A stretch of DNA of 64,000 nucleotides from the NCBI GenBank assembly GCA_964518475.1, contig CAZFGR010000005.1, forward strand, positions 39,415 to 103,414. The letters are read 5' to 3'. The DNA is from an uncultured Nitrososphaerota archaeon. Its GTDB lineage: Archaea; Asgardarchaeota; Njordarchaeia; Njordarchaeales; Njordarchaeaceae. A program made the translations under genes and the position numbers. Positions 1 through 64,000 of the stretch are shown in pieces. Below the pieces are notes generated by a model, which was not told the DNA's origin, made no database searches, and was given only the letters and a program-made list of their open reading frames with translations. Every line of letters starts with the position of its first letter. Within the stretch, counting starts at the first letter, position 1.

Positions 1-1257
1 TTCCCTATTTAGTGCTTCGGGAGAAATTCTCCTCAGAATCTCCTCCAGATACTTAACTCTTCGAGCCGCTGGTTGTAATACTTCAGCAGGGGTCATCCTA
101 CTAGCCTTTATCCCCGGATACAGACTTCCAAAACCCGTTATTGCAGTGCCCATAATTATAGCTTCTAGAACTGTTGTTGGAGTTATTACAAACTGATAAA
201 CGAGATTGGGTTCTCGTACGAATATTTTGAATAAACAATATGCTATAACTGAGCCAATAATAAGACCGAGCAAGGACGCTATTAAACCGATAAACATAGC
301 TTCTAAAAGAATAGATAAGAATATGCTTGTTTTGGTGGCACCCATAGCGCGGAGGATACCAATTTCACGAATTCTCTCGTTTATATTCATGGTAGTTGAT
401 AGAACTATGAGAATTATCGCCATCAGGATAGTTACTGATGAAAAAGTATAAAGCACGGTCTTTTGGGCAGAGAGATTTTCTGAAACCAGCAATAGTATTG
501 ATGCTTTTATTGGATTCACTGTATAGTCAAAACCTAGTACTTCTTGTATCTTTTCACACATTCTTACGATATTGTCGACACTCTTATCTGGGTTTAATGG
601 ATCTATTAATTCTTGATCAAGTTTTATGAAAACAATATTTGCTGAATCATTTAGGGAAAGGAGCCTTTGAGTATCACTAATATCTACAAAGATTGCACTC
701 TTCATATCAATTGGAAGTTTACCATACTGATTCACTATACCCGAAACAGTTAGAGTTGCGTTCTGTACACCTTTTATTGACAAATAATATACGACGATTT
801 TATCCCCCACACTAATACCGAGAAAATCACTAACACTTTTGAGTACTAAGCATCTATTATCGCCAAGAGCTAATTCACCAGAGATCATATCGAAACGACC
901 AATACGGGAGTCCTGAGTCAAATTAATACCAATCACAGCAGCCCTTAGGGTCTTATTATTTGCCGATAAGAGACTACCAAAAACAAGTCTAATGCTAAAA
1001 GACGATACCTCATCTATCAGGGATAGTTCCTGAGAAACATTAGTTGCGTTGAAGAAAGGGGAACCTTTAGACTTGTAAACGAGTACGTCAAAGTCCCCTA
1101 GGTACTCTGTGAAGGCTTTATAGGATGAGTACATTATTGCGTTATTAGCAATATTCAGAGCGGTGAAGAGAGAAACTGCTATAAGCACAGCAGAAATCGC
1201 GATAAGAGTCCTCGTTTTGCGTCTAGATAGGTTCCTGTACGCTAGCTTAAACATCAT
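1..1257 (-). CDS. ABC transporter permease, FtsX/MacB family (partial, runs off left edge)
   Basis: Not in the ORF track. Manual minus-strand translation from ATG at 1257 gives MMFKLAYRNLSRRKTRTLIAISAV... and later NINERIREIGILRAMGATK, both typical MacB/FtsX motifs. Segments checked at both ends and in the middle are in the same open frame. Confidence 0.9.
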   Translation of the reverse strand, partial: MMFKLAYRNLSRRKTRTLIAISAVLIAVSLFTALNIANNAIMYSSYKAFTEYLGDFDVLVYKSKGSPFFNATNVSQELSLIDEVSSFSIRLVFGSLLSANNKTLRAAVIGINLTQDSRIGRFDMISGELALGDNRCLVLKSVSDFLGISVGDKIVVYYLSIKGVQNATLTVSGIVNQYGKLPIDMKSAIFVDISDTQRLLSLNDSANIVFIKLDQELIDPLNPDKSVDNIVRMCEKIQEVLGFDYTVNPIKASILLLVSENLSAQKTVLYTFSSVTILMAIILIVLSTTMNINERIREIGILRAMGATKTSIFLSILLEAMFIGLIASLLGLIIGSVIAYCLFKIFVREPNLVYQFVITPTTVLEAIIMGTAITGFGSLYPGIKASRMTPAEVLQPAARRVKYLEEILRRISPEALNRE

Positions 1258-1339
1258 TATGATCCCAGATATTAATGATGTAACTTTTTTATTACACATG
1301 TAATAAAACTTTTTAAAGTGTCGGTTCTCTGAAAAAGCA

Positions 1340-2038
1340 GTGGTGTCAAATGTGGATATAGTAATAGAAGCAGTGGATCTCCATAAAGTGTACCACCTAG
1401 GAAAAATAGAGATTCATGCTCTTAGAGGAGTATCTATGAAGGTTTATCGAAACGAACTATTATGCATAATGGGGCCTAGCGGAAGTGGAAAAACAACTCT
1501 TCTAAACATAATTGGAACACTCGACAAACCTACGCGAGGAAAAGTTTTCTTAGATGGTGTAGAAATAACTTCTTTAAGCGAAAAAGAATTAACAAAAATT
1601 CGAAGAAATAAGATTGGCTTTATTTTCCAGTTTCATAATCTAATACCCGTATTGACGGCTCTTGAGAATGTTGAGTTACCAATGATTTTAGCTGGAGTAC
1701 CGAGGGAAGAGAGGATTAAGCGAGTGAAATTTTTGCTAAAACTAGTGGGTCTAGAAGATAGAATGAACCATAGACCTCATGAATTAAGTGGAGGAGAACA
1801 ACAAAGAGTAGCCATAGCGAGAGCCCTTGCCAACAATCCAAGTATTATCCTAGCAGATGAACCTACAGGGGAGCTTGATACGGAAAATAGTGAAAAAGTA
1901 ATGAAAATATTTAAAGACGTAATTAAAGAAGAAGGAGCTACGGCGATAGTAGTGACTCATAATCTCCTTCTTAAAAAATATGCCGATAGAATTCTTCATT
2001 TGAGAGACGGCAGAATTGTAAAAGAAGAGAAGCTATGA
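1340..2038 (+). CDS. ABC transporter ATP-binding protein (LolD/MacB type)
   Basis: Walker A GPSGSGKT, signature LSGGEQQR, Walker B ILADEPTG, VTH H-loop; divergent from the permease gene. Confidence 0.95.
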   Translation: MVSNVDIVIEAVDLHKVYHLGKIEIHALRGVSMKVYRNELLCIMGPSGSGKTTLLNIIGTLDKPTRGKVFLDGVEITSLSEKELTKIRRNKIGFIFQFHNLIPVLTALENVELPMILAGVPREERIKRVKFLLKLVGLEDRMNHRPHELSGGEQQRVAIARALANNPSIILADEPTGELDTENSEKVMKIFKDVIKEEGATAIVVTHNLLLKKYADRILHLRDGRIVKEEKL

Positions 2039-2285
2039 TAGTTACAACAAGTGTAATTGCCAAGTTGATAAAAAATACTTGCTTCGTTTGGCTTTGTTTC
2101 AAATTTATCTCTTTTCTCAGCCTAGTTCTTGCCAGTCAATCTTTTGGTCTAAGTAAGTAAACGAAAATACCTATACATGTTGGATAACACGTAACTTTAT
2201 ATAGAGTGAAGAGAAGTAAAAATGCATAATTAATTGAGTCTTTAGAGTAGTCTTCTCAAAAGGTGATGTATAGAGGTTCCTAACT

Positions 2286-3020
2286 ATGAAGATATACGCG
2301 GTAGTTATTCTTCATGAATCTGGAATAGCAATTTACAGAAAATTTATTGAGTGGGAAGAGAGACCCATCGAGCCTCTTTTGGCAGCTATTATTGGGTTAG
2401 CGAGGGAGATAGGTGTGGGAAGTATTTCCCATGTTAGTTTCGAAGATGTTTACTTGATAGTTCTTAGGGGCATCAAGAATAAATCATTGTTGCTTAGTTT
2501 TTTCGTTGATAAAGTTGATCACGAAGCCTATATCAAAGGTCTATATCTTTTAGCAAAAATTGAAAAGAGGATAGATATAGGGGAGGGGATTATAACAGAT
2601 GACATTATGGACGCTGTAAAAGATGTTGCGGAGGATATGTTGGGAAAACTGGATAAAATACCTGATTTTCTTGGTGAAGTTTTCAATAGGATCGCTCAAA
2701 AATACGCCCCACCATTCATGACTTCATTAGAGCTTGTTCTATTCAAACAATTTGGAGAAGATCCCTTACTGGTTCTTTTCAAAACTCCGAAGAAATTTCT
2801 AAATACCCTAGTTAAATTTCTGGGGGAGGAAGCGGCTTATCAATTCTTGGTAAGTATTTTAAGAGAGATAACAACGATGTACGGGATTCAAATAGATTCT
2901 GAAAAAGAAGCTAAAATTCTGCTTCATGAAATTAGATTTAAGGAAATTGAGAAAGCACGAGAACTCTTTAGAACTCTCATAGAAAGAATAATCGATAAGA
3001 TGCTTGCCCAGGTATCTTGA
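2286..3020 (+). CDS. Longin-like N-terminal domain protein with helical C-terminal domain
   Basis: N-terminus hhhhxxSGIxIY...LLAAIxxLAxEI...IxxVxF fits the longin-like pattern seen in Asgard proteins; C-terminal FGEDP...PKKFLNTLVKFLGE resembles DUF3227-type domains. Confidence 0.55.
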   Translation: MKIYAVVILHESGIAIYRKFIEWEERPIEPLLAAIIGLAREIGVGSISHVSFEDVYLIVLRGIKNKSLLLSFFVDKVDHEAYIKGLYLLAKIEKRIDIGEGIITDDIMDAVKDVAEDMLGKLDKIPDFLGEVFNRIAQKYAPPFMTSLELVLFKQFGEDPLLVLFKTPKKFLNTLVKFLGEEAAYQFLVSILREITTMYGIQIDSEKEAKILLHEIRFKEIEKARELFRTLIERIIDKMLAQVS

Positions 3021-3238
3021 CTAACCGGGCTAAAATTGTAAATAAAATTTTTGAGTGTAAAAGTTTCTAAACATTGTGCTGGATAAGTAAAAAATTTATA
3101 ATTGTGAAATATAACTAATGTGCTGTTACTATTTTTCCATGCGTTCAGTATGGTATAGAATTGAAACTAAATTCGTATAATTTTTATATAGGATTTTACT
3201 CTCTATTATTCTATTATTTAATAAATGAGCTTTGAGGC

Positions 3239-3616
3239 TTGATTGAGTTGGCTAAAAAAAGATTCAAAAGGATCTTCGAGCTCCGAAGACCAATGAAAAA
3301 TATTACTGTAAAAGTGCGAGTAATGGAAAAAAGAGGAGATAATGAAGTCTTTTCAAAGATAACAGGCAAGTTTCATAGATTTACGGAATATATCGTTGGT
3401 GATGACACTGGTTTAATTCCTCTAGTACTGTGGGAGGATAATGAGAACGAAATTAGAGTAGGTCTGACATATAGATTAGTAGGTGTTGATGTAAAAATTT
3501 TCAATGACGCGCCCCGGATCATTGTTAAACGAGATACTATAATAGAGGAAAGCGAAAGTATCGACGAATCTATGATCAATATAGGCATATCATCTAGTGA
3601 AAAGAAAAAGCGTTAA
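3239..3616 (+). CDS. Single OB-fold ssDNA-binding protein (crenarchaeal SSB/RPA-like)
   Basis: NITVKVRVME...IVGDDTGLIPLVLWE matches the archaeal SSB OB-fold motif (VGDETG-x-V-x-L-x-LW). Confidence 0.8.
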   Translation: MIELAKKRFKRIFELRRPMKNITVKVRVMEKRGDNEVFSKITGKFHRFTEYIVGDDTGLIPLVLWEDNENEIRVGLTYRLVGVDVKIFNDAPRIIVKRDTIIEESESIDESMINIGISSSEKKKR

Positions 3617-3706
3617 AAAAAGACGTCCTAACTAACGTAGAGAGATAATGCTGTGTTCCCGAGAATATTGTTAAAAAAGCAAAGTATTCTCACTAATAAT
3701 GTGTGG

Positions 3707-3755
3707 ATGATGATGAATCCTACTGAACAATAATGAAGAAAGAGTCACGGTCTGA
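3707..3755 (+). ncRNA. C/D box sRNA (2'-O-methylation guide)
   Basis: C box ATGATGA (3707-3713), D' CTGA (3723-3726), C' ATGAAGA (3733-3739), 12-nt guide AAGAGTCACGGT, D CTGA (3752-3755); intergenic. Confidence 0.75.
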
Positions 3756-3767
3756 CAAAACATAATC

Positions 3768-4082
3768 CTAGCTCTCAATTGCGTAAGCACTAATTAATCT
3801 GTTTCTCTCAACACTTTTCTTAATGATTTTTCTAAGTTTCTCTAATAATTCGCTTCGTGATCCTCTAGGGTCTTCACCCAAACTCTTTAAGGTTACTTTA
3901 AGGATATCATTTAAAGAAGGATTTTCTATGATTGCTTCTAAGTCCTTAATAAAGTCGTTGAGGGATATATAACCTAACATTCTGCTGGCAATTTCTAATT
4001 CTGGATAGCGCATTATTAATCTTTTTAATGCTTTCTCGGTTTCTCTACTAGCGATCATCTGTCTAGTTTTTTCTCTGTGCAT
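3768..4082 (-). CDS. Hypothetical small helical protein
   Basis: 104-aa ORF with protein-like composition; no recognised motif. Confidence 0.55.
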   Translation of the reverse strand: MHREKTRQMIASRETEKALKRLIMRYPELEIASRMLGYISLNDFIKDLEAIIENPSLNDILKVTLKSLGEDPRGSRSELLEKLRKIIKKSVERNRLISAYAIES

Positions 4083-4231
4083 AAACTCTACACATCAAAA
4101 TCAATCTCTCCTAAATACACATTTTTAGTTTCATTTCTATTTTTAATTTTTTGGAACATTACTTGTATGTAAAAACAACGATAGCCATATTGGTTAAAAA
4201 TTGTTTTTCTATCCATATTATTGGGATTACT

Positions 4232-4966
4232 ATGTCTTCTGATGATACCTGGAAAAGTATTAAGGATAGAGTTAAAGGGCTTGATGACGAGACCAAGAAG
4301 CAGATCAGAAAGATTTCGAGAATAGTCCATCAGGTTTTGGCTAGGAGAAAATCAGATAGAGTGCCCGAGGGACTAGAACTCATCGAGTTAGCGACCCTAT
4401 TTTTTACTGGATATGGAGGCTTATTTCTAAAGGCTCTTAAGCTTGGAAAATTCACGGCTAGAGAACTGAGCATTTTTTCTCACATACCGATACCAATGGT
4501 TAGAAAATGGATTTTCATCGGGATAGACTTGGGAATTATTAGAGAAACAATAGATGCTCGGGGAATTAGGTATTTTTCCATAAATCGAGCTGACATAGGA
4601 ATTGTTGGCTCAAAACTGATAACAATATTACAAAGAATAACGGGTACGAGGGAGTTTTCTCTAGGAGAACCCTTTAAAAATTTTGATGAAGCTGTGAGAT
4701 TTGTTGGTGATTTTTTATCCCTCTTTACGATGATTGGGGAAAAGATTAAAGATGTTTTCATAAGGGAAACAATAGATCTAGAGGAAGGATATAATGTTGT
4801 CTCCAGTCAACTTATTTTTAAGAGATGGTTAGAGAAGGCAAAAAGCTATAAAATCGTTATTGAAGTGGGTAATAAATGCTTGATTAATAAGCAGGGGATT
4901 TCTGAAATGCTTGGTAAGTTATGGAGCTTCTTTAAGATGTTTGAGACGAATGAAAATGTCGCATAA
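4232..4966 (+). CDS. Hypothetical protein with probable tandem winged-helix domains
   Basis: Likely start ATG 4232 (MSSDDTW). FTARELSIFSHIPIPMVRKWI...LGII is wHTH-like, and a second similar segment follows (IFKRWLEKAKSYKIVIEVGNKCLINK). Confidence 0.6.
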   Translation: MSSDDTWKSIKDRVKGLDDETKKQIRKISRIVHQVLARRKSDRVPEGLELIELATLFFTGYGGLFLKALKLGKFTARELSIFSHIPIPMVRKWIFIGIDLGIIRETIDARGIRYFSINRADIGIVGSKLITILQRITGTREFSLGEPFKNFDEAVRFVGDFLSLFTMIGEKIKDVFIRETIDLEEGYNVVSSQLIFKRWLEKAKSYKIVIEVGNKCLINKQGISEMLGKLWSFFKMFETNENVA

Positions 4967-5640
4967 TGTAAGCTATGATTGGTGATATGAAGGCATAAGA
5001 AAGAGCAAAGATCCATATAATTTGTACCAGTAAATTCCTTATGTCTCCTGAGAAGATACGAAAAATATGAATAGCTAGAGGCATAGCTAGTAGTATTGTC
5101 ACGAGAATAGTGGTTCTTTCTCTCTTGATTTTCGCGGATGGGTAAATTACTGGACTTATCATTAAGATAGCGGTGAACAAGATTATTGTTAGGCTTATCA
5201 TAGAGCTTGATAATAGAGTTACTGTAGAGGATACTAATATAGCGGCGGCTGGTATGGGAAGACCTTCGAAGAAAAGTTTGGTATCATAGATATTGAAGCG
5301 TGCTAATCTAAGAGCACCACATAGTATATATTATTGCTACACTAATCGCGAACAGAGAACTATTGGTGGAAAGGAGCATTGCAGAAGGGGCAACTCCGAA
5401 GGATACTATGTCCGCGAGCGAATCTAATTCTCTACCGATCGGATTTTCCTGCTTAGTTACTCTAGCAACAAGTCCGTCGAAGAAATCAGCTATAGTTGCG
5501 AGGGTTATAAAGAAGAAACTGGTTAAAAATTTTGAGTTGATTATTGCCTTTAGAGCGAGCATACCTAATGATAAGTTTATTAATGTGACTAGATTAGGTA
5601 GATTGAAAAGGATTCGGACTCCGCCTCTTGTTTGGGTCAT
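4932..5640 (-). pseudogene. pssA: CDP-alcohol phosphatidyltransferase (archaetidylserine synthase-like), frameshifted near 5325
   Basis: The 5' ORF has the CDP-OH motif DFFDGLVAR...GRELDSLADIVSFGVAP. The conserved CGALRLARFN...FEGLPIPAAA continues in another frame just after an AT dinucleotide run. Confidence 0.85.
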
Positions 5641-5715
5641 TGACTTTCTCCTTGGTTAAAATTTCGAAAATGCCCTAAAAAGTTTAGGTAATTAGATAAA
5701 TGGTAGTGATTACTT

Positions 5716-6480
5716 GTGAGTGTTGAGGTAATAATTATCGGAGATGAAGTTCTATTAGGAATAGTAAAGGAAGAAAATGCTAATTACATAATTGAAGAGG
5801 TGACTAAGAGAGGCTTTCGAGTAAGACGAGTTTTCATAATCGGAGATAATATTAATGAGATAAAGGAATCGATACAAGCTTCTCTAAGAAGAGGTACAAA
5901 TCTAATAATAACAACGGGAGGCCTAGGGCCTACCGAAGATGATTTGACGTTAGACGCTATTTCTGAGGCCTTAAATATTGAACTGAAACTTGATCAGGAG
6001 TGCGTAGAAAAGATTAAGAAAGCGTATAAGGGCGAAATCCCGGAAGGAGCTCTAAAAATGGCTAGAAGACTAGAGGGGGCAAAGATCTATGAGAGCCCCC
6101 TAGGATTGGCCCCAGCACAGTTATTGAATCTAGGTAGATCTTTAATTCTAGTCCTACCAGGTCCGCCAAGGGAAGTTCGATCTCTATTACCCAGAATCCT
6201 AGATGATATTGCTGATATTTTTGGTAAGAGAGCAAAGTGTGGTTCTCGGTTCTATGTTGAGGCTAGGGAAGCTGAGATCATGGATATCTTGGCGGAAATA
6301 ATAAAGAAGTATGACGTTTATGCCAAAGCAATTGTGGGAGAATGTGTAAAGGGAAAATTACCAGTAGAAATCGTTGTTTTTGATAAAGATGAAGAAAAGT
6401 GTAGGAGAAGATTATCCATAGCCAAGAATTATTTCTGTGAAAAGGTGCGAGAAAAACTGGGTAAGGGTTGCATTGATTAA
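5716..6480 (+). CDS. CinA N-terminal-like molybdopterin-binding domain protein
   Basis: IGDEVLLG, TTGGLGPTEDDLT and LPGPPRE motifs. Confidence 0.88.
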   Translation: MSVEVIIIGDEVLLGIVKEENANYIIEEVTKRGFRVRRVFIIGDNINEIKESIQASLRRGTNLIITTGGLGPTEDDLTLDAISEALNIELKLDQECVEKIKKAYKGEIPEGALKMARRLEGAKIYESPLGLAPAQLLNLGRSLILVLPGPPREVRSLLPRILDDIADIFGKRAKCGSRFYVEAREAEIMDILAEIIKKYDVYAKAIVGECVKGKLPVEIVVFDKDEEKCRRRLSIAKNYFCEKVREKLGKGCID

Positions 6481-6490
6481 ACCTCTTTTA

Positions 6491-7453
6491 TTATGAAGAG
6501 GTTTCGAGAAGCAACCGAATGCGCTTTGGAGTGAGGGGATGCGTGGAGAACAGCTCCGCTAGTTTTTCTCCTAGAGTTATTCTTTTTCTAGCAAGACTCA
6601 TCACGTATTCATCGATGTTGCTATAATAGGGGATTTCTGGCATTCTCTCGGGATCTGTAATCATTAGAGCCTTAAACGCTAACATGTTTTTGTACGCAGT
6701 TCTCTGTGTACGGAATATTCTTGTATTGGTTAACTCAAGTTTAGCTAAGGCTCTTGCTAGATTTATTGATCCGTTTTCGACTATTTTTGCTGAGTGAAGA
6801 TCCGCGAAGTGTTCTCTTGTTCTACTGACCCATAGCATGAATAGTGACAATATGTAATACATAATCATTGAGAATCCAGCTATGGCCAGTAAAACAGCTG
6901 ATGAGCTAGCTCTCTCCTCGCTTCCTCCGCTTCCAAATAATCCAGAATAATATGCCCATCGTGCGATCAAGTAAAAGAGAGCTGGAAGTACAGAGAGAGC
7001 CATCATAACCTCTACGTCGCGATGCTTGATATGTCCTAATTCGTGCCCGAGAACCGCTTTAATTTCTTCTGGAGTTAAAATCCTTAGAAGACCCGTAGTT
7101 ACAGCAACTTTCTTCCCAGTGAAAGCATTGCCGAAAGCGAATGCATTAGCCATTTCTATTGGAGCGATATAAACTTCAAGCTTCTTTTTTAACCCACTTT
7201 TAATAGAAAGTTCTGTAACTATATCGTCTAACCAAGCATGCTCAGTATTCTTTACTGGTCTTAATCCATACATGAAACGAATGAGTGAAGGAGCGATTAA
7301 CCATTGAAGAATAATCATTATTATCGCAATAATGAATGCTGATATAAGAGATAATCCACCAATTAGATTAGCTAGGAGGAAAATTCCTAACCCCGTCAAG
7401 GCTATTGTCAATGCGAGAGAAGTTATCATGGAGAATAATAATCTGCGAACCAT
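6491..7453 (-). CDS. htpX: Zinc metalloprotease HtpX (M48)
   Basis: NAFA, AVLGHELGH (HExxH), SRTREHFAD and FSTHP motifs; N-terminal TM helices. Confidence 0.93.
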   Translation of the reverse strand: MVRRLLFSMITSLALTIALTGLGIFLLANLIGGLSLISAFIIAIIMIILQWLIAPSLIRFMYGLRPVKNTEHAWLDDIVTELSIKSGLKKKLEVYIAPIEMANAFAFGNAFTGKKVAVTTGLLRILTPEEIKAVLGHELGHIKHRDVEVMMALSVLPALFYLIARWAYYSGLFGSGGSEERASSSAVLLAIAGFSMIMYYILSLFMLWVSRTREHFADLHSAKIVENGSINLARALAKLELTNTRIFRTQRTAYKNMLAFKALMITDPERMPEIPYYSNIDEYVMSLARKRITLGEKLAELFSTHPLTPKRIRLLLETSS

Positions 7454-7463
7454 ATTATCAACC

Positions 7464-8078
7464 CTAATAATGTTCTCTAGAGTATAAGTAATAGTTGATG
7501 ACAGATGCGATAAACTTTATCATCTCCTTTAACACATAGTAGAGCACTATAACCGTTATATAGACCAGGGGATTCCAAAACTGGCTAGTAATTAGTAAGC
7601 CTCTCAATAATAGTAATAGGAAGGCTATTTCTAGTAGTAATGATAGCGGGTAGAGAAAAGGGTATCGAAGCCTAATGGCGTAAAGAAATTCCTCCGAGAC
7701 CTTGTTCTCTTCGAAGAGAGTAATATATTTCTGAATAGCCTCGGGAGAGATACTATTGGGTGTGATGACAATTATTTCCTCCGCCTCGGTATTTTTCCCT
7801 CTGATTTTCCTGATGCTCCTTATTAGGAATAAATCAGCTAGTAATAGTAGAGCGAGAATTATTAGGGCAAATATAGCGAGTGCTGAGATTATTAACCATA
7901 AGTGTATTATCAATAGTGTAACTAAACTAATAAACGCCATGATTAACAAGGTAACTCGAATATAATAATCTAAGAACGTGATGTTAAAGACTGAGCCCGT
8001 TCTCTTTTCTATTACCCAGAATCTATTGAAAGGTATATCATATTCAACAATATGATAACTGTTCTTCATTCTGATCAA
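7464..8078 (-). CDS. Hypothetical membrane protein (about 4 TM)
   Basis: Hydrophobic segments; tightly packed between fen and htpX on the same strand. Confidence 0.7.
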   Translation of the reverse strand: MIRMKNSYHIVEYDIPFNRFWVIEKRTGSVFNITFLDYYIRVTLLIMAFISLVTLLIIHLWLIISALAIFALIILALLLLADLFLIRSIRKIRGKNTEAEEIIVITPNSISPEAIQKYITLFEENKVSEEFLYAIRLRYPFLYPLSLLLEIAFLLLLLRGLLITSQFWNPLVYITVIVLYYVLKEMIKFIASVINYYLYSREHY

Positions 8079-8085
8079 CCATTAA

Positions 8086-9117
8086 TTATCTGAAAAAGAG
8101 ATCAAGGGATGCTTGCTTAAGCCCTTTTTTATCCCTTTCTAACCTTTTAAGAGCCTCTCTAAGCTCGTTAAGAACTCTTTGTTTATTAAAATCGTGTTCC
8201 TCGACTAAAAATTCGATGATTCCATCAATATCGGGATCCCTAAATTTTATTTCGTAATTTTTATTGATTGGAGGATTAAGAAATAGTTCTCTCAACTTCT
8301 CTGGTGGAATATCCCACTTCCATATAATCTTGCGATTAGCTATCAAGTTCTCGATATTTTTGTACTTTTTTATTAGTTTAAGCGCTGTTTTAGGACCTAT
8401 ACCTTCGAATCCTCCTGGATTATAATCAGTACCAAGAATTAATGCTAGATCTATTAATTGCTCTCTCGTTATCCCAGTTTTCGACAAGAATTTATCTAAT
8501 TCATACAAAATAGGTCTTTCATATGGATTAATGGTGATTTTGAACTCCATTATTATTCTGGGAGTTCCATATAAGAAAGCGTCCCAATCCCTACTAGCAA
8601 CGGCGTATCCTTCTCCTCGTGCAACGATGTAAGCCGCTTGTGCCTCAGCATCATGAGGAGCATCGATAATGGGAACTCCCATAAGCTCTAAAAGCTTTCT
8701 AGCACTCTTTACCATGTCATCAGTCACTATCATGGCCCTTTTACCCAGCTTCTTTGCCTCTTCATAGCGACCTGCCATAACAGCTTCGATAAATTTTTTC
8801 TGGAACTCGAGTCTCTCTTTTTTACGGGCTTCTAATTCGCTTTTTTTCCAAGGATGAGGAGGGCCATCAAAAACATAAACGGGCTTAATACCCATTGCTA
8901 GTAATCTACAAGTCCTGTTAAATAAACCAACAAGGTGACTAGTAACTCTGCCCTTAGAGTCTACAAGATATAAACCTCTTTTGTCCCGAATCATGGCTAG
9001 CATCTGATAAAGAGTGGGAAGAGCATCAATCACGAGGATTTTCCCTGCAAGGCTATCAGGATCTATTAGCACTCCTATATTAAATTCTTTCATTAGAGGC
9101 CCTAACTTTACTCCCAT
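8086..9117 (-). CDS. fen: Flap endonuclease 1
   Basis: MGV start, GRVTSHLVG, KPVYVFDG, AEAQAA, LGTDYNP..GIGPKTA; C-terminal PIP box QASLDLFF. Confidence 0.97.
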   Translation of the reverse strand: MGVKLGPLMKEFNIGVLIDPDSLAGKILVIDALPTLYQMLAMIRDKRGLYLVDSKGRVTSHLVGLFNRTCRLLAMGIKPVYVFDGPPHPWKKSELEARKKERLEFQKKFIEAVMAGRYEEAKKLGKRAMIVTDDMVKSARKLLELMGVPIIDAPHDAEAQAAYIVARGEGYAVASRDWDAFLYGTPRIIMEFKITINPYERPILYELDKFLSKTGITREQLIDLALILGTDYNPGGFEGIGPKTALKLIKKYKNIENLIANRKIIWKWDIPPEKLRELFLNPPINKNYEIKFRDPDIDGIIEFLVEEHDFNKQRVLNELREALKRLERDKKGLKQASLDLFFR

Positions 9118-9130
9118 GTTCTATCCCCCA

Positions 9131-10657
9131 CTAATATGCACTGCTAGATCCTGTCCGTAACGCTGACAACTTTTTCCTGATAAGCCTAATCGTTCGATAC
9201 AAGATTTTTGGGATTTCTAGGAATATGTCGCGTATCTTTTTTCCTAATGACTGTAGAATGAGGTACAACCTATCGAAACCAACAAACTTATAGACTGTGA
9301 TAAGAATAATTGCGGTTCCAAGAGAAGTGAGAAGCAATATTAGGGGGACAAAACCTATTTTTTCAATGATATAACTCATAGAGACTATGCCTAGCAAATA
9401 AAATGTCGCTACCACAAGATTTGAGAGAGTCCATATGGGCCCTATTTTTATGAAATCTTTAGCTCGGAAAGACTTCCCAGCCTTCCGTCCAATTCCCATT
9501 GCCAGTACTGTGGTGGGTGCGCCATAGGGAAGAAAATTCCCGCCAAGATTCGTTGCTAGAATCATCGTAACCCATAAGATCTCCGCAAAATTGCTTGCAC
9601 CAGAAGTCTTTATTAAAGCATTTATGACGGGAATAAAAGCTAGTACGATTGGCACATTATCGATCACACCACTTAATATCCCAACAAGCCATAGTGTAAG
9701 GAGCATTGCGAAAAGCAAATTTCCACCCGTTAATTCTCCCAAGGAATGTCCGAGAGCTTCAAGAAGACCCTCATGTTCCAATCCCCCTACAATGACAAAT
9801 AATCCCGAGAAGAAGAGTATTGTTTCCCAATCAACACGCTTTAAGACCTCATCAACCTCTATTCCAGTAATGGCTAGCATGAGGGCAGCTCCAGTAATAG
9901 CTACGAAAGCTATATCCCGGTAGAGTAATAACCCCATAATTACGAGGGAGAAAAGTACCGCGGATCGGTAGAAGACGGATCTATTTCTGACAAGAGCCCA
10001 CTCATCGAACTCCAATAATAACATTTTGCGTAATTCATCTGGTTGATCAAGTGTGTACCGAAATTTGCTATAGATAATAACTATGGAAATTGTAAGGGAA
10101 ACAATAGAGAAAGGTGCAGCGTATTTAATGAAAACATCTAATCCTAAACCAACGCTTTGCGACAGGATAATGTTTGGAATACTCGAGAATAAAAGGGTCA
10201 TTCCTCCAACATCAACTACTATGGCTTCGGCTATTAAATAAGGTACTGGATCGATACGGAGAATACGAGAAATTGCTATAGTCAATGTCCCCATAATTAT
10301 TATCGCAACAATAGCTGTTGCAACGGTTGCTAAGGCATAAGACATCAAACATAGGATTATAAGTAATGGGATGGGTTCTCCTTTTGATAATTTAACAGCT
10401 TTTATAGCGATGTATTGAAATAATCCAGATTCTCTAGTTACCTCAACAATGATGGAGATTCCTATAATAGCTATTAAAACACGATAATCTATGAACTGGA
10501 GTATTTCTTCTGGTGATAAACCATGATAAAGAACAAGAAGAGCATGCACTACTATAGCGCCTAACAATGAGATTACAGCTCTATTCATTTTTTCAAGAGT
10601 AGCTATTATGATGACGGTAGCGAAGATTGCTAGTATTATGATCCCTATGAGACTCAA
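9131..10657 (-). CDS. ArsB/NhaD/SLC13 (P-protein-like) ion transporter
   Basis: Multi-TM protein with VDWETILFFSGLF, GVIDNVP and TNLGGN motifs. Confidence 0.85.
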   Translation of the reverse strand: MSLIGIIILAIFATVIIIATLEKMNRAVISLLGAIVVHALLVLYHGLSPEEILQFIDYRVLIAIIGISIIVEVTRESGLFQYIAIKAVKLSKGEPIPLLIILCLMSYALATVATAIVAIIIMGTLTIAISRILRIDPVPYLIAEAIVVDVGGMTLLFSSIPNIILSQSVGLGLDVFIKYAAPFSIVSLTISIVIIYSKFRYTLDQPDELRKMLLLEFDEWALVRNRSVFYRSAVLFSLVIMGLLLYRDIAFVAITGAALMLAITGIEVDEVLKRVDWETILFFSGLFVIVGGLEHEGLLEALGHSLGELTGGNLLFAMLLTLWLVGILSGVIDNVPIVLAFIPVINALIKTSGASNFAEILWVTMILATNLGGNFLPYGAPTTVLAMGIGRKAGKSFRAKDFIKIGPIWTLSNLVVATFYLLGIVSMSYIIEKIGFVPLILLLTSLGTAIILITVYKFVGFDRLYLILQSLGKKIRDIFLEIPKILYRTIRLIRKKLSALRTGSSSAY

Positions 10658-10759
10658 AGAAACTCCCTCTGGATACTACATTATCCTATCTGATTTATTG
10701 ATTAAAAACCTAGTATGTTAGTGTGGGCTAGCCTCTGGAATCTTTAGGAAACTCCATTA

Positions 10760-10813
10760 TCAGCTGATTAATAATTCATCATCTCGTTCCTCAGTGGGCA
10801 CAGACTTCATCAC
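10760..10813 (-). ncRNA. C/D box sRNA (2'-O-methylation guide)
   Basis: Minus strand reads GTGATGA-AGTCTGTGCCCA-CTGA-GGAACGAG-ATGATGA-ATTATTAATCAG-CTGA: consensus C, D', C' and D boxes with two 12-nt guides. Confidence 0.9.
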
Positions 10814-10948
10814 ATATTTCCATAATTAAGTAACAATGTATCCTATAATCCTTAATATTTCACAATCAGATTCTCAATGCTTGAAAAATGTTTTTCAATA
10901 ATCCATAAATCTATTATTATGATACTTCTACTCACATTATCTTAAGAG

Positions 10949-11809
10949 TTGGTTTACATGAGAGAAGTCGAGGAGAAATTATTAGAATGGCTTAAAGTGG
11001 AGAGAGATCCAAGATTAGAGTTTATCGTAAGAACACTAGTCAGCTCTATGAAATCTGTGTGCGAGAAATGTATGGAAGAGAGAGATATAAACATCTTTGA
11101 GCCCCTATGCGAGGAGAGAGGATATCTTAACATCTTAATAGAAGCGGGGGTACCTAAGGAATACTTACCACGTTTCTGTTTTAAACGGAGAGGCACAGAA
11201 ATAACTAGGTTTCTCAGCAAAAAGCCTAATCCCCTACCAGTTAGAGACGCTAATTATTATCTTTCAGATTTTCTAGATCTTTTCTCGAGAAATCTTAGAA
11301 GATATTTCGAGAAAGGGGATTATAACGCTATAATAAATTATTTGAAGCAGAAATTGGAGGAATTTTGGGGAGAAGTATCATTTTTTAGATTATCGAAAGG
11401 GTTTATATGCCTCATTTTAGGAAAATTTGAGTCATTGATTTTGATAGATCCGACGCGCAATATAGTTAGGATAAATGTGGAGAAGAGTTTCCTATTTACC
11501 GCGGACGATTATATTGAATTTCTCGAAAAAGCTCTAAAGCTTGTAAAGATTGAATATAAAGTAATCCAGTTAATAGAAGGAGAGTTCTTCCTGAGGATTG
11601 AGTTGAATAATACGAAGGATCTTCCAGAAGAAACTCTGGAAAAACTAAAGGAGCATGGACTACTTAGTGTGAAAGTCTCTAATGGTAAAACGCATCTTCT
11701 CTTCAAGTTAATAGATCCTATGGATACCGTTCCCCCCTTTGATCTTGCAAATGTTTTAGGAATTCTTAAAATTATGACAAATTTATCAGGTGGTAATGAG
11801 AATGGATAA
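10949..11809 (+). CDS. Hypothetical protein with N-terminal four-Cys cluster
   Basis: CEKC...PLCEER...RFC; its 3' end overlaps the start of the next gene. Confidence 0.75.
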   Translation: MVYMREVEEKLLEWLKVERDPRLEFIVRTLVSSMKSVCEKCMEERDINIFEPLCEERGYLNILIEAGVPKEYLPRFCFKRRGTEITRFLSKKPNPLPVRDANYYLSDFLDLFSRNLRRYFEKGDYNAIINYLKQKLEEFWGEVSFFRLSKGFICLILGKFESLILIDPTRNIVRINVEKSFLFTADDYIEFLEKALKLVKIEYKVIQLIEGEFFLRIELNNTKDLPEETLEKLKEHGLLSVKVSNGKTHLLFKLIDPMDTVPPFDLANVLGILKIMTNLSGGNENG

Positions 11810-14800
11810 GAATCTCAGGGAGATTTATCTATTACTGGCTAAAAAAGGAGCAAAAACAATTAACGAACTCTCTATTCTCACTGGAAGAAGCATTACCGAG
11901 TTAGAACATTATTTAACGACCTTGGAGAAAGATGGTCTTATATTAAGACTTCTAGAACCCACTACGCAATTAATAGCTATTCCGCCTGCAAATGCTGTGT
12001 TATATTATCTAAGCGAAGCTATAAGGCTTATTAGGAATATCAGAGACCGGTTCAACAATGCCCTCTTAGCAACATCTGCCGCTATTCAGGAAATGGAGAC
12101 TTCTATTATTGAGAAAATTGATACGCAAGAGAGGGTTATTAAAGAGAGAGTAGATAGAGAGGTTCGAGAAATTAATGTGCAATTAAAAACGTTCATCGAT
12201 GCAACAAAAACAAACCTAAAGAAAGTTCTCAACGTTTTTGAAGAGACAAGAACCAATTTAGAGAGAGTTAGAGAACTAGCGGGAGAATTTCACGAAAGTT
12301 TTACCTCATTATCGACTAGGTTAAAGAAGTTATCCGAAGATATATTAACCACTTACAAAGATACGATGCACTCCATTTTTGTAAATTATCTCCAAGATAG
12401 TGAATCCGTTATTGGTCCAATTATTGAGAAGGCTAAGGAGTATTTAGAAGGTACAATTTCTCTACTAGACACAACAGCTAAGAGAATCAATGATGTTAAC
12501 GTACTAATTAGTCGCAATACTGACATATTGCTAAGATCGCTTGAGCGTGAGAAAAAGGAGAGTTTTGATAAGTTACATGAAGCGTTAAGCAAGGCAAGAG
12601 CATCTACAATCTCATTTTTAGACAACATCGCAACATCCCTTTACCCATCAATAGAGAAATCTTTGAGCACAACATTTGATGCACTCATAGATTCTATCAC
12701 AAGCTCATTTACTGTGGCCCTCAGCCAGTACGAAACAGCCGCTAAAATCCTTGTTGAGGATATGAGAGAACGTTGGGATAGTATAACTACCCTTTTAAGA
12801 ACTCAAGCAGAATCGTTACTAACCTCTTCCCTTAATGCATTTAATGAATTAGGGAAAGATACTAAAAAAGAGGAGGAGACGTTTTTCGAGGTTCTAAACA
12901 AGATACTAAATACTTTCAATACTAAAGAGAAGAAGCTAAGAAACATAATGGATTCGACTTTTCGAGTACTTATTGAGGAAATTAGAGGATTAGAGCCTAC
13001 TCTAATTGAGTACTTCGATAGAGTAAGAAACGAATGGCTTGAATATTACCAAGAGATTCAACTTACTGCAACGAATTATATTTCTCAACGCTACGATGAC
13101 TTAAGAATATCAATAAGCAACCTAATCGAGGATCTAAATAATGTCCAAGAGAAACTAGTAGGGGAGATAAAAGAGTATTATGAATCAAGCGTAAAAGCTA
13201 GTTTAGATTCTCTCAAGAAAGCATTAGAAGCAATAAATGAATTAGCCTTGACAGTATCTGAAGATTTTAATAATAGCGTTAAAGCGGTCTTACCTGAACT
13301 TGAAGATAATGTAGCGCGTTCTATAGATGCGACGAATAATGAGTTAAGAACGAAGCTCTTGAACATTTCTCGAAAATTCACGAGTATAATAAGCTCAAGC
13401 TCTATTAAAGCTGAAAGATTGCATAAAGAGCTTCTCGAGAAAATCCGAGAGTTAAGCAGGGAGGATGCTACTCAACTTGACAACGCATTAAAATTCCTAG
13501 AATCGCAGGGAATAGAGTTTTCCTCCGAGCAGAAAAAGTATCTAAACAAGATAAAGAGATCCATGATTTACAGAAACAGAGGTATTATCTCGTTAGTAAA
13601 TAAGTTTTTCAACGAGTACAAGCAATCCCTAGCTAGACTGACCGAAGAAATATTGCTCGAAATAAACAAGTTCTCAGCAAGTTTTTCAGAATATCTAAAA
13701 GAACTATCTAAGGACATGCTGTCATCTCTTGAACGAAGTCTATCATTTAGTATTTCTAGAGTTCAAAACAATTACAATCAACAAGTTGAGCGAATGAAAA
13801 ATCAAATTAATTCACAACTACAGCTTTTAACTACGATTTCTGAAGAAGCGCTTAAAAGAATTGATTCTGATTTAAAAGACTATATAAGAAACACAACATC
13901 AAATTTAGAAGATCTTCTAGAAAGAGAGAGGGAGTTTCAGAAAGAATTAGTTAGTAATCTATCCAAAGCTGCTGAGGAATTGAATTCAATAATTACCGAG
14001 AGATTGAAAGAGACAAGAAAACAGCTAAGCTCTCTGATTGAAGATTACTTGTTAAAATCTCAAGGAATAACGAAAGGAGAAATCCTGCGCGAAATCGAAG
14101 AACTTAAACAGAGTCTTGAAAAAGAAGTCACGGAGGTCAAAAATAAATTAGGAGATTATTACAAGCAAGTAAACTCGGTTATTGAGAAAAATATTTTGCG
14201 CATAAAAAATGCTCTTGAGAACATAGAGAACGTCCTAAAAGTTGCTGAATCAGAGATAAGTGAGAGCATTAAAAGATTTAATAAAACAATATCAGCCAAC
14301 TATCAAACTATTCGGGAAAATCTCGAGAATCGTAGGACAGATCTTGAGAACTTATTCAATGAGAAGACGAATATACTTAAGGAGAAATTGGATAGAAGCT
14401 TAGCGGAGCTTAAAGATACTATAGAGAATAGCTTTGACAAGATCTTAGAGGATCAGAAGGCTCTCGTAAATGAGATACTTGAGAAAATCAAGCAACCAAT
14501 AAATTCGCTAAACGATCGAATAGCCAACAGAATTTCAGAGTTAGTGAGTGACATAAATGAAGCTTTAAGAAGCTTAAAAGAGAGAGAAAGCACATTTCTG
14601 CAGGAATGGGAAGAAGCAAAGGAAAGCATAAATCAACAGTTAAGTGAGTTAAGAAAATCTCTTGATGAAAACGTAAAAGCGAAAATGGATACAGCTCTTA
14701 AAGCCCTTAAGGAACAAATTGAGAAGATGTTTGAAAAATACGATGAAATGGAGAATCTACTAGAAACTACAAATAAGGTACTTGACGAAAACGAAGAACA

Positions 14801-15455
14801 ACTAAATCAACAATTCCTAAACTCTATCACTAATATGGAGAACAAATTAAGCGCCTTAACCAATAATTTAAGAGAAACCTTATACAAAGACTATAATATA
14901 TACCGTAATCTGTTGAAGGAGATCATTGAAAAGGGCCTTGATGAGTTCCAAAAATCTTTAAAGACAAAAATTGAGGATTCCCAAGAGCATTTAAGTGCCC
15001 ACTTAGAGAAAATAGAGAATGATTTTAACTATGCTAAAGATCTTTCTCAAAGTTTCATACAAATCATTAAAGAGAATGCGAGTAAAGCACTTATCATAAG
15101 AGATAAGGATAGCATTGTCACTAAAATAATTGATATCATAACGAGAGTGAGGGAGAAGATAGCCATAGCATCTCCAGTTCTCACGCAGCAAATAATCGAT
15201 GCCGTTAAAAAAGCTAGTGAACGAGCAGTTATCGAGATAATGATCCCCAAAGGTTTAGAATTGCCGGAAGAACTACTAAATGAGAACATAATTATTCGCG
15301 TAATAGAGAGAGAGTTACCCGTGGCACTAATTCTGCGTGATGACGAGGAAGTGTTGGTGGGATTAATGGATGCGGGAGAGGAATTAGCGGTACTAACCTT
15401 CTCCCAAGCGAGTGTCCAGATGATGAAGCTACTGCTAAGGGCTTATCTAAAATAA
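11790..15455 (+). CDS. TrmB-like wHTH + ~1000-aa helical repeat region + TrmB/PLD-like C-terminal domain
   Basis: N-terminal EIYLLLAKKGAKTINELSILTG...LEKDGLI...AIPP; 11-residue periodicity in the middle; C-terminal IITRVREKIAIASP...LILRDDEEVLVG. Confidence 0.8.
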   Translation: MVMRMDKNLREIYLLLAKKGAKTINELSILTGRSITELEHYLTTLEKDGLILRLLEPTTQLIAIPPANAVLYYLSEAIRLIRNIRDRFNNALLATSAAIQEMETSIIEKIDTQERVIKERVDREVREINVQLKTFIDATKTNLKKVLNVFEETRTNLERVRELAGEFHESFTSLSTRLKKLSEDILTTYKDTMHSIFVNYLQDSESVIGPIIEKAKEYLEGTISLLDTTAKRINDVNVLISRNTDILLRSLEREKKESFDKLHEALSKARASTISFLDNIATSLYPSIEKSLSTTFDALIDSITSSFTVALSQYETAAKILVEDMRERWDSITTLLRTQAESLLTSSLNAFNELGKDTKKEEETFFEVLNKILNTFNTKEKKLRNIMDSTFRVLIEEIRGLEPTLIEYFDRVRNEWLEYYQEIQLTATNYISQRYDDLRISISNLIEDLNNVQEKLVGEIKEYYESSVKASLDSLKKALEAINELALTVSEDFNNSVKAVLPELEDNVARSIDATNNELRTKLLNISRKFTSIISSSSIKAERLHKELLEKIRELSREDATQLDNALKFLESQGIEFSSEQKKYLNKIKRSMIYRNRGIISLVNKFFNEYKQSLARLTEEILLEINKFSASFSEYLKELSKDMLSSLERSLSFSISRVQNNYNQQVERMKNQINSQLQLLTTISEEALKRIDSDLKDYIRNTTSNLEDLLEREREFQKELVSNLSKAAEELNSIITERLKETRKQLSSLIEDYLLKSQGITKGEILREIEELKQSLEKEVTEVKNKLGDYYKQVNSVIEKNILRIKNALENIENVLKVAESEISESIKRFNKTISANYQTIRENLENRRTDLENLFNEKTNILKEKLDRSLAELKDTIENSFDKILEDQKALVNEILEKIKQPINSLNDRIANRISELVSDINEALRSLKERESTFLQEWEEAKESINQQLSELRKSLDENVKAKMDTALKALKEQIEKMFEKYDEMENLLETTNKVLDENEEQLNQQFLNSITNMENKLSALTNNLRETLYKDYNIYRNLLKEIIEKGLDEFQKSLKTKIEDSQEHLSAHLEKIENDFNYAKDLSQSFIQIIKENASKALIIRDKDSIVTKIIDIITRVREKIAIASPVLTQQIIDAVKKASERAVIEIMIPKGLELPEELLNENIIIRVIERELPVALILRDDEEVLVGLMDAGEELAVLTFSQASVQMMKLLLRAYLK

Positions 15456-15501
15456 AGGCTCTGATAAATTTACCGAATCACAATTGATAAAATATGGAAA
15501 A

Positions 15502-16803
15502 TTATATGAACCAAGGAGCAAATTTTTCTAGTTCTTCCCCATCTATACTCAACTTCATATGACCAAATTGGATACTGGTAACAGCGTCTAAACGTGCTCT
15601 AGTAAATACTAATAACTTTTTCTCTCTTGGGTTAAAATCAAGAATGATCCCTAGACCCAAGAATTTCCCAGCGCGATCGTGTAGAGAGATTAATAAATTT
15701 CTAACATTGTCAGGGGTTACTGCGAAAATCTCTCTCTTATTAAGTCGTCTCTTTAATTCTTCAAGCACCTTAGGAGCTGGTTTATTCTCAGTTATTATCA
15801 GAATAGAATCCCAAGATTCCTCAATGTAAATGTCTTGAATATCTCCCAGAAGCTCCATAAGAAGATTTAAAGTCTCCTCTGTAGGGCTTCTTCCAGTACC
15901 TAAAAAGCCATAAGAAACATTGACATCATTTAGATCAATTACTACCTCTCTAGCATCTGTGAATTCTTTTAGGTACATCATTTTTCTAAGTTCTCTCCGT
16001 TCTTCCCAATTCCTAACCCTCAATCTAGGGGCTGCTGGAACTTTATATATTTCTCCGCTATACCCTATCAGTGATTTTTCGAGATAAGAGAGTTCTCCCG
16101 CATCTTTTTCAATAAACACAATAAGATCTGGTTGGACGACACTTATTTTTCCGATCTTTAATTCCCGGCCCCATCGATCACCTACCCACCCCGTAGTATC
16201 TATAAGGATTACGTCTACCCCAAGCTCCTTCGCTCTCTGAACCATCCTATAAGTTCCGATAATTGACCTATTAAGCACACCTGCAGGCGTGACAGAGCCA
16301 ACGAAAAAAGCGTCTTGTAGGGGTATCTCTGAAAGATGGATTATAGGTTTCTCAACAAGTCCTAAACCAATGGTAGTTGGCGGACCAATATCGCTCTGGC
16401 CTACATCAGCGTCTATAACAGCTACTTTCTTCCCTGACTTGAGCAAATAATTGGCTAGAAAAGTAAGCAGACCAGTCTTGCCTGTGTCTACGTTCCCTAT
16501 AGTCATAACGGTATATCCATTGCCCCTATTAAGTAGTTTTTCTCCTAGTTCTCGCCACTCCCTCGGAATAAGACTCTCCTTGCTCTCCGCTATATAGCCA
16601 TCTTCAAAATCAATATTTAATAACGCATTTTCTAACACACGAACAGGCGCTGATCGATACTTAGGCACACTAATTACTGATCCCGTCTTATAATCAGCGC
16701 CGAATATCTCTATTGAACCATTGAGTACCTCGATAGTTACCTCACCGACCACAAATAACCATGAATCCTTTGCACATTCAATTTTCACCCTAAAACACCC
16801 CAA
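15502..16803 (-). CDS. Clp1/Grc3/Nol9-family polynucleotide 5'-OH kinase
   Basis: GNVDTGKT, DADVGQSDIGPP and DTTGWV motifs; RRELR lid segment. Confidence 0.92.
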   Translation of the reverse strand: MGCFRVKIECAKDSWLFVVGEVTIEVLNGSIEIFGADYKTGSVISVPKYRSAPVRVLENALLNIDFEDGYIAESKESLIPREWRELGEKLLNRGNGYTVMTIGNVDTGKTGLLTFLANYLLKSGKKVAVIDADVGQSDIGPPTTIGLGLVEKPIIHLSEIPLQDAFFVGSVTPAGVLNRSIIGTYRMVQRAKELGVDVILIDTTGWVGDRWGRELKIGKISVVQPDLIVFIEKDAGELSYLEKSLIGYSGEIYKVPAAPRLRVRNWEERRELRKMMYLKEFTDAREVVIDLNDVNVSYGFLGTGRSPTEETLNLLMELLGDIQDIYIEESWDSILIITENKPAPKVLEELKRRLNKREIFAVTPDNVRNLLISLHDRAGKFLGLGIILDFNPREKKLLVFTRARLDAVTSIQFGHMKLSIDGEELEKFAPWFI

Positions 16804-17008
16804 AAATACTCTATCAAGCTAAGAAAAATAATCATATGGATTTACTAATGGATTAACCGATCTTTCTTTAAGAGTGTTTTTTAGCACTAACTGGAGATTC
16901 AGAATACTGAACGATGTGATCAAGAATTATTCTCTAGTTTCGGAGGAAAAAATACTTGGTAAGAAATAAAAACATTCTCAAATAACAAAAATAAATAAAA
17001 TTTAGAAC

Positions 17009-18283
17009 TTACTCATACTGAATTCTACGTGCTATTCCTAAGTCAAAGTATTTATCGATTTTGAGTATGATCCAGAACAAGAAGGTTCCAAAGAAAATCT
17101 CAAGTATGCCCGTCAGGAAGTATCTCATCGCAGCTACTTGCCATGCTGGTATTTCATACTGTCCAGAAGCACCAAATATTGTAAACTCTGCGGTAAGACC
17201 AGAGGAGACATAGCCCCATCCTGGCCATGCCACTCCTACTATTGTTGCACCGAATAACGCGGTCTGTAAAGCAGCTATTAACGCGAAGAATACTCCGCTA
17301 ATGAAGGAGAATATGAATATTTTACGGGGGTTCATTTGGAAAGCGTAAGCTGCGACTATTCCCGCTAATAAGCCAAAGATATCCATTATTGGTATGAAGA
17401 TGCTTACTCTCACGGGTGCTTTAAGTTGAACCCCAGTTAGCCACCAGATAAAGTTAAAGAACAGTTTCTCATTGTCCTTATATTGAATATAGGCGGAACC
17501 GAGACCAGAGAGTGGACGGTCACTAAACATTCTTGAGCTTCCACATACGATAATTTTGCCTTTTCCAGTATCTATTGCGACGAGCCAGGGAAGAGAACCC
17601 CTCGCGTGGGGATTACCATTGGCATCCGCAGCATAAGATGTTGGTGGAGTCGTAGCTACAATAATTTTCGGATCTTTCACAATTAGTGATGCGCTAGTTG
17701 TAACGATTTCTTCGATCCCAACACTTATAATGTGGGGCTTAAAATAGTCGGCTGTAACAACTACTTGCCAGGGTCTTCCAGCAACATTGGATGTATCATC
17801 ATATAACTCATCACCATTATTATTGCTTCCCCAGAATATAACCTTGTCTACTACACCAAGAGAGGCTAGTAGATTATTCAAATAATCTGGTTTTCCATAG
17901 GTGCTGCCATAGTACGCCACATCTCCCAAGATTATTACTCCTTTCCCCGCATCAACGAATTGTTTAATAAGATCCAGCTCCTCAGAACTAAAGTCTTGGG
18001 TTCCAGGATTAGGAATCACTAGGACATCGAATTGTAAGAGCTCTTCTAAGCTAGGTAGAGCTTCGCTTGCATTATATTTCTCCACAACAACTCCTTGACG
18101 GATCAAATCACTTATGAGGGTACTATACAGAGCGGTTGAGTAGTATTGACCAGCACTCTCTCTGAAGATGATTTTTATCTCCGTTTCTTGGGATCTTAGA
18201 ACAGTTTGTGATGGTGCTATAAAGACGCTTAGAAGTAGGAGAAATGCCATAGCGATGAATAATTTCCTCAAAAACATCACCAA
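17009..18283 (-). CDS. Membrane protein with extracellular GIFT/DUF4350-like domain and C-terminal TM helices
   Basis: Signal peptide; FDVLVIPNP...FSSEELDLIKQFVDAGKGVIILGD and DNEKLFFNFIWWL; about 3 C-terminal TMs. Confidence 0.8.
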   Translation of the reverse strand: MVMFLRKLFIAMAFLLLLSVFIAPSQTVLRSQETEIKIIFRESAGQYYSTALYSTLISDLIRQGVVVEKYNASEALPSLEELLQFDVLVIPNPGTQDFSSEELDLIKQFVDAGKGVIILGDVAYYGSTYGKPDYLNNLLASLGVVDKVIFWGSNNNGDELYDDTSNVAGRPWQVVVTADYFKPHIISVGIEEIVTTSASLIVKDPKIIVATTPPTSYAADANGNPHARGSLPWLVAIDTGKGKIIVCGSSRMFSDRPLSGLGSAYIQYKDNEKLFFNFIWWLTGVQLKAPVRVSIFIPIMDIFGLLAGIVAAYAFQMNPRKIFIFSFISGVFFALIAALQTALFGATIVGVAWPGWGYVSSGLTAEFTIFGASGQYEIPAWQVAAMRYFLTGILEIFFGTFLFWIILKIDKYFDLGIARRIQYE

Positions 18284-18331
18284 TAAGTTATATTGCTAAG
18301 AAAAAAATAGAGAAAAAGAAGAATTAATAAG

Positions 18332-29386: not shown

Positions 29387-29851
29387 GTGTGTGATGGTTT
29401 TATGCAGAGGGAGTATCCAAGATATCCAATACCGGCCGTTGGTGCTGTAGCTATTTCTAATGGTAAGATTCTTTTGGTAAAGAGAGGAGTACCGCCTGGA
29501 AGAGGGTTCTGGAGTATCCCTGGAGGAGCTATAGAAGTAGGTGAGAGAATAGAAGACGCGGTTAAAAGAGAATTTAAAGAAGAAACTGGGTTAGAGTGCG
29601 AGGTTTTAGATCTCTGTCATATTGCTCAAGTGATTATCAAAGACAAGGATGGACGGGTAAAGTATCACTATATAATACTCGATTACCTTGTTAAAACAGA
29701 AGATTCTAAGGAACCATCACCAGGAGGAGACGTATTGGATGCCGAGTGGTTTGAACTTAAAGAAGTGCTTAAGCTGGAGTTAACAAAACCTACACGTGAG
29801 CTAATCAAAAAGTTATTGGGCATTAAAAATAAAGATTCACAGACACTTTAA
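29387..29851 (+). CDS. NUDIX hydrolase
   Basis: Nudix box GGAIEVGERIEDAVKREFKEETG. Confidence 0.93.
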   Translation: MCDGFMQREYPRYPIPAVGAVAISNGKILLVKRGVPPGRGFWSIPGGAIEVGERIEDAVKREFKEETGLECEVLDLCHIAQVIIKDKDGRVKYHYIILDYLVKTEDSKEPSPGGDVLDAEWFELKEVLKLELTKPTRELIKKLLGIKNKDSQTL

Positions 29852-29886
29852 GTCAGAAAAGAGCTAGAATTATGTTGTTGGGGAAT

Positions 29887-30282
29887 TTATTGACGATTCT
29901 GACAATGCCTTTCAATATTTCTTATAATCTTATCTAATAGATCCCTGATCTTTTTTAGGAGGTTCAAATTGTGTTTTAGAACCATGATGCCATCTTCTGT
30001 AATTAAGTACACTTTTCTCGCTGGGCCTGTTTCGGAAGATATCCACTCGCCTTTCACCAAGCCCATATCTTCGAATTCCCTTAAGATGCGGTAAACTATT
30101 GGATGAGGGATCTTAGAGCCAACTTTTTCCTCAAGTTCCTTCCAGATATCGTATCCGTGCATATTCTTCTCCATTAAGATATCGAGGATAATGAAGCCCA
30201 GAATGCGTCGAAGCACTATAGGGGATTTTAAAAAATTGCGAATATGCATTACTACACACCATTGTCTTGAAAAGATTATCAC
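29887..30282 (-). CDS. PadR-family transcriptional regulator
   Basis: MHGYDI...VYRILREFEDMGLV...GPARKVYLITEDG; true start may be ATG 30249. Confidence 0.9.
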   Translation of the reverse strand: MIIFSRQWCVVMHIRNFLKSPIVLRRILGFIILDILMEKNMHGYDIWKELEEKVGSKIPHPIVYRILREFEDMGLVKGEWISSETGPARKVYLITEDGIMVLKHNLNLLKKIRDLLDKIIRNIERHCQNRQ

Positions 30283-30331
30283 TATTAAAGGTTTTGGTTT
30301 AGTGATAGATGTTTCAAAGGATTAAATAAAC

Positions 30332-31837
30332 TCATATTGCTGGGTGCCACTCTTGCAGATACTGCTCAAGTACTCCTTGTTTTCTTAACCATTCTCCATA
30401 CTTTACAAGGGCTTTTGCTCCGAAAATAGCTCTTTCTGGTAATGGGTAGGCCGGTATGCCTGCATCGTCGAATTTTTTCCGAACCCAAACCGATACCTCA
30501 GCACTACCCACATCGATAACCAATGTGGGTTTTTGATAATCCTTAATCACATTAATCATTTTCCGAGGCATATCCTTAGATATCGTTGGAGGATGATGCA
30601 GAGCTAAAACGACGACAATATCGATGTTGGGATCTTCCAGTAATAATTGCGTAGCCACAACATAGGATTCATCTGTAGCACTACCACTTAGATCAATAGG
30701 ATTGGGAAAGGTAGCTATGGAGGGAATTACTCCTTCAGAAACATACTTCTTTAACTCCTCAACTGTTTGAGATGATAGTCTGGGAACTCTTAAACCAGCC
30801 CTTTCCGCAAAATCACTAACAAGGATCCCGGGTCCTCCACCATTTGTTACAACACCAACGTTACGTCCTTTCGCGGGTGGTTGTAAAGCAAGAGCCTTCG
30901 CCATATCAAGAAGCTCTAATAAATTCTTAGCAACTATTGCACCCATTTCTTTGAAAGCTGTTTCATATATCCTGTAATTACCAGCTAGGGACGCTGTATG
31001 ACTCATCGTAGCCCGAGCACCAGCCTCAGTAACTCCTCCCTTCAGCACTACTATGGGTTTCCTCTTAGAGAATTCGCGTCCGATCTCAACTAGTTTTTTG
31101 CCTCCTTTCTTTAATCCTTCTAGATACATCATCACTACTCTAGTTGTTTCATCATCCATTAGGTAGAGGAGCATTTCACTTTCATCAACATCTATCTTGT
31201 TGCCCCAGCTAATGAATTTGGAGATTCCTAGGTTTTCCCCGTACATATAATCAAGGACAGCGTCTCCTAAGGCTCCGCTCTGAGATAGGAATGTGATATA
31301 ACCAGCTCTTGGTCTCGGCATATTTATTTTTAGTCCCTCATCAGTCTCCTTCTTTTCTGGGATAAACAATGTATCGACTCCTGAGTAAGCATCGAATATT
31401 CCTAATCCATTAGGCCCAATGATTCTTATTCCGTACTCCCTGGCTATCTCAAGTACTTGTTTCTCAAGCTCAACATTACCTACTTCCGAGAAGCCACCAG
31501 AGATTATCGTTGCTACTTTAACGCCTTTTTCACCGCATTCTTTCATAATACTAGGCGTGAATTTAGCGGGGATCACTATTATAGCGTGCTCTACATCATC
31601 CGGAATGTCTAGAATCGTCTTATATAGTTTCTCACCGAACAACTCTCCCCCTTTAATATTCACTCCATACACGCGGGCCTTTAACTTTCCACTACGATAA
31701 TTCATCATCAGGTTATAGAAGATAACATTGCCTGGGCTGCCCTCTTTATGGGATGCTCCAATAACTGCTATAGATTTTGGCTCAAAAAATGGTCTTAATT
31801 GTTCCTTAATCTTCTCCTTCTCCGAGAGAATATCCAT
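30332..31837 (-). CDS. acdA: ADP-forming acyl-CoA synthetase alpha subunit
   Basis: PKSIAVIGAS, IGPNGLG, SQSGALG, SHTASLAG (phospho-His), TNGGGPG and NPIDL motifs. Confidence 0.92.
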   Translation of the reverse strand: MDILSEKEKIKEQLRPFFEPKSIAVIGASHKEGSPGNVIFYNLMMNYRSGKLKARVYGVNIKGGELFGEKLYKTILDIPDDVEHAIIVIPAKFTPSIMKECGEKGVKVATIISGGFSEVGNVELEKQVLEIAREYGIRIIGPNGLGIFDAYSGVDTLFIPEKKETDEGLKINMPRPRAGYITFLSQSGALGDAVLDYMYGENLGISKFISWGNKIDVDESEMLLYLMDDETTRVVMMYLEGLKKGGKKLVEIGREFSKRKPIVVLKGGVTEAGARATMSHTASLAGNYRIYETAFKEMGAIVAKNLLELLDMAKALALQPPAKGRNVGVVTNGGGPGILVSDFAERAGLRVPRLSSQTVEELKKYVSEGVIPSIATFPNPIDLSGSATDESYVVATQLLLEDPNIDIVVVLALHHPPTISKDMPRKMINVIKDYQKPTLVIDVGSAEVSVWVRKKFDDAGIPAYPLPERAIFGAKALVKYGEWLRKQGVLEQYLQEWHPAI

Positions 31838-31906
31838 TTGATAACACCCAGTAACTTCTGATGAAAAAACGTTTAATTTTTATTTTTTAAAGAAGTTTGA
31901 TTTTTC

Positions 31907-32818
31907 ATGCGTCTAGGTATTGTACCACTATACGAGATATCAGAGTTACGGGACATTATCTCCACTCCTAGCGGGATAGATTTTGCAAAATTTGACTATT
32001 CATATTTTGTTGAGAAAGGCATCAAACAAGGCTTTAGACACTTCGAAATAACTGGTGACATCTACTTTTTTATCCCAAACTCTTTCAACGAGGATATCCT
32101 GAAACGGCTAATAGATTTCTCCAAGAAATATGATGCTAGTTTTTCCGTACATCTACCGATATGGTCTATTGAGTTATCTAGTCCTAACAAGAAGATAAGG
32201 GAGGCATCCATTTCCGCATGTATCGAAACAATAAATGTTTTTGAAGATATAAAGCCAGTAACATATGTTGTGCATCCATTTGGCTCGCTCGCGGCGGAGT
32301 TTTCTAGGCTCAGATTAGAGAAGGGCATAAAGGATATCGTATTGAGATTTTTCCAACTCTTTGCTCGTGAAAGTCTAGAAAAAATCATAAGCGAAACTGG
32401 GATAGATCCTAGGAGACTGGCCATCGAGACAATAGAATTTCCTTGGGAACTAACATTTGAGTTAGTGGAGGCATTTAATACAACGATCTGTTTCGATACG
32501 GGGCATACGCTTTCTGGCCAACCTGGTGATATTGACCTCATGGAATTCTTATCAAAGTATTTCAACAAGATATCCGAGATTCATCTTCATGACGCTCTGC
32601 CTCGAAAATCTCCTAACGACTTCACTTATATAGATCATCTTCCTCTGGGTGAGGGGAAGTTACCTTTCTGTAAAATTTTAGAATACTTAATGGTTAACTC
32701 CTTCCAGGGACCCGTGGTCTTTGAGTTAAGCTATAGGGATGTAGAGAAATCTCTCGAAGCTATAAAATCTCGCTGTAGAATAGACCTAACATCAATTGGT
32801 TTTGAGGGGATAATATAA
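31907..32818 (+). CDS. Xylose-isomerase-like TIM-barrel metalloenzyme (AP endonuclease 2 / CbiR-like)
   Basis: SVHLP, VVHP, IETIE, CFDTGH, EIHLHD, DHLPLG and VFEL metal-ligand pattern. Confidence 0.8.
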   Translation: MRLGIVPLYEISELRDIISTPSGIDFAKFDYSYFVEKGIKQGFRHFEITGDIYFFIPNSFNEDILKRLIDFSKKYDASFSVHLPIWSIELSSPNKKIREASISACIETINVFEDIKPVTYVVHPFGSLAAEFSRLRLEKGIKDIVLRFFQLFARESLEKIISETGIDPRRLAIETIEFPWELTFELVEAFNTTICFDTGHTLSGQPGDIDLMEFLSKYFNKISEIHLHDALPRKSPNDFTYIDHLPLGEGKLPFCKILEYLMVNSFQGPVVFELSYRDVEKSLEAIKSRCRIDLTSIGFEGII

Positions 32819-34128
32819 TGGTTGAAGACTTCGAGCCTCTGCCAAGGATTGATAAGATTTTTTACGGAATGGGTAGATTTGGATCCACCACATTATTGAC
32901 ACTCATATCCCTAGCAACATTTTACCTTTACAAGGAAATTTTTGAATTAAGCGATGTTCTGAACGGCTATGCAAATGCTATCGGGAAATTAGCTATAATG
33001 ATATCAAGCATTGTAATGGGATACTTAAGTGATAAAACAAGACATCCAAGACTAGGCAGGAGAAAACCCTTCATAATATCTGGCTCGATACTGCTAGCAA
33101 TATCTTTCTCATTTCTATTCTTCCCAAATCTCTTCATAGATGTCAAAAATCAACTCATGTTATTCGCATACGAGGCCTTCTGGCTTGCAGCATTTAATTT
33201 CTTCTACGGATATCTATTAACACCCTACCAAGCTTGGCTACCCGAGATAACTAGACCAGAAGAACGTGCTGAAGTATCTGGTTACGAAAATCTCTTTAAT
33301 GTATTAGGAAACATTGTGGGGACTGGCGGTAGTTTCGCTATACCAATTGTGGCAAAGAACGCACCGAATATCCTATATAATTTCGTTATAATAGTCTCTA
33401 TAATAGAGATATTCTTCTACATACCTTCTGTGATTAGAATTAAGGAACCCAAAATATCTCTTTATCAGCCAAAATTCCTTAGTGAGCTAAGTATTGTGAT
33501 CAAGGATAGAAACTTTATCAATTGGATAATCTCTAGAGGAATTATGTCGATGGGACATACGATAATGTTAACGGTTTTACTGGGATTCTTAAGCGAGTTT
33601 TTAAAACTAACGGATATAAAATACTTGGGTACCGCCCTATTCCTTATGGTTCTTATAATGATTTCCTTCGCAGTATGGGTCAAACTGAGTAGGAAAAAGG
33701 GCATGATTAAGAGACTACTTATAATCGGAAACATTCTGATGATAGTGGCGCTGTTTTCAATAATTACTCTCGCACCTCAATACGATTTAGTCTTAAAACA
33801 ACAAATAGCTCTGGTATATCTGACTCTTGGGGCGTTTGGATTAGCAGCATACTGGATTCTAAACTATGTAATTTTAGCAAACATAATTGATGCAAATGCT
33901 AAGGTCACAGGAGTGTCTAGAGCGGGGACTTATACTGGGTTTGATGGAATAGTACTAAATATTTTCCAAGCGAGTGGATACGTGATAGTCGGCTATATTT
34001 TTGCATTATTCGGAGATTATTATGGCTACGTTTACTGGGGTCCAATATCAGCAGTACTAATCTTACTGGGTACAATCTATTTCTATCTCTTCGTTAATCC
34101 AGAACCTGAAGTCATCTATGAACAATAA
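32818..34128 (+). CDS. MFS transporter (GPH/MelB-like)
   Basis: GYLSDKTRHPRLGRRKPF, PYQAWLPEI and RAGTYTG motifs; about 12 TMs. Confidence 0.9.
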   Translation: MVEDFEPLPRIDKIFYGMGRFGSTTLLTLISLATFYLYKEIFELSDVLNGYANAIGKLAIMISSIVMGYLSDKTRHPRLGRRKPFIISGSILLAISFSFLFFPNLFIDVKNQLMLFAYEAFWLAAFNFFYGYLLTPYQAWLPEITRPEERAEVSGYENLFNVLGNIVGTGGSFAIPIVAKNAPNILYNFVIIVSIIEIFFYIPSVIRIKEPKISLYQPKFLSELSIVIKDRNFINWIISRGIMSMGHTIMLTVLLGFLSEFLKLTDIKYLGTALFLMVLIMISFAVWVKLSRKKGMIKRLLIIGNILMIVALFSIITLAPQYDLVLKQQIALVYLTLGAFGLAAYWILNYVILANIIDANAKVTGVSRAGTYTGFDGIVLNIFQASGYVIVGYIFALFGDYYGYVYWGPISAVLILLGTIYFYLFVNPEPEVIYEQ

Positions 34129-34186
34129 TTTCTCTCATTTTTATTTTTTAATTAATGTTAATTAAAGAAATTGAGAAGTTTAATGG

Positions 34187-35149
34187 TTAGATTTTTCCAG
34201 CGATTACTTGGGAGATATCGTGGATTTTTATATCTGGGGGAGCGTATCTACCTAAATTCGCGATGCAGATTGGGCAGAGAGTGATTATGTTCTTAGAGTA
34301 TTGAGAGAGTTCCGTTAGACGTGCTGTAGCGATCTTCTTTGACATTGAGGGATATATCGATTCGATAGGCCCTCCGCAACAAAACGTGTGGATTTTATTA
34401 TGTTTTGGTTCGATTATCTCAACCCCCAGTTTTCGTAGAATTTCTCTGGGTTCCTCTATAATGCCGAGTTCTCTAGCGTAGAGGCAGGGATCGTGGATAG
34501 TTACTGTAAGCTTTTTAGAAGTTTCTTCTCCATCGAGTCTGTTGCTTAGAATTTCTAGATAAGAAACAACTTCAATATCGAACTCATCTACGAACTCGGG
34601 ATAGACTTTTCTTAGGACATAAGTAGTATGGGGATCTAGGGTAATTACCTTTCTTACACCATGTTTCCTAAATATACCAGTAACTTTCAAAGCATGTTCT
34701 CTAAAATAATTATCAAGACCCAAATCAAATAAGAGAGCTCCAGAGTAAATATCTTCTTCATAGAGAGAGCCAAAGTTAATTCCCATCTTAAGTAACGTTT
34801 GAGCGATTATTTTAGGTATCTCGGTGAAGTATTTTATTTCATTATGGTTGGGGCGAGCAATTATGGTTGAAAACGAGCTTAGCGATGGAAGTTTTCCCAA
34901 GAGTTTAAGACCCAGTCTTAAAAACTTCGAGTTCTCAGCAGTTTCTAACCAATGAGCCATCGCGTTTATGTATGGAACCAACTGATAGAGGCAAGATGTG
35001 TACAGGATAGTTTCCCCGCCCTTGGGTAGCTCAAGTTCCTCAGCCCACTTATAGCAAATATCTTTCTTTACTGGGAACGGAAAACCTCTATTCCTTATAT
35101 TATTTACAAGTAATTCAAATACGGGTTCTAGGGGTAACATATTAATCAC
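34187..35149 (-). CDS. CCG-domain Fe-S oxidoreductase subunit (GlcF-like)
   Basis: HDPCLYAR, CCGG and CPIC motifs. Confidence 0.88.
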   Translation of the reverse strand: MINMLPLEPVFELLVNNIRNRGFPFPVKKDICYKWAEELELPKGGETILYTSCLYQLVPYINAMAHWLETAENSKFLRLGLKLLGKLPSLSSFSTIIARPNHNEIKYFTEIPKIIAQTLLKMGINFGSLYEEDIYSGALLFDLGLDNYFREHALKVTGIFRKHGVRKVITLDPHTTYVLRKVYPEFVDEFDIEVVSYLEILSNRLDGEETSKKLTVTIHDPCLYARELGIIEEPREILRKLGVEIIEPKHNKIHTFCCGGPIESIYPSMSKKIATARLTELSQYSKNIITLCPICIANLGRYAPPDIKIHDISQVIAGKI

Positions 35150-35511
35150 TTCCGAGAAACCATTGGTACATATTTAGCGACTTCTTCACTAACCTTTATT
35201 TTGCCATGAATAAGTAATGCTCTGAACAATCTAACAGCCATAGCAACATCTATTTTAGCTGGACAGTGAAGGGTACAAGCTCCACATTCTAAACACGTGA
35301 AAATTCCTCGAACGCTCTCAGGTGTTACTATTTTCTCCCTTAACGCTAAAAGTATTGCGTTAACTCTTCCTCGGGGGCCATACTGGCGGCGAAAGTCACC
35401 GTATTTAAGGGTGGGGCATGCATATTCGCAGAAACCACAGAATGCGCATTTTACAAGCTCTCTATAAATAAGTTTTTCAGCATTCTCTACCTTAGTGACT
35501 GTTAGTATCAT
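35146..35511 (-). CDS. 4Fe-4S dicluster protein (GlcF N-terminal-like)
   Basis: CAFCGFCEYACP and CLECGACTLHCP; PRGR motif. Confidence 0.92.
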   Translation of the reverse strand: MILTVTKVENAEKLIYRELVKCAFCGFCEYACPTLKYGDFRRQYGPRGRVNAILLALREKIVTPESVRGIFTCLECGACTLHCPAKIDVAMAVRLFRALLIHGKIKVSEEVAKYVPMVSRK

Positions 35512-35529
35512 TGCATCATCACCAAAGAT

Positions 35530-36957
35530 CTATATGACTTTTCCTGGATTAAGCAGATTCTTTGGATCAAAGACTTTCTTTATCTGACGCATCAATTCTA
35601 GAGCTTTTAGAGATTTTTTGCGCTCAAACTCCATCCGCAGACCTTCTTTCTTAAGTTTCCCGATTCCATGCTCAGCACTTATCGTTCCATCCAAATCCAA
35701 TGCTACTTCCATGATTTCGTAGAACATTTCCCACATCTTCTTCCTTGCTTCTTCATCACTGGCATCGACCCAAGTTGTGGGATGCAAGTTTCCATCGCCT
35801 ACATGACCAAATATTACTAAGGGCAAGCCATATTTCTGTTCTAGTTTTCTGAGTCTTTTTACAGCTTCTGGGAGTTTAGATGGTGGAACTGCGATATCCT
35901 CTATAACCACGAGGGGCTTTGATTCTTCGCCCTTCACGGATTGAGCCGCTAATTGTATTGCTGATGGATAGCAAGCTCTTCTAAGATCGAATAATCTGAG
36001 CTTTTCAGCCTCTTCTAGAGAATGCGCAACCAATACTTGAGATGCACCCGCATTCTTCATGCTTTCCTCTATTATTTTAGCATATTTTTCAGCAGCTTCT
36101 ACTGGTCCGTCAATACTAATAAGAACCATCTGACCCTCTGCTTCCCAGTCGAGATTTAGACCCTCTTTTCCTACTTTTACAGTTTTTTCATCGAGAAACT
36201 CCGCAGCATAAGGCGTTATTCTCGCCTTCTTTATACTAACTACAGCATTCATAGCTTGTTCTAAAGTCTCGAAGAATCCCACACCAGTAACTATATTCTC
36301 GGGTATAGGACTTATCTTTAAAGTCGCTTCCGTAACAACCGCTAATGTTCCTTCGCTTCCAACAATTAACCTAACTAAGTCATAGCCTTGGCGACATTTC
36401 GTTGTTTTGCAACCAATTCTTAAAATAGTTCCTTCCGAATCAGGAAGAACGATTTCTAGCCCCATTACCCATTCCTTCATTGTTCCATACTTAGCGCCTC
36501 TCATTCCTCCAGCACCAGTATTTATTATTCCTCCCACGGTTGCTGATTTCTCGGACGCTGGATCTACGGGGAACATGTATTTCTCTTTTGCTAAGAAATC
36601 GTTAAGTTCAATAGTGCGCACTCCTGGTTCTGCTATGATGTAACTATCAACAATACTGTACTCCTTTATCTTGTTCATCCGGTCGAAGGCTAAGATTATT
36701 CCTTGAGCCTCAGGGGTTGTAGCACCTGCGAGATCAGTAGCGGCTCCTTGGGGATAAATCTTTAGATCGTTCGTATAAGCATACCTCATAATCTCGGATA
36801 CTTCTTCGGTAGTCTGGGGAAATACTACAGCAAGAGCAACAGATTCAAGACCAGAAGCTTCCTTAGAATATAGCCTTATAGCTAATTCATCAGTTTCCAC
36901 ATATTCCGAACCTACAATACCTTTTAAGTCTTTAATTATTTTTTCATTTCTTTTCAT
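35530..36957 (-). CDS. FAD-linked oxidase, GlcD/D-lactate dehydrogenase family
   Basis: PVDPAS..ATVGG, GSEGTL, GHVGDGNLH, SAEHGIG and FDPKNLLNPGK motifs. Confidence 0.93.
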   Translation of the reverse strand: MKRNEKIIKDLKGIVGSEYVETDELAIRLYSKEASGLESVALAVVFPQTTEEVSEIMRYAYTNDLKIYPQGAATDLAGATTPEAQGIILAFDRMNKIKEYSIVDSYIIAEPGVRTIELNDFLAKEKYMFPVDPASEKSATVGGIINTGAGGMRGAKYGTMKEWVMGLEIVLPDSEGTILRIGCKTTKCRQGYDLVRLIVGSEGTLAVVTEATLKISPIPENIVTGVGFFETLEQAMNAVVSIKKARITPYAAEFLDEKTVKVGKEGLNLDWEAEGQMVLISIDGPVEAAEKYAKIIEESMKNAGASQVLVAHSLEEAEKLRLFDLRRACYPSAIQLAAQSVKGEESKPLVVIEDIAVPPSKLPEAVKRLRKLEQKYGLPLVIFGHVGDGNLHPTTWVDASDEEARKKMWEMFYEIMEVALDLDGTISAEHGIGKLKKEGLRMEFERKKSLKALELMRQIKKVFDPKNLLNPGKVI

Positions 36958-37047
36958 TTAGACGCCCACCAAATTAGTCAGAACATTAATAACCGTATAT
37001 GTCGAATAAATGCTTTACATATTGATTATCAAAAGTTCTTCTCGATA

Positions 37048-37368
37048 GTGATTAATATGGATAAACTTGTTCGTGATAGGATTCCAGAACTAATGAATCA
37101 GGAAGGAAAATCATTTACTATAAAAAAGGTAAAAGGCCGGGAGTTGCTCCATTATCTGTTCAAAAAATTACTAGAAGAAGTAAATGAACTGATAAAGGAG
37201 CAGAATCCCGAGGAAATAGCTGATATACTAGAGGTTCTAGAAACCATTTGTAGGGTTAAGGGATGGAAATGGGAAGATATCCTAGTTATAAAGGATAAGA
37301 AGCAACGTGAGCGAGGAGGCTTTGAGAAGGGTATCGTTATTAGTGAAGTAGAATTAAGAGAAGAATGA
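37048..37368 (+). CDS. All-alpha NTP pyrophosphohydrolase (MazG/PRA-PH-like)
   Basis: KLVRDRIPE, KLLEEVNE, EEIADILEV and RGGF motifs. Confidence 0.88.
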   Translation: MINMDKLVRDRIPELMNQEGKSFTIKKVKGRELLHYLFKKLLEEVNELIKEQNPEEIADILEVLETICRVKGWKWEDILVIKDKKQRERGGFEKGIVISEVELREE

Positions 37369-38047
37369 GCGAGGCTTTGATAATGAGCTGTAAGACTCCA
37401 TATACCGTGACACTGTAATCATAAATATTAGTTCTCTTCGGAGCGAAACCATAGAACTTAGCTAGCAATGCTTCAGCAAGAGCGTGTCCTCGCTTTATTG
37501 TTGATAATATTATGACAGCTAATGCTTTAGATATTCCCCTCGGAAATGGCCGTGCCGTAGCTATCTCTTTCCTGAGTGTTAGAGCTTCTAAGGTCTGCTG
37601 AATATCTCTAGCAACATAAGGAATTACCTTAAAGGAAAGTTCTGGGATAATAACAAGTTTTAAAGGAAAACCTAGCTTTTCCAGAGCCATGGAGAATTCA
37701 GAAGGTGATGTTGTGGCTGCAAAAATAGCTACGGCCCAAGAAACCCCAATGATCCTAAAGACTATCTCTAAGGCTCTATAGACGTTATAAAGTATTGTTG
37801 CGAAGAAACCTATCAATGCGATGGGTAGTAGAAGCGCTCTAATTGTTCTGTAGAGTGTGTCTAGTGCGCGTGACAAAGAAGCCTCTATAATATCTATTAC
37901 TAAAATAATGGTGAGTAGTTCTAAGTTGGAAAAGGTAGCAGCGATGAAGAGTATTACTAGTCCCAAAAATTTTAGAAGAGGATGTGTCCTGTGAACAATA
38001 GTCTCTCTCCTTATTAGCGAGAATGCATAATAGAGTTCTCTAAACAT
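37340..38047 (-). CDS. ECF transporter T component
   Basis: HRTHPLLKF and ATTSPSEFSMALEKL motifs; coupling-helix region. Confidence 0.85.
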   Translation of the reverse strand: MFRELYYAFSLIRRETIVHRTHPLLKFLGLVILFIAATFSNLELLTIILVIDIIEASLSRALDTLYRTIRALLLPIALIGFFATILYNVYRALEIVFRIIGVSWAVAIFAATTSPSEFSMALEKLGFPLKLVIIPELSFKVIPYVARDIQQTLEALTLRKEIATARPFPRGISKALAVIILSTIKRGHALAEALLAKFYGFAPKRTNIYDYSVTVYGVLQLIIKASLILLLILLH

Positions 38048-38816
38048 TTCTCGTCACCATGTTTCTCAGGTGATCCGCTAGGTCTTCGGGCGTAACAATG
38101 TTCTCTAGCCCTACTATTTTACAGAACTCAACAATCTCGGATAAACCCACAATCTCCTCGAATATTTCGCTGTAAAGGACTTTCTGGGGACTACCCGAGA
38201 GCATTAATTGTCCATTGTTTAATAACAATATATTATCGCATCTCGGCACAAGTCGTAGATCATTCGTCGCTACTAGAATGATTTTTTCACGACCCATCTC
38301 ATTTATGATTCGTATCAGTGCATTTCTGAACACTTTATCGAGCCCTACCGTAGGCTCGTCCATGAGGATTACTTCTGCATCAGAGGCTAGAGCAGAAGCT
38401 ATGGCCAGTACTCGATGTTCTCCCTCGCTTAAGTGATAGATTCTTTTTTTAGCAAGGTGACTTATGTGGAAAATATCTAGTATTTCCTTCACTGTATATC
38501 TGCTGTTGAAAGAAGCAATAATTCTTTCAATATCTTTCTCAACTGTCGGCCCAACTGTAAAAACTTTCGGGTTAGAAGGTACGTAGATTAGCTTCCCTAT
38601 ATTATCAGCGTAAGAGTTTATTTTCTTGCCTAGTACCTCAACGTAACCCCTTTGAGGTTTATAGAATCCCGCAATAATTCTCAATAAGGTTGTTTTCCCC
38701 GAACCATTTGGACCCACTAACATGTTTACTCCATAAGGAATCTCCGTGGTTAGATCCCTGATGCACCACTCCTCACTTCGTGGATACCTATACCATACGT
38801 TTCTTAATCGAATCAT
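38040..38816 (-). CDS. ECF ATPase (EcfA-type, degenerate)
   Basis: GPNGSGKT, LSEGE, MDEPTVGLD; H-loop reads TND. Confidence 0.85.
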   Translation of the reverse strand: MIRLRNVWYRYPRSEEWCIRDLTTEIPYGVNMLVGPNGSGKTTLLRIIAGFYKPQRGYVEVLGKKINSYADNIGKLIYVPSNPKVFTVGPTVEKDIERIIASFNSRYTVKEILDIFHISHLAKKRIYHLSEGEHRVLAIASALASDAEVILMDEPTVGLDKVFRNALIRIINEMGREKIILVATNDLRLVPRCDNILLLNNGQLMLSGSPQKVLYSEIFEEIVGLSEIVEFCKIVGLENIVTPEDLADHLRNMVTRNV

Positions 38817-39603
38817 AGTACTTCACCGCCTCATCAACCGTGAGTGGTGGATTATCAAAACCGGCTAGAAGGAATGATTCAGAGATCTCTGGGACATCAA
38901 CATCTCGCAAATAATGTATTACGTCGTGTGGTTTTCCTTCACATACTTTTTTTCCATTCTTAAGAACCAGAACCTTATCAGCTAAGGGAAGTACCTCATC
39001 CAGATGATGCTCGAAAACAAGAACAATTTTATCATTCTCAACAATTTTTCTGAGTAGTATCGATACAGACTTAGCAGTCAACTTATCAAGTCTCGCAAGA
39101 GGCTCATCAAGTACCAAGACTTTAGGGTCGATAGCTAACGCTGAGGCTAGAGATACTTTCTGAAGCTGACCCGCACTCAACTCTGTGATCAATTTATTTA
39201 GTAAGTTATCTATTCTCAACATGCGTGATATTTCATGTACACGTTTTAGAATAAGATCCTTTGGGTACCCCAGATTAATGAGTGGGAGCGCAATTTCTTC
39301 AAAAACGGTCAGTGATGTTGTGAACATCTCGGGATCTTGACCAACGAAACTCACAAGCCCTAATAAAGCCTTTATTCCCTCCTTCACTGGATTTTTACCA
39401 AATATAAGCACTTCTCCGAGAACATCAGCTTTGTAGAAAAAAGGTATAAAACCAGCAATAGTATGAGCTAGTGTTGTTTTCCCACTCCCACTAGGTCCAG
39501 CAATTAACACTAATTCTCCAGGTCTAGCTGTGAAAGAAATATTTTTAAGGGCGTAGTCGCTTGCCCCCCAGTATCTAACGCTGAGATTCTTCACTACCAA
39601 CAC
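38788..39603 (-). CDS. ECF ATPase (EcfA-type)
   Basis: GPSGSGKT, QDP, LSAGQ, LDEP and EHH motifs. Confidence 0.9.
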   Translation of the reverse strand: MLVVKNLSVRYWGASDYALKNISFTARPGELVLIAGPSGSGKTTLAHTIAGFIPFFYKADVLGEVLIFGKNPVKEGIKALLGLVSFVGQDPEMFTTSLTVFEEIALPLINLGYPKDLILKRVHEISRMLRIDNLLNKLITELSAGQLQKVSLASALAIDPKVLVLDEPLARLDKLTAKSVSILLRKIVENDKIVLVFEHHLDEVLPLADKVLVLKNGKKVCEGKPHDVIHYLRDVDVPEISESFLLAGFDNPPLTVDEAVKYYDSIKKRMV

Positions 39604-40348
39604 TGAGACCCATCTCCATCAACGCTCTTACTGTAGGAACCCCTATAGCAGTACCAATTACTGCTTGACCTATATTTACTGGCAATTCCATAGCAGCAAT
39701 AATAAATCCATACCCAAGAACTATTGCCTCATATAAGTAATACCCTAACACCATTTCTACACCAGCTATTAGACAGGATAGAGTCATTACAGAGAATATA
39801 TCGCCACGTGAGCCTGTAATGATTAATGCTGTTGCGAGACCACCTATTATTAAGAGGACGACCCACAATGGAAGAGTAAGTGAGTATTCTTGTCCACGGA
39901 TTTCAAGAACCATTGAAAGACCTTTTGCACCATGATAACTCAAAACAATAGCAATTATCGCTGCTGCTACTAAACCGAATAATAGACGTATCTCTCGGCC
40001 AGCTCCTCTTAAACGCTGGAATAGGTATCCAGCAAGGAATCCCTCTACGCCCTTTATAACTAATGTACCGGGCGCGTAATGAGCATAGCCTAGGAATATA
40101 TCCGCGAGAGCTGATCCGAGACCGCCAGCTATTGCACCCACTATTGGACCGCCTATGAGAGCAGATATGTAAACACCTATCTCTCCAAAATTAAAGAATC
40201 CTTGTGTGGCTGGTGTTGATATGGCAAAGAACGTAGTGAATAAGAAGATAATAACTGTGAAGATGACTGAGAGGGCGATATCTAAATAACTAAATTCTAT
40301 CCCATAATAAGTTGCCTCTGGTTTAGTTCCCATACGAGACCACCACAC
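39575..40348 (-). CDS. ECF transporter S component
   Basis: GFFNFGEIGVY, GGLGSALADI, APGTLVIKG and NIGQA motifs; has an internal two-TM insertion. Confidence 0.88.
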   Translation of the reverse strand: MWWSRMGTKPEATYYGIEFSYLDIALSVIFTVIIFLFTTFFAISTPATQGFFNFGEIGVYISALIGGPIVGAIAGGLGSALADIFLGYAHYAPGTLVIKGVEGFLAGYLFQRLRGAGREIRLLFGLVAAAIIAIVLSYHGAKGLSMVLEIRGQEYSLTLPLWVVLLIIGGLATALIITGSRGDIFSVMTLSCLIAGVEMVLGYYLYEAIVLGYGFIIAAMELPVNIGQAVIGTAIGVPTVRALMEMGLSVGSEESQR

Positions 40349-40435
40349 ATGAATAGAAATGAGTTGTCCTAAATGCTTTTAATATATAGGAAGAAACCTA
40401 TATATTGGTAGAGACCAGTAGTGCGAGGATTTTGA

Positions 40436-41881
40436 ATGAGTTTTTCCTATAAGTGCGTCAACTGTGGAAAGGTCTTTAATGGAGACTTAATTATCAGTAG
40501 ATGCTTGTACTGTGGAGGGCTACTATTTGTAGAGTATGAAGTTGATGAGTTGAGAGTTTCTGATATCCAAACCATGTGGCGTTATAAGAAGATTTTACCA
40601 ATTCATGAGAATGAAAAAATAATTTCTCTATCAGAGGGTTTTACACCACTAATAAGGGCGGAAAATCTCGAGAAAATAGTGGGCTTTTCTCGAATTTACC
40701 TAAAAGATGAGACAAGAAATCCAACGGGATCCTTTAATGATCGAGGAATAAGCTTAGAAATTTCCAAGATTGTGAATCATGGAATTAACAATGTAGTATG
40801 CGCTACGCGTGGAGATACGGGAGTATCCTTGGCTGCTTATGCGTCAAAAGCGGGGATTAATGCCACAATATACGTTCCTCGAACAATAGATACTGGCAAA
40901 CTGTATCAAATCGCTATGTATGGAGCAAAACTAAAACTAGTAAGAAGCTTTAATAATGCATGTTCTCTTGCGGAATCTCACAAGCTCGAGGCACACGTCT
41001 TTAGACCCTCTAATCCCTTATTTTTGGAAGGCCTGAAAACTGTAGGAATAGAAATAATTGAGCAATTAGGTTGGGAGACGCCAGATGCCATTATCGTGCC
41101 TATGGGGAATGGAGGCTTAGCAACAATGCTTTTCAAAGCAATGAACGAATTACAAGCGCTAGGACTTATCGATGAAAAACCAATGATCATTGGTGTTCAG
41201 ATAAAAGGGCAAGATACTATACTTAGTGCATTAACGAGAGGGTTAGAAAGAATAGAGACTCTTGAAGACTTCGGAAAGATTATAGCAAGAGATCTACTAA
41301 TTGAGGATCTAGATCTAGCAAACAATACACTCCAGATGCTAAAGAAGGGAGAAATCAAAGGGGCCAGCATAAGTTATAAGGAGGTAATACAAGCAGTAGA
41401 AAATCTTGCGAAAAGCGAAGGAATATTATCAGAACCCGCAAGTGCTGTCGCTATAGCGGCTATTAAGAGAATATATGATGAGGGACTAATTGATAAAGGA
41501 GATACAATAGTGTCCATAGTGACGGGCTCTGGACTCAGAGTTCCTAATATGTTTCATGAAATACTTAAGAAGAAAGGCGAACTTAGAGAGATTATCGATC
41601 TAGTTGTTAGCGGGCAGAGAATCTCTAGAATTGGAGTTACGAAATTGAAAATCTTAGAGATTCTGAAAAATGGTTCATTATACGGCTACGAACTGAAAAA
41701 GAAACTGGAGCACGTTGGGATAAAGATTTCCTTAGCAACTCTTTATCAACATTTAAGAGAGCTTGAAAAACTGGGTCTTATATCTAGAATAGAAGGATGG
41801 ATTGGTAAAAAAAAGAGAGTGTACTACGTATTAACGAATAAGGGCTTTCAGATACTTGAGGGGTTATCCCATACACATTAA
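40436..41881 (+). CDS. Threonine-synthase-like fold-type II domain fused to a C-terminal PadR-like wHTH; PLP lysine absent
   Basis: CxxC...CxxC, SLSEGFTPL, NPTGSFNDRG (K replaced by N), VPMGNGG; C-terminal YGYELKK...LYQHLRELEKLGLI...YYVLT. Confidence 0.88.
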   Translation: MSFSYKCVNCGKVFNGDLIISRCLYCGGLLFVEYEVDELRVSDIQTMWRYKKILPIHENEKIISLSEGFTPLIRAENLEKIVGFSRIYLKDETRNPTGSFNDRGISLEISKIVNHGINNVVCATRGDTGVSLAAYASKAGINATIYVPRTIDTGKLYQIAMYGAKLKLVRSFNNACSLAESHKLEAHVFRPSNPLFLEGLKTVGIEIIEQLGWETPDAIIVPMGNGGLATMLFKAMNELQALGLIDEKPMIIGVQIKGQDTILSALTRGLERIETLEDFGKIIARDLLIEDLDLANNTLQMLKKGEIKGASISYKEVIQAVENLAKSEGILSEPASAVAIAAIKRIYDEGLIDKGDTIVSIVTGSGLRVPNMFHEILKKKGELREIIDLVVSGQRISRIGVTKLKILEILKNGSLYGYELKKKLEHVGIKISLATLYQHLRELEKLGLISRIEGWIGKKKRVYYVLTNKGFQILEGLSHTH

Positions 41882-41987
41882 ACATTTCCTTAAAGCACAG
41901 ACTTAGAACATTGGTTTAAAAATTAGTTTAAATTTAAAATAAAAATAAGAACTTTCGATAAAAAGAAAAATGGGAATACTTCCTTTA

Positions 41988-42970
41988 TCAATACAGATCT
42001 TTTAGCAATACGTTATGACCCTGGATCTGGAAAATCAGGGCTCTTATATCAAGCCCTTCTGGAGCTTGGAATTCAAGAATAATCTCGTGACTTCCAGAGG
42101 GCGTATGCAGGCCGCCGACGCAGGGGACGCGTAGGTCATCATCAGATAGGAGCCAGGGGAGAACGTCACCATAGACGCTGTGGAGGGCGGTGATTAGGGC
42201 AGCTCGATTAGGGATCCGTTGGGGAGGGTTGCGTAAAGCTTGACATAGTCAATATAGGAGACTGTCTCAAAGTGTTCGACGAGCTTAAAGATGTACCTAC
42301 CCCTGACCAAGGCTGGCATTGTAGCTATGGTATGATTATAAGTCGTATCAGTACTCTCGTCGGTATGGATATCTAACAAGCCCTCGTTCACGAAATTCTC
42401 GCCATCGTACACGTAAAGGTAGAGACAGCCGCCGGAGTTCCCGGAGTCTTGGGTATCGAATACAAAGTATATCCCCGCTGGGACATCGAACTCCTTAATC
42501 TCAGTAGAGGTCCAAGTAGAGTAGCGATAATTACTGAGAGCAATAAAGACGTCCTCAGAAACATCATAGCCAAGACCCAAATTTTCATCATAACCATGAT
42601 TAGTTACTTGCCCGTTAGCATACCAGGCAGTTTCTTCTACATAGTTCACCGAAATAGCGAGACCGGCAATTACGGGGGCTACCAGTGCTAGGGACGTGGA
42701 GGCAATAAGAGTAGCTATTATAGCCCCGACAGAAATACCCACCCCGAAATCGACTCTATAGACATCGAAAGTCTCCATGATCACTTCAAATGGTACACTC
42801 TCTCCTGGATCCAAGTCACCATCTTTCAGTTCCGCTGAGTTAGGGACGTACAGATGAGTCAAGTGTGTGCCTTCGAAGAACCAATCCATCATCGGAGGCA
42901 GGCCTGACTTGTCTCCCCCAACAATACTGACAGTACCAGATTCTACTTGAACATCTTTTATGGAGTTAAC
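41988..42970 (-). pseudogene. 5'-truncated, frameshifted fragment of a surface-protein gene
   Basis: No start codon or signal peptide upstream. After ...LIELP, a one-base shift at ~42196 restores LITALHSVYGDVLPWLL...LIFQIQGHN...LY* (stop at 41988). Visibly more GC-rich than the flanks. Confidence 0.65.
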
Positions 42971-43039
42971 GTATTTTTTAACATGTTTTTGTTAGTTATT
43001 AACCTATTACTTAAGGACTAAGGACTGTCTTACTTTTTA

Positions 43040-43645
43040 TTGATCATTGGTCTTGATGATATAATGATAATGGTGGGTGCCGTGGATAGGGAAGAATATT
43101 TGCCTCCTAAAAAAGCTGCTGAACTGCTGGGTGTTCATCCATTAACACTTTATAGATGGGCTAAAAGAGGAAAGATAAAATACATAAAGACTCCAGGTGG
43201 GCGTTTTCGTTATCCTTTATCAGAAATCATGAGAATTTTAGGTGAGAGAGAAAAAGCAGATAAAAAGTATAGGGCAGTGATCTATGTGAGAGCAACTCCT
43301 AGTGAAGAAAAAGACATTTCGAGAAAAATCGAAAGGCTCAAGAGATATGCAAAGGAGAAAGGCTTCATAATCCATGATAAAGTGATAGATATTACGAGTG
43401 GCCTCTGTTCAGAAAGACCTGGATTAAAAAAAGTATTGGAATTAGCGAAGAATGGTGAGATCTCAACTATAATTGTTGAAGAGAAAAGCGATATTTCTCC
43501 CATTTGTTATTGGGTATTTGAGGAGTTGTTTCAAGTACTAGGTGTGAAAGTAAAGGAAGTGTCTAAGGGTAAAAAAGAAAAAGAGAAACTTTACCACGAA
43601 CTGCTTGACTTCATAATTGAGGTTCTACAAAAGGGGGTTATGTGA
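43040..43645 (+). mobile_element. IS607-family TnpA-like serine recombinase (N-terminal HTH), degenerate, no tnpB
   Basis: PKKAAELLGVHPLTLYRW...TPGGRFRY; resolvase-like AVIYVRAT...DITSGL...RPGL. Confidence 0.8.
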
Positions 43646-45017
43646 GCCCGCGTTTAATTAGTTCTCGTCTTAATTTTCTGAAATACTTAAGAGCATAGAT
43701 TAGTGATAAGAAGACAGACCACATCATTGTTACGCATAGAACGCCCCATTTCAGAATCTCAAGGTATTCTATACGCAAAGCATGTTTCAAAGCCGATAGT
43801 GCTTCTGCCTCTAAATCGATGTTATCTCCTCTAATAGATTTTACATATGTTTCATTGAAGGCCCTGTAAAGTACGATGCCTTTTGATTGTTTCGGTGGGG
43901 GAACTCCGAGTATAAACGCAACTGTAGGAGCTATATCAATTATTCTTCCACCACCCAATTCTACTCCATGCCTGAACGGTGCACCCCACATCCATAATGG
44001 TATGTCAGCAACAAGTGGTGGCCATACGCCAAAATGCCTCTGACCTATCATGCCATGATCAGCGGTTACTATTATGACTGTATCGTTTTCCCATCCCATA
44101 TCGTGAATTTTTTGGTAGAGTTCACCAACTAACTCCGCCATTCTTCTAATTGTTGAGTGGTACAGAGTAGAATCAGAACCCGCTTGATGACCAGCTTCAT
44201 CCGGATCTACTAAGTGTATCCAAGCCAACAATCCATTTTTCTCTATATCATCTTTATGAGTTTCTATGAAGTTTATAGCATCATTCATCATTTCTGCGCC
44301 TAACCCCCCTGTGCGTCGATAAGTATTCGATGCTCCTAAAATACTTGCTAAATTGGTTGGAGCGGCGAAAATAGCCGTTAATATTCCGTATCTCTCCGCT
44401 ACCTCGAAAATATCTTCTTCTCTCGGCGGTCTATATTTTCTGAGAATAAATTGTACACTAGAATATTCTCCCCCAGCGTTCGCTTCTGTACCATGGATCT
44501 GGGGCCATGTACCAGTAAATAATGAGACGTGGTTAGGATACGTAATCGTGGGATAAGTACAAACAATCCTGTAAGCCCATGCGCTCTCGTTACGATGATT
44601 AATGATGAATGTAGCATATTCCCAGAACGCATCTGCTCTTGTGCCATCAAAAGTTATAATAAAGACTTTCGAAGCAAGAGGAGGCTTCCGAGTCTGGAGA
44701 ATCTGTGTTCCCCCGTGAGTAGAAAAGGGCACTGTGGAAGATACTAAGAGAAGCACGATTAATAATACTCCAAGGCGTTTTAGTCTTCTTCTAGAACCCG
44801 CTATAACCAATAGTCCTATGGGCACAACCGTAACGAAGAGAAGCAAAAATGTATCAAATAGATACAACAAAGAGCTCCTTGCCAAATCGGCGAGTGCTAG
44901 ATTATTTTCTAGTCTAAATACATCACCGAATTGTAGAGATAGCGGTAGAACGATTAATAAAGTATAGGAAAGAATTATCAGGATACTGATTCTTCTGCGT
45001 AAAAGTGTACCAAGCAT
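43638..45017 (-). CDS. Membrane-bound alkaline phosphatase/NPP-superfamily enzyme
   Basis: FDGTR, PTITYPNH (Thr nucleophile), PDEAGH, TADHG and DIAPT motifs; N- and C-terminal TMs. Confidence 0.88.
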   Translation of the reverse strand: MLGTLLRRRISILIILSYTLLIVLPLSLQFGDVFRLENNLALADLARSSLLYLFDTFLLLFVTVVPIGLLVIAGSRRRLKRLGVLLIVLLLVSSTVPFSTHGGTQILQTRKPPLASKVFIITFDGTRADAFWEYATFIINHRNESAWAYRIVCTYPTITYPNHVSLFTGTWPQIHGTEANAGGEYSSVQFILRKYRPPREEDIFEVAERYGILTAIFAAPTNLASILGASNTYRRTGGLGAEMMNDAINFIETHKDDIEKNGLLAWIHLVDPDEAGHQAGSDSTLYHSTIRRMAELVGELYQKIHDMGWENDTVIIVTADHGMIGQRHFGVWPPLVADIPLWMWGAPFRHGVELGGGRIIDIAPTVAFILGVPPPKQSKGIVLYRAFNETYVKSIRGDNIDLEAEALSALKHALRIEYLEILKWGVLCVTMMWSVFLSLIYALKYFRKLRRELIKRGLT

Positions 45018-45081
45018 TGCTCTCCACCAAAACCAGAGGTGTTATAGAAAGGAAAGGTAAAAAAGATAAAAATTCAACAAT

Positions 45082-46836
45082 TTACTGAGAAGATGCTTCT
45101 TCTCGCTTTTTCAAGTATAGTGGGAGATAAATTAGTATTCCCGATAACACTAGAGTGATGAGCAAAGATCCAATGATAGGTGTTAGCGGCATCTTAGCTT
45201 CTTCGATCTTAACCACTAATAAAGTAGTTACTGTGCCTCCCAGAATATTGTCTTGAGAATCAACAATGTATATTCTAAGAGTATAAGTGTCTTCTTCGGA
45301 GACTGTTATATTAAAGCTCTCTGATCCACTTGTTTTAGTGAGATCTCTGGATATGGTAGAATATATGCTTCCATTACTATAAATAACATCCACTACTAGC
45401 CTACTTCCACTCACTGGTTCAGAAAGTGTATAATTAACACTTATCATAACTTGTTGATTAGGTTGTGCAATAGCGGGGGTTACGGAGGCGGTTATGAATG
45501 CTGAGGGTAAAAGAATATCAAGTGGTTCTACTGTAGCGTTTGGAAGCGTTACACCAAGGAATCTAGCCATCGTAGCTCCAATATGCATTATGCTAACGTT
45601 TGTTACTTGCGAATCTTTCTTCACAGTTTCGCCAGAGAATATTATTGGGATTGTTTGAGTTGCTGTTCCACCATGGGCACCTACGGATGCGTAACGGGAA
45701 GCATAATAAGGAGGCTTTATATCTAGGAAGATGTCTCCCGCATAATCTATGTCTAAGCCAAGATCTGCAAGAGTACCATCTGTATTATTGGCTGGGTATC
45801 GAGTCCATATACCATTTACCCAGGGATACTGACGTAGTTCATCAACAACGCTTTGCAAGTCCTCTGGGTGTTTCAGGTAAATGAAAAGGGACAAACCAGC
45901 AGTTTCTACAATGGTATGTTCAGTGTGTATCGCGGTCAAGTGATTGATATCGCTGGCTAACAAATTCTTGTTGATATCAACATTTACGAAGCCATGATCT
46001 GTTGCCAATACGAGAAATGTCCGTGACCATAGGTTGAGGTCGATGATTTTTGAGATTATTCTTCCTATTTCCTGATCTAGAATCTCAACCATTCTTATAG
46101 TATCTGGATGGTATACGCCTAGGGCCCCAGCGATCCAATCAATTTCTCCATAATGAGTAATTATGAGTGCTTTTTCACCATCAATTACATAGGGAGCGAA
46201 TTCCTCGATAGTTTCTATGGTCTTATTCGTGATCCACTTAACATTTATGACTCTTTTCTCGAAAGGATATGTGGCATCATGGGGATCGCCGGGACCGATA
46301 ACATCGCTTGGTAGAATTATCAACTTATCAGTAGCTTGTGATTTACCAGCCATTAATTGGAGTTTTTCCTTACTAACTATAAGAGCTACCTTAGCTCCAG
46401 CCTCTTTAGCCATTTCGGGAAGAGTTTTTACTCGAAGCATATCCATGTAGCCGTAACTTTGCGGGCTCTCGTCTGGGAGCATTTCGTGATACTCAGAGGC
46501 GTTGTAGGCATATGTGTGAACAACACCATTTATTTCGGGAGGAGCACCAGTAATCATTGCAGCATGCGCAGCTGTTGTGTCGGAGGGGAGTACTGTTGTG
46601 GCATTGAGTATTGTGATACCATGGTCAATCAGCCACGGAATCCATGTAAGATTAGCCATATTGAGAAGGCTTTCATTAAGAGCGTCGATCATAATGATTA
46701 TTCCTAGATTTCCGAGAGGTTTTATGATAGTGGAATCAGTGCTAATTCTAATGGCTGGGAAACTGTAAGAACTCTCCGCAATTGGAACTATTATTAATGT
46801 GAGAAATAGGACAACAGCGAGTACTCGTCTTGTCAA
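45082..46836 (-). CDS. Secreted, membrane-anchored alkaline phosphatase/NPP-superfamily protein
   Basis: Signal peptide; IDAL, PSDTTAAH, ATDHG and GAHGG motifs; Ig-like domain and C-terminal TM. Confidence 0.85.
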   Translation of the reverse strand: MTRRVLAVVLFLTLIIVPIAESSYSFPAIRISTDSTIIKPLGNLGIIIMIDALNESLLNMANLTWIPWLIDHGITILNATTVLPSDTTAAHAAMITGAPPEINGVVHTYAYNASEYHEMLPDESPQSYGYMDMLRVKTLPEMAKEAGAKVALIVSKEKLQLMAGKSQATDKLIILPSDVIGPGDPHDATYPFEKRVINVKWITNKTIETIEEFAPYVIDGEKALIITHYGEIDWIAGALGVYHPDTIRMVEILDQEIGRIISKIIDLNLWSRTFLVLATDHGFVNVDINKNLLASDINHLTAIHTEHTIVETAGLSLFIYLKHPEDLQSVVDELRQYPWVNGIWTRYPANNTDGTLADLGLDIDYAGDIFLDIKPPYYASRYASVGAHGGTATQTIPIIFSGETVKKDSQVTNVSIMHIGATMARFLGVTLPNATVEPLDILLPSAFITASVTPAIAQPNQQVMISVNYTLSEPVSGSRLVVDVIYSNGSIYSTISRDLTKTSGSESFNITVSEEDTYTLRIYIVDSQDNILGGTVTTLLVVKIEEAKMPLTPIIGSLLITLVLSGILIYLPLYLKKREEASSQ

Positions 46837-46953
46837 ATTTATCTCCTCAGACTAGTTAAAAGGCAAATAAAACTAAGAAAAATTAACAATATAAATCAAA
46901 TCACGGTATGGGATTCTGAGCTATCGAGAAATAAAGGTAGTGCATGAGAGTTT

Positions 46954-47985
46954 TTAGAGGGTTATTGGAAATCCTAGATAATAATTCAGGAAGGGTATAA
47001 TGATTATTAAGATGAGACCTATTGTGAATACGATTGTGTATATAATGTCGAACGTTGTGAAAGGTATTTTTCTGAAGTAGGTTCTTTCCTTATACGCTCT
47101 GAAAGCCTTGGTAGTAGCGGCTAATGCCAACTGTCTGCCAGCTCTTAACGACTCTATTATAACTGGGATAAAAGCCATGATTACGACGTAGAACGATCTG
47201 AAAAGTTCTCTGATTACTTTAATGATGTTTGTAGAAGGCTCTGGGAATATCCTAAGGCCTCTCGCTATTTCGGCTGCTAGAACAAGTGAGCTCTTTTCAA
47301 GGATTGTTGGTATGCTCCTGAATGCTACAGCTATCATAAAGTTTATCTCCACAGGAAACCTAAATACCCGTAATCCGTAGACTATTTCGCTAGGGTGAGT
47401 AGTTGTTATCAACCATACAGCAGCACTCAGAGCAGCGACCAGTCTTAGTCCCTGGGAGACGCCATAATAGAATCCTTCTAACGTTATATAGTTTAGATTG
47501 AATACTATTCTCAAGGGTTTGGGGAAGCGATAAATAGCTGTTAAGCCTATTCCTCTGGTAAATCCTGGATTTAGAAAGCTCTGAGCCCACGCAACTAATA
47601 ACCATTGAGTAAGTAAAAGAATAGTTAGTAAACGCATTTTGTCCTCGCTAGGATTACTTATAGACCACATGCTTATCGACAATAATGTTAGGATAAGGAG
47701 CGACCAAAACTCTTCAACCATTGCTACACCAATGCTAATGAAAAGTACAAACATTATTTTTGACAAAGGATGCATTCTATGCGCTAATGAGCTCCTTCTT
47801 TCATAACTAAATAATCTTCTAAACCCTGATAGACCTATGATCTTGAAGACTAGATAAGCTATAAGAGCTGGGAAGAACGTTAATAGTATAACGAATATCA
47901 TTATAGCACTAATAATCTCGCGCGTAGCCGGGGGAATTATGGGGAATAACTCAGTTAGAAAAGATAGGTCGATTTCATAACTCAT
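46954..47985 (-). CDS. ECF transporter T component with extra N-terminal TM
   Basis: HRMHPLSK, TTHPSEI and AEIARG motifs. Confidence 0.88.
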   Translation of the reverse strand: MSYEIDLSFLTELFPIIPPATREIISAIMIFVILLTFFPALIAYLVFKIIGLSGFRRLFSYERRSSLAHRMHPLSKIMFVLFISIGVAMVEEFWSLLILTLLSISMWSISNPSEDKMRLLTILLLTQWLLVAWAQSFLNPGFTRGIGLTAIYRFPKPLRIVFNLNYITLEGFYYGVSQGLRLVAALSAAVWLITTTHPSEIVYGLRVFRFPVEINFMIAVAFRSIPTILEKSSLVLAAEIARGLRIFPEPSTNIIKVIRELFRSFYVVIMAFIPVIIESLRAGRQLALAATTKAFRAYKERTYFRKIPFTTFDIIYTIVFTIGLILIIIIPFLNYYLGFPITL

Positions 47986-48611
47986 GAAGACTCACCCGCT
48001 AACTTTCTAAACAAAATAGATTCTAAATCGGAACCACACTTCCAGCAGTAATGAGAATTACTATAAATTACCGCGTTACAAGATGGGCAAACCAGAGGCA
48101 TTTCTAGATGAACCTTATACTCCGCTGGCACCTTGATTCCTGCCTTTTCCAGCGCATCAAAAAATGTGATCCGGGATTTTCTCTTATAATTCAAGATGAC
48201 TACTCCCACTACTAGTAGGCTGAATGGAATTGGATAGAAACTTTCTGGAAAGTAGAGTTTAACAGGGATATGTCGATACCATGAGAGATATAAGATGTAA
48301 ACGAGGTAATTCAGTAGCATTCCAAGAACTATATCATCAAATTTTTTGACCCAGTCAGCTACTATTGCCCACGTGATAATCCAAGTGATAATAACTGCTA
48401 CTAGATTAGTTCCTTCTAAAGCCTCTGGAGTGGCAAGAAGCAGCCATTGAATAACAGTATTAACAGCTATCGGTTGATCCCTATAAAGCGTGATTATGAA
48501 ACCAAAACGGGTTAAGTAAAGTTCTCGAGAAAGAAATTGGAGAATCACTAAGATAATAGGAGCAGTAACGCCTCCAAGCCAGGCAGATCTTAGAATATCT
48601 TTAACATTCAC
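47982..48611 (-). CDS. Membrane protein with C-terminal zinc ribbon
   Basis: About 4 TMs followed by CPSC...CWKCG; overlaps ecfT by 4 bp. Confidence 0.78.
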   Translation of the reverse strand: MNVKDILRSAWLGGVTAPIILVILQFLSRELYLTRFGFIITLYRDQPIAVNTVIQWLLLATPEALEGTNLVAVIITWIITWAIVADWVKKFDDIVLGMLLNYLVYILYLSWYRHIPVKLYFPESFYPIPFSLLVVGVVILNYKRKSRITFFDALEKAGIKVPAEYKVHLEMPLVCPSCNAVIYSNSHYCWKCGSDLESILFRKLAGESS

Positions 48612-48630
48612 TAAACATCACCCTCCAAAT

Positions 48631-50397
48631 CTATTCAGCTTTTGAATCTCTAAGCAAATCAGCAAGAACCAGTATCAATTCCTCTATGGTGAGAACTGTT
48701 GGTACTCCGAAATCGCGAAGCTTATTGCCTATTCTTGTGATGTATGGCGGTTCTATATGTGTTTCGGCTAAGATATCTTCTCTAGAGAAAACTACTCTAG
48801 TCGGGCCATCAAAAAGAACCCGTCCCTGTTTAAGAACGATAACTCTTTTTGCGTATCGAGCTATTAAGTCCATATCATGGGAAACAACAATAATAGTTGT
48901 TCCTCTCCGGTTAAGTTCCTCTAATAGTTCCAAATATTTTTTCCTGGAGCCAAAGTCTTGTCCCGTCGTTGGTTCATCTGCAATCAATATTTTTGGTCTC
49001 ATCGCTAATATGGAGGCTACAGCTACTCTATGTCTTTGCCCTCTACTAAGAGCTCTGGGATGTCTCTTCTCGTAACCCTTTAAACGCATCATCTCCAGAG
49101 ATTCCTCTACTCTCTTCTTTATTTCCTCCCTTGGTAATTTGAGGTTTTTAGGACCAAAGGCTATTTCGTCCCATACAGTATTTTGGAACAGCATTAAATC
49201 AGGATTTTGGAATATTAAACCCACCTTCTGAGAAAGCTCCGCCACGGATAACTTTCTAACATCCTCGCCAAATACCTTAACTACCCCATAACTAGGTCTT
49301 AAAAGGCCAAGCAAATGAAGCAAAAGAGTTGTTTTTCCAGCACCATTCTGGCCTATGATCCCTACAAATTCGCCCTCATGAATTGTGAGATTTATTCCCT
49401 TGAGTGCTATTGTACCATCAGGGTATTGGTGCCAAAGATTAATAACTTCTACCACGGGTTTCCTTTTCCTTAAGCTTTCGTAGTATTCAATGTCTTTAGC
49501 AAAGAATTTCTCGTTCGCATTAACTCTTTTTCCACGCTTGCTTAAATATTTTCGAAGAATTTCCGCGGCCTCTTCGGGAGTTATTGGGATCTTTTCATCA
49601 CTACTAATTAGTTTTTCCCTTTGTAATCGAACAATTGTTTCAGCGGCCCATGGCGGTCTTATACCTATTTCATAAAGAAGGTCTGGATTGCCAAATACTT
49701 CTCTAGGAGGACCATCCGCTATGATCTCACCATTATTCATTACCAAAACTCTATCCACATACTTAGAGACTTCCTCCAACCTGTGCTCTATAAGTATGAT
49801 AAGAGCATTTGTTTCTTTGCGCAGTCTGGCAATAGTTTTAAGCACCTCCGCAGCACCTCTTGGGTCAAGATTTGTAGTTGGTTCGTCTAGGATGAGAATA
49901 TCCGGCATCATGGCCATAGCTGACGCTATAGCTACTCTCTGCTTCTGACCCCCCGAGAGACTCATAAGATCCTTTTCCAACAAATCCTCGATTCCCGTAG
50001 CTTTTACCGCGAATTCTAGTCTTTTAGCTATTTCTTCTCGCGGTAATCTAAGATTCTCTGGCCCGAAAACCACTTCATCAAGCACAGACAGTGTAAAGAA
50101 TTGAGTCTCAGGATCCTGGAACACAGTAGCTACGTGAGTAGATATCTCTGCTAATGAGAGATCTTTCACCTCTTTTCCAAGAATTCTCACATGACCTTTT
50201 CTTAAGCCTTGAATTACGTGAGGAATTATCCCATTTATCGTGTTTATTAAAGTTGTTTTACCACAACCACTTGGCCCGATAAGTAAGACGAATTCGCCCC
50301 TACGAAACTCCAGATTGATGTTTTTCAGGACGTACTCCTTAGATCCATGATACCTAAAGGATAAATCCTCAATTTCTAAGACTACTTCATCCCTCAT
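48631..50397 (-). CDS. ECF dual-domain ATPase (EcfA-A' fusion, YkoD-like)
   Basis: Two NBDs: GPSGCGKT/LSGGQ/LDEPT and GQNGAGKT/LSRGQ/ADEPT. Confidence 0.93.
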   Translation of the reverse strand: MRDEVVLEIEDLSFRYHGSKEYVLKNINLEFRRGEFVLLIGPSGCGKTTLINTINGIIPHVIQGLRKGHVRILGKEVKDLSLAEISTHVATVFQDPETQFFTLSVLDEVVFGPENLRLPREEIAKRLEFAVKATGIEDLLEKDLMSLSGGQKQRVAIASAMAMMPDILILDEPTTNLDPRGAAEVLKTIARLRKETNALIILIEHRLEEVSKYVDRVLVMNNGEIIADGPPREVFGNPDLLYEIGIRPPWAAETIVRLQREKLISSDEKIPITPEEAAEILRKYLSKRGKRVNANEKFFAKDIEYYESLRKRKPVVEVINLWHQYPDGTIALKGINLTIHEGEFVGIIGQNGAGKTTLLLHLLGLLRPSYGVVKVFGEDVRKLSVAELSQKVGLIFQNPDLMLFQNTVWDEIAFGPKNLKLPREEIKKRVEESLEMMRLKGYEKRHPRALSRGQRHRVAVASILAMRPKILIADEPTTGQDFGSRKKYLELLEELNRRGTTIIVVSHDMDLIARYAKRVIVLKQGRVLFDGPTRVVFSREDILAETHIEPPYITRIGNKLRDFGVPTVLTIEELILVLADLLRDSKAE

Positions 50398-50891
50398 GAT
50401 ATCTCAGCTCATACGATGGTTTGATAATACACAGAATGGCTATGCAAAGACAGCTACTAACATATCCTCAATATATTAATATTTAATACTTGCATAACAA
50501 GTAGAGAATGAATTGGTAGATTTGATTCTAAGATACCCCTGAGGTGTGCTTAAAGTCTCAGGATGTAAATAACTGCTGCTTATATAGTAGCCGTAGACAG
50601 AGTTTTTCAAGCTATGAAGCTGCGCGGACAGTTATGAATGAAAGTAAAGGGGTATCCGTTTATCCTTCTCTTATTTGCACTAAGTTACCTCGACATTGTT
50701 TCTATCAGAAGAGCGCTACCAGTAAGAGTCTTGAGAATTTATAAGCCTTAAACAAACTGAGCAAAAATTACTCAAACTCGAACTCACTTACCTCCGTTAA
50801 AATCGATGCGGTACAAAACTTTTTAGTAATACAATAGTACTATCTTATAACGAACTCAACTAAAAACAGTTTATTATTTCAGGGTTCTAAG

Positions 50892-51464
50892 ATGAGCGTT
50901 CTTATTCTAGCTGGTGATATGGCCGAAGCATTAGAAATTTTCTATCCCTACTTTAGATTACGCGAAGAAGGATTTACAGTCCATGTCGCTGCACCTACCA
51001 AGAAACCAATACAGACAGTAGTTCATGATAGAGAACCAGGCTATGAGACATACACCGAGAAACCAGGCTATCGATTTATCTGGGTTGACAAGGCCTTCTC
51101 CGAGGTAAATCCCGAGGAGTACGATGGCTTAATAATCCCAGGTGGTAGAGCCCCTGAATACATAAGAAACTATCCAGAAATAAGAAAAATTCTTGAACAC
51201 TTCTTTAACACGAATAAACCCGTTGGCGCTCTCTGTCACGGCTTACTCGTATTAAACGCCTACGGCTTCTTAAAGGGAAGGAAAGTAACATCAACAATTG
51301 GTGCCAAAATGGATCTCATCGTGGGAGGAGCAGAATGGGTAGATGCTGAAGTAGTTATAGACGGAAATCTCGTCACCAGCAGAACCTGGCGCGACCTACA
51401 CGCTTTCATGAGAGAATTCATTAAAAAACTTAAAGAATGGTTAAAAGCAAAAACAAGAACTTAA
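50892..51464 (+). CDS. DJ-1/PfpI family protein
   Basis: EALE, IIPGGRAPEY, LCHG nucleophile and DGNLVTSR motifs. Confidence 0.92.
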   Translation: MSVLILAGDMAEALEIFYPYFRLREEGFTVHVAAPTKKPIQTVVHDREPGYETYTEKPGYRFIWVDKAFSEVNPEEYDGLIIPGGRAPEYIRNYPEIRKILEHFFNTNKPVGALCHGLLVLNAYGFLKGRKVTSTIGAKMDLIVGGAEWVDAEVVIDGNLVTSRTWRDLHAFMREFIKKLKEWLKAKTRT

Positions 51465-51525
51465 TCATATTGCAATGGATTCTCATTACTCTTTTCTAAT
51501 TTTTAAAGGCTATTCAGTTAGTTAA

Positions 51526-52089
51526 TCATCTTTTCCTTACTAGCAATACTGTCTCTCCAATTACTAAGACTAAGAGAGCATATAGTAATGCTCTCTCTAA
51601 TGAAAATTTCTCTAGGACGTGAATTTGAATACATAGGGAGAAGCATACATCGAGCGGGGCTATCAGGACGAGCCATGTGAGAACTAAAGATACGTTAAGT
51701 AGCAGGGCCCCAGTATAATCTACAGGAAAGTATAAGTGGAAACTATAGTTATAGGCTATGAAATCCCCGTTTGAGAAATTATAAAGAAATGTATAATTAA
51801 ACTTGTAGACCTTGGATCCGTAATCGTGGCTAAGAACAATCTCCCGCAAACAAACTGGCATAACAAAGTTCTCATTAATATAGCTCTCATTGATATATAC
51901 GGCCCGCAAAGAGACCCAGACGCTCCCATTATAAGGCTCGGTAACCCTGACGGAGTATTCATAAGTCACGGGACCCGTATCAATAAGCATACTCGCGCTA
52001 CTCGAAGAAGTTACGGGGACGATACTACTCATTATTGTTAGAATGATAAGGAAAGAAATAAATTGAAACCTGCGCACAAACCCCACCAA
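51526..52089 (-). CDS. Hypothetical secreted protein with C-terminal membrane anchor
   Basis: Signal peptide, many N-x-S/T sequons, C-terminal TM followed by RKR. Confidence 0.6.
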   Translation of the reverse strand: MVGFVRRFQFISFLIILTIMSSIVPVTSSSSASMLIDTGPVTYEYSVRVTEPYNGSVWVSLRAVYINESYINENFVMPVCLREIVLSHDYGSKVYKFNYTFLYNFSNGDFIAYNYSFHLYFPVDYTGALLLNVSLVLTWLVLIAPLDVCFSLCIQIHVLEKFSLERALLYALLVLVIGETVLLVRKR

Positions 52090-52881
52090 GATTTCAATAA
52101 AAAATTCTTAATATAAATTGTTAAATGTTGGCTTTACTCACGTACATTGTAGTCAAATCACGCGATTTGTCAACTATTTTTTCATCATTGATTCTTAATT
52201 TGAAATAGACAAGAGGTAGTAATGTTATGTAAATCGATTTATCTCTACATCTTCGCTAGATTCAATATGAAGCATTTTTCTTATTAGCTTGTATAGGTTC
52301 CATAATTGTTGCTCAGTCTCGACATCGATTCTCTCAATCTATTATTGTGTCGAAATTTATGCAATTTTAAAGCAATAAAAATATTCTAGTCAGAATCCTC
52401 AACCCTCTTTGAAATCAAGCACAACAAAACCGTCAAAAACACTAGAAAATTTTCCTAGAGCGATTATAAAGAGAATCGATAACTAATATATGGTAGGTCC
52501 ATCGCAAAGATGGGCCAATAGGAATTCTTGAGTGAAAAGGAAATGAGAGCAAAGAAAAAGAAAAAAAGAAAGGTGAAAAGGGCGAACTGGAATAAAAATA
52601 GAAATCACGAATTAGCCTAATTCTACTTCTCTTTTTCCTTTTTTTCTTTCTTTTTCCTTGGAATCATAGCACTACTGGCTTAAACAATGAATGTGATCAA
52701 AAAGATATGGTTCAGATCTTCTAAAAAAATTTTCTCTCTAAATGTGTAGCATCTTGTGGAGTGCTTAAGGCCTTTTCAAGCTCTCTCATGACCTTAGAGT
52801 AGAACAGCGTGGTATCGAAACTTTTTCATACCAAATATAGAACTGACTGGACGAGCTACCGGTACGCTGAATAGATATATT

Positions 52882-53439
52882 TTAATGCTTTAGGCCTAAA
52901 AGATGCGCAAACTCACTTGGGGTCAGGACGGGGACTCCCGTCACCCTAAATACTATTTGTCTCTTATTTATGAAATCTCTATCTCCCGTAATAAAGTAAT
53001 CTATTTTTGAAACCTTATTTTCCAGTGCTACTATGGCTAAATGAAGATTATCAAGAGTTCTCAACCCTGTCTCGCCCGCCATGTTTATTGCTTTCAGAAA
53101 TTCTAGTGGGAATAGTATATTCTCGCTATTTATTCTGAAGTTTAATAGTTCCTTGGCTCCTAAAATATTTAGATTGAATTTCCTGACAATATATTTCAGG
53201 AGAATTACTGCTCTACTTTTCAGAGGTAATTGCGAAAAAATTTCTCTAATTTTTGGAGTGAATTCGATCTGACTATTTCTGTAAAGGCGAAAAATAACTG
53301 ATAAGAACTCTGTTAATGTTAAGAATGAGACGATTTTATCTATATCTGTTTTCTCCAATATTGTCCGAGAATCAGAATAATATGGGTCTCCTGGTTTGAA
53401 ATAGGCAACCAGAATATTTGTGTCGAGATATACTCGCAT
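52882..53439 (-). CDS. PIN-domain toxin (VapC-like)
   Basis: VYLDTNILV, LRTLDNLHLA and FITGDRDF motifs. Confidence 0.9.
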   Translation of the reverse strand: MRVYLDTNILVAYFKPGDPYYSDSRTILEKTDIDKIVSFLTLTEFLSVIFRLYRNSQIEFTPKIREIFSQLPLKSRAVILLKYIVRKFNLNILGAKELLNFRINSENILFPLEFLKAINMAGETGLRTLDNLHLAIVALENKVSKIDYFITGDRDFINKRQIVFRVTGVPVLTPSEFAHLLGLKH

Positions 53440-53702
53440 TAGATCCGCTCCCTATCCTCTCTTACTAACTCCTCGGCTGTCTTCTCAGATTTTATAATAA
53501 AAATGTCCTCACTTATCTTAAGAAGATCCTCAACGATCCTATCAGTTTCCTTTGCAACGAATAAATCATCAAGCAAATCTTGCAAACTCTTCTTTATCAT
53601 GTAACGTATTGCTTCATTTCTGCTTTTAAACCGACCAATCTTTACTAAGTAATCAATAAGCATAATTTCTTCCTTAGATAGCCTAACGGGAACCACACTC
53701 AA
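53439..53702 (-). CDS. Ribbon-helix-helix antitoxin (VapB-like)
   Basis: VVPVRLSKEE...GRFKSRNEAIR; TTG start at 53702 after GGAGGTG; overlaps the toxin gene by 1 bp. Confidence 0.85.
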   Translation of the reverse strand: MSVVPVRLSKEEIMLIDYLVKIGRFKSRNEAIRYMIKKSLQDLLDDLFVAKETDRIVEDLLKISEDIFIIKSEKTAEELVREDRERI

Positions 53703-53803
53703 AAATGACACCTCCCTGCTTTTGAGTTTATAAATTTTCATATAAGTATATAAAAATGTATACTTTTGGATCATTGTTGGATTTGAGGGGTGTTAAGAAA
53801 CTC

Positions 53804-54769
53804 TTACAGAAGAGAGTTTATGAATGCTATCACATACTCATCTTTTACTCTTGCATAGTACTTCTCGGTTGTGGAGGTGTATGCGTGGCCTAGTTGCCTG
53901 CTTACGTATTCTAGGGGGACTCCCGCAGCTAATGCTTTTGCGCCCCAGTTGCTTCTAAAGTTATGGAAGTGCACCTCTATTCCCAATTTCTTGCTTAAGC
54001 GATAAAGGGTTTGTTGAACGTTTTTTCTGACGCGTTTTCTTCGCACTTCATCACCAAATATGTATCCCTTCCTCACCTTCTTTACTCTTTCTAATAGTTT
54101 TTTTCTTGCTTCTTCGTTAAGTTTGGGAATAACACTACTAATTTCCTTACCCTCTATTGTTTTCGAGGGCACACCAACAATGGAGACTCTCTCTTTTAGA
54201 CCTTTCCCACTCCTGATTATTATGTAGACACCAGAATTCTTCACTACAACATCCTCGGCCTTGAGACTTAATACTTCTTGGAGACGTGCTCCAGTGGCGA
54301 AGGCGATTAGGCATGCTAGGTAAACATCTTTATTACCTTTTCTCAGATGGTTAAATATCATTTCGAGTTCCTTATCCGTAAATTCTCTGGGTACCTTCTC
54401 AGACTTTGTCCTAGGGGTTATCTTCTTCTTAGTAGCAGTAGGTAAGTCCTTGAAAGGGTTATAATAGCCAAGGCTCTCGAGAAAATCATAAAACGATTTC
54501 ACAAGACTAAGCAATTGTCGAATAGTTTTTGATGCTAAAGGGCGGCCATGACGACCCTTCTGAAGACTTAACCAAGTTCGGAACCTGATAATATCTGCAG
54601 GTTTCAGGCTATCAAATCTAAGATTATTCTCCGCAAGAAATCTCTTTAACCAGACTAAATAATACTTTACATTATCCCTAGCGACCTGCGTACTATAATT
54701 TATGGTCACAAAATCATTAATCAAAGCATCCAATTCATCCATCATTTTATCCAGGTACGCTTGAACCAT
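53804..54769 (-). CDS. Tyrosine recombinase/integrase
   Basis: Complete catalytic set: TGAR, GKG, HNFR, LGH, TTEKYY. Confidence 0.93.
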   Translation of the reverse strand: MVQAYLDKMMDELDALINDFVTINYSTQVARDNVKYYLVWLKRFLAENNLRFDSLKPADIIRFRTWLSLQKGRHGRPLASKTIRQLLSLVKSFYDFLESLGYYNPFKDLPTATKKKITPRTKSEKVPREFTDKELEMIFNHLRKGNKDVYLACLIAFATGARLQEVLSLKAEDVVVKNSGVYIIIRSGKGLKERVSIVGVPSKTIEGKEISSVIPKLNEEARKKLLERVKKVRKGYIFGDEVRRKRVRKNVQQTLYRLSKKLGIEVHFHNFRSNWGAKALAAGVPLEYVSRQLGHAYTSTTEKYYARVKDEYVIAFINSLL

Positions 54770-55404
54770 TGTTGCTTCCTCGAATAAGATTTTTCACGGG
54801 GAATTTTCGAGAACAAAGATTAGTTGCTTGCCGAAACGACTAACAAATACTCTTCCATATTAAACTCAAAAACATTATTCTTCAATTATAAAAGATTCCT
54901 TATTAGGCTAGGGATATCTCCCAGAAACAGATATTGCTTTAAAAAATACTTATCCTAAAGTGGTGAAGAGAAATCTGTATATCAACAATATTTAGAGCTA
55001 TGTGCCGAAATATAGCAATTCTTCAAATATTCTTAATAACACATTAAGTAGTTTTCTGAGGCGTGGAGGAGATATATGAATCAATATTTTACAATGTCGA
55101 TTTATGTACTTAGTTCAAGAGACATGTACCAGTTCATTCGAGATGAAGAAATACATCATAAGGTATAGAATAATTGCCATGCGGTTTTTTATCACATCTA
55201 TGTAAAAATTGGATGCTGTTTTTCATTCACTTATATAAGAAGACTAAAATCCGATTCCATCGTAAATATTAATTTACTGCTCCCTATATGAATTATCATC
55301 ACTAATGAGCTGGGATAAGATATGTTGAAGACTTCTAGGATAAAGGTGAATAAGTACTTTTCATTGGCACAATTATTGCCTTCTGGGACATTATATCATT
55401 CATA

Positions 55405-55791
55405 TTGGTTCTTCCTCCGTGGAAGTATCTCCCAGCTGATCCTGGTTGGGTTCTGCTTCCATTAATTGTCCTCGTTCTGGCATTGATGGTTGCAACTACT
55501 GAAAAAAGATTAAACAAGGAAATAGATTATGGCTCTATGAACGTGTTTAAGAAACTATTCGTGAAGTATATTATCATTAGATTTTTAAGAAGGATTAATG
55601 GTTTGAGGTTCTGGGGCTTATTCATAGCTTTTGCAGATCTTTTTTACATTATTGTTTTCCAAGATTATTATGCGAGGGTCTACGGGTCATCCTTACCACC
55701 GCCTTTAGACTTATTGATCCCATTGATCATATTAATCTTAGCTCTAATGATAGCATCTGTAGAGAAAGAGAAATCAAAGTCCAAAGTATGA
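55405..55791 (+). CDS. Small membrane protein with internal duplication (5' end probably frameshifted)
   Basis: Repeats LLPLIVLVLALMVATTEK and LIPLIILILALMIASVEK. Confidence 0.55.
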   Translation: MVLPPWKYLPADPGWVLLPLIVLVLALMVATTEKRLNKEIDYGSMNVFKKLFVKYIIIRFLRRINGLRFWGLFIAFADLFYIIVFQDYYARVYGSSLPPPLDLLIPLIILILALMIASVEKEKSKSKV

Positions 55792-56115
55792 AAATATTTA
55801 ACACTAGACAGCGAAAGGGTTTGGTGCACATTAAAACGTCAGGGGGATTATTATGCATGTAAGAAGATATTTTTGTTAAGAGCATATTGGGAATGATAGT
55901 TATGGGAATTATGGTTCCCAGAAAGAAAGTTGATACTATTAAGTCTCTACAATGCTTAGTTATTAATTTATGGGCGTAGAAAAAGTTATTTCTGCAAATA
56001 AAGTAGATCATGCTGACGTAATTAGCTTAGATGTTAGCGACATTATAAAGATAGCTAAGGATCTTGAACAATCTAGGAGTATAACTTGTTATATTCTCTA
56101 AAAACATGTTATAGG

Positions 56116-56916
56116 TCATAATATTTTTTTATATCTAAGGATAGCTAATGTGTAGAAGAGCGCTTCCTCTGTTCTAATAGTCTTCACTGTTTGTTTTGGA
56201 ACTGTGTTTACGAAGTAGTCGAAATATTTCATGTATTTTTCCTCTCTTAAGATTTCTCTCAAGCCTCGGAAGGGTGAACCAAATATTATTGCTATTTTTT
56301 CACGCTGTGGAATCTTTACTTCTCTTATGTCTTCCCCGTATCGTGAAGTTCCTATTATTAGGAAGTTTCTTTTACGCAATTTTTTGAGAAAATCTACTAG
56401 TTCTCTATTGAAATAGAATACGTCATAGCCAAAATACAAGGGGAGGCGTCTTTTATCAATAACTATTTTTTGCTTAGTATCTATTACTACGATTCTTTCT
56501 CCTTCCTTATATGCTTTCGTCTTCTTAACAACGTATTCCCGTGAACTGTCAGTTACAACTAATTCATTTTTGAGAATTCTTTTCACGTAGGCGTATCGGT
56601 AAGGCACTTTATATTCCTTATCTAGGTGATGGGGAGTTTTGAGAGGCTCGGTCACGCCTATATACTTTAGAGAGTCATCTACTCCAAAAGCAGTTTTTCG
56701 GAGATACGGGGGTGTATTTAAGTATTTCAGTACCTTAACAATGAATCTTCCTAATCCATGGGAATCAAACATTGGATCTGGATCATAGTAAATTCCGATA
56801 TCAGTAATACCGAAGGTCGCGCATGCCCTGGCAATGAGCCCTATCTTGTAAGTCCTTAAGAGTAAATTTTTCTCATCGGCTGTGTAAGTTGATGGTATAG
56901 CTACCAGCTTGATCAT
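56116..56916 (-). CDS. SPOUT-family RNA methyltransferase (DUF171/COG2106 type)
   Basis: KIGLIARACATFG, YLNTPPYLRK, GTSRYG, FGSPFRGL and TIRTEEA motifs. Confidence 0.9.
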   Translation of the reverse strand: MIKLVAIPSTYTADEKNLLLRTYKIGLIARACATFGITDIGIYYDPDPMFDSHGLGRFIVKVLKYLNTPPYLRKTAFGVDDSLKYIGVTEPLKTPHHLDKEYKVPYRYAYVKRILKNELVVTDSSREYVVKKTKAYKEGERIVVIDTKQKIVIDKRRLPLYFGYDVFYFNRELVDFLKKLRKRNFLIIGTSRYGEDIREVKIPQREKIAIIFGSPFRGLREILREEKYMKYFDYFVNTVPKQTVKTIRTEEALFYTLAILRYKKIL

Positions 56917-57985
56917 AAATAATAACTGTGGGGAATAAGCTGTTTATAAAATTGCTATGAGTCCTCAGCAAGTATCTTCCGGTATCCCGTTAATGCTTCC
57001 TTCTAGTTTTTTCCAGATCTCATAGAGAATTTTTGGGGAAATTTTAGAGAAGTGTGTGGTTAGGATAAAAATTATTCTTGTCACTAATACTGACCTAACA
57101 TCGTCAGTAACGCTTTTGTCTTTAGAATTCTTCAACCACTCCGAGTACTTTCTCTTGATGAATTGTTCGACATGCATACCAAACATCTCTGATTAGATTG
57201 CTTCCCCAGAGTCTATTCTCAAAAGCCTATTAAGTCTATAAATGGGGAGATCTGCCGTCAAATCAATATATAAATATAACACACTATACATAAATAGTCA
57301 TAATTCAACTCCCCTGCACTAGAGTGTAGGAAATCTCGAAATTCCCGCAAGAAAGATGTGCTTGCATCTTAGCGTCGCAGCTCATGTTTCTCCTACTTTG
57401 TTGTTTTTATCTTTCGTTCCACTACCTAACCCCCACCCTACTCAAGGCAGCATTTACCCCCAAGTTTTATCGGGGGTATTATCCGCAGCATTTTGTAATA
57501 TGATTTTTAGGTGAGATTGGGGAGTGATAAAAAGCGGAATTGATAGCAATTTTCCCAACTTTTCTAAGAACAGCGGTATTATGACGGTTCTAAAAGCTTT
57601 TCCATCGGATTTACAATCCTCTCTCGTTGCGCATAATTGCTCAATTAGTTGGTTGTGAACTATGGTATAAGAGGCACGGATTTATTTGCCTAGATCTTCT
57701 TTTTATGAGAGCTTTTTAATAGGTGGAACATTTTTTGTAAATTTTATAGATTTGGGAATTGGAAACCAATCTATGTTTAATATAGTGTGTATATTTGATT
57801 AATTCAATGTATTTATATGATTAGGTTGGGCATATATAGAATTGACATTTGCCTTCATTCAGCCGCTTTTTGTATATATATTATCCCATAATATAAACAA
57901 AGTATATTTAATAGAGGTTGAGTTCTGGGGTTTTACGATATTATTGAGTGTGTGTGCTTTGAAGGTCGAGTACTCGGTGAGAATA

Positions 57986-58294
57986 GTGTCTAAAACAATC
58001 AGTAAAGAAAAACAGTTAATCAGACAAATGGAGAGACTCGGAGTCAAGATTAGACGTGGGATTGTTTATATAGTCAAGGATAGATGCAAAGGATGTGGAG
58101 CTTGCATCGAGTTCTGTCCGATGAAAGTTCTTAAGCATTCTGATGATTTTAATAAGCAGGGTTATCACTACCCGGTTCTTGTTGAAGACCCTCCGCTTAA
58201 GGTGTGCATAGCTTGTGGCTTCTGTACGCTTATCTGTCCCGAATTTGCTATTTACTCTAAACCTATGGAAGAGTCTGAGGAGGAATCTGAATGA
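57986..58294 (+). CDS. korD: 2-oxoacid:ferredoxin oxidoreductase delta subunit (2x 4Fe-4S)
   Basis: CKGCGACIEFCP and CIACGFCTLICP; GTG start at 57986 after GGTGA. Confidence 0.88.
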   Translation: MSKTISKEKQLIRQMERLGVKIRRGIVYIVKDRCKGCGACIEFCPMKVLKHSDDFNKQGYHYPVLVEDPPLKVCIACGFCTLICPEFAIYSKPMEESEEESE

Positions 58295-59430
58295 GCCTCT
58301 CCCCTGGGATATATTTCATGAGTGGCAACGATGCTGTTGCTGAAGGTGCGATAACTGCTGGTTGTAGGTTCTTTGCAGGGTATCCTATTACTCCATCATC
58401 AGAAATAGCTGAGAGATTATCTAGGAGACTTCCAGAAGTCGGAGGAATATATGTCCAGGGAGAGGATGAAATAGCATCCATAATGGCTATTATCGGAGCA
58501 TCCTGGGGAGGACTTAAAGCAATGACAGCCACGTCCGGTCCTGGTTTCTCTTTGATGCAGGAGAGCATAGGCTTTGCAGTTATGACTGAAACGCCTATTG
58601 TTATCGTGGATGTGCAGAGAGCTGGGCCATCTACTGGCATGCCCACCTATGTGGGTCAAGGGGACGTAATGCAGGCGAAGTGGGGATCTCATGGCCCCTA
58701 TGAGATAATAGCTATAGCACCGAGCTCTGTGCAAGAATGTTTTGATTTAACTATCCGAGCTTTTAATCTTGCTGAGAGATATCGTGTCCCCGTGATAATG
58801 TTGATGGATGAGAGATTGAGCCACTTATACGAGAAAGTGAGAATTCCGTCTCCCGAAAAAATAATTATTATTAATAGAAAAAAGCCTAAGTCTAAGGAAA
58901 ACTTTCTCCCATACATGCCTGAAGATGATCTAATTCCGCCTATGCCCCCGGTAGGGGAGGGCTTCTTCTTCCATGTTACTGGTCTGACACACGATGAGAA
59001 AGGTTATCCTAAGATGGATCCGGAAGTTCAGGAGAGATTAATCAGGAGACTTAATGACAAAATTAGGAAACATGCGGATGAGATTATTGATATCCAGACC
59101 TACATGATGGATGATGCGGACATAGCCATAGTTGCTTTTGGAAGTGTTGTTAGATCAGCTATAAGGGCTGTTAAAATTGCACGTAAAAATGGAGCACGTG
59201 TAGGATTAATTGATTTGAAAACGATATGGCCTTTCCCCGAGAAACATATCTATAATTTTGCCAAGAATGGTGTAAGGCACTTCATTGTTGCAGAGGTAAA
59301 CTATGGACAAGTATTCTTAGAAGTTCAGAGATCTGTTAGAGGAGAAGCAGAGGTGCATCTAATTCCTAAGATGGGCGGAGCAATACATTCCCCTCTCGAA
59401 ATCTGGAGCTTTATTAATAAGCTGAGGTGA
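58291..59430 (+). CDS. korA: 2-oxoacid:ferredoxin oxidoreductase alpha subunit
   Basis: GYPITPSSE, EDEIAS, ATSGPGFSLMQE and QRAGPSTG motifs. Confidence 0.93.
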   Translation: MSLSPGIYFMSGNDAVAEGAITAGCRFFAGYPITPSSEIAERLSRRLPEVGGIYVQGEDEIASIMAIIGASWGGLKAMTATSGPGFSLMQESIGFAVMTETPIVIVDVQRAGPSTGMPTYVGQGDVMQAKWGSHGPYEIIAIAPSSVQECFDLTIRAFNLAERYRVPVIMLMDERLSHLYEKVRIPSPEKIIIINRKKPKSKENFLPYMPEDDLIPPMPPVGEGFFFHVTGLTHDEKGYPKMDPEVQERLIRRLNDKIRKHADEIIDIQTYMMDDADIAIVAFGSVVRSAIRAVKIARKNGARVGLIDLKTIWPFPEKHIYNFAKNGVRHFIVAEVNYGQVFLEVQRSVRGEAEVHLIPKMGGAIHSPLEIWSFINKLR

Positions 59431-60278
59431 TGTTTATGCCCGTTAAATATGTCGAAAGTCATCTATGGGACAAATATTTACGCACAGATAGGCTTCCTCA
59501 CATATGGTGTCCAGGCTGTGGTATAGGGAGCGCTCTTAGTGCCTTTCTTGAGGGAGTAGAGAGAGCAGGTATCGATCCTAAGAAATTAGTAGTCGTCTCT
59601 GGAATTGGGTGTACTGGAAGAGTAGCAGGATACATAAAGGTGGATTCTTTCCACACGACTCATGGTAGACCTATTCCCTTTGCAATGGGTTTAAAATTAG
59701 CCAGACCAGATCTCCACGTCGTAGTCTTTAGTGGAGATGGAGACCTTATTACAATAGGAGGAAACCACTTTATACACGCTGCAAGAAGAAACGTAGATCT
59801 GCTAGTCATATGTGTAAACAACTTTAACTACGGAATGACTGGAGGACAGGTAGGAGCAACCACTCCGGAAGGAGCTTACACGACAACCACTCCCTATGGC
59901 AATCCAGAGAGACCATTTAACCTCCCCTACTTGGCGGCTGCTGCTGGTGCTGTATACGTTGCTCGCTGGACATCGCTTCATGTCAGAAGATTGGCTTGGT
60001 CCATTACAGAGGCTTTCAAGAAGAAGGGGTTCAGATTCATAGAGGTTCTAGCACCCTGTCCAACAGCTTATGGACGCAGAAACAAGTTTCCTGACCCGAT
60101 AGATATGTTGAAGTTCTTCAAAGAGAATTGTGAAATAAAGGATTTCGCAGATCCTAAAGAAGCTGACATAGTCCCGGGCAAAAAGATAATACTTGGAAAA
60201 TTCGTTGACCTTGCCGATGAGAAACCCACTTTTGAGGAAAAGATATATGAGCTTATTAATAAGTATCGAAAGGTGTGA
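59427..60278 (+). CDS. korB: 2-oxoacid:ferredoxin oxidoreductase beta subunit
   Basis: WCPGCG, SGIGC, TPP motif GDGD...NNFNYGMTGGQ, CPT. Confidence 0.93.
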   Translation: MMFMPVKYVESHLWDKYLRTDRLPHIWCPGCGIGSALSAFLEGVERAGIDPKKLVVVSGIGCTGRVAGYIKVDSFHTTHGRPIPFAMGLKLARPDLHVVVFSGDGDLITIGGNHFIHAARRNVDLLVICVNNFNYGMTGGQVGATTPEGAYTTTTPYGNPERPFNLPYLAAAAGAVYVARWTSLHVRRLAWSITEAFKKKGFRFIEVLAPCPTAYGRRNKFPDPIDMLKFFKENCEIKDFADPKEADIVPGKKIILGKFVDLADEKPTFEEKIYELINKYRKV

Positions 60279-60281
60279 AAA

Positions 60282-60854
60282 ATGCGGAAAGAAATAATTT
60301 TATGCGGCTTTGGTGGACAAGGAATTGTTCTCGCTGGCTATATCCTAGGCTACGCAGCTGCTGTGAAATCGGGATTAGAAAGCTCATTCGTTCCCAGCTA
60401 TGGTCCAGAAGCTCGTGGAGGAGAATGTGCGTCAAGGATTGTAATTTCAGACGAGGAGATTGATTATCCCTTTATTGAGGGAGCTGATATACTAATTGCA
60501 ATGTCTCAGCCAGCGTATAATAAATATGTTGAATTCCTTAGGGAAAATGGTGTTCTTCTTTATGATAGTGATTTGGTGAACCTAGATAATAGGGCTAAAA
60601 AAGCTTCAGAAGTATATGCTATACCAGCTACTAGGATTGCTGAAAATTTAGGTAATAGGATTGTAGCAAATATCGTTATGCTTGGATTCTTCTCAGCTGT
60701 GACAAAAATTATTGATTATGATCACTTAAAAGAAGCTGTAGCTGAGAGAGTTCCGCGTAGATTTCTTGAACTAAATCTGAAAGCTTTTGATGTAGGATAC
60801 GAATATGGTCTAAAAATTTTAAGAAAAAAGGAAGCAGCTCCTGGAGTAAGTTAA
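60282..60854 (+). CDS. korC: 2-oxoacid:ferredoxin oxidoreductase gamma subunit
   Basis: GFGGQG, SYGPEARGG and ANIVMLG motifs. Confidence 0.92.
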   Translation: MRKEIILCGFGGQGIVLAGYILGYAAAVKSGLESSFVPSYGPEARGGECASRIVISDEEIDYPFIEGADILIAMSQPAYNKYVEFLRENGVLLYDSDLVNLDNRAKKASEVYAIPATRIAENLGNRIVANIVMLGFFSAVTKIIDYDHLKEAVAERVPRRFLELNLKAFDVGYEYGLKILRKKEAAPGVS

Positions 60855-60895
60855 GAAGATTTATTATGGAAATATATTAGTTAGTGAAGAATTTT

Positions 60896-61723
60896 TTATC
60901 GAATTACTTCCTCAACAGGTCTCCACCATATTTTTTTAGTACCGATTTTTGCTCTTTTTTTCCATCTCTTTGTTTTAGGCTCCTTATCTATATAGTCAAG
61001 GAGAAGATCAATTTTCTTAACAACATCGTCATAGTCCTCTTGATCCATTTTATTGTTTTCTAAGTACTTCTTTGCAAAAAGCTTCACTTTCTTAAGATTC
61101 GCTGTTGCATCATACCAGAAACCCCAATCGTCCGCTAATATCTTCGCAATATACCTAGCATTTATTACTTCTTGTTCATCGGTCTCTCCAATATCATGCG
61201 CTCTGAAAAGAACTATCAGATCTTTAATATCTTTTTCGTTGATTTCGTGGATCTGAAGTTTCTCTAATACGAGATCGGAAAGAGGAATTGTTGGGCTGTC
61301 AAGTTCTAATCTTCCCTTACCTGGAGCTTTGCCAAAGAAGATATCATGGCTAAATTCTAGTGCATCAAAGAATATGTCTGAGTGATACCAGTTTTTGGGA
61401 TGATAGAATATTAGCCTTTTATGACCAAATAATATATTGATGCGCTTATCTGGAATAAAGCCAATATCTTTCTCAAAGAATTTTTCTATGAGCTTTTTTT
61501 GCTTGCTGTAACCGACGAAATCGATATCGCTAAAGTTTTGCTTACCCTCTCCTAATCTTCCTAGTCTCTTATGAAGCTCTTCAAAATCTTTACTATGAAT
61601 CCTAATAGCTACTGCTCCAATGACTCTAATAATTATTCCTTTCTTTTGAGCCTCATTCACTATCCTATAAGCATCATTAATAAAGACTTCATCTGGAACA
61701 ATTTCTTTCGGCTCATGAGCCAT
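60896..61723 (-). CDS. Uncharacterised nucleotidyltransferase-like protein
   Basis: IGAVAIRIH...SDIDF resembles the pol-beta-fold hG[GSA]...DxD motif; later LEKLQI...KDIKD. Confidence 0.65.
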   Translation of the reverse strand: MAHEPKEIVPDEVFINDAYRIVNEAQKKGIIIRVIGAVAIRIHSKDFEELHKRLGRLGEGKQNFSDIDFVGYSKQKKLIEKFFEKDIGFIPDKRINILFGHKRLIFYHPKNWYHSDIFFDALEFSHDIFFGKAPGKGRLELDSPTIPLSDLVLEKLQIHEINEKDIKDLIVLFRAHDIGETDEQEVINARYIAKILADDWGFWYDATANLKKVKLFAKKYLENNKMDQEDYDDVVKKIDLLLDYIDKEPKTKRWKKRAKIGTKKIWWRPVEEVIR

Positions 61724-61726
61724 ACT

Positions 61727-62698
61727 TCAACCCTCGACCTTCCACCAGCGTTCTAATCCTTTATGAGGATCGATATCTATGATAAAACCTCGCAGAATAC
61801 CCTCAACATATTCTGAGCCTGGATTAACAACCACGGTTCTCCCGATTTTATCAGCAGCGTAGCTCTCATGGATGTGTCCATGAAGACCCATTAAAGGTTG
61901 GTATTTCTTGATAAATTTCCTAACGCTCTTAGAGCCAACGTGCTCCCTAATTTGCTCTCCTAGTACATATACTGGTTTCAAATTCTTGTCTAACTTTGGA
62001 GCTAGATCAAGTCTTGTTCCATATGGTGGGCAGTGGAAGTTTAGAAGGACATGATCCCAATCAACCGTCACTAGATCTACTAATTTCTCCATCCTCTTCC
62101 AAAGCCCTTTCTCGTTATCCTCTCGTGGTGTATTCCAAGGAGTTGGGTTCACATAGTCAAAGCTTATAATCTGATAACCCGGCAGGCTGTTAAGTTCTAC
62201 AGCCTTTCCTAGAGGGTAGATTATTCTACCACCAGATTCTTTCTCAAACTTCTGGATTACTGGATCAATACAGAATTCGTCATCATTTCCAGGCATAACA
62301 ATGACTTCAACGTTCTCTGGTACTTTCTCAAGCACCATGTTTAACCATTCCTCCATCCTCTCCGTCATAACCTTCGCGAATAATTCTTCAAGCTTCTTAG
62401 GATTATTCTGGTACTCTTGGACTTCATCAGGCGTCATCTCAACAGCGTAATAACCAGTTTCTCCAATCTTATTTTTAAGCTCCTCAACCTCTTCACGAGA
62501 CTTTAATTCCCAAGTCTTGCCAAGGAATCTAGCCGTCCACTTATCCCCTCTATCTATTATAGGAATTACGCTTTTTCCAGTAAGATCACCCGCTAGAATA
62601 AGCACATTAACATTCTCTATAGTATATGGAACGTTTATCCATTTTCTCCAAACCTTATTACTTCCATGCACATCTGTTGCGAAGTATATTCTAGTCAC
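61727..62698 (-). CDS. Calcineurin-like metallophosphoesterase (Icc-related)
   Basis: ATDVHG, AGDLTG, PGNDD, FHCPP, HGHIHE and NPGS motifs. Confidence 0.9.
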   Translation of the reverse strand: MTRIYFATDVHGSNKVWRKWINVPYTIENVNVLILAGDLTGKSVIPIIDRGDKWTARFLGKTWELKSREEVEELKNKIGETGYYAVEMTPDEVQEYQNNPKKLEELFAKVMTERMEEWLNMVLEKVPENVEVIVMPGNDDEFCIDPVIQKFEKESGGRIIYPLGKAVELNSLPGYQIISFDYVNPTPWNTPREDNEKGLWKRMEKLVDLVTVDWDHVLLNFHCPPYGTRLDLAPKLDKNLKPVYVLGEQIREHVGSKSVRKFIKKYQPLMGLHGHIHESYAADKIGRTVVVNPGSEYVEGILRGFIIDIDPHKGLERWWKVEG

Positions 62699-63936
62699 GA
62701 ATACTCACCATTATGCATTTTAAGGGAAAAGATGCACTTTTCCTATTTTTAAGTTTTCCTTCGTACGAGAATTGAAAAATTCGAAAAATAAAGTTAGTTA
62801 GTTGATCGATTTTTAATCAAAATTATTAGCACTAGCTATTATCTAATTTTTTTATATATTTTCCTTCCTTTCACTTTAGATATGTTGAGGCTTTATCTCT
62901 CATTTTTATATCATTTTTAGAAATAGTTATACTATATTGTCTAAATTTGAGAAGAATAAATAGTGTTGTTCATTCAACTTTCTATTCATTATATCTCATG
63001 ATAATAAAAAGTCAAAATGATTTTTATTCTCTTTTTTTTTCTCGCCACAAGAAGTACCAGTAAAGAGTAATTAGTAATGAAAACATAATCAGAGAGAAAA
63101 AGAGAGCCTAGTAATGATAAACATAGGAGGCTAGCGATTACTCCTAAATAAAGGGAGAGAACCACTACAAAGATTGATGATTGTGATACTAGTTCTGTCT
63201 TAAAGATTAAGATTAGGGAATAAACCCACTTAGAAACCACACTAGAATAGGATATAGTACAATTAATAGGCTCCTGAATATCCTATATTTGCTTATATGA
63301 TACTCCCAAAACCATACTAGTAGTGCTCCAATATTGCTGAAGGGCCGTTTTGAAATTTAGTCATAACCAGCCAATCTTCAATTTTTAATCCTATATAACA
63401 AACGATAGAATATACCTCCGCATCTAATCACAAAGAACTTCCATTCATCATTAATAAACAGATCTAATTCTTCACCATGTGTTCTTTTAACACATTTAGT
63501 TTCTGAGATCTTCATATCACGAATAAATGTGAGAAATTGCTTAAGAGTCATCGGAGTACATTTACTTAAAGAAGATTTTGTACAGAGAATGCTCTCCTTA
63601 AGGCTGATAATTTTCCTCCATTTGCATAGTCTAATAATTAGCAAATTTGGAAAAGTTAATAAAAAACATTAGCGTCTGCTATTATCTAATTTTTATTATA
63701 ACGGAATTCTCTTATTATTTAGCTAACTTAATACTTGAAAATTCGCGAATCTTTGATAAAAAATTTTAGAATTAATTCCCATTTATATATGATGGTAAAA
63801 TAATTTGTAATTGTTATCATAAAAAGTAAGATACTAGTTCTTTTGTGAAAAATTTTTAAAGCAAATTTACTTGATGTATACTGGAATACCAAAATTTTGT
63901 TTATTTCCTCCCCAATACTTGGAAAGGTTATGAAAT

Positions 63937-64000
63937 ATGGGAGAGGAAGTTGGAGAAGTTGTATTCGTGAGAAGAGCTTCTGGTCTCGTAAGAGAAGTAG
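63937..64000 (+). CDS. Probable APC-family amino acid permease (5' end only)
   Basis: MGEEVGEVVFVRRASGLVREV matches the FxRxASGLVRE N-terminal motif of archaeal APC permeases; only 21 codons are visible. Confidence 0.6.
   Translation, partial: MGEEVGEVVFVRRASGLVREV

Follow-up and report, generated by a model that had tools for sequence, protein, structure and literature searches.

A gene in the genome of a Candidatus Njordarchaeota (Asgard) MAG encodes a protein that carries TrmB-type domains at both ends and a hendecad rod of about 1,030 residues between them. We consider, with a probability of about one half, that this is a non-enzymatic, TrmBL2-like architectural protein, in which the hendecad arm is most likely folded back and the role is structural. 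The gene was found in a window of 64,000 nucleotides, the whole stretch of DNA that was analysed. The features are collected in Table 1.

Table 1. Positions of the rod gene, its partner gene and their predicted parts in the window
Feature	Position	Strand	Description
4-Cys partner gene	10949..11809	+	286 aa; four invariant Cys (C38, C41, C54, C77); stop overlaps the rod gene start
Rod protein gene	11790..15455	+	ORF, 1221 aa counted from GTG 11790
TrmB-type winged helix-turn-helix (wHTH)	11802..11999	+	residues ~5-70; family profile against 3QPH
N-arm of hendecad rod	11988..13505	+	residues 67-572; AF2 helices 67-399, 402-572; register shifts near 149, 380
Putative apex	13506..13655	+	helix break at residues 573-578 (ESQGIE, Gly574), followed by basic island 579-622
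C-arm of hendecad rod	13524..15080	+	residues 579-1097; AF2 helices 579-754, 773-808, 816-1097; register shifts near 761, 986
TrmB/TrmBL2-type PLD-like alpha/beta domain	15081..15452	+	residues ~1098-1221; profile and fold

The Rod Gene, Its Partner and Its Family

The rod gene is a real gene, which confirms the earlier observation, and its reading frame contains no internal stop in 1221 codons. The true start is probably ATG 11802 (Met5). The public gene call begins at this codon, and GGTGG at 11790-11794 precedes it. The start of the upstream partner gene is likely to be ATG 10958.

The partner is 59% identical in genome G002, and in several families a long-form rod gene follows it directly. 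It is present in 214 of 301 Asgard genomes, mostly as a single copy. When 20 genomes were sampled, a rod gene was immediately downstream of the partner in 14, and the other six possessed the partner without an adjacent rod gene. The AF2 model of the partner had a pLDDT of 87 and a pTM of 0.84, and no specific fold match to this model was found in a structure search.

Members of the rod family were detected in 293 of the 301 Asgard genomes searched. They form 760 clusters at 50% identity. The homolog survey proposed in the earlier note shows that the proteins range from 666 to 1907 aa, and within a lineage the rods hardly vary in length. A tight class of 1295-1302 aa, for example, holds 25 clusters that share less than 50% identity. 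Genomes often carry several paralogs, each with a distinct and tightly conserved length. The query has the 11/3 period, and so do all the relatives that were tested. The public labels for the family are only "hypothetical", "helix-turn-helix domain-containing" or "TrmB", and a relative of 1794 aa is annotated by one public pipeline as "sugar-specific transcriptional regulator TrmB". Known TrmB proteins are small regulators or, in the case of TrmBL2, nucleoid proteins, and a hendecad arm of about 1,000 residues is undescribed among them. We found no published description of a giant-armed TrmB-like architecture.

Both Ends of the Protein Belong to the TrmB Family

On sequence profiles, the N-terminus is a TrmB-type wHTH, as the earlier note had claimed. 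The query alone scored below the cut-offs of Pfam TrmB (PF01978; 16 bits against 25.6) and HTH_24 (19.7 against 21.9), and relatives exceeded the Pfam TrmB cut-off with 50.8, 38.7 and 29.9 bits. An N-terminal family profile of 23 members matched TrmB (3QPH) at E 3.8e-14 and TrmBL2 at E 7.8e-12; its matches to other wHTH families had E values of at least 1e-5. In the recognition helix of TrmB, Tyr50 and Asp51 are DNA contacts (PMC4158304). TrmBL2 retains these two residues, whereas Glu and His occupy the aligned positions in the query, and the residues there vary across the family. Moreover, the recognition helix of the query is acidic (net -2). We infer that the protein binds DNA; because the helix is acidic and the Tyr50/Asp51 of TrmB are missing, DNA binding by the head is uncertain.

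The C-terminal domain was confirmed as the PLD-like subdomain of TrmB/TrmBL2 by sequence profile and by fold. Its profile matched 3QPH at E 2.2e-4 and TrmBL2 at E 0.0024, the latter aligned to TrmBL2 residues 119-262. In the fold comparison, TrmBL2 was the top match in Foldseek (E 1.8e-8), and a VIA structural match to TrmB 2F5T gave a Z of 17.3 with an rmsd of 1.8 A over 120 aa. Pfam PF11495 (Regulator_TrmB) was matched by 6 of 14 relatives.

The C-terminal domain had been described as lacking an HxK motif, and in a motif scan none was detected anywhere in the rod protein; residues 1098-1221 contain no His. The HxK(x)4D catalytic motif of the phospholipase D superfamily was found in none of 32 family C-domains. 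The domain carries a family-invariant Asp1184 and a near-invariant Glu1187 (RDxEE). The final helix of the PLD-like domain is also the end of the rod protein, and the alignment spans just residues ~105-218 of 3QPH. Since nothing follows this domain, a state shared with TrmBL2, the sugar-binding C-subdomain (beta-barrel, Gly320/Glu326) is absent. The protein has no Walker A pattern and no ABC ATPase/SMC match in Pfam or NCBIfam, and its maximum 19-aa hydropathy is 1.10, with no TM or lipid-anchor signal found. These results agree with the earlier view that the protein has neither a TM segment nor a Walker motif and is not an SMC.

The Middle of the Protein Is a Hendecad Rod

TrmB possesses an amphipathic coiled-coil helix after the wHTH (PMC4158304). 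In the query, this feature is present but is expanded to residues ~70-1097 with 11/3 periodicity, about 30 times longer than the coiled coil of TrmB. The nearly proline-free, 11-periodic middle that had been proposed was borne out: only five Pro occur between residues 71 and 1097, and Fourier analysis of the hydrophobic residues at 75-1090 gave one sharp peak at 3.66 residues (=11/3; 3.67 had been expected) with a power of 21.9. The maximum power of shuffled rod sequences was 1.28 ± 0.31, and that of the real rod at a period of 3.5 was 0.02. The 11-mers quoted before (LKEKLDRSLAE/LKDTIENSFDK and following) were located at about residues 865-930.

The hydrophobic positions are i mod 11 = 1, 4, 5 and 8 (a/d/e/h), each 48-60% hydrophobic, and they keep a coherent phase between about residues 150 and 960. 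Five of 11 positions make up a broad hydrophobic face, and the charge pattern around the helical wheel is only weakly class-A. Apart from the periodicity itself, no column of the rod shows conservation. AF2 predicted five very long helices (333, 171, 176, 36 and 282 residues), not compact bundles of short helices in the middle.

Evidence for a Probable Fold-Back of the Rod

The AF2 run was performed with the monomer, and the overall confidence was low (pLDDT 56, pTM 0.30). In the model, the break at 573-578 divides the helices symmetrically by length, with 333 and 171 residues before the apex and 176 and 325 after it. The local pLDDT rises around the break, and the apex region, modelled as a hairpin, has the highest local confidence within the rod. 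Helix-loop-helix hairpins superpose on model residues 480-640. At the other end of the predicted arm, model residues 2-14 lie inside rigid superpositions of the C-domain. Thus, the termini are adjacent in the model.

The island at residues 579-622 is the most conserved and most basic part of the rod; its segment 579-600 has a net charge of +6 and a pI of 10.6, and an island of 68% identity lies at 602-605. The Gly at the break is conserved as Gly574 in the query and Gly571 in G002. The top conserved island sits at the rod midpoint in three lineages, and no apex motif is common to the whole family.

Substitution-score profiles were mirror-correlated. The best centre fell at 573 in the query pair (P 0.005 with the centre fixed) and at 600 in a Jordarchaeales pair (P 0.0075 when centred on its Pro/Gly cluster), and the scan-wide significance of the mirror centre was only P ~0.09 in two pairs. 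In one lineage (f9), the mirror centre is at ~500, away from the midpoint. The largest register shifts are also mirror-imaged (149/986 and 380/761), and the same shifts are seen in four Njord orthologs. Rods at about 33% identity show no indels. Taken together, the AF2 model, the mirrored rates and shifts and the basic island support, but do not prove, an antiparallel fold-back of the rod about residues 573-578. Such a fold-back would give an arm of ~75 nm that is SMC-like but has no ATPase, not a 150 nm end-to-end rod. A rod of up to ~150 nm, as suggested in the earlier note, with DNA at one end is only the upper bound; in a fold-back, the two TrmB-like domains would share one end of the arm.

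The same mirrored rates, mirrored register shifts and indel intolerance would be explained equally well by an intermolecular antiparallel homodimer. In this arrangement, two extended chains would lie head-to-tail over ~150 nm, each end would carry a composite TrmBL2-like head (the wHTH of one chain and the PLD-like domain of the other), and the dimer would be a rigid spacer bridging two DNA segments. In TrmB itself, the coiled-coil helices of the two chains run antiparallel to each other and the DNA-binding domains are swapped (Phe81/Ile91', Phe84/Leu88'; PMC4158304). Furthermore, a monomer AF2 run is unable to pair chains in trans and would therefore fold back artificially. However, a continuous dimer needs no break, yet the conserved Gly break sits exactly at the symmetry centre, in the region that AF2 models most confidently as a hairpin. 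We regard this homodimer as rather unlikely.

The rod of the earlier note can be read as a parallel in-register homodimer of ~150 nm, which would carry both wHTHs at its one end and both PLD-like domains at the opposite end and would link DNA to a remote partner, for example the membrane. It is consistent with the rod being a long, uninterrupted hendecad that has few breaks, with the conserved, ruler-like rod length and with the lack of a family-wide apex motif. Nevertheless, a parallel dimer tolerates 11-residue indels, and there are none at 33% identity; it predicts neither the mirror-symmetric rates and register shifts nor the midpoint break with its conserved island and AF2 hairpin. The antiparallel pairing of the TrmB coiled coil (PMC4158304) and, for a membrane tether, the missing TM or lipid-anchor signal also argue against it. 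The parallel homodimer is thus improbable.

Possible Roles of the Rod Protein

The 11-mer helices might instead lie flat on a lipid or other hydrophobic surface, as in apolipoproteins, perilipins or phasins, so that the protein would coat a membrane or lipid particle and carry a TrmB-like head. Pfam Apolipoprotein A1/A4/E (PF01442) matched seven stretches with 96.3 bits against a cut-off of 90 bits, the PDB entry of ApoA-IV matched at E 8.5e-7, and weak matches to ApoLp-III and phasin were obtained. The broad hydrophobic face is in line with this. However, the PF01442 match reflects shared 11-mer periodicity and composition. With only five Pro, the rod lacks Pro-punctuated 22-mers, its class-A pattern is weak, and no column is conserved beyond the periodicity; a surface-bound helix requires neither strict indel intolerance nor mirrored features. 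A lipid coat is therefore quite improbable. The resemblance to apolipoproteins A-I/A-IV/E in tandem amphipathic 11-mers is most likely convergent periodicity; unlike them, the query is cytoplasmic and archaeal, and TrmB domains flank its rod.

An ordinary ligand-responsive TrmB transcription factor with a long linker of no specific function, to which the family of both terminal domains and the pipeline label of the 1794-aa relative would point, is very improbable given the absent sugar-binding subdomain, the unconserved Tyr50/Asp51, the strong selection on rod length and register across 760 clusters in nearly all Asgard genomes, and the coupling of the gene to a conserved partner.

In the TrmBL2-like architectural reading, the hendecad would be an expanded form of the dimerisation helix of ~30 residues by which TrmB proteins connect their wHTH with their PLD-like domain. 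The rod would extend for about 500 residues, turn at the Gly-containing break beside the basic island and return antiparallel. The two terminal domains would then join as a TrmBL2-like head at the base of the arm, in a topology like that of SMC/Rad50 with the ATPase missing. Two hairpins may pair into a four-helix rod, as the broad a/d/e/h hydrophobic face suggests. The rod protein is probably co-translated with the 4-Cys partner. The head may be anchored on DNA or chromatin, and the arm, its length under strong selection, may bring the apex, the partner or both into contact with further DNA, with other arms or with another cell structure. Such a protein would act in chromatin architecture, in nucleoid organisation or tethering, rather than in sugar-responsive transcription control.

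More tentatively, nearly all Asgard archaea may possess SMC-like arms without an ATPase, each with a TrmBL2-type chromatin head, a length-calibrated hendecad of 50-130 nm and a functional apex, and in one subfamily with a metal-binding partner, which organise or tether the nucleoid; we think this possible but doubtful. If true, the closest relatives of eukaryotes would possess a class of prokaryotic chromosome-architecture proteins that had gone unrecognised. A length-calibrated arm on chromatin, if that is what the rod is, bears on genome organisation and tethering in these closest prokaryotic relatives, and structural studies would gain a natural hendecad coiled coil that is very long and in register.

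Comparison with Known Systems

TrmBL2, a chromatin protein of Thermococcales (PDB 5BPD/5BQT/5BOX), consists, like the query, of a wHTH, a helix and a PLD-like domain without the sugar-binding subdomain. As a component of the nucleoid, it assembles into stiff filaments and causes SMC to stall (PMC11840125; PMC4158304). In contrast to the query, it has only 264 aa, of which roughly 40 form the linker helix, and the conserved 4-Cys operon partner is a feature of the query. TrmB, the sugar-responsive regulator of Pyrococcus/Thermococcus (3QPH, 2F5T), is the best structural match of the C-domain and the best sequence match of the wHTH; it differs by its beta-barrel sugar-binding subdomain and its DNA-contact residues.

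If the rod folds back as predicted, the query would resemble SMC/Rad50/MukB: a long antiparallel coiled coil within one chain, turning at a specialised apex, would probably bring the globular parts at the chain ends together. It would also resemble them in its tight arm length and in discontinuities matched on both strands. However, its head has no ABC ATPase and is composed of a TrmB wHTH and a PLD-like domain, and its register is hendecad, whereas theirs is mainly heptad.

Hendecad 11/3 coiled coils occur in the tetrabrachion stalk and the A/V-ATPase peripheral stalk, alongside long bacterial rods such as Scy/FilP. A 3.67-residue period with an a/d/e/h core gives straight or slightly right-handed bundles, and the query shares this period and core. 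Those proteins possess no DNA-binding head and are not homologous to the query, whose rod is far longer than the ATPase stalks.

Terminal domains of the rod protein

The rod gene starts at ATG 11802 in the public gene call, which gives a protein of 1217 aa, and a GGTGG sequence lies 7 nt upstream of this codon. The N-terminus of this protein (the query) on its own falls below the Pfam cut-offs; its relatives reach the Pfam TrmB model with up to 50.8 bits. A 23-member N-terminal profile matched TrmB (3QPH, E 3.8e-14) and TrmBL2 (7.8e-12), with MarR-type and other wHTHs far behind. Profiles of the C-terminal domain (C-domain) were built first from 14 members and later from 32; their best PDB matches were TrmB and TrmBL2, followed by PLD-like FAM83, and six of the 14 members matched Pfam Regulator_TrmB. 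The AF2 model of the C-domain is beta-alpha-beta-alpha-beta5-alpha (pLDDT 70-84). Foldseek ranked TrmBL2 (E 1.8e-8) first, followed by NucT, FAM83, Nuc, F13/PLD3 and TrmB. When 48,161 chains were scanned exhaustively by structure, the best match was TrmB 2F5T (Z 17.3, rmsd 1.8 A, 120 residues), and 3QPH (Z 16.8), NucT (15.8) and TrmBL2 (14.6) came next. No Walker A motif, HxK motif or TM-like segment was detected in the rod protein, and the C-domain contains no His. These results confirm the TrmB-type wHTH and the TrmB/PLD-like domain without HxK that the earlier note had placed at the two termini, as well as its reading that TM segments and Walker motifs are absent.

Since the chain stops at the PLD-like domain, the sugar-binding beta-barrel is absent. 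The rod protein differs from TrmB in this respect and resembles TrmBL2, the Thermococcales chromatin protein, in which the barrel is also missing. In TrmB, Tyr50 and Asp51 contact the DNA (PMC4158304). They align to Glu and His in the query, and its recognition helix has a net charge of -2. This calls for caution on DNA binding by the query head.

Hendecad periodicity of the rod

The rod protein is rich in Leu, Glu, Ile and Lys and has 12 Pro, five of them within residues 71-1097. The power spectrum of hydrophobic residues (residues 75-1090) showed a single sharp peak at 3.66 (= 11/3) with a power of 21.9, whereas the maximum of shuffled sequences was 1.28 +/- 0.31, and no signal was observed at 3.5. 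The 11-residue periodicity noticed earlier, for which 3.67 was expected, is therefore far beyond chance. Each third of the rod peaked at 3.65-3.67, and the whole-rod power was about the value expected under full phase coherence. When the sequence was folded modulo 11, positions 1, 4, 5 and 8 were hydrophobic (48-60%), corresponding to the a/d/e/h core of hendecad coiled coils. A Pfam match to apolipoprotein is best explained by the common 11-mer periodicity.

Distribution and length classes

The congeneric ortholog (1218 aa) is 34% identical to the rod protein, whereas the genes flanking it are 59% and 70% identical. Thus, the rod protein is fast-evolving. Word-indexed homolog searches returned the query itself and one partial relative labelled Methanomethylicota; the distribution described here rests on genome searches and on an HMMER scan run exhaustively with the C-domain profile. 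The scan gave 760 representative clusters, of which 372 had E <= 1e-10. Among the best 150 of the 760, 81 had the family HTH at the N-terminus, and all 90 of at least 640 aa had a period peak at 3.62-3.68. The C-domain was always at the extreme C-terminus and lengths spanned 666-1907 aa. The C-domain family was present in 293 of 301 genomes of the phylum (1-7 matches per genome). Archaeal TrmB-bearing clusters, most commonly of Promethearchaeota (= Asgard), were the language-model look-alikes, and a related-locus search gave three Njordarchaeota loci only.

Many relatives of 1,070-1,540 aa and a paralog class of about 726 aa share the wHTH, the C-domain and a period of 3.64-3.67. The source genome itself encodes a short paralog (L013, see table) with the same 11/3 rod and C-domain, and this class (711-732 aa) recurs in related genera. 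No conserved or partner-like neighbour of the ~726-aa paralogs was seen in the short flanks examined. In the f14 family, a class of 1794-1797 aa (for example G023:C29, G067:C38 and G073:C11) is kept within 3 residues across many genomes; the f18 forms are of 1393 and 1545 aa. The partial protein P0012 (424 aa; C-domain E 2.6e-42), labelled Candidatus Methanomethylicota, may come from outside Asgard, which would be rare, or may reflect a problem of binning or labelling.

In public records, members of the family go by "hypothetical protein", "helix-turn-helix domain-containing protein" (Freyarchaeota, Sigynarchaeota) or the automatic "sugar-specific transcriptional regulator TrmB". The rod protein adds a new architectural variant to the TrmB family, and this variant is widespread in Asgard archaea. 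Full-text searches found no paper describing a wHTH, a hendecad rod and a PLD-like domain together, and this hendecad-armed TrmB architecture is undescribed within the literature searched.

The 4-Cys partner

The gene directly upstream encodes a partner with four invariant Cys (CxxC-x12-C-x22-C). Orthologous partner and rod genes in other lineages overlap or abut. Twenty genomes were sampled from diverse families; in 14 of them, one a closed genome of 1.4 Mb, a rod-family member of 836-1310 aa directly follows the partner. Since the partner occurs in 214 of 301 Asgard genomes, mostly with one match per genome, it is itself a widely conserved, uncharacterised Asgard protein. In f12, f14 and f18, the partner gene occurs without an adjoining rod gene. 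Lineages without the partner still score for the C-domain; the phyletic co-occurrence test is not discriminating because the C-domain profile picks up every paralogous subfamily. The AF2 model of the partner is confident (pLDDT 87, pTM 0.84), and Foldseek gave no significant match to it. With VIA, only residues 181-286 matched, against a generic alpha/beta sandwich; the aminotransferase small domain, T3SS chaperones and MotA CTD are such generic matches (Z <= 8.1), and none is a specific relative.

Topology of the rod

Residues 22-1221 were modelled by AF2 with a 19-sequence alignment, and the overall confidence was low (pLDDT 56, pTM 0.30). In this model, the rod consists of five very long helices (residues 67-399, 402-572, 579-754, 773-808 and 816-1097). 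Thus, the compact short-helix bundles that would have contradicted the earlier note are not seen. The segment lengths are symmetric around a break at 573-578 (333 / 171 / 176 / 325), and the pLDDT climbs to 63-73 there. Model residues 480-640 match helix-loop-helix hairpins, namely designed hairpins (516-594) and the "Maxi" antifreeze hairpin (159 residues, 479-638). Because some rigid superpositions of the C-domain take in model residues 2-14, the model must place the two termini next to each other.

Further evidence does not depend on AF2. The rods of three ortholog pairs (~33% identity) aligned essentially without indels, and the single 3-residue gap of the query pair is outside the rod. 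The top conserved island sits midway along the rod in three lineages (602-605, 621-629, 635-659). The rod protein is acidic (pI 5.2), with its most basic patch at residues 579-600 (net charge +6); each of the six Njordarchaeales members has its strongest basic window close to the midpoint. The substitution-score profiles of the two halves were mirror-correlated, with the maximum at residue 573 in the query pair (z 2.76; P 0.005 at the pre-specified centre, scan-wide P 0.09) and at 600, in the Pro/Gly cluster 598-610, in the Jordarchaeales pair (P 0.0075, scan-wide 0.095). Furthermore, the largest shifts in the hendecad register mirror each other (149/986 and 380/761, centres 568-571), and the mirrored shifts were seen again in four orthologs with 20-34% identity.

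The f9 lineage (L049, L055, L066; 1299-1302 aa) disagrees with a midpoint centre. Its rate-symmetry centre is 501 (scan-wide P 0.01) and its register-shift centres are 493-499; these are mutually consistent and lie about 120 residues before the rod midpoint, with a second peak near 849. Thus, topology may differ between subfamilies, and the f9 rod may have a different, perhaps three-segment, topology. Neither periodicity-amplitude dips nor Pro/Gly lists revealed a midpoint feature that distant orthologs consistently share, and a crude Pro/Gly mirror correlation gave scattered values. When an HMM was seeded on the apex island and iterated, generic repeats took over, and thus no family-wide apex motif was found.

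The coiled-coil helices of TrmB pair antiparallel (PMC4158304), and antiparallel pairing about the rod centre is therefore a natural extrapolation. This pairing could be made between two molecules, as a head-to-tail dimer of ~150 nm, or within one. The central helix break favours the latter over the dimer, and a fold-back of the rod into an intramolecular antiparallel hairpin of ~75 nm is supported as the more probable arrangement. The ~150 nm proposed earlier for the rod is an upper bound.

The domain identities, the periodicity, the distribution, the constraint on length and the operon are established by these results. The hendecad arm of the rod protein would be length-calibrated, carry a TrmBL2-like head at its base and have a conserved apex, and the protein would be made together with the 4-Cys partner. 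The best-supported reading is that it acts as a structural nucleoid or tethering protein, not as a sugar-sensing regulator; we infer this cellular role and the DNA binding.

Neighbouring genes

The rod gene has archaeal neighbours, which encode FEN1/XPG, a Clp1-type P-loop kinase, a CitMHS transporter and large surface proteins with GIFT/Ig domains. No tRNA or Rfam feature was detected in the window.

Features at the rod locus and the short paralog of the source genome
Feature	Position	Strand	Remarks
Partner ORF, 286 aa	10949-11809	+	No Pfam or NCBIfam match; ends 8 nt inside rod gene
Rod gene	11790-15455	+	Uninterrupted ORF, 1221 codons
Clp1-type P-loop polynucleotide kinase homolog	15502-16803	-	70% identical in G002 (a congeneric genome)
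Third GIFT-type gene, 424 aa	17009-18283		Beside the two tandem GIFT/Ig genes
Two tandem genes, ~940-960 aa	18332-24207	-	IFT52-GIFT / ABC_transp_aux and Ig-like (Big_7, CARDB/DUF11) domains
Short paralog, 710-726 aa	L013:1264-3393 (G000, source genome, another contig, C12)	+	Significant Pfam TrmB HTH match, 38.7 bits

The kinase and rod genes are convergent in the window but share a strand in G002, which indicates a local inversion between the congeners. The GIFT/Ig genes at 17009-24207 look like a cluster that encodes large proteins located at the surface or secreted.

What the first reader, a model, noticed from the sequence alone, without database searches (positions are those of the whole stretch)
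43638..50397. ECF operon with no recognisable S component but two ecto-phosphatase-family genes; candidate other half of the GIFT/S-component locus
Seen: dual ATPase, TM/Zn-ribbon protein, EcfT and two membrane-anchored AP/NPP-superfamily genes, all co-oriented. Known: YkoE-type S components partner dual-ATPase YkoD and YkoC. The orphan S component at 24347-25642 is YkoE-like, and the other ECF operon (37.3-40.3 kb) already has its own S component. Inference: a nine-gene capture, dephosphorylate and import system for phosphorylated or phosphodiester compounds (nucleotides, cofactors or lipid head groups), split over two loci about 18 kb apart. This is my best candidate for an undescribed system.
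Basis: partly seen in the sequence, partly recalled or inferred. Interest (0 to 1): 0.85.

Follow-up and report, generated by a model that had tools for sequence, protein, structure and literature searches.

The report
Split nine-gene Asgard ECF surface system
An Asgard (Njordarchaeales) archaeon carries a conserved nine-gene set, contiguous in relatives but split in two here: an ATP-driven ECF importer whose substrate-binding subunit has an outward-facing domain, two surface phosphodiesterases, three GIFT-domain surface proteins and a new zinc-ribbon membrane protein; its substrate is still unknown.

Summary
Window 43638-50397 (- strand) encodes a fused ECF A-A' ATPase, a 4-TM/Zn-ribbon protein, EcfT and two membrane-anchored NPP/alkaline-phosphatase-superfamily ecto-enzymes, with no Pfam-recognisable S component.

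In seven related genomes from four GTDB families, the homologue of the orphan 431-aa protein (24347-25642) and its GIFT-domain neighbours lie directly beside this ECF/NPP block. In two further lineages the S431 gene abuts ecfT.

The AlphaFold model of S431 (pLDDT 90) has an N-terminal TM helix, an Ig-like ectodomain, a second TM helix and a six-helix core. The best PDB match of that core is YkoE (5edl, Z 15.1). The 209-aa Zn-ribbon protein has no S-component fold. It belongs to a very small family with no Pfam match beyond its zinc ribbon and is probably an accessory subunit.

So this is one group-I, YkoEDC-like ECF system with unusual extracytoplasmic partners, broken up in this genome by about 18 kb of ordinary chromosomal DNA. 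"Capture, dephosphorylate, import" is the best mechanistic reading but remains inference, and the substrate is unknown.

First readers of this scan noted the same kind of system on other genomes (e1-5473336, e1-2384063, e1-5477377).

The parts
48631..50397 (-). Fused ECF A-A' ATPase (588 aa, YkoD-like layout). Both halves have Walker A, a signature motif and Walker B.
   Evidence: Two ABC_tran domains; TIGR04520 and TIGR04521 score 492 and 497 bits. Orthologues lie in every related cluster.
47982..48611 (-). TMZn_209: four TM helices, a conserved amphipathic helix and a cytoplasmic C4 zinc ribbon. It belongs to a very small family with no Pfam match beyond its zinc ribbon, and is a candidate accessory subunit.
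   Evidence: AF2 model pLDDT 84. No fold match: best Z 7.0, Foldseek E about 1. Only 13 full-length 50%-identity clusters among 1.8 billion representatives. Invariant C175, C178, C189 and C192. Complex prediction gave weak support.
46954..47985 (-). EcfT (343 aa) with two invariant Arg-bearing coupling-helix motifs (ERARG, and ES-I/L-R-x-A-R).
   Evidence: PF02361, 73.5 bits. R242 and R281 are invariant in 13 orthologues.
45082..46836 (-). NPP_584: signal/anchor helix, AP-superfamily ecto-domain (N-terminal part PhnA-like), beta-rich stalk and C-terminal TM anchor.
   Evidence: PF01663, 78 bits. PDB hits to phosphonoacetate hydrolase. The Thr nucleophile, D51, D233, D280/H281 and H387 are conserved, but the His of the DxxxH motif is absent. 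Anchors from hydropathy.
43638..45017 (-). NPP_459: three N-terminal TM helices, an NPP-type ecto-phosphodiesterase domain with a full catalytic set, and a C-terminal TM anchor.
   Evidence: PF01663, 82 bits. Aligns with Xanthomonas NPP and ENPP4/5 across the D, T and N positions and the DxxGH and DHG motifs. These are conserved in 12 orthologues. Hydropathy.
24347..25642 (-). S431: the cognate S component. Layout: TM helix 4-36, Ig-like ectodomain 40-196, TM helix 198-220, then a six-helix YkoE-like core 226-431. The likely true start is the ATG at 25633.
   Evidence: AF2 pLDDT 90. 5edl_A (YkoE) Z 15.1, rmsd 3.5, 171 aa; also FolT, HmpT, NikM, PanT and ThiT. Sub-threshold PF09819 hit on residues about 230-328. 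Atlas TM 0.70/0.81 to a cluster carrying PF09819. Adjacent to ecfT in relatives.
21388..24207 (-). GIFT939: signal peptide, two GIFT domains, CARDB/DUF11 stalk, C-terminal TM anchor.
   Evidence: PF23355, 50.7 bits; DUF11/CARDB. Paralogue of GIFT960 at 29% identity over the full length. Anchors.
18332..21214 (-). GIFT960: signal peptide, two GIFT domains, two Big_7 Ig domains, C-terminal TM anchor.
   Evidence: PF23355, 62.8 bits; PF09822, 59.1 bits; Big_7; sub-threshold OST48_N at 32 bits.
17009..18283 (-). GIFT424: N-terminal anchor, one GIFT domain, three C-terminal TM helices.
   Evidence: PF09822, 37.7 bits. Hydropathy. Orthologues lie in the related clusters.

Best explanation
The two blocks are one conserved Asgard gene system. 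It is built around a group-I (dedicated, YkoEDC-like) ECF transporter: the fused A-A' ATPase, EcfT_343, and S431 as the substrate-binding S component.

S431 is unusual. Its YkoE-like six-helix core is preceded by a TM helix, an extracellular Ig-like domain and a second TM helix.

The core is accompanied by:
- a lineage-specific 4-TM/Zn-ribbon membrane protein, a probable accessory or regulatory subunit contacting EcfT and/or NPP_584;
- two membrane-anchored ecto-enzymes of the NPP/alkaline-phosphatase superfamily;
- three membrane-anchored proteins carrying five GIFT domains in total.

The most likely mechanism is as follows. A phosphodiester- or pyrophosphate-containing extracellular compound (a nucleotide-type cofactor or similar) is held at the cell surface. 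The NPP enzymes cut it. The uncharged organic product is bound by S431 and moved in by the ATP-driven ECF module.

Shown: gene content, family and fold assignments, conserved linkage, and intact catalytic and coupling motifs.

Inferred: physical assembly, ecto-orientation, the order of events, and the substrate.

In this genome and its closest relatives a chromosomal rearrangement has placed about 18 kb of ordinary genes between NPP_459 and S431.
For: Linkage.
- All nine genes are contiguous in L027/G004. Near-complete contiguous sets occur in G001, G005, G006, G008, G013 and G017.
- Gene order and orientation are shuffled between these genomes, but the neighbourhood is kept.
- S431 lies 12-21 bp from ecfT in L029 and L036.
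- S431 and TMZn co-occur across Njordarchaeales.

S component.
- S431 residues 226-431 match YkoE at Z 15.1. This is the top hit among 48,161 chains, and other S components follow it.
- The only PF09819 hit in the whole genome, although sub-threshold, falls on the same residues.
- An Atlas cluster carrying PF09819 matches residues 36-430 at TM 0.70/0.81.
- Helix 1 carries A236-x3-A240, with A240 invariant.

ECF module.
- EcfT has invariant coupling-helix arginines.
- The ATPase scores about 490 bits on both ECF ATPase models.
- The fused-ATPase, dedicated-T, YkoE-type-S layout is that of YkoEDC (PMC5037267).

NPP enzymes.
- NPP_459 keeps the nucleophile and all metal ligands.
- Both NPPs and the GIFT proteins have hydrophobic anchors with basic tails after the C-terminal one, which predicts ecto-domains.

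TMZn.
- Complex prediction of TMZn against EcfT plus the S431 core gave ipSAE 0.55 against a best control of 0.01. The score fell to 0.01 when EcfT was swapped out. Verdict: weak support.
- The mark was reached by 58 of 80 solved complexes and 2 of 110 mismatched pairs. At 0.60 or below it was reached by only 7 of those 80 solved complexes and by both mismatches that passed.
- The runs agree in at least 97% of contacts, and the partner's pLDDT is at least 72.
Against: - There is no biochemical, expression or structural data for any component.
- No cytoplasmic salvage enzyme is consistently linked that would name the substrate.
- The genome has ThiC and Thi4, so thiamine auxotrophy does not explain a YkoE-like importer.
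- S431 fails the PF09819 gathering score (14.6 against 25.2 bits). No PDB sequence match was found even with a profile.
- NPP_584 lacks one canonical metal-binding His and may not be a hydrolase.
- In L041, L043 and L028 the TMZn gene is coupled to NPP_584, not to ecfT.
- In Loki- and Odin-type MAGs the S431-like gene pairs only with a GIFT-RDD gene, with no ECF genes nearby. Some members may therefore act without this module.
- GIFT domains have no demonstrated ligand-binding role.
Confidence: 0.5

Rival explanations
1. A surface glycan or lipid-carrier machine rather than a nutrient importer. The NPP enzymes would act on polyprenyl/dolichyl (pyro)phosphate-linked groups or phospho-glycans at the outer face. 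The toppling S component would flip or retrieve the lipid-linked head group. The GIFT proteins (the domain shared with OST48/WBP1) would scaffold the process.
For: - GIFT960 has a sub-threshold OST48_N hit at 32.1 bits.
- Njordarchaeales encode OST48/WBP1 homologues and a complex OST (PMC10307638).
- The distant locus L041 places AA-NPP-TMZn among a GT4 glycosyltransferase, a sugar nucleotidyltransferase, an epimerase/dehydratase and a DegT-like aminotransferase.
Against: - No glycosylation genes are consistently linked in the Njordarchaeales clusters.
- All characterised ECF transporters import small soluble substrates.
- The OST48_N score is below its cut-off.
Confidence: 0.12
2. The ECF module works as a mechanotransducer or exporter that powers or assembles the GIFT-protein surface array. 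This would be analogous to the GldA/GldF/GldG ABC system, in which the GIFT protein GldG accompanies an ABC transporter. S431's ectodomain would transmit ATP-driven movement.
For: - The GIFT proteins match PF09822, the 'ABC-type uncharacterized transport system' auxiliary family that includes GldG.
- The GIFT plus S431-like pair is the most widely conserved unit.
- S431 has a rigid, well-modelled ectodomain.
Against: - ECF-type modules are known only as importers.
- S431 keeps a YkoE-like core with many invariant polar and aromatic residues, which is typical of a ligand pocket.
- This reading leaves the two NPP enzymes unexplained.
Confidence: 0.1
3. The linkage is only positional. The ECF transporter (with S431) is an ordinary vitamin importer, and the NPP and GIFT genes are functionally unrelated surface proteins that happen to be neighbours.
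For: There is no direct evidence of interaction. The cluster is split in several genomes: G000, G002, G007, G010 and G009.
Against: - The neighbourhood survives repeated shuffling of order and strand across at least four GTDB families and one unplaced metagenomic lineage.
- When the cluster splits, GIFT genes travel with either half: with the ECF/NPP block in L015 and L017, and with S431 in L031 and L033.
Confidence: 0.1
4. The 209-aa Zn-ribbon membrane protein is the real S component of this operon, and S431 serves another ECF module.
For: Its gene sits between the ATPase gene and ecfT, with a 4-bp overlap. The complex prediction gave weak support for contact with EcfT.
Against: - It has four TM helices, not six. 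No S-component match exceeds noise: best Z 7.0 to an unrelated protein, and Foldseek E about 1.
- S431 has the S fold and sits next to ecfT in nine other loci.
- TMZn was not found in the S431/EcfT-bearing G069.
Confidence: 0.03

Closest known systems
YkoEDC of Bacillus subtilis (group-I ECF thiamine transporter; YkoE structure 5EDL, PMC5037267)
   Same: Dedicated module with a fused double ATPase (YkoD-like), its own T component, and an S component whose core is structurally closest to YkoE (Z 15.1).
   Different: - About 15% identity, and S431 fails the PF09819 cut-off.
- S431 has an extra TM helix, an Ig-like ectodomain and a second extra TM helix in front of the core.
- There are additional partners: the Zn-ribbon membrane protein, two NPPs and three GIFT proteins.
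- The substrate is not inferable, and the host makes its own thiamine precursors.
- The genes are split in this genome.
CbiMNQO / NikMNQO / NikKLMQO metal ECF transporters
   Same: Group-I ECF systems that need extra small membrane subunits (CbiN, NikN, NikL) or an extracytoplasmic one (NikK), from general knowledge. NikM, which has seven TM helices because of an extra N-terminal helix, aligns with S431 residues 197-431, including its extra helix (Z 10.5).
   Different: TMZn_209 has four TM helices and a cytoplasmic zinc ribbon, and it matches no Pfam membrane family. S431 is closer to YkoE than to NikM.
GldA/GldF/GldG-type ABC systems with a GIFT (PF09822) auxiliary protein
   Same: GIFT-domain membrane proteins are genetically tied to an ABC transporter.
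   Different: The partner here is an ECF-type module, not an ABC-2 exporter. There are five GIFT domains on three Ig-stalked, TM-anchored proteins. The host is archaeal (Asgard).
Ecto-nucleotidase/pyrophosphatase-coupled vitamin uptake (for example NadN/e(P4) with PnuC, or UshA-type processing of FAD/NAD; from general knowledge)
   Same: The logic is shared: a phosphorylated cofactor is cleaved outside the cell and the uncharged moiety is imported.
   Different: Those enzymes and transporters are unrelated families and are not encoded as one conserved cluster with the transporter. No activity has been shown here.
Uncharacterised archaeal cluster 'ABC-type cobalt transport system, permease component domain-containing' (ESM Atlas; 124 members, mostly Methanobacteriota; PF09819 in 28% of members)
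   Same: It has the same two-part architecture, a beta-sandwich ectodomain plus a YkoE-like core (TM 0.70/0.81 over 337 residues).
   Different: No detectable sequence similarity. Its gene context was not examined here.

Membership tests
ECF transporter (energy-coupling factor ABC importer) | T component of the CbiQ/EcfT family with two Arg-containing coupling helices | tested here: met
   PF02361, 73.5 bits. R242 (ERARG) and R281 are invariant in 13 orthologues.
ECF transporter (energy-coupling factor ABC importer) | Two EcfA-type ATPase domains | tested here: met
   One 588-aa fusion. TIGR04520 scores 492 bits and TIGR04521 scores 497 bits, both above their cut-offs.
ECF transporter (energy-coupling factor ABC importer) | S component with the six-helix S fold | tested here: met
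   Predicted structure only. S431 residues 226-431 match 5edl_A at Z 15.1, followed by 4huq_S, 4hzu_S, 6zg3_H, 4tkr and 3rlb.
ECF transporter (energy-coupling factor ABC importer) | Small-xxx-Ala motif on S helix 1 facing the T component | tested here: inconclusive
   A236-x3-A240 lies at the start of core helix 1, and A240 is invariant. Positional equivalence was not checked on coordinates. YkoE itself lacks the canonical motif.
ECF transporter (energy-coupling factor ABC importer) | Physical S-T-A-A' complex and ATP-dependent uptake | not testable with these tools
   Only the accessory TMZn was scored in the complex job.
Group-I (dedicated) ECF transporter | S gene encoded together with its own A and T genes | tested here: met
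   Met in seven related genomes and in L029 and L036. In this window the S gene lies 21 kb from ecfT.
YkoE family (Pfam PF09819, ABC_cobalt) | Score above the Pfam gathering threshold | tested here: not met
   14.6 bits against a cut-off of 25.2, E 0.049, on residues about 230-328. No hit in the direct scan.
YkoE family (Pfam PF09819, ABC_cobalt) | Thiamine-binding pocket residues | not tested
   No residue-level structural alignment was available.
NPP / type I phosphodiesterase (PF01663, alkaline-phosphatase superfamily) | Pfam score above cut-off | tested here: met
   NPP_459 scores 82.2 bits and NPP_584 scores 78.1 bits, against a cut-off of 23.
NPP / type I phosphodiesterase (PF01663, alkaline-phosphatase superfamily) | Thr nucleophile plus six metal-ligand residues | tested here: met
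   This applies to NPP_459. FDGTRAD, T-YPNH, D-x-D-x3-H, TADHG and a later His are aligned to Xanthomonas NPP and conserved in 12 orthologues.
NPP / type I phosphodiesterase (PF01663, alkaline-phosphatase superfamily) | Same catalytic set in NPP_584 | tested here: inconclusive
   The nucleophile Thr, D51, D233, D280/H281 and H387 are conserved. The His of DxxxH is replaced. E231 is conserved nearby.
GIFT domain (PF23355 / PF09822) | Pfam score above cut-off | tested here: met
   GIFT939: 50.7 bits. GIFT960: 62.8 and 59.1 bits. GIFT424: PF09822 at 37.7 bits against a cut-off of 34.7.
CbiN/NikN-type ECF accessory subunits | Sequence-family membership of TMZn_209 | tested here: not met
   Pfam and NCBIfam give only weak zinc-ribbon hits.

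The most novel reading that the evidence does not exclude
This would be the first ECF transporter that works with extracytoplasmic partner proteins. An array of GIFT domains would capture a phosphorylated ligand, two ecto-NPP enzymes would process it, and the product would be handed to an S component that carries its own docking ectodomain. A Zn-ribbon membrane subunit would couple the surface enzymes to the ATPase. If true, GIFT domains (shared with eukaryotic IFT52 and OST48) would gain a concrete biochemical role in an Asgard archaeon.
Probability: 0.3. Interest if true: 0.8.

Novelty: new variant of a known kind. Interest (0 to 1): 0.62.

Why it matters
ECF transporters are defined as ABC importers that dispense with extracytoplasmic binding proteins. 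This system pairs one with an ectodomain-bearing S component, a new membrane subunit and five surface proteins. It therefore offers a testable exception to that definition.

It also gives a genomic handle on two things that remain poorly understood. One is the function of GIFT domains, which occur in GldG, IFT52 and OST48. The other is how hyperthermophilic Asgard archaea, the closest prokaryotic relatives of eukaryotes, scavenge compounds from their surroundings.

The result also shows that an "orphan" ECF module and an "orphan" S gene 18 kb apart can be assigned to each other from comparative synteny.

Tried and rejected
- **Sequence searches for S431.** Both the single sequence and the 37-sequence profile reached only about 44 clusters at 90% identity, labelled as Asgard or as Thermoproteota/Nitrososphaerota, none with a Pfam domain. 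A profile search against PDB sequences found nothing at E up to 10.
- **Foldseek on the whole S431 model.** The Ig-like domain swamped the results. VIA-align was needed to see the S core.
- **TMZn_209 fold searches.** Nothing rose above noise. Atlas feature hits were only unnamed archaeal Zn-ribbon clusters.
- **Shared regulatory motif.** None was found upstream of the two blocks or of internal genes; only AT-rich 9-10-mers were shared.
- **Rfam.** No hit anywhere in the window, so no riboswitch names a substrate.
- **Mobile-element explanation for the split.** Rejected: the 18.6-kb insert has no flanking direct or inverted repeats, shows no GC anomaly, and carries housekeeping-type genes.
- **Thiamine auxotrophy.** Rejected as a rationale for a YkoE-like importer: ThiC and Thi4 are present. 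ThiE was not found in a 91%-complete genome.
- **Expression data.** No RNA holder was listed among the public runs.
- **Ectodomain similarity.** BLAST found no similarity between the S431 ectodomain and the stalk domains of the NPP or GIFT proteins.
- **Literature.** Searches for ECF + Asgard, GIFT + archaea, GldG + GIFT, and S component + extracellular domain found no description of such a system.

Full report
**What is in the window.**
Five co-oriented genes on the - strand occupy 43638-50397.
- A 588-aa fused ECF ATPase, with both ECF_ATPase models at about 490 bits.
- A 209-aa protein with four hydrophobic helices and a C4 zinc ribbon. It overlaps the next gene by 4 bp.
- A 343-aa EcfT (PF02361, 73.5 bits).
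- Two PF01663 (NPP/alkaline-phosphatase superfamily) proteins of 584 and 459 aa.

No S-component family is detectable in the block. The ECF operon at 37340-40348 has its own riboflavin-type S component. The genome holds six EcfT genes.

The second block, also on the - strand, is S431 (24347-25642), which has no Pfam hit, followed by three GIFT-domain proteins of 939, 960 and 424 aa. Source names on homologues and related contigs place the organism in Njordarchaeales, an Asgard lineage. The genome tool's "phylum" sample looks wider than Asgard. This fits the known attraction of Njordarchaeales to Korarchaeota (PMC10307638).

**Are the two blocks one unit?**
Yes, on comparative evidence. I searched relatives with the 209-aa protein, fetched the surrounding contigs and mapped all nine window proteins onto them.
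- One contig (L027/G004) carries the full set in a row: NPP_459, NPP_584, ATPase, TMZn, EcfT, S431, GIFT, GIFT, GIFT.
- G001, G005, G006, G008, G013 and G017 carry contiguous sets that include S431 beside the ECF genes. These genomes belong to four GTDB families.
- In L029 and in a Heimdallarchaeota-labelled MAG (L036), S431 ends 12-21 bp before ecfT.
- Order and strand differ between lineages, but the neighbourhood persists.
- When the set is split in the g2 genomes, GIFT genes go with either half (L015 and L017 against L031 and L033).
- S431 and TMZn were each found once in the window's genome. They co-occur in 12 of 14 Njordarchaeales genomes. The exceptions are 66% and 78% complete.

The window's order equals the G005 order with the ECF block inverted and 18.0 kb (25643-43637) inserted between NPP_459 and S431. 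That insert has no terminal repeats and no compositional anomaly, and it carries ordinary genes. A small serine recombinase gene sits exactly at the NPP_459 junction, and also in G002, which shares the split.

**Which protein is the S component?**
The AlphaFold model of S431, built from a 37-sequence alignment (pLDDT 90.3), has four parts: a TM helix (4-36), a beta-sandwich (40-196), a second TM helix (198-220), and a helical core (226-431).
- Foldseek saw only the Ig-like domain, matching pilins and adhesins.
- The exhaustive VIA-align search put YkoE (5edl_A) first: Z 15.1, rmsd 3.5 Å, 171 of 197 residues. FolT, HmpT, NikM, PanT and ThiT followed at Z 9-11.
- A genome-wide scan with the YkoE Pfam model gave a single sub-threshold hit, on S431 residues about 230-328.
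- The ESM Atlas holds an archaeal cluster, mostly Methanobacteriota, with PF09819 in 28% of members. It matches residues 36-430 at TM 0.70/0.81. So the ectodomain-plus-YkoE-core architecture exists elsewhere, uncharacterised.

The 209-aa protein (model pLDDT 84) gave no match above the noise expected for helical bundles. Its family has only 13 full-length representative clusters among 1.8 billion proteins. It is therefore not the S component.

EcfT shows invariant arginines in both coupling helices. The module layout (fused ATPase, own T, YkoE-type S) is that of the group-I YkoEDC transporter.

**The accessory proteins.**
*NPP enzymes.* NPP_459 aligns with Xanthomonas NPP and ENPP4/5 across the Asp, Thr-nucleophile, Asn, DxxGH and DHG motifs. 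All of these are conserved in 12 orthologues. NPP_584 is PhnA-like at its N-terminus. It keeps the nucleophile and most ligands but lacks the DxxxH histidine.

*Topology.* Hydropathy and the basic tails after the C-terminal anchors predict that both catalytic domains, and the GIFT domains, face outward.

*GIFT proteins.* GIFT939 and GIFT960 are full-length paralogues with two GIFT domains each, and GIFT424 has one.

*TMZn.* In Njordarchaeales the TMZn gene sits between the ATPase gene and ecfT. In Asgardarchaeum (L028) and in two metagenomic lineages (L041, L043) it follows the NPP_584 gene, overlapping it by 4 bp in L041 and L043. A three-chain complex prediction gave only weak support for TMZn against EcfT and the S431 core: ipSAE 0.55 against a best control of 0.01, falling to 0.01 when EcfT was replaced. 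I read TMZn as an accessory subunit that may bridge EcfT and NPP_584. This is inference.

*Wider Asgard.* In Loki- and Odin-type MAGs the S431-like gene is preceded by a 660-aa protein with weak GIFT/DUF4350 and RDD matches, and no ECF genes lie nearby.

**Mechanism and rivals.**
The best-supported reading is a dedicated ECF importer whose substrate is produced at the surface by the NPP enzymes, with the GIFT array and the S431 ectodomain as capture or docking elements. Confidence in the genetic and structural part is about 0.9. Confidence in the relay mechanism is about 0.4.

Nothing names the substrate. There is no riboswitch and no consistently linked cytoplasmic enzyme. The genome has ThiC and Thi4.

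The rivals are:
- a glycan or lipid-carrier role, hinted at by a sub-threshold OST48_N hit and the glycosylation genes around L041;
- a GldAFG-like mechanotransducer;
- mere neighbourhood;
- TMZn as the S component, which is the least likely.

**Novelty.**
The core is a known kind, a group-I ECF transporter. The ectodomain-bearing S component, the Zn-ribbon subunit and the conserved coupling to ecto-NPP and GIFT proteins are not described in the papers I could search. First readers of this scan noted the same kind of system on other genomes: e1-5473336, e1-2384063 and e1-5477377.

Noticed in passing
window 43040-43645 (+): A small serine recombinase (MerR/HTH_17 plus resolvase catalytic domain, an IS607-TnpA-like layout). 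Its end overlaps the stop of NPP_459, exactly at the junction where the cluster is broken. An orthologue sits at the same place in G002 (L022 5225-5809).
   Followed up: partly
window 15502-16803 (-); also L023, L028 1036-2352, L029 16989-18311, L041 14310-15608: A Clp1-type P-loop (polynucleotide-kinase family) gene lies next to the cluster in at least five lineages, beside different cluster members. The genome has two full-length Clp1_P genes, so this one could be a cytoplasmic tenth member, for example to re-phosphorylate an imported product.
   Followed up: partly
L017 1566-2321 (-): In the g2 genome G010 a HAD-family hydrolase gene follows ecfT by 59 bp. It is not present at this position in other loci.
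   Followed up: partly
L038 808-2817 and L039 307-2292: In Odin- and Loki-type MAGs the S431-like gene is preceded (gap of about 5 bp) by a 660-aa protein with weak GIFT/DUF4350 and RDD-family matches. A GIFT-S pair therefore seems to be the oldest core.
   Followed up: partly
window 25814-26356 (+): A Ras/Arf-like small GTPase gene lies divergent from S431, followed by a 283-aa ORF with no family. This is typical Asgard content. It is not conserved next to S431 in the other loci.
   Followed up: partly
window 40436-41881 (+): A PLP-dependent (PALP) enzyme fused to a C-terminal PadR-type winged-helix domain, divergent from the riboflavin-type ECF operon at 37340-40348.
   Followed up: no
window 11790-15455 (+): A 1221-aa protein with an N-terminal winged-helix hit and long apolipoprotein/prominin-like helical repeats.
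   Followed up: no
window 34187-36957 (-): A glycolate-oxidase-like trio (FAD-linked oxidase, 4Fe-4S dicluster protein, CCG-domain protein) inside the 18-kb stretch that separates the two blocks.
   Followed up: no
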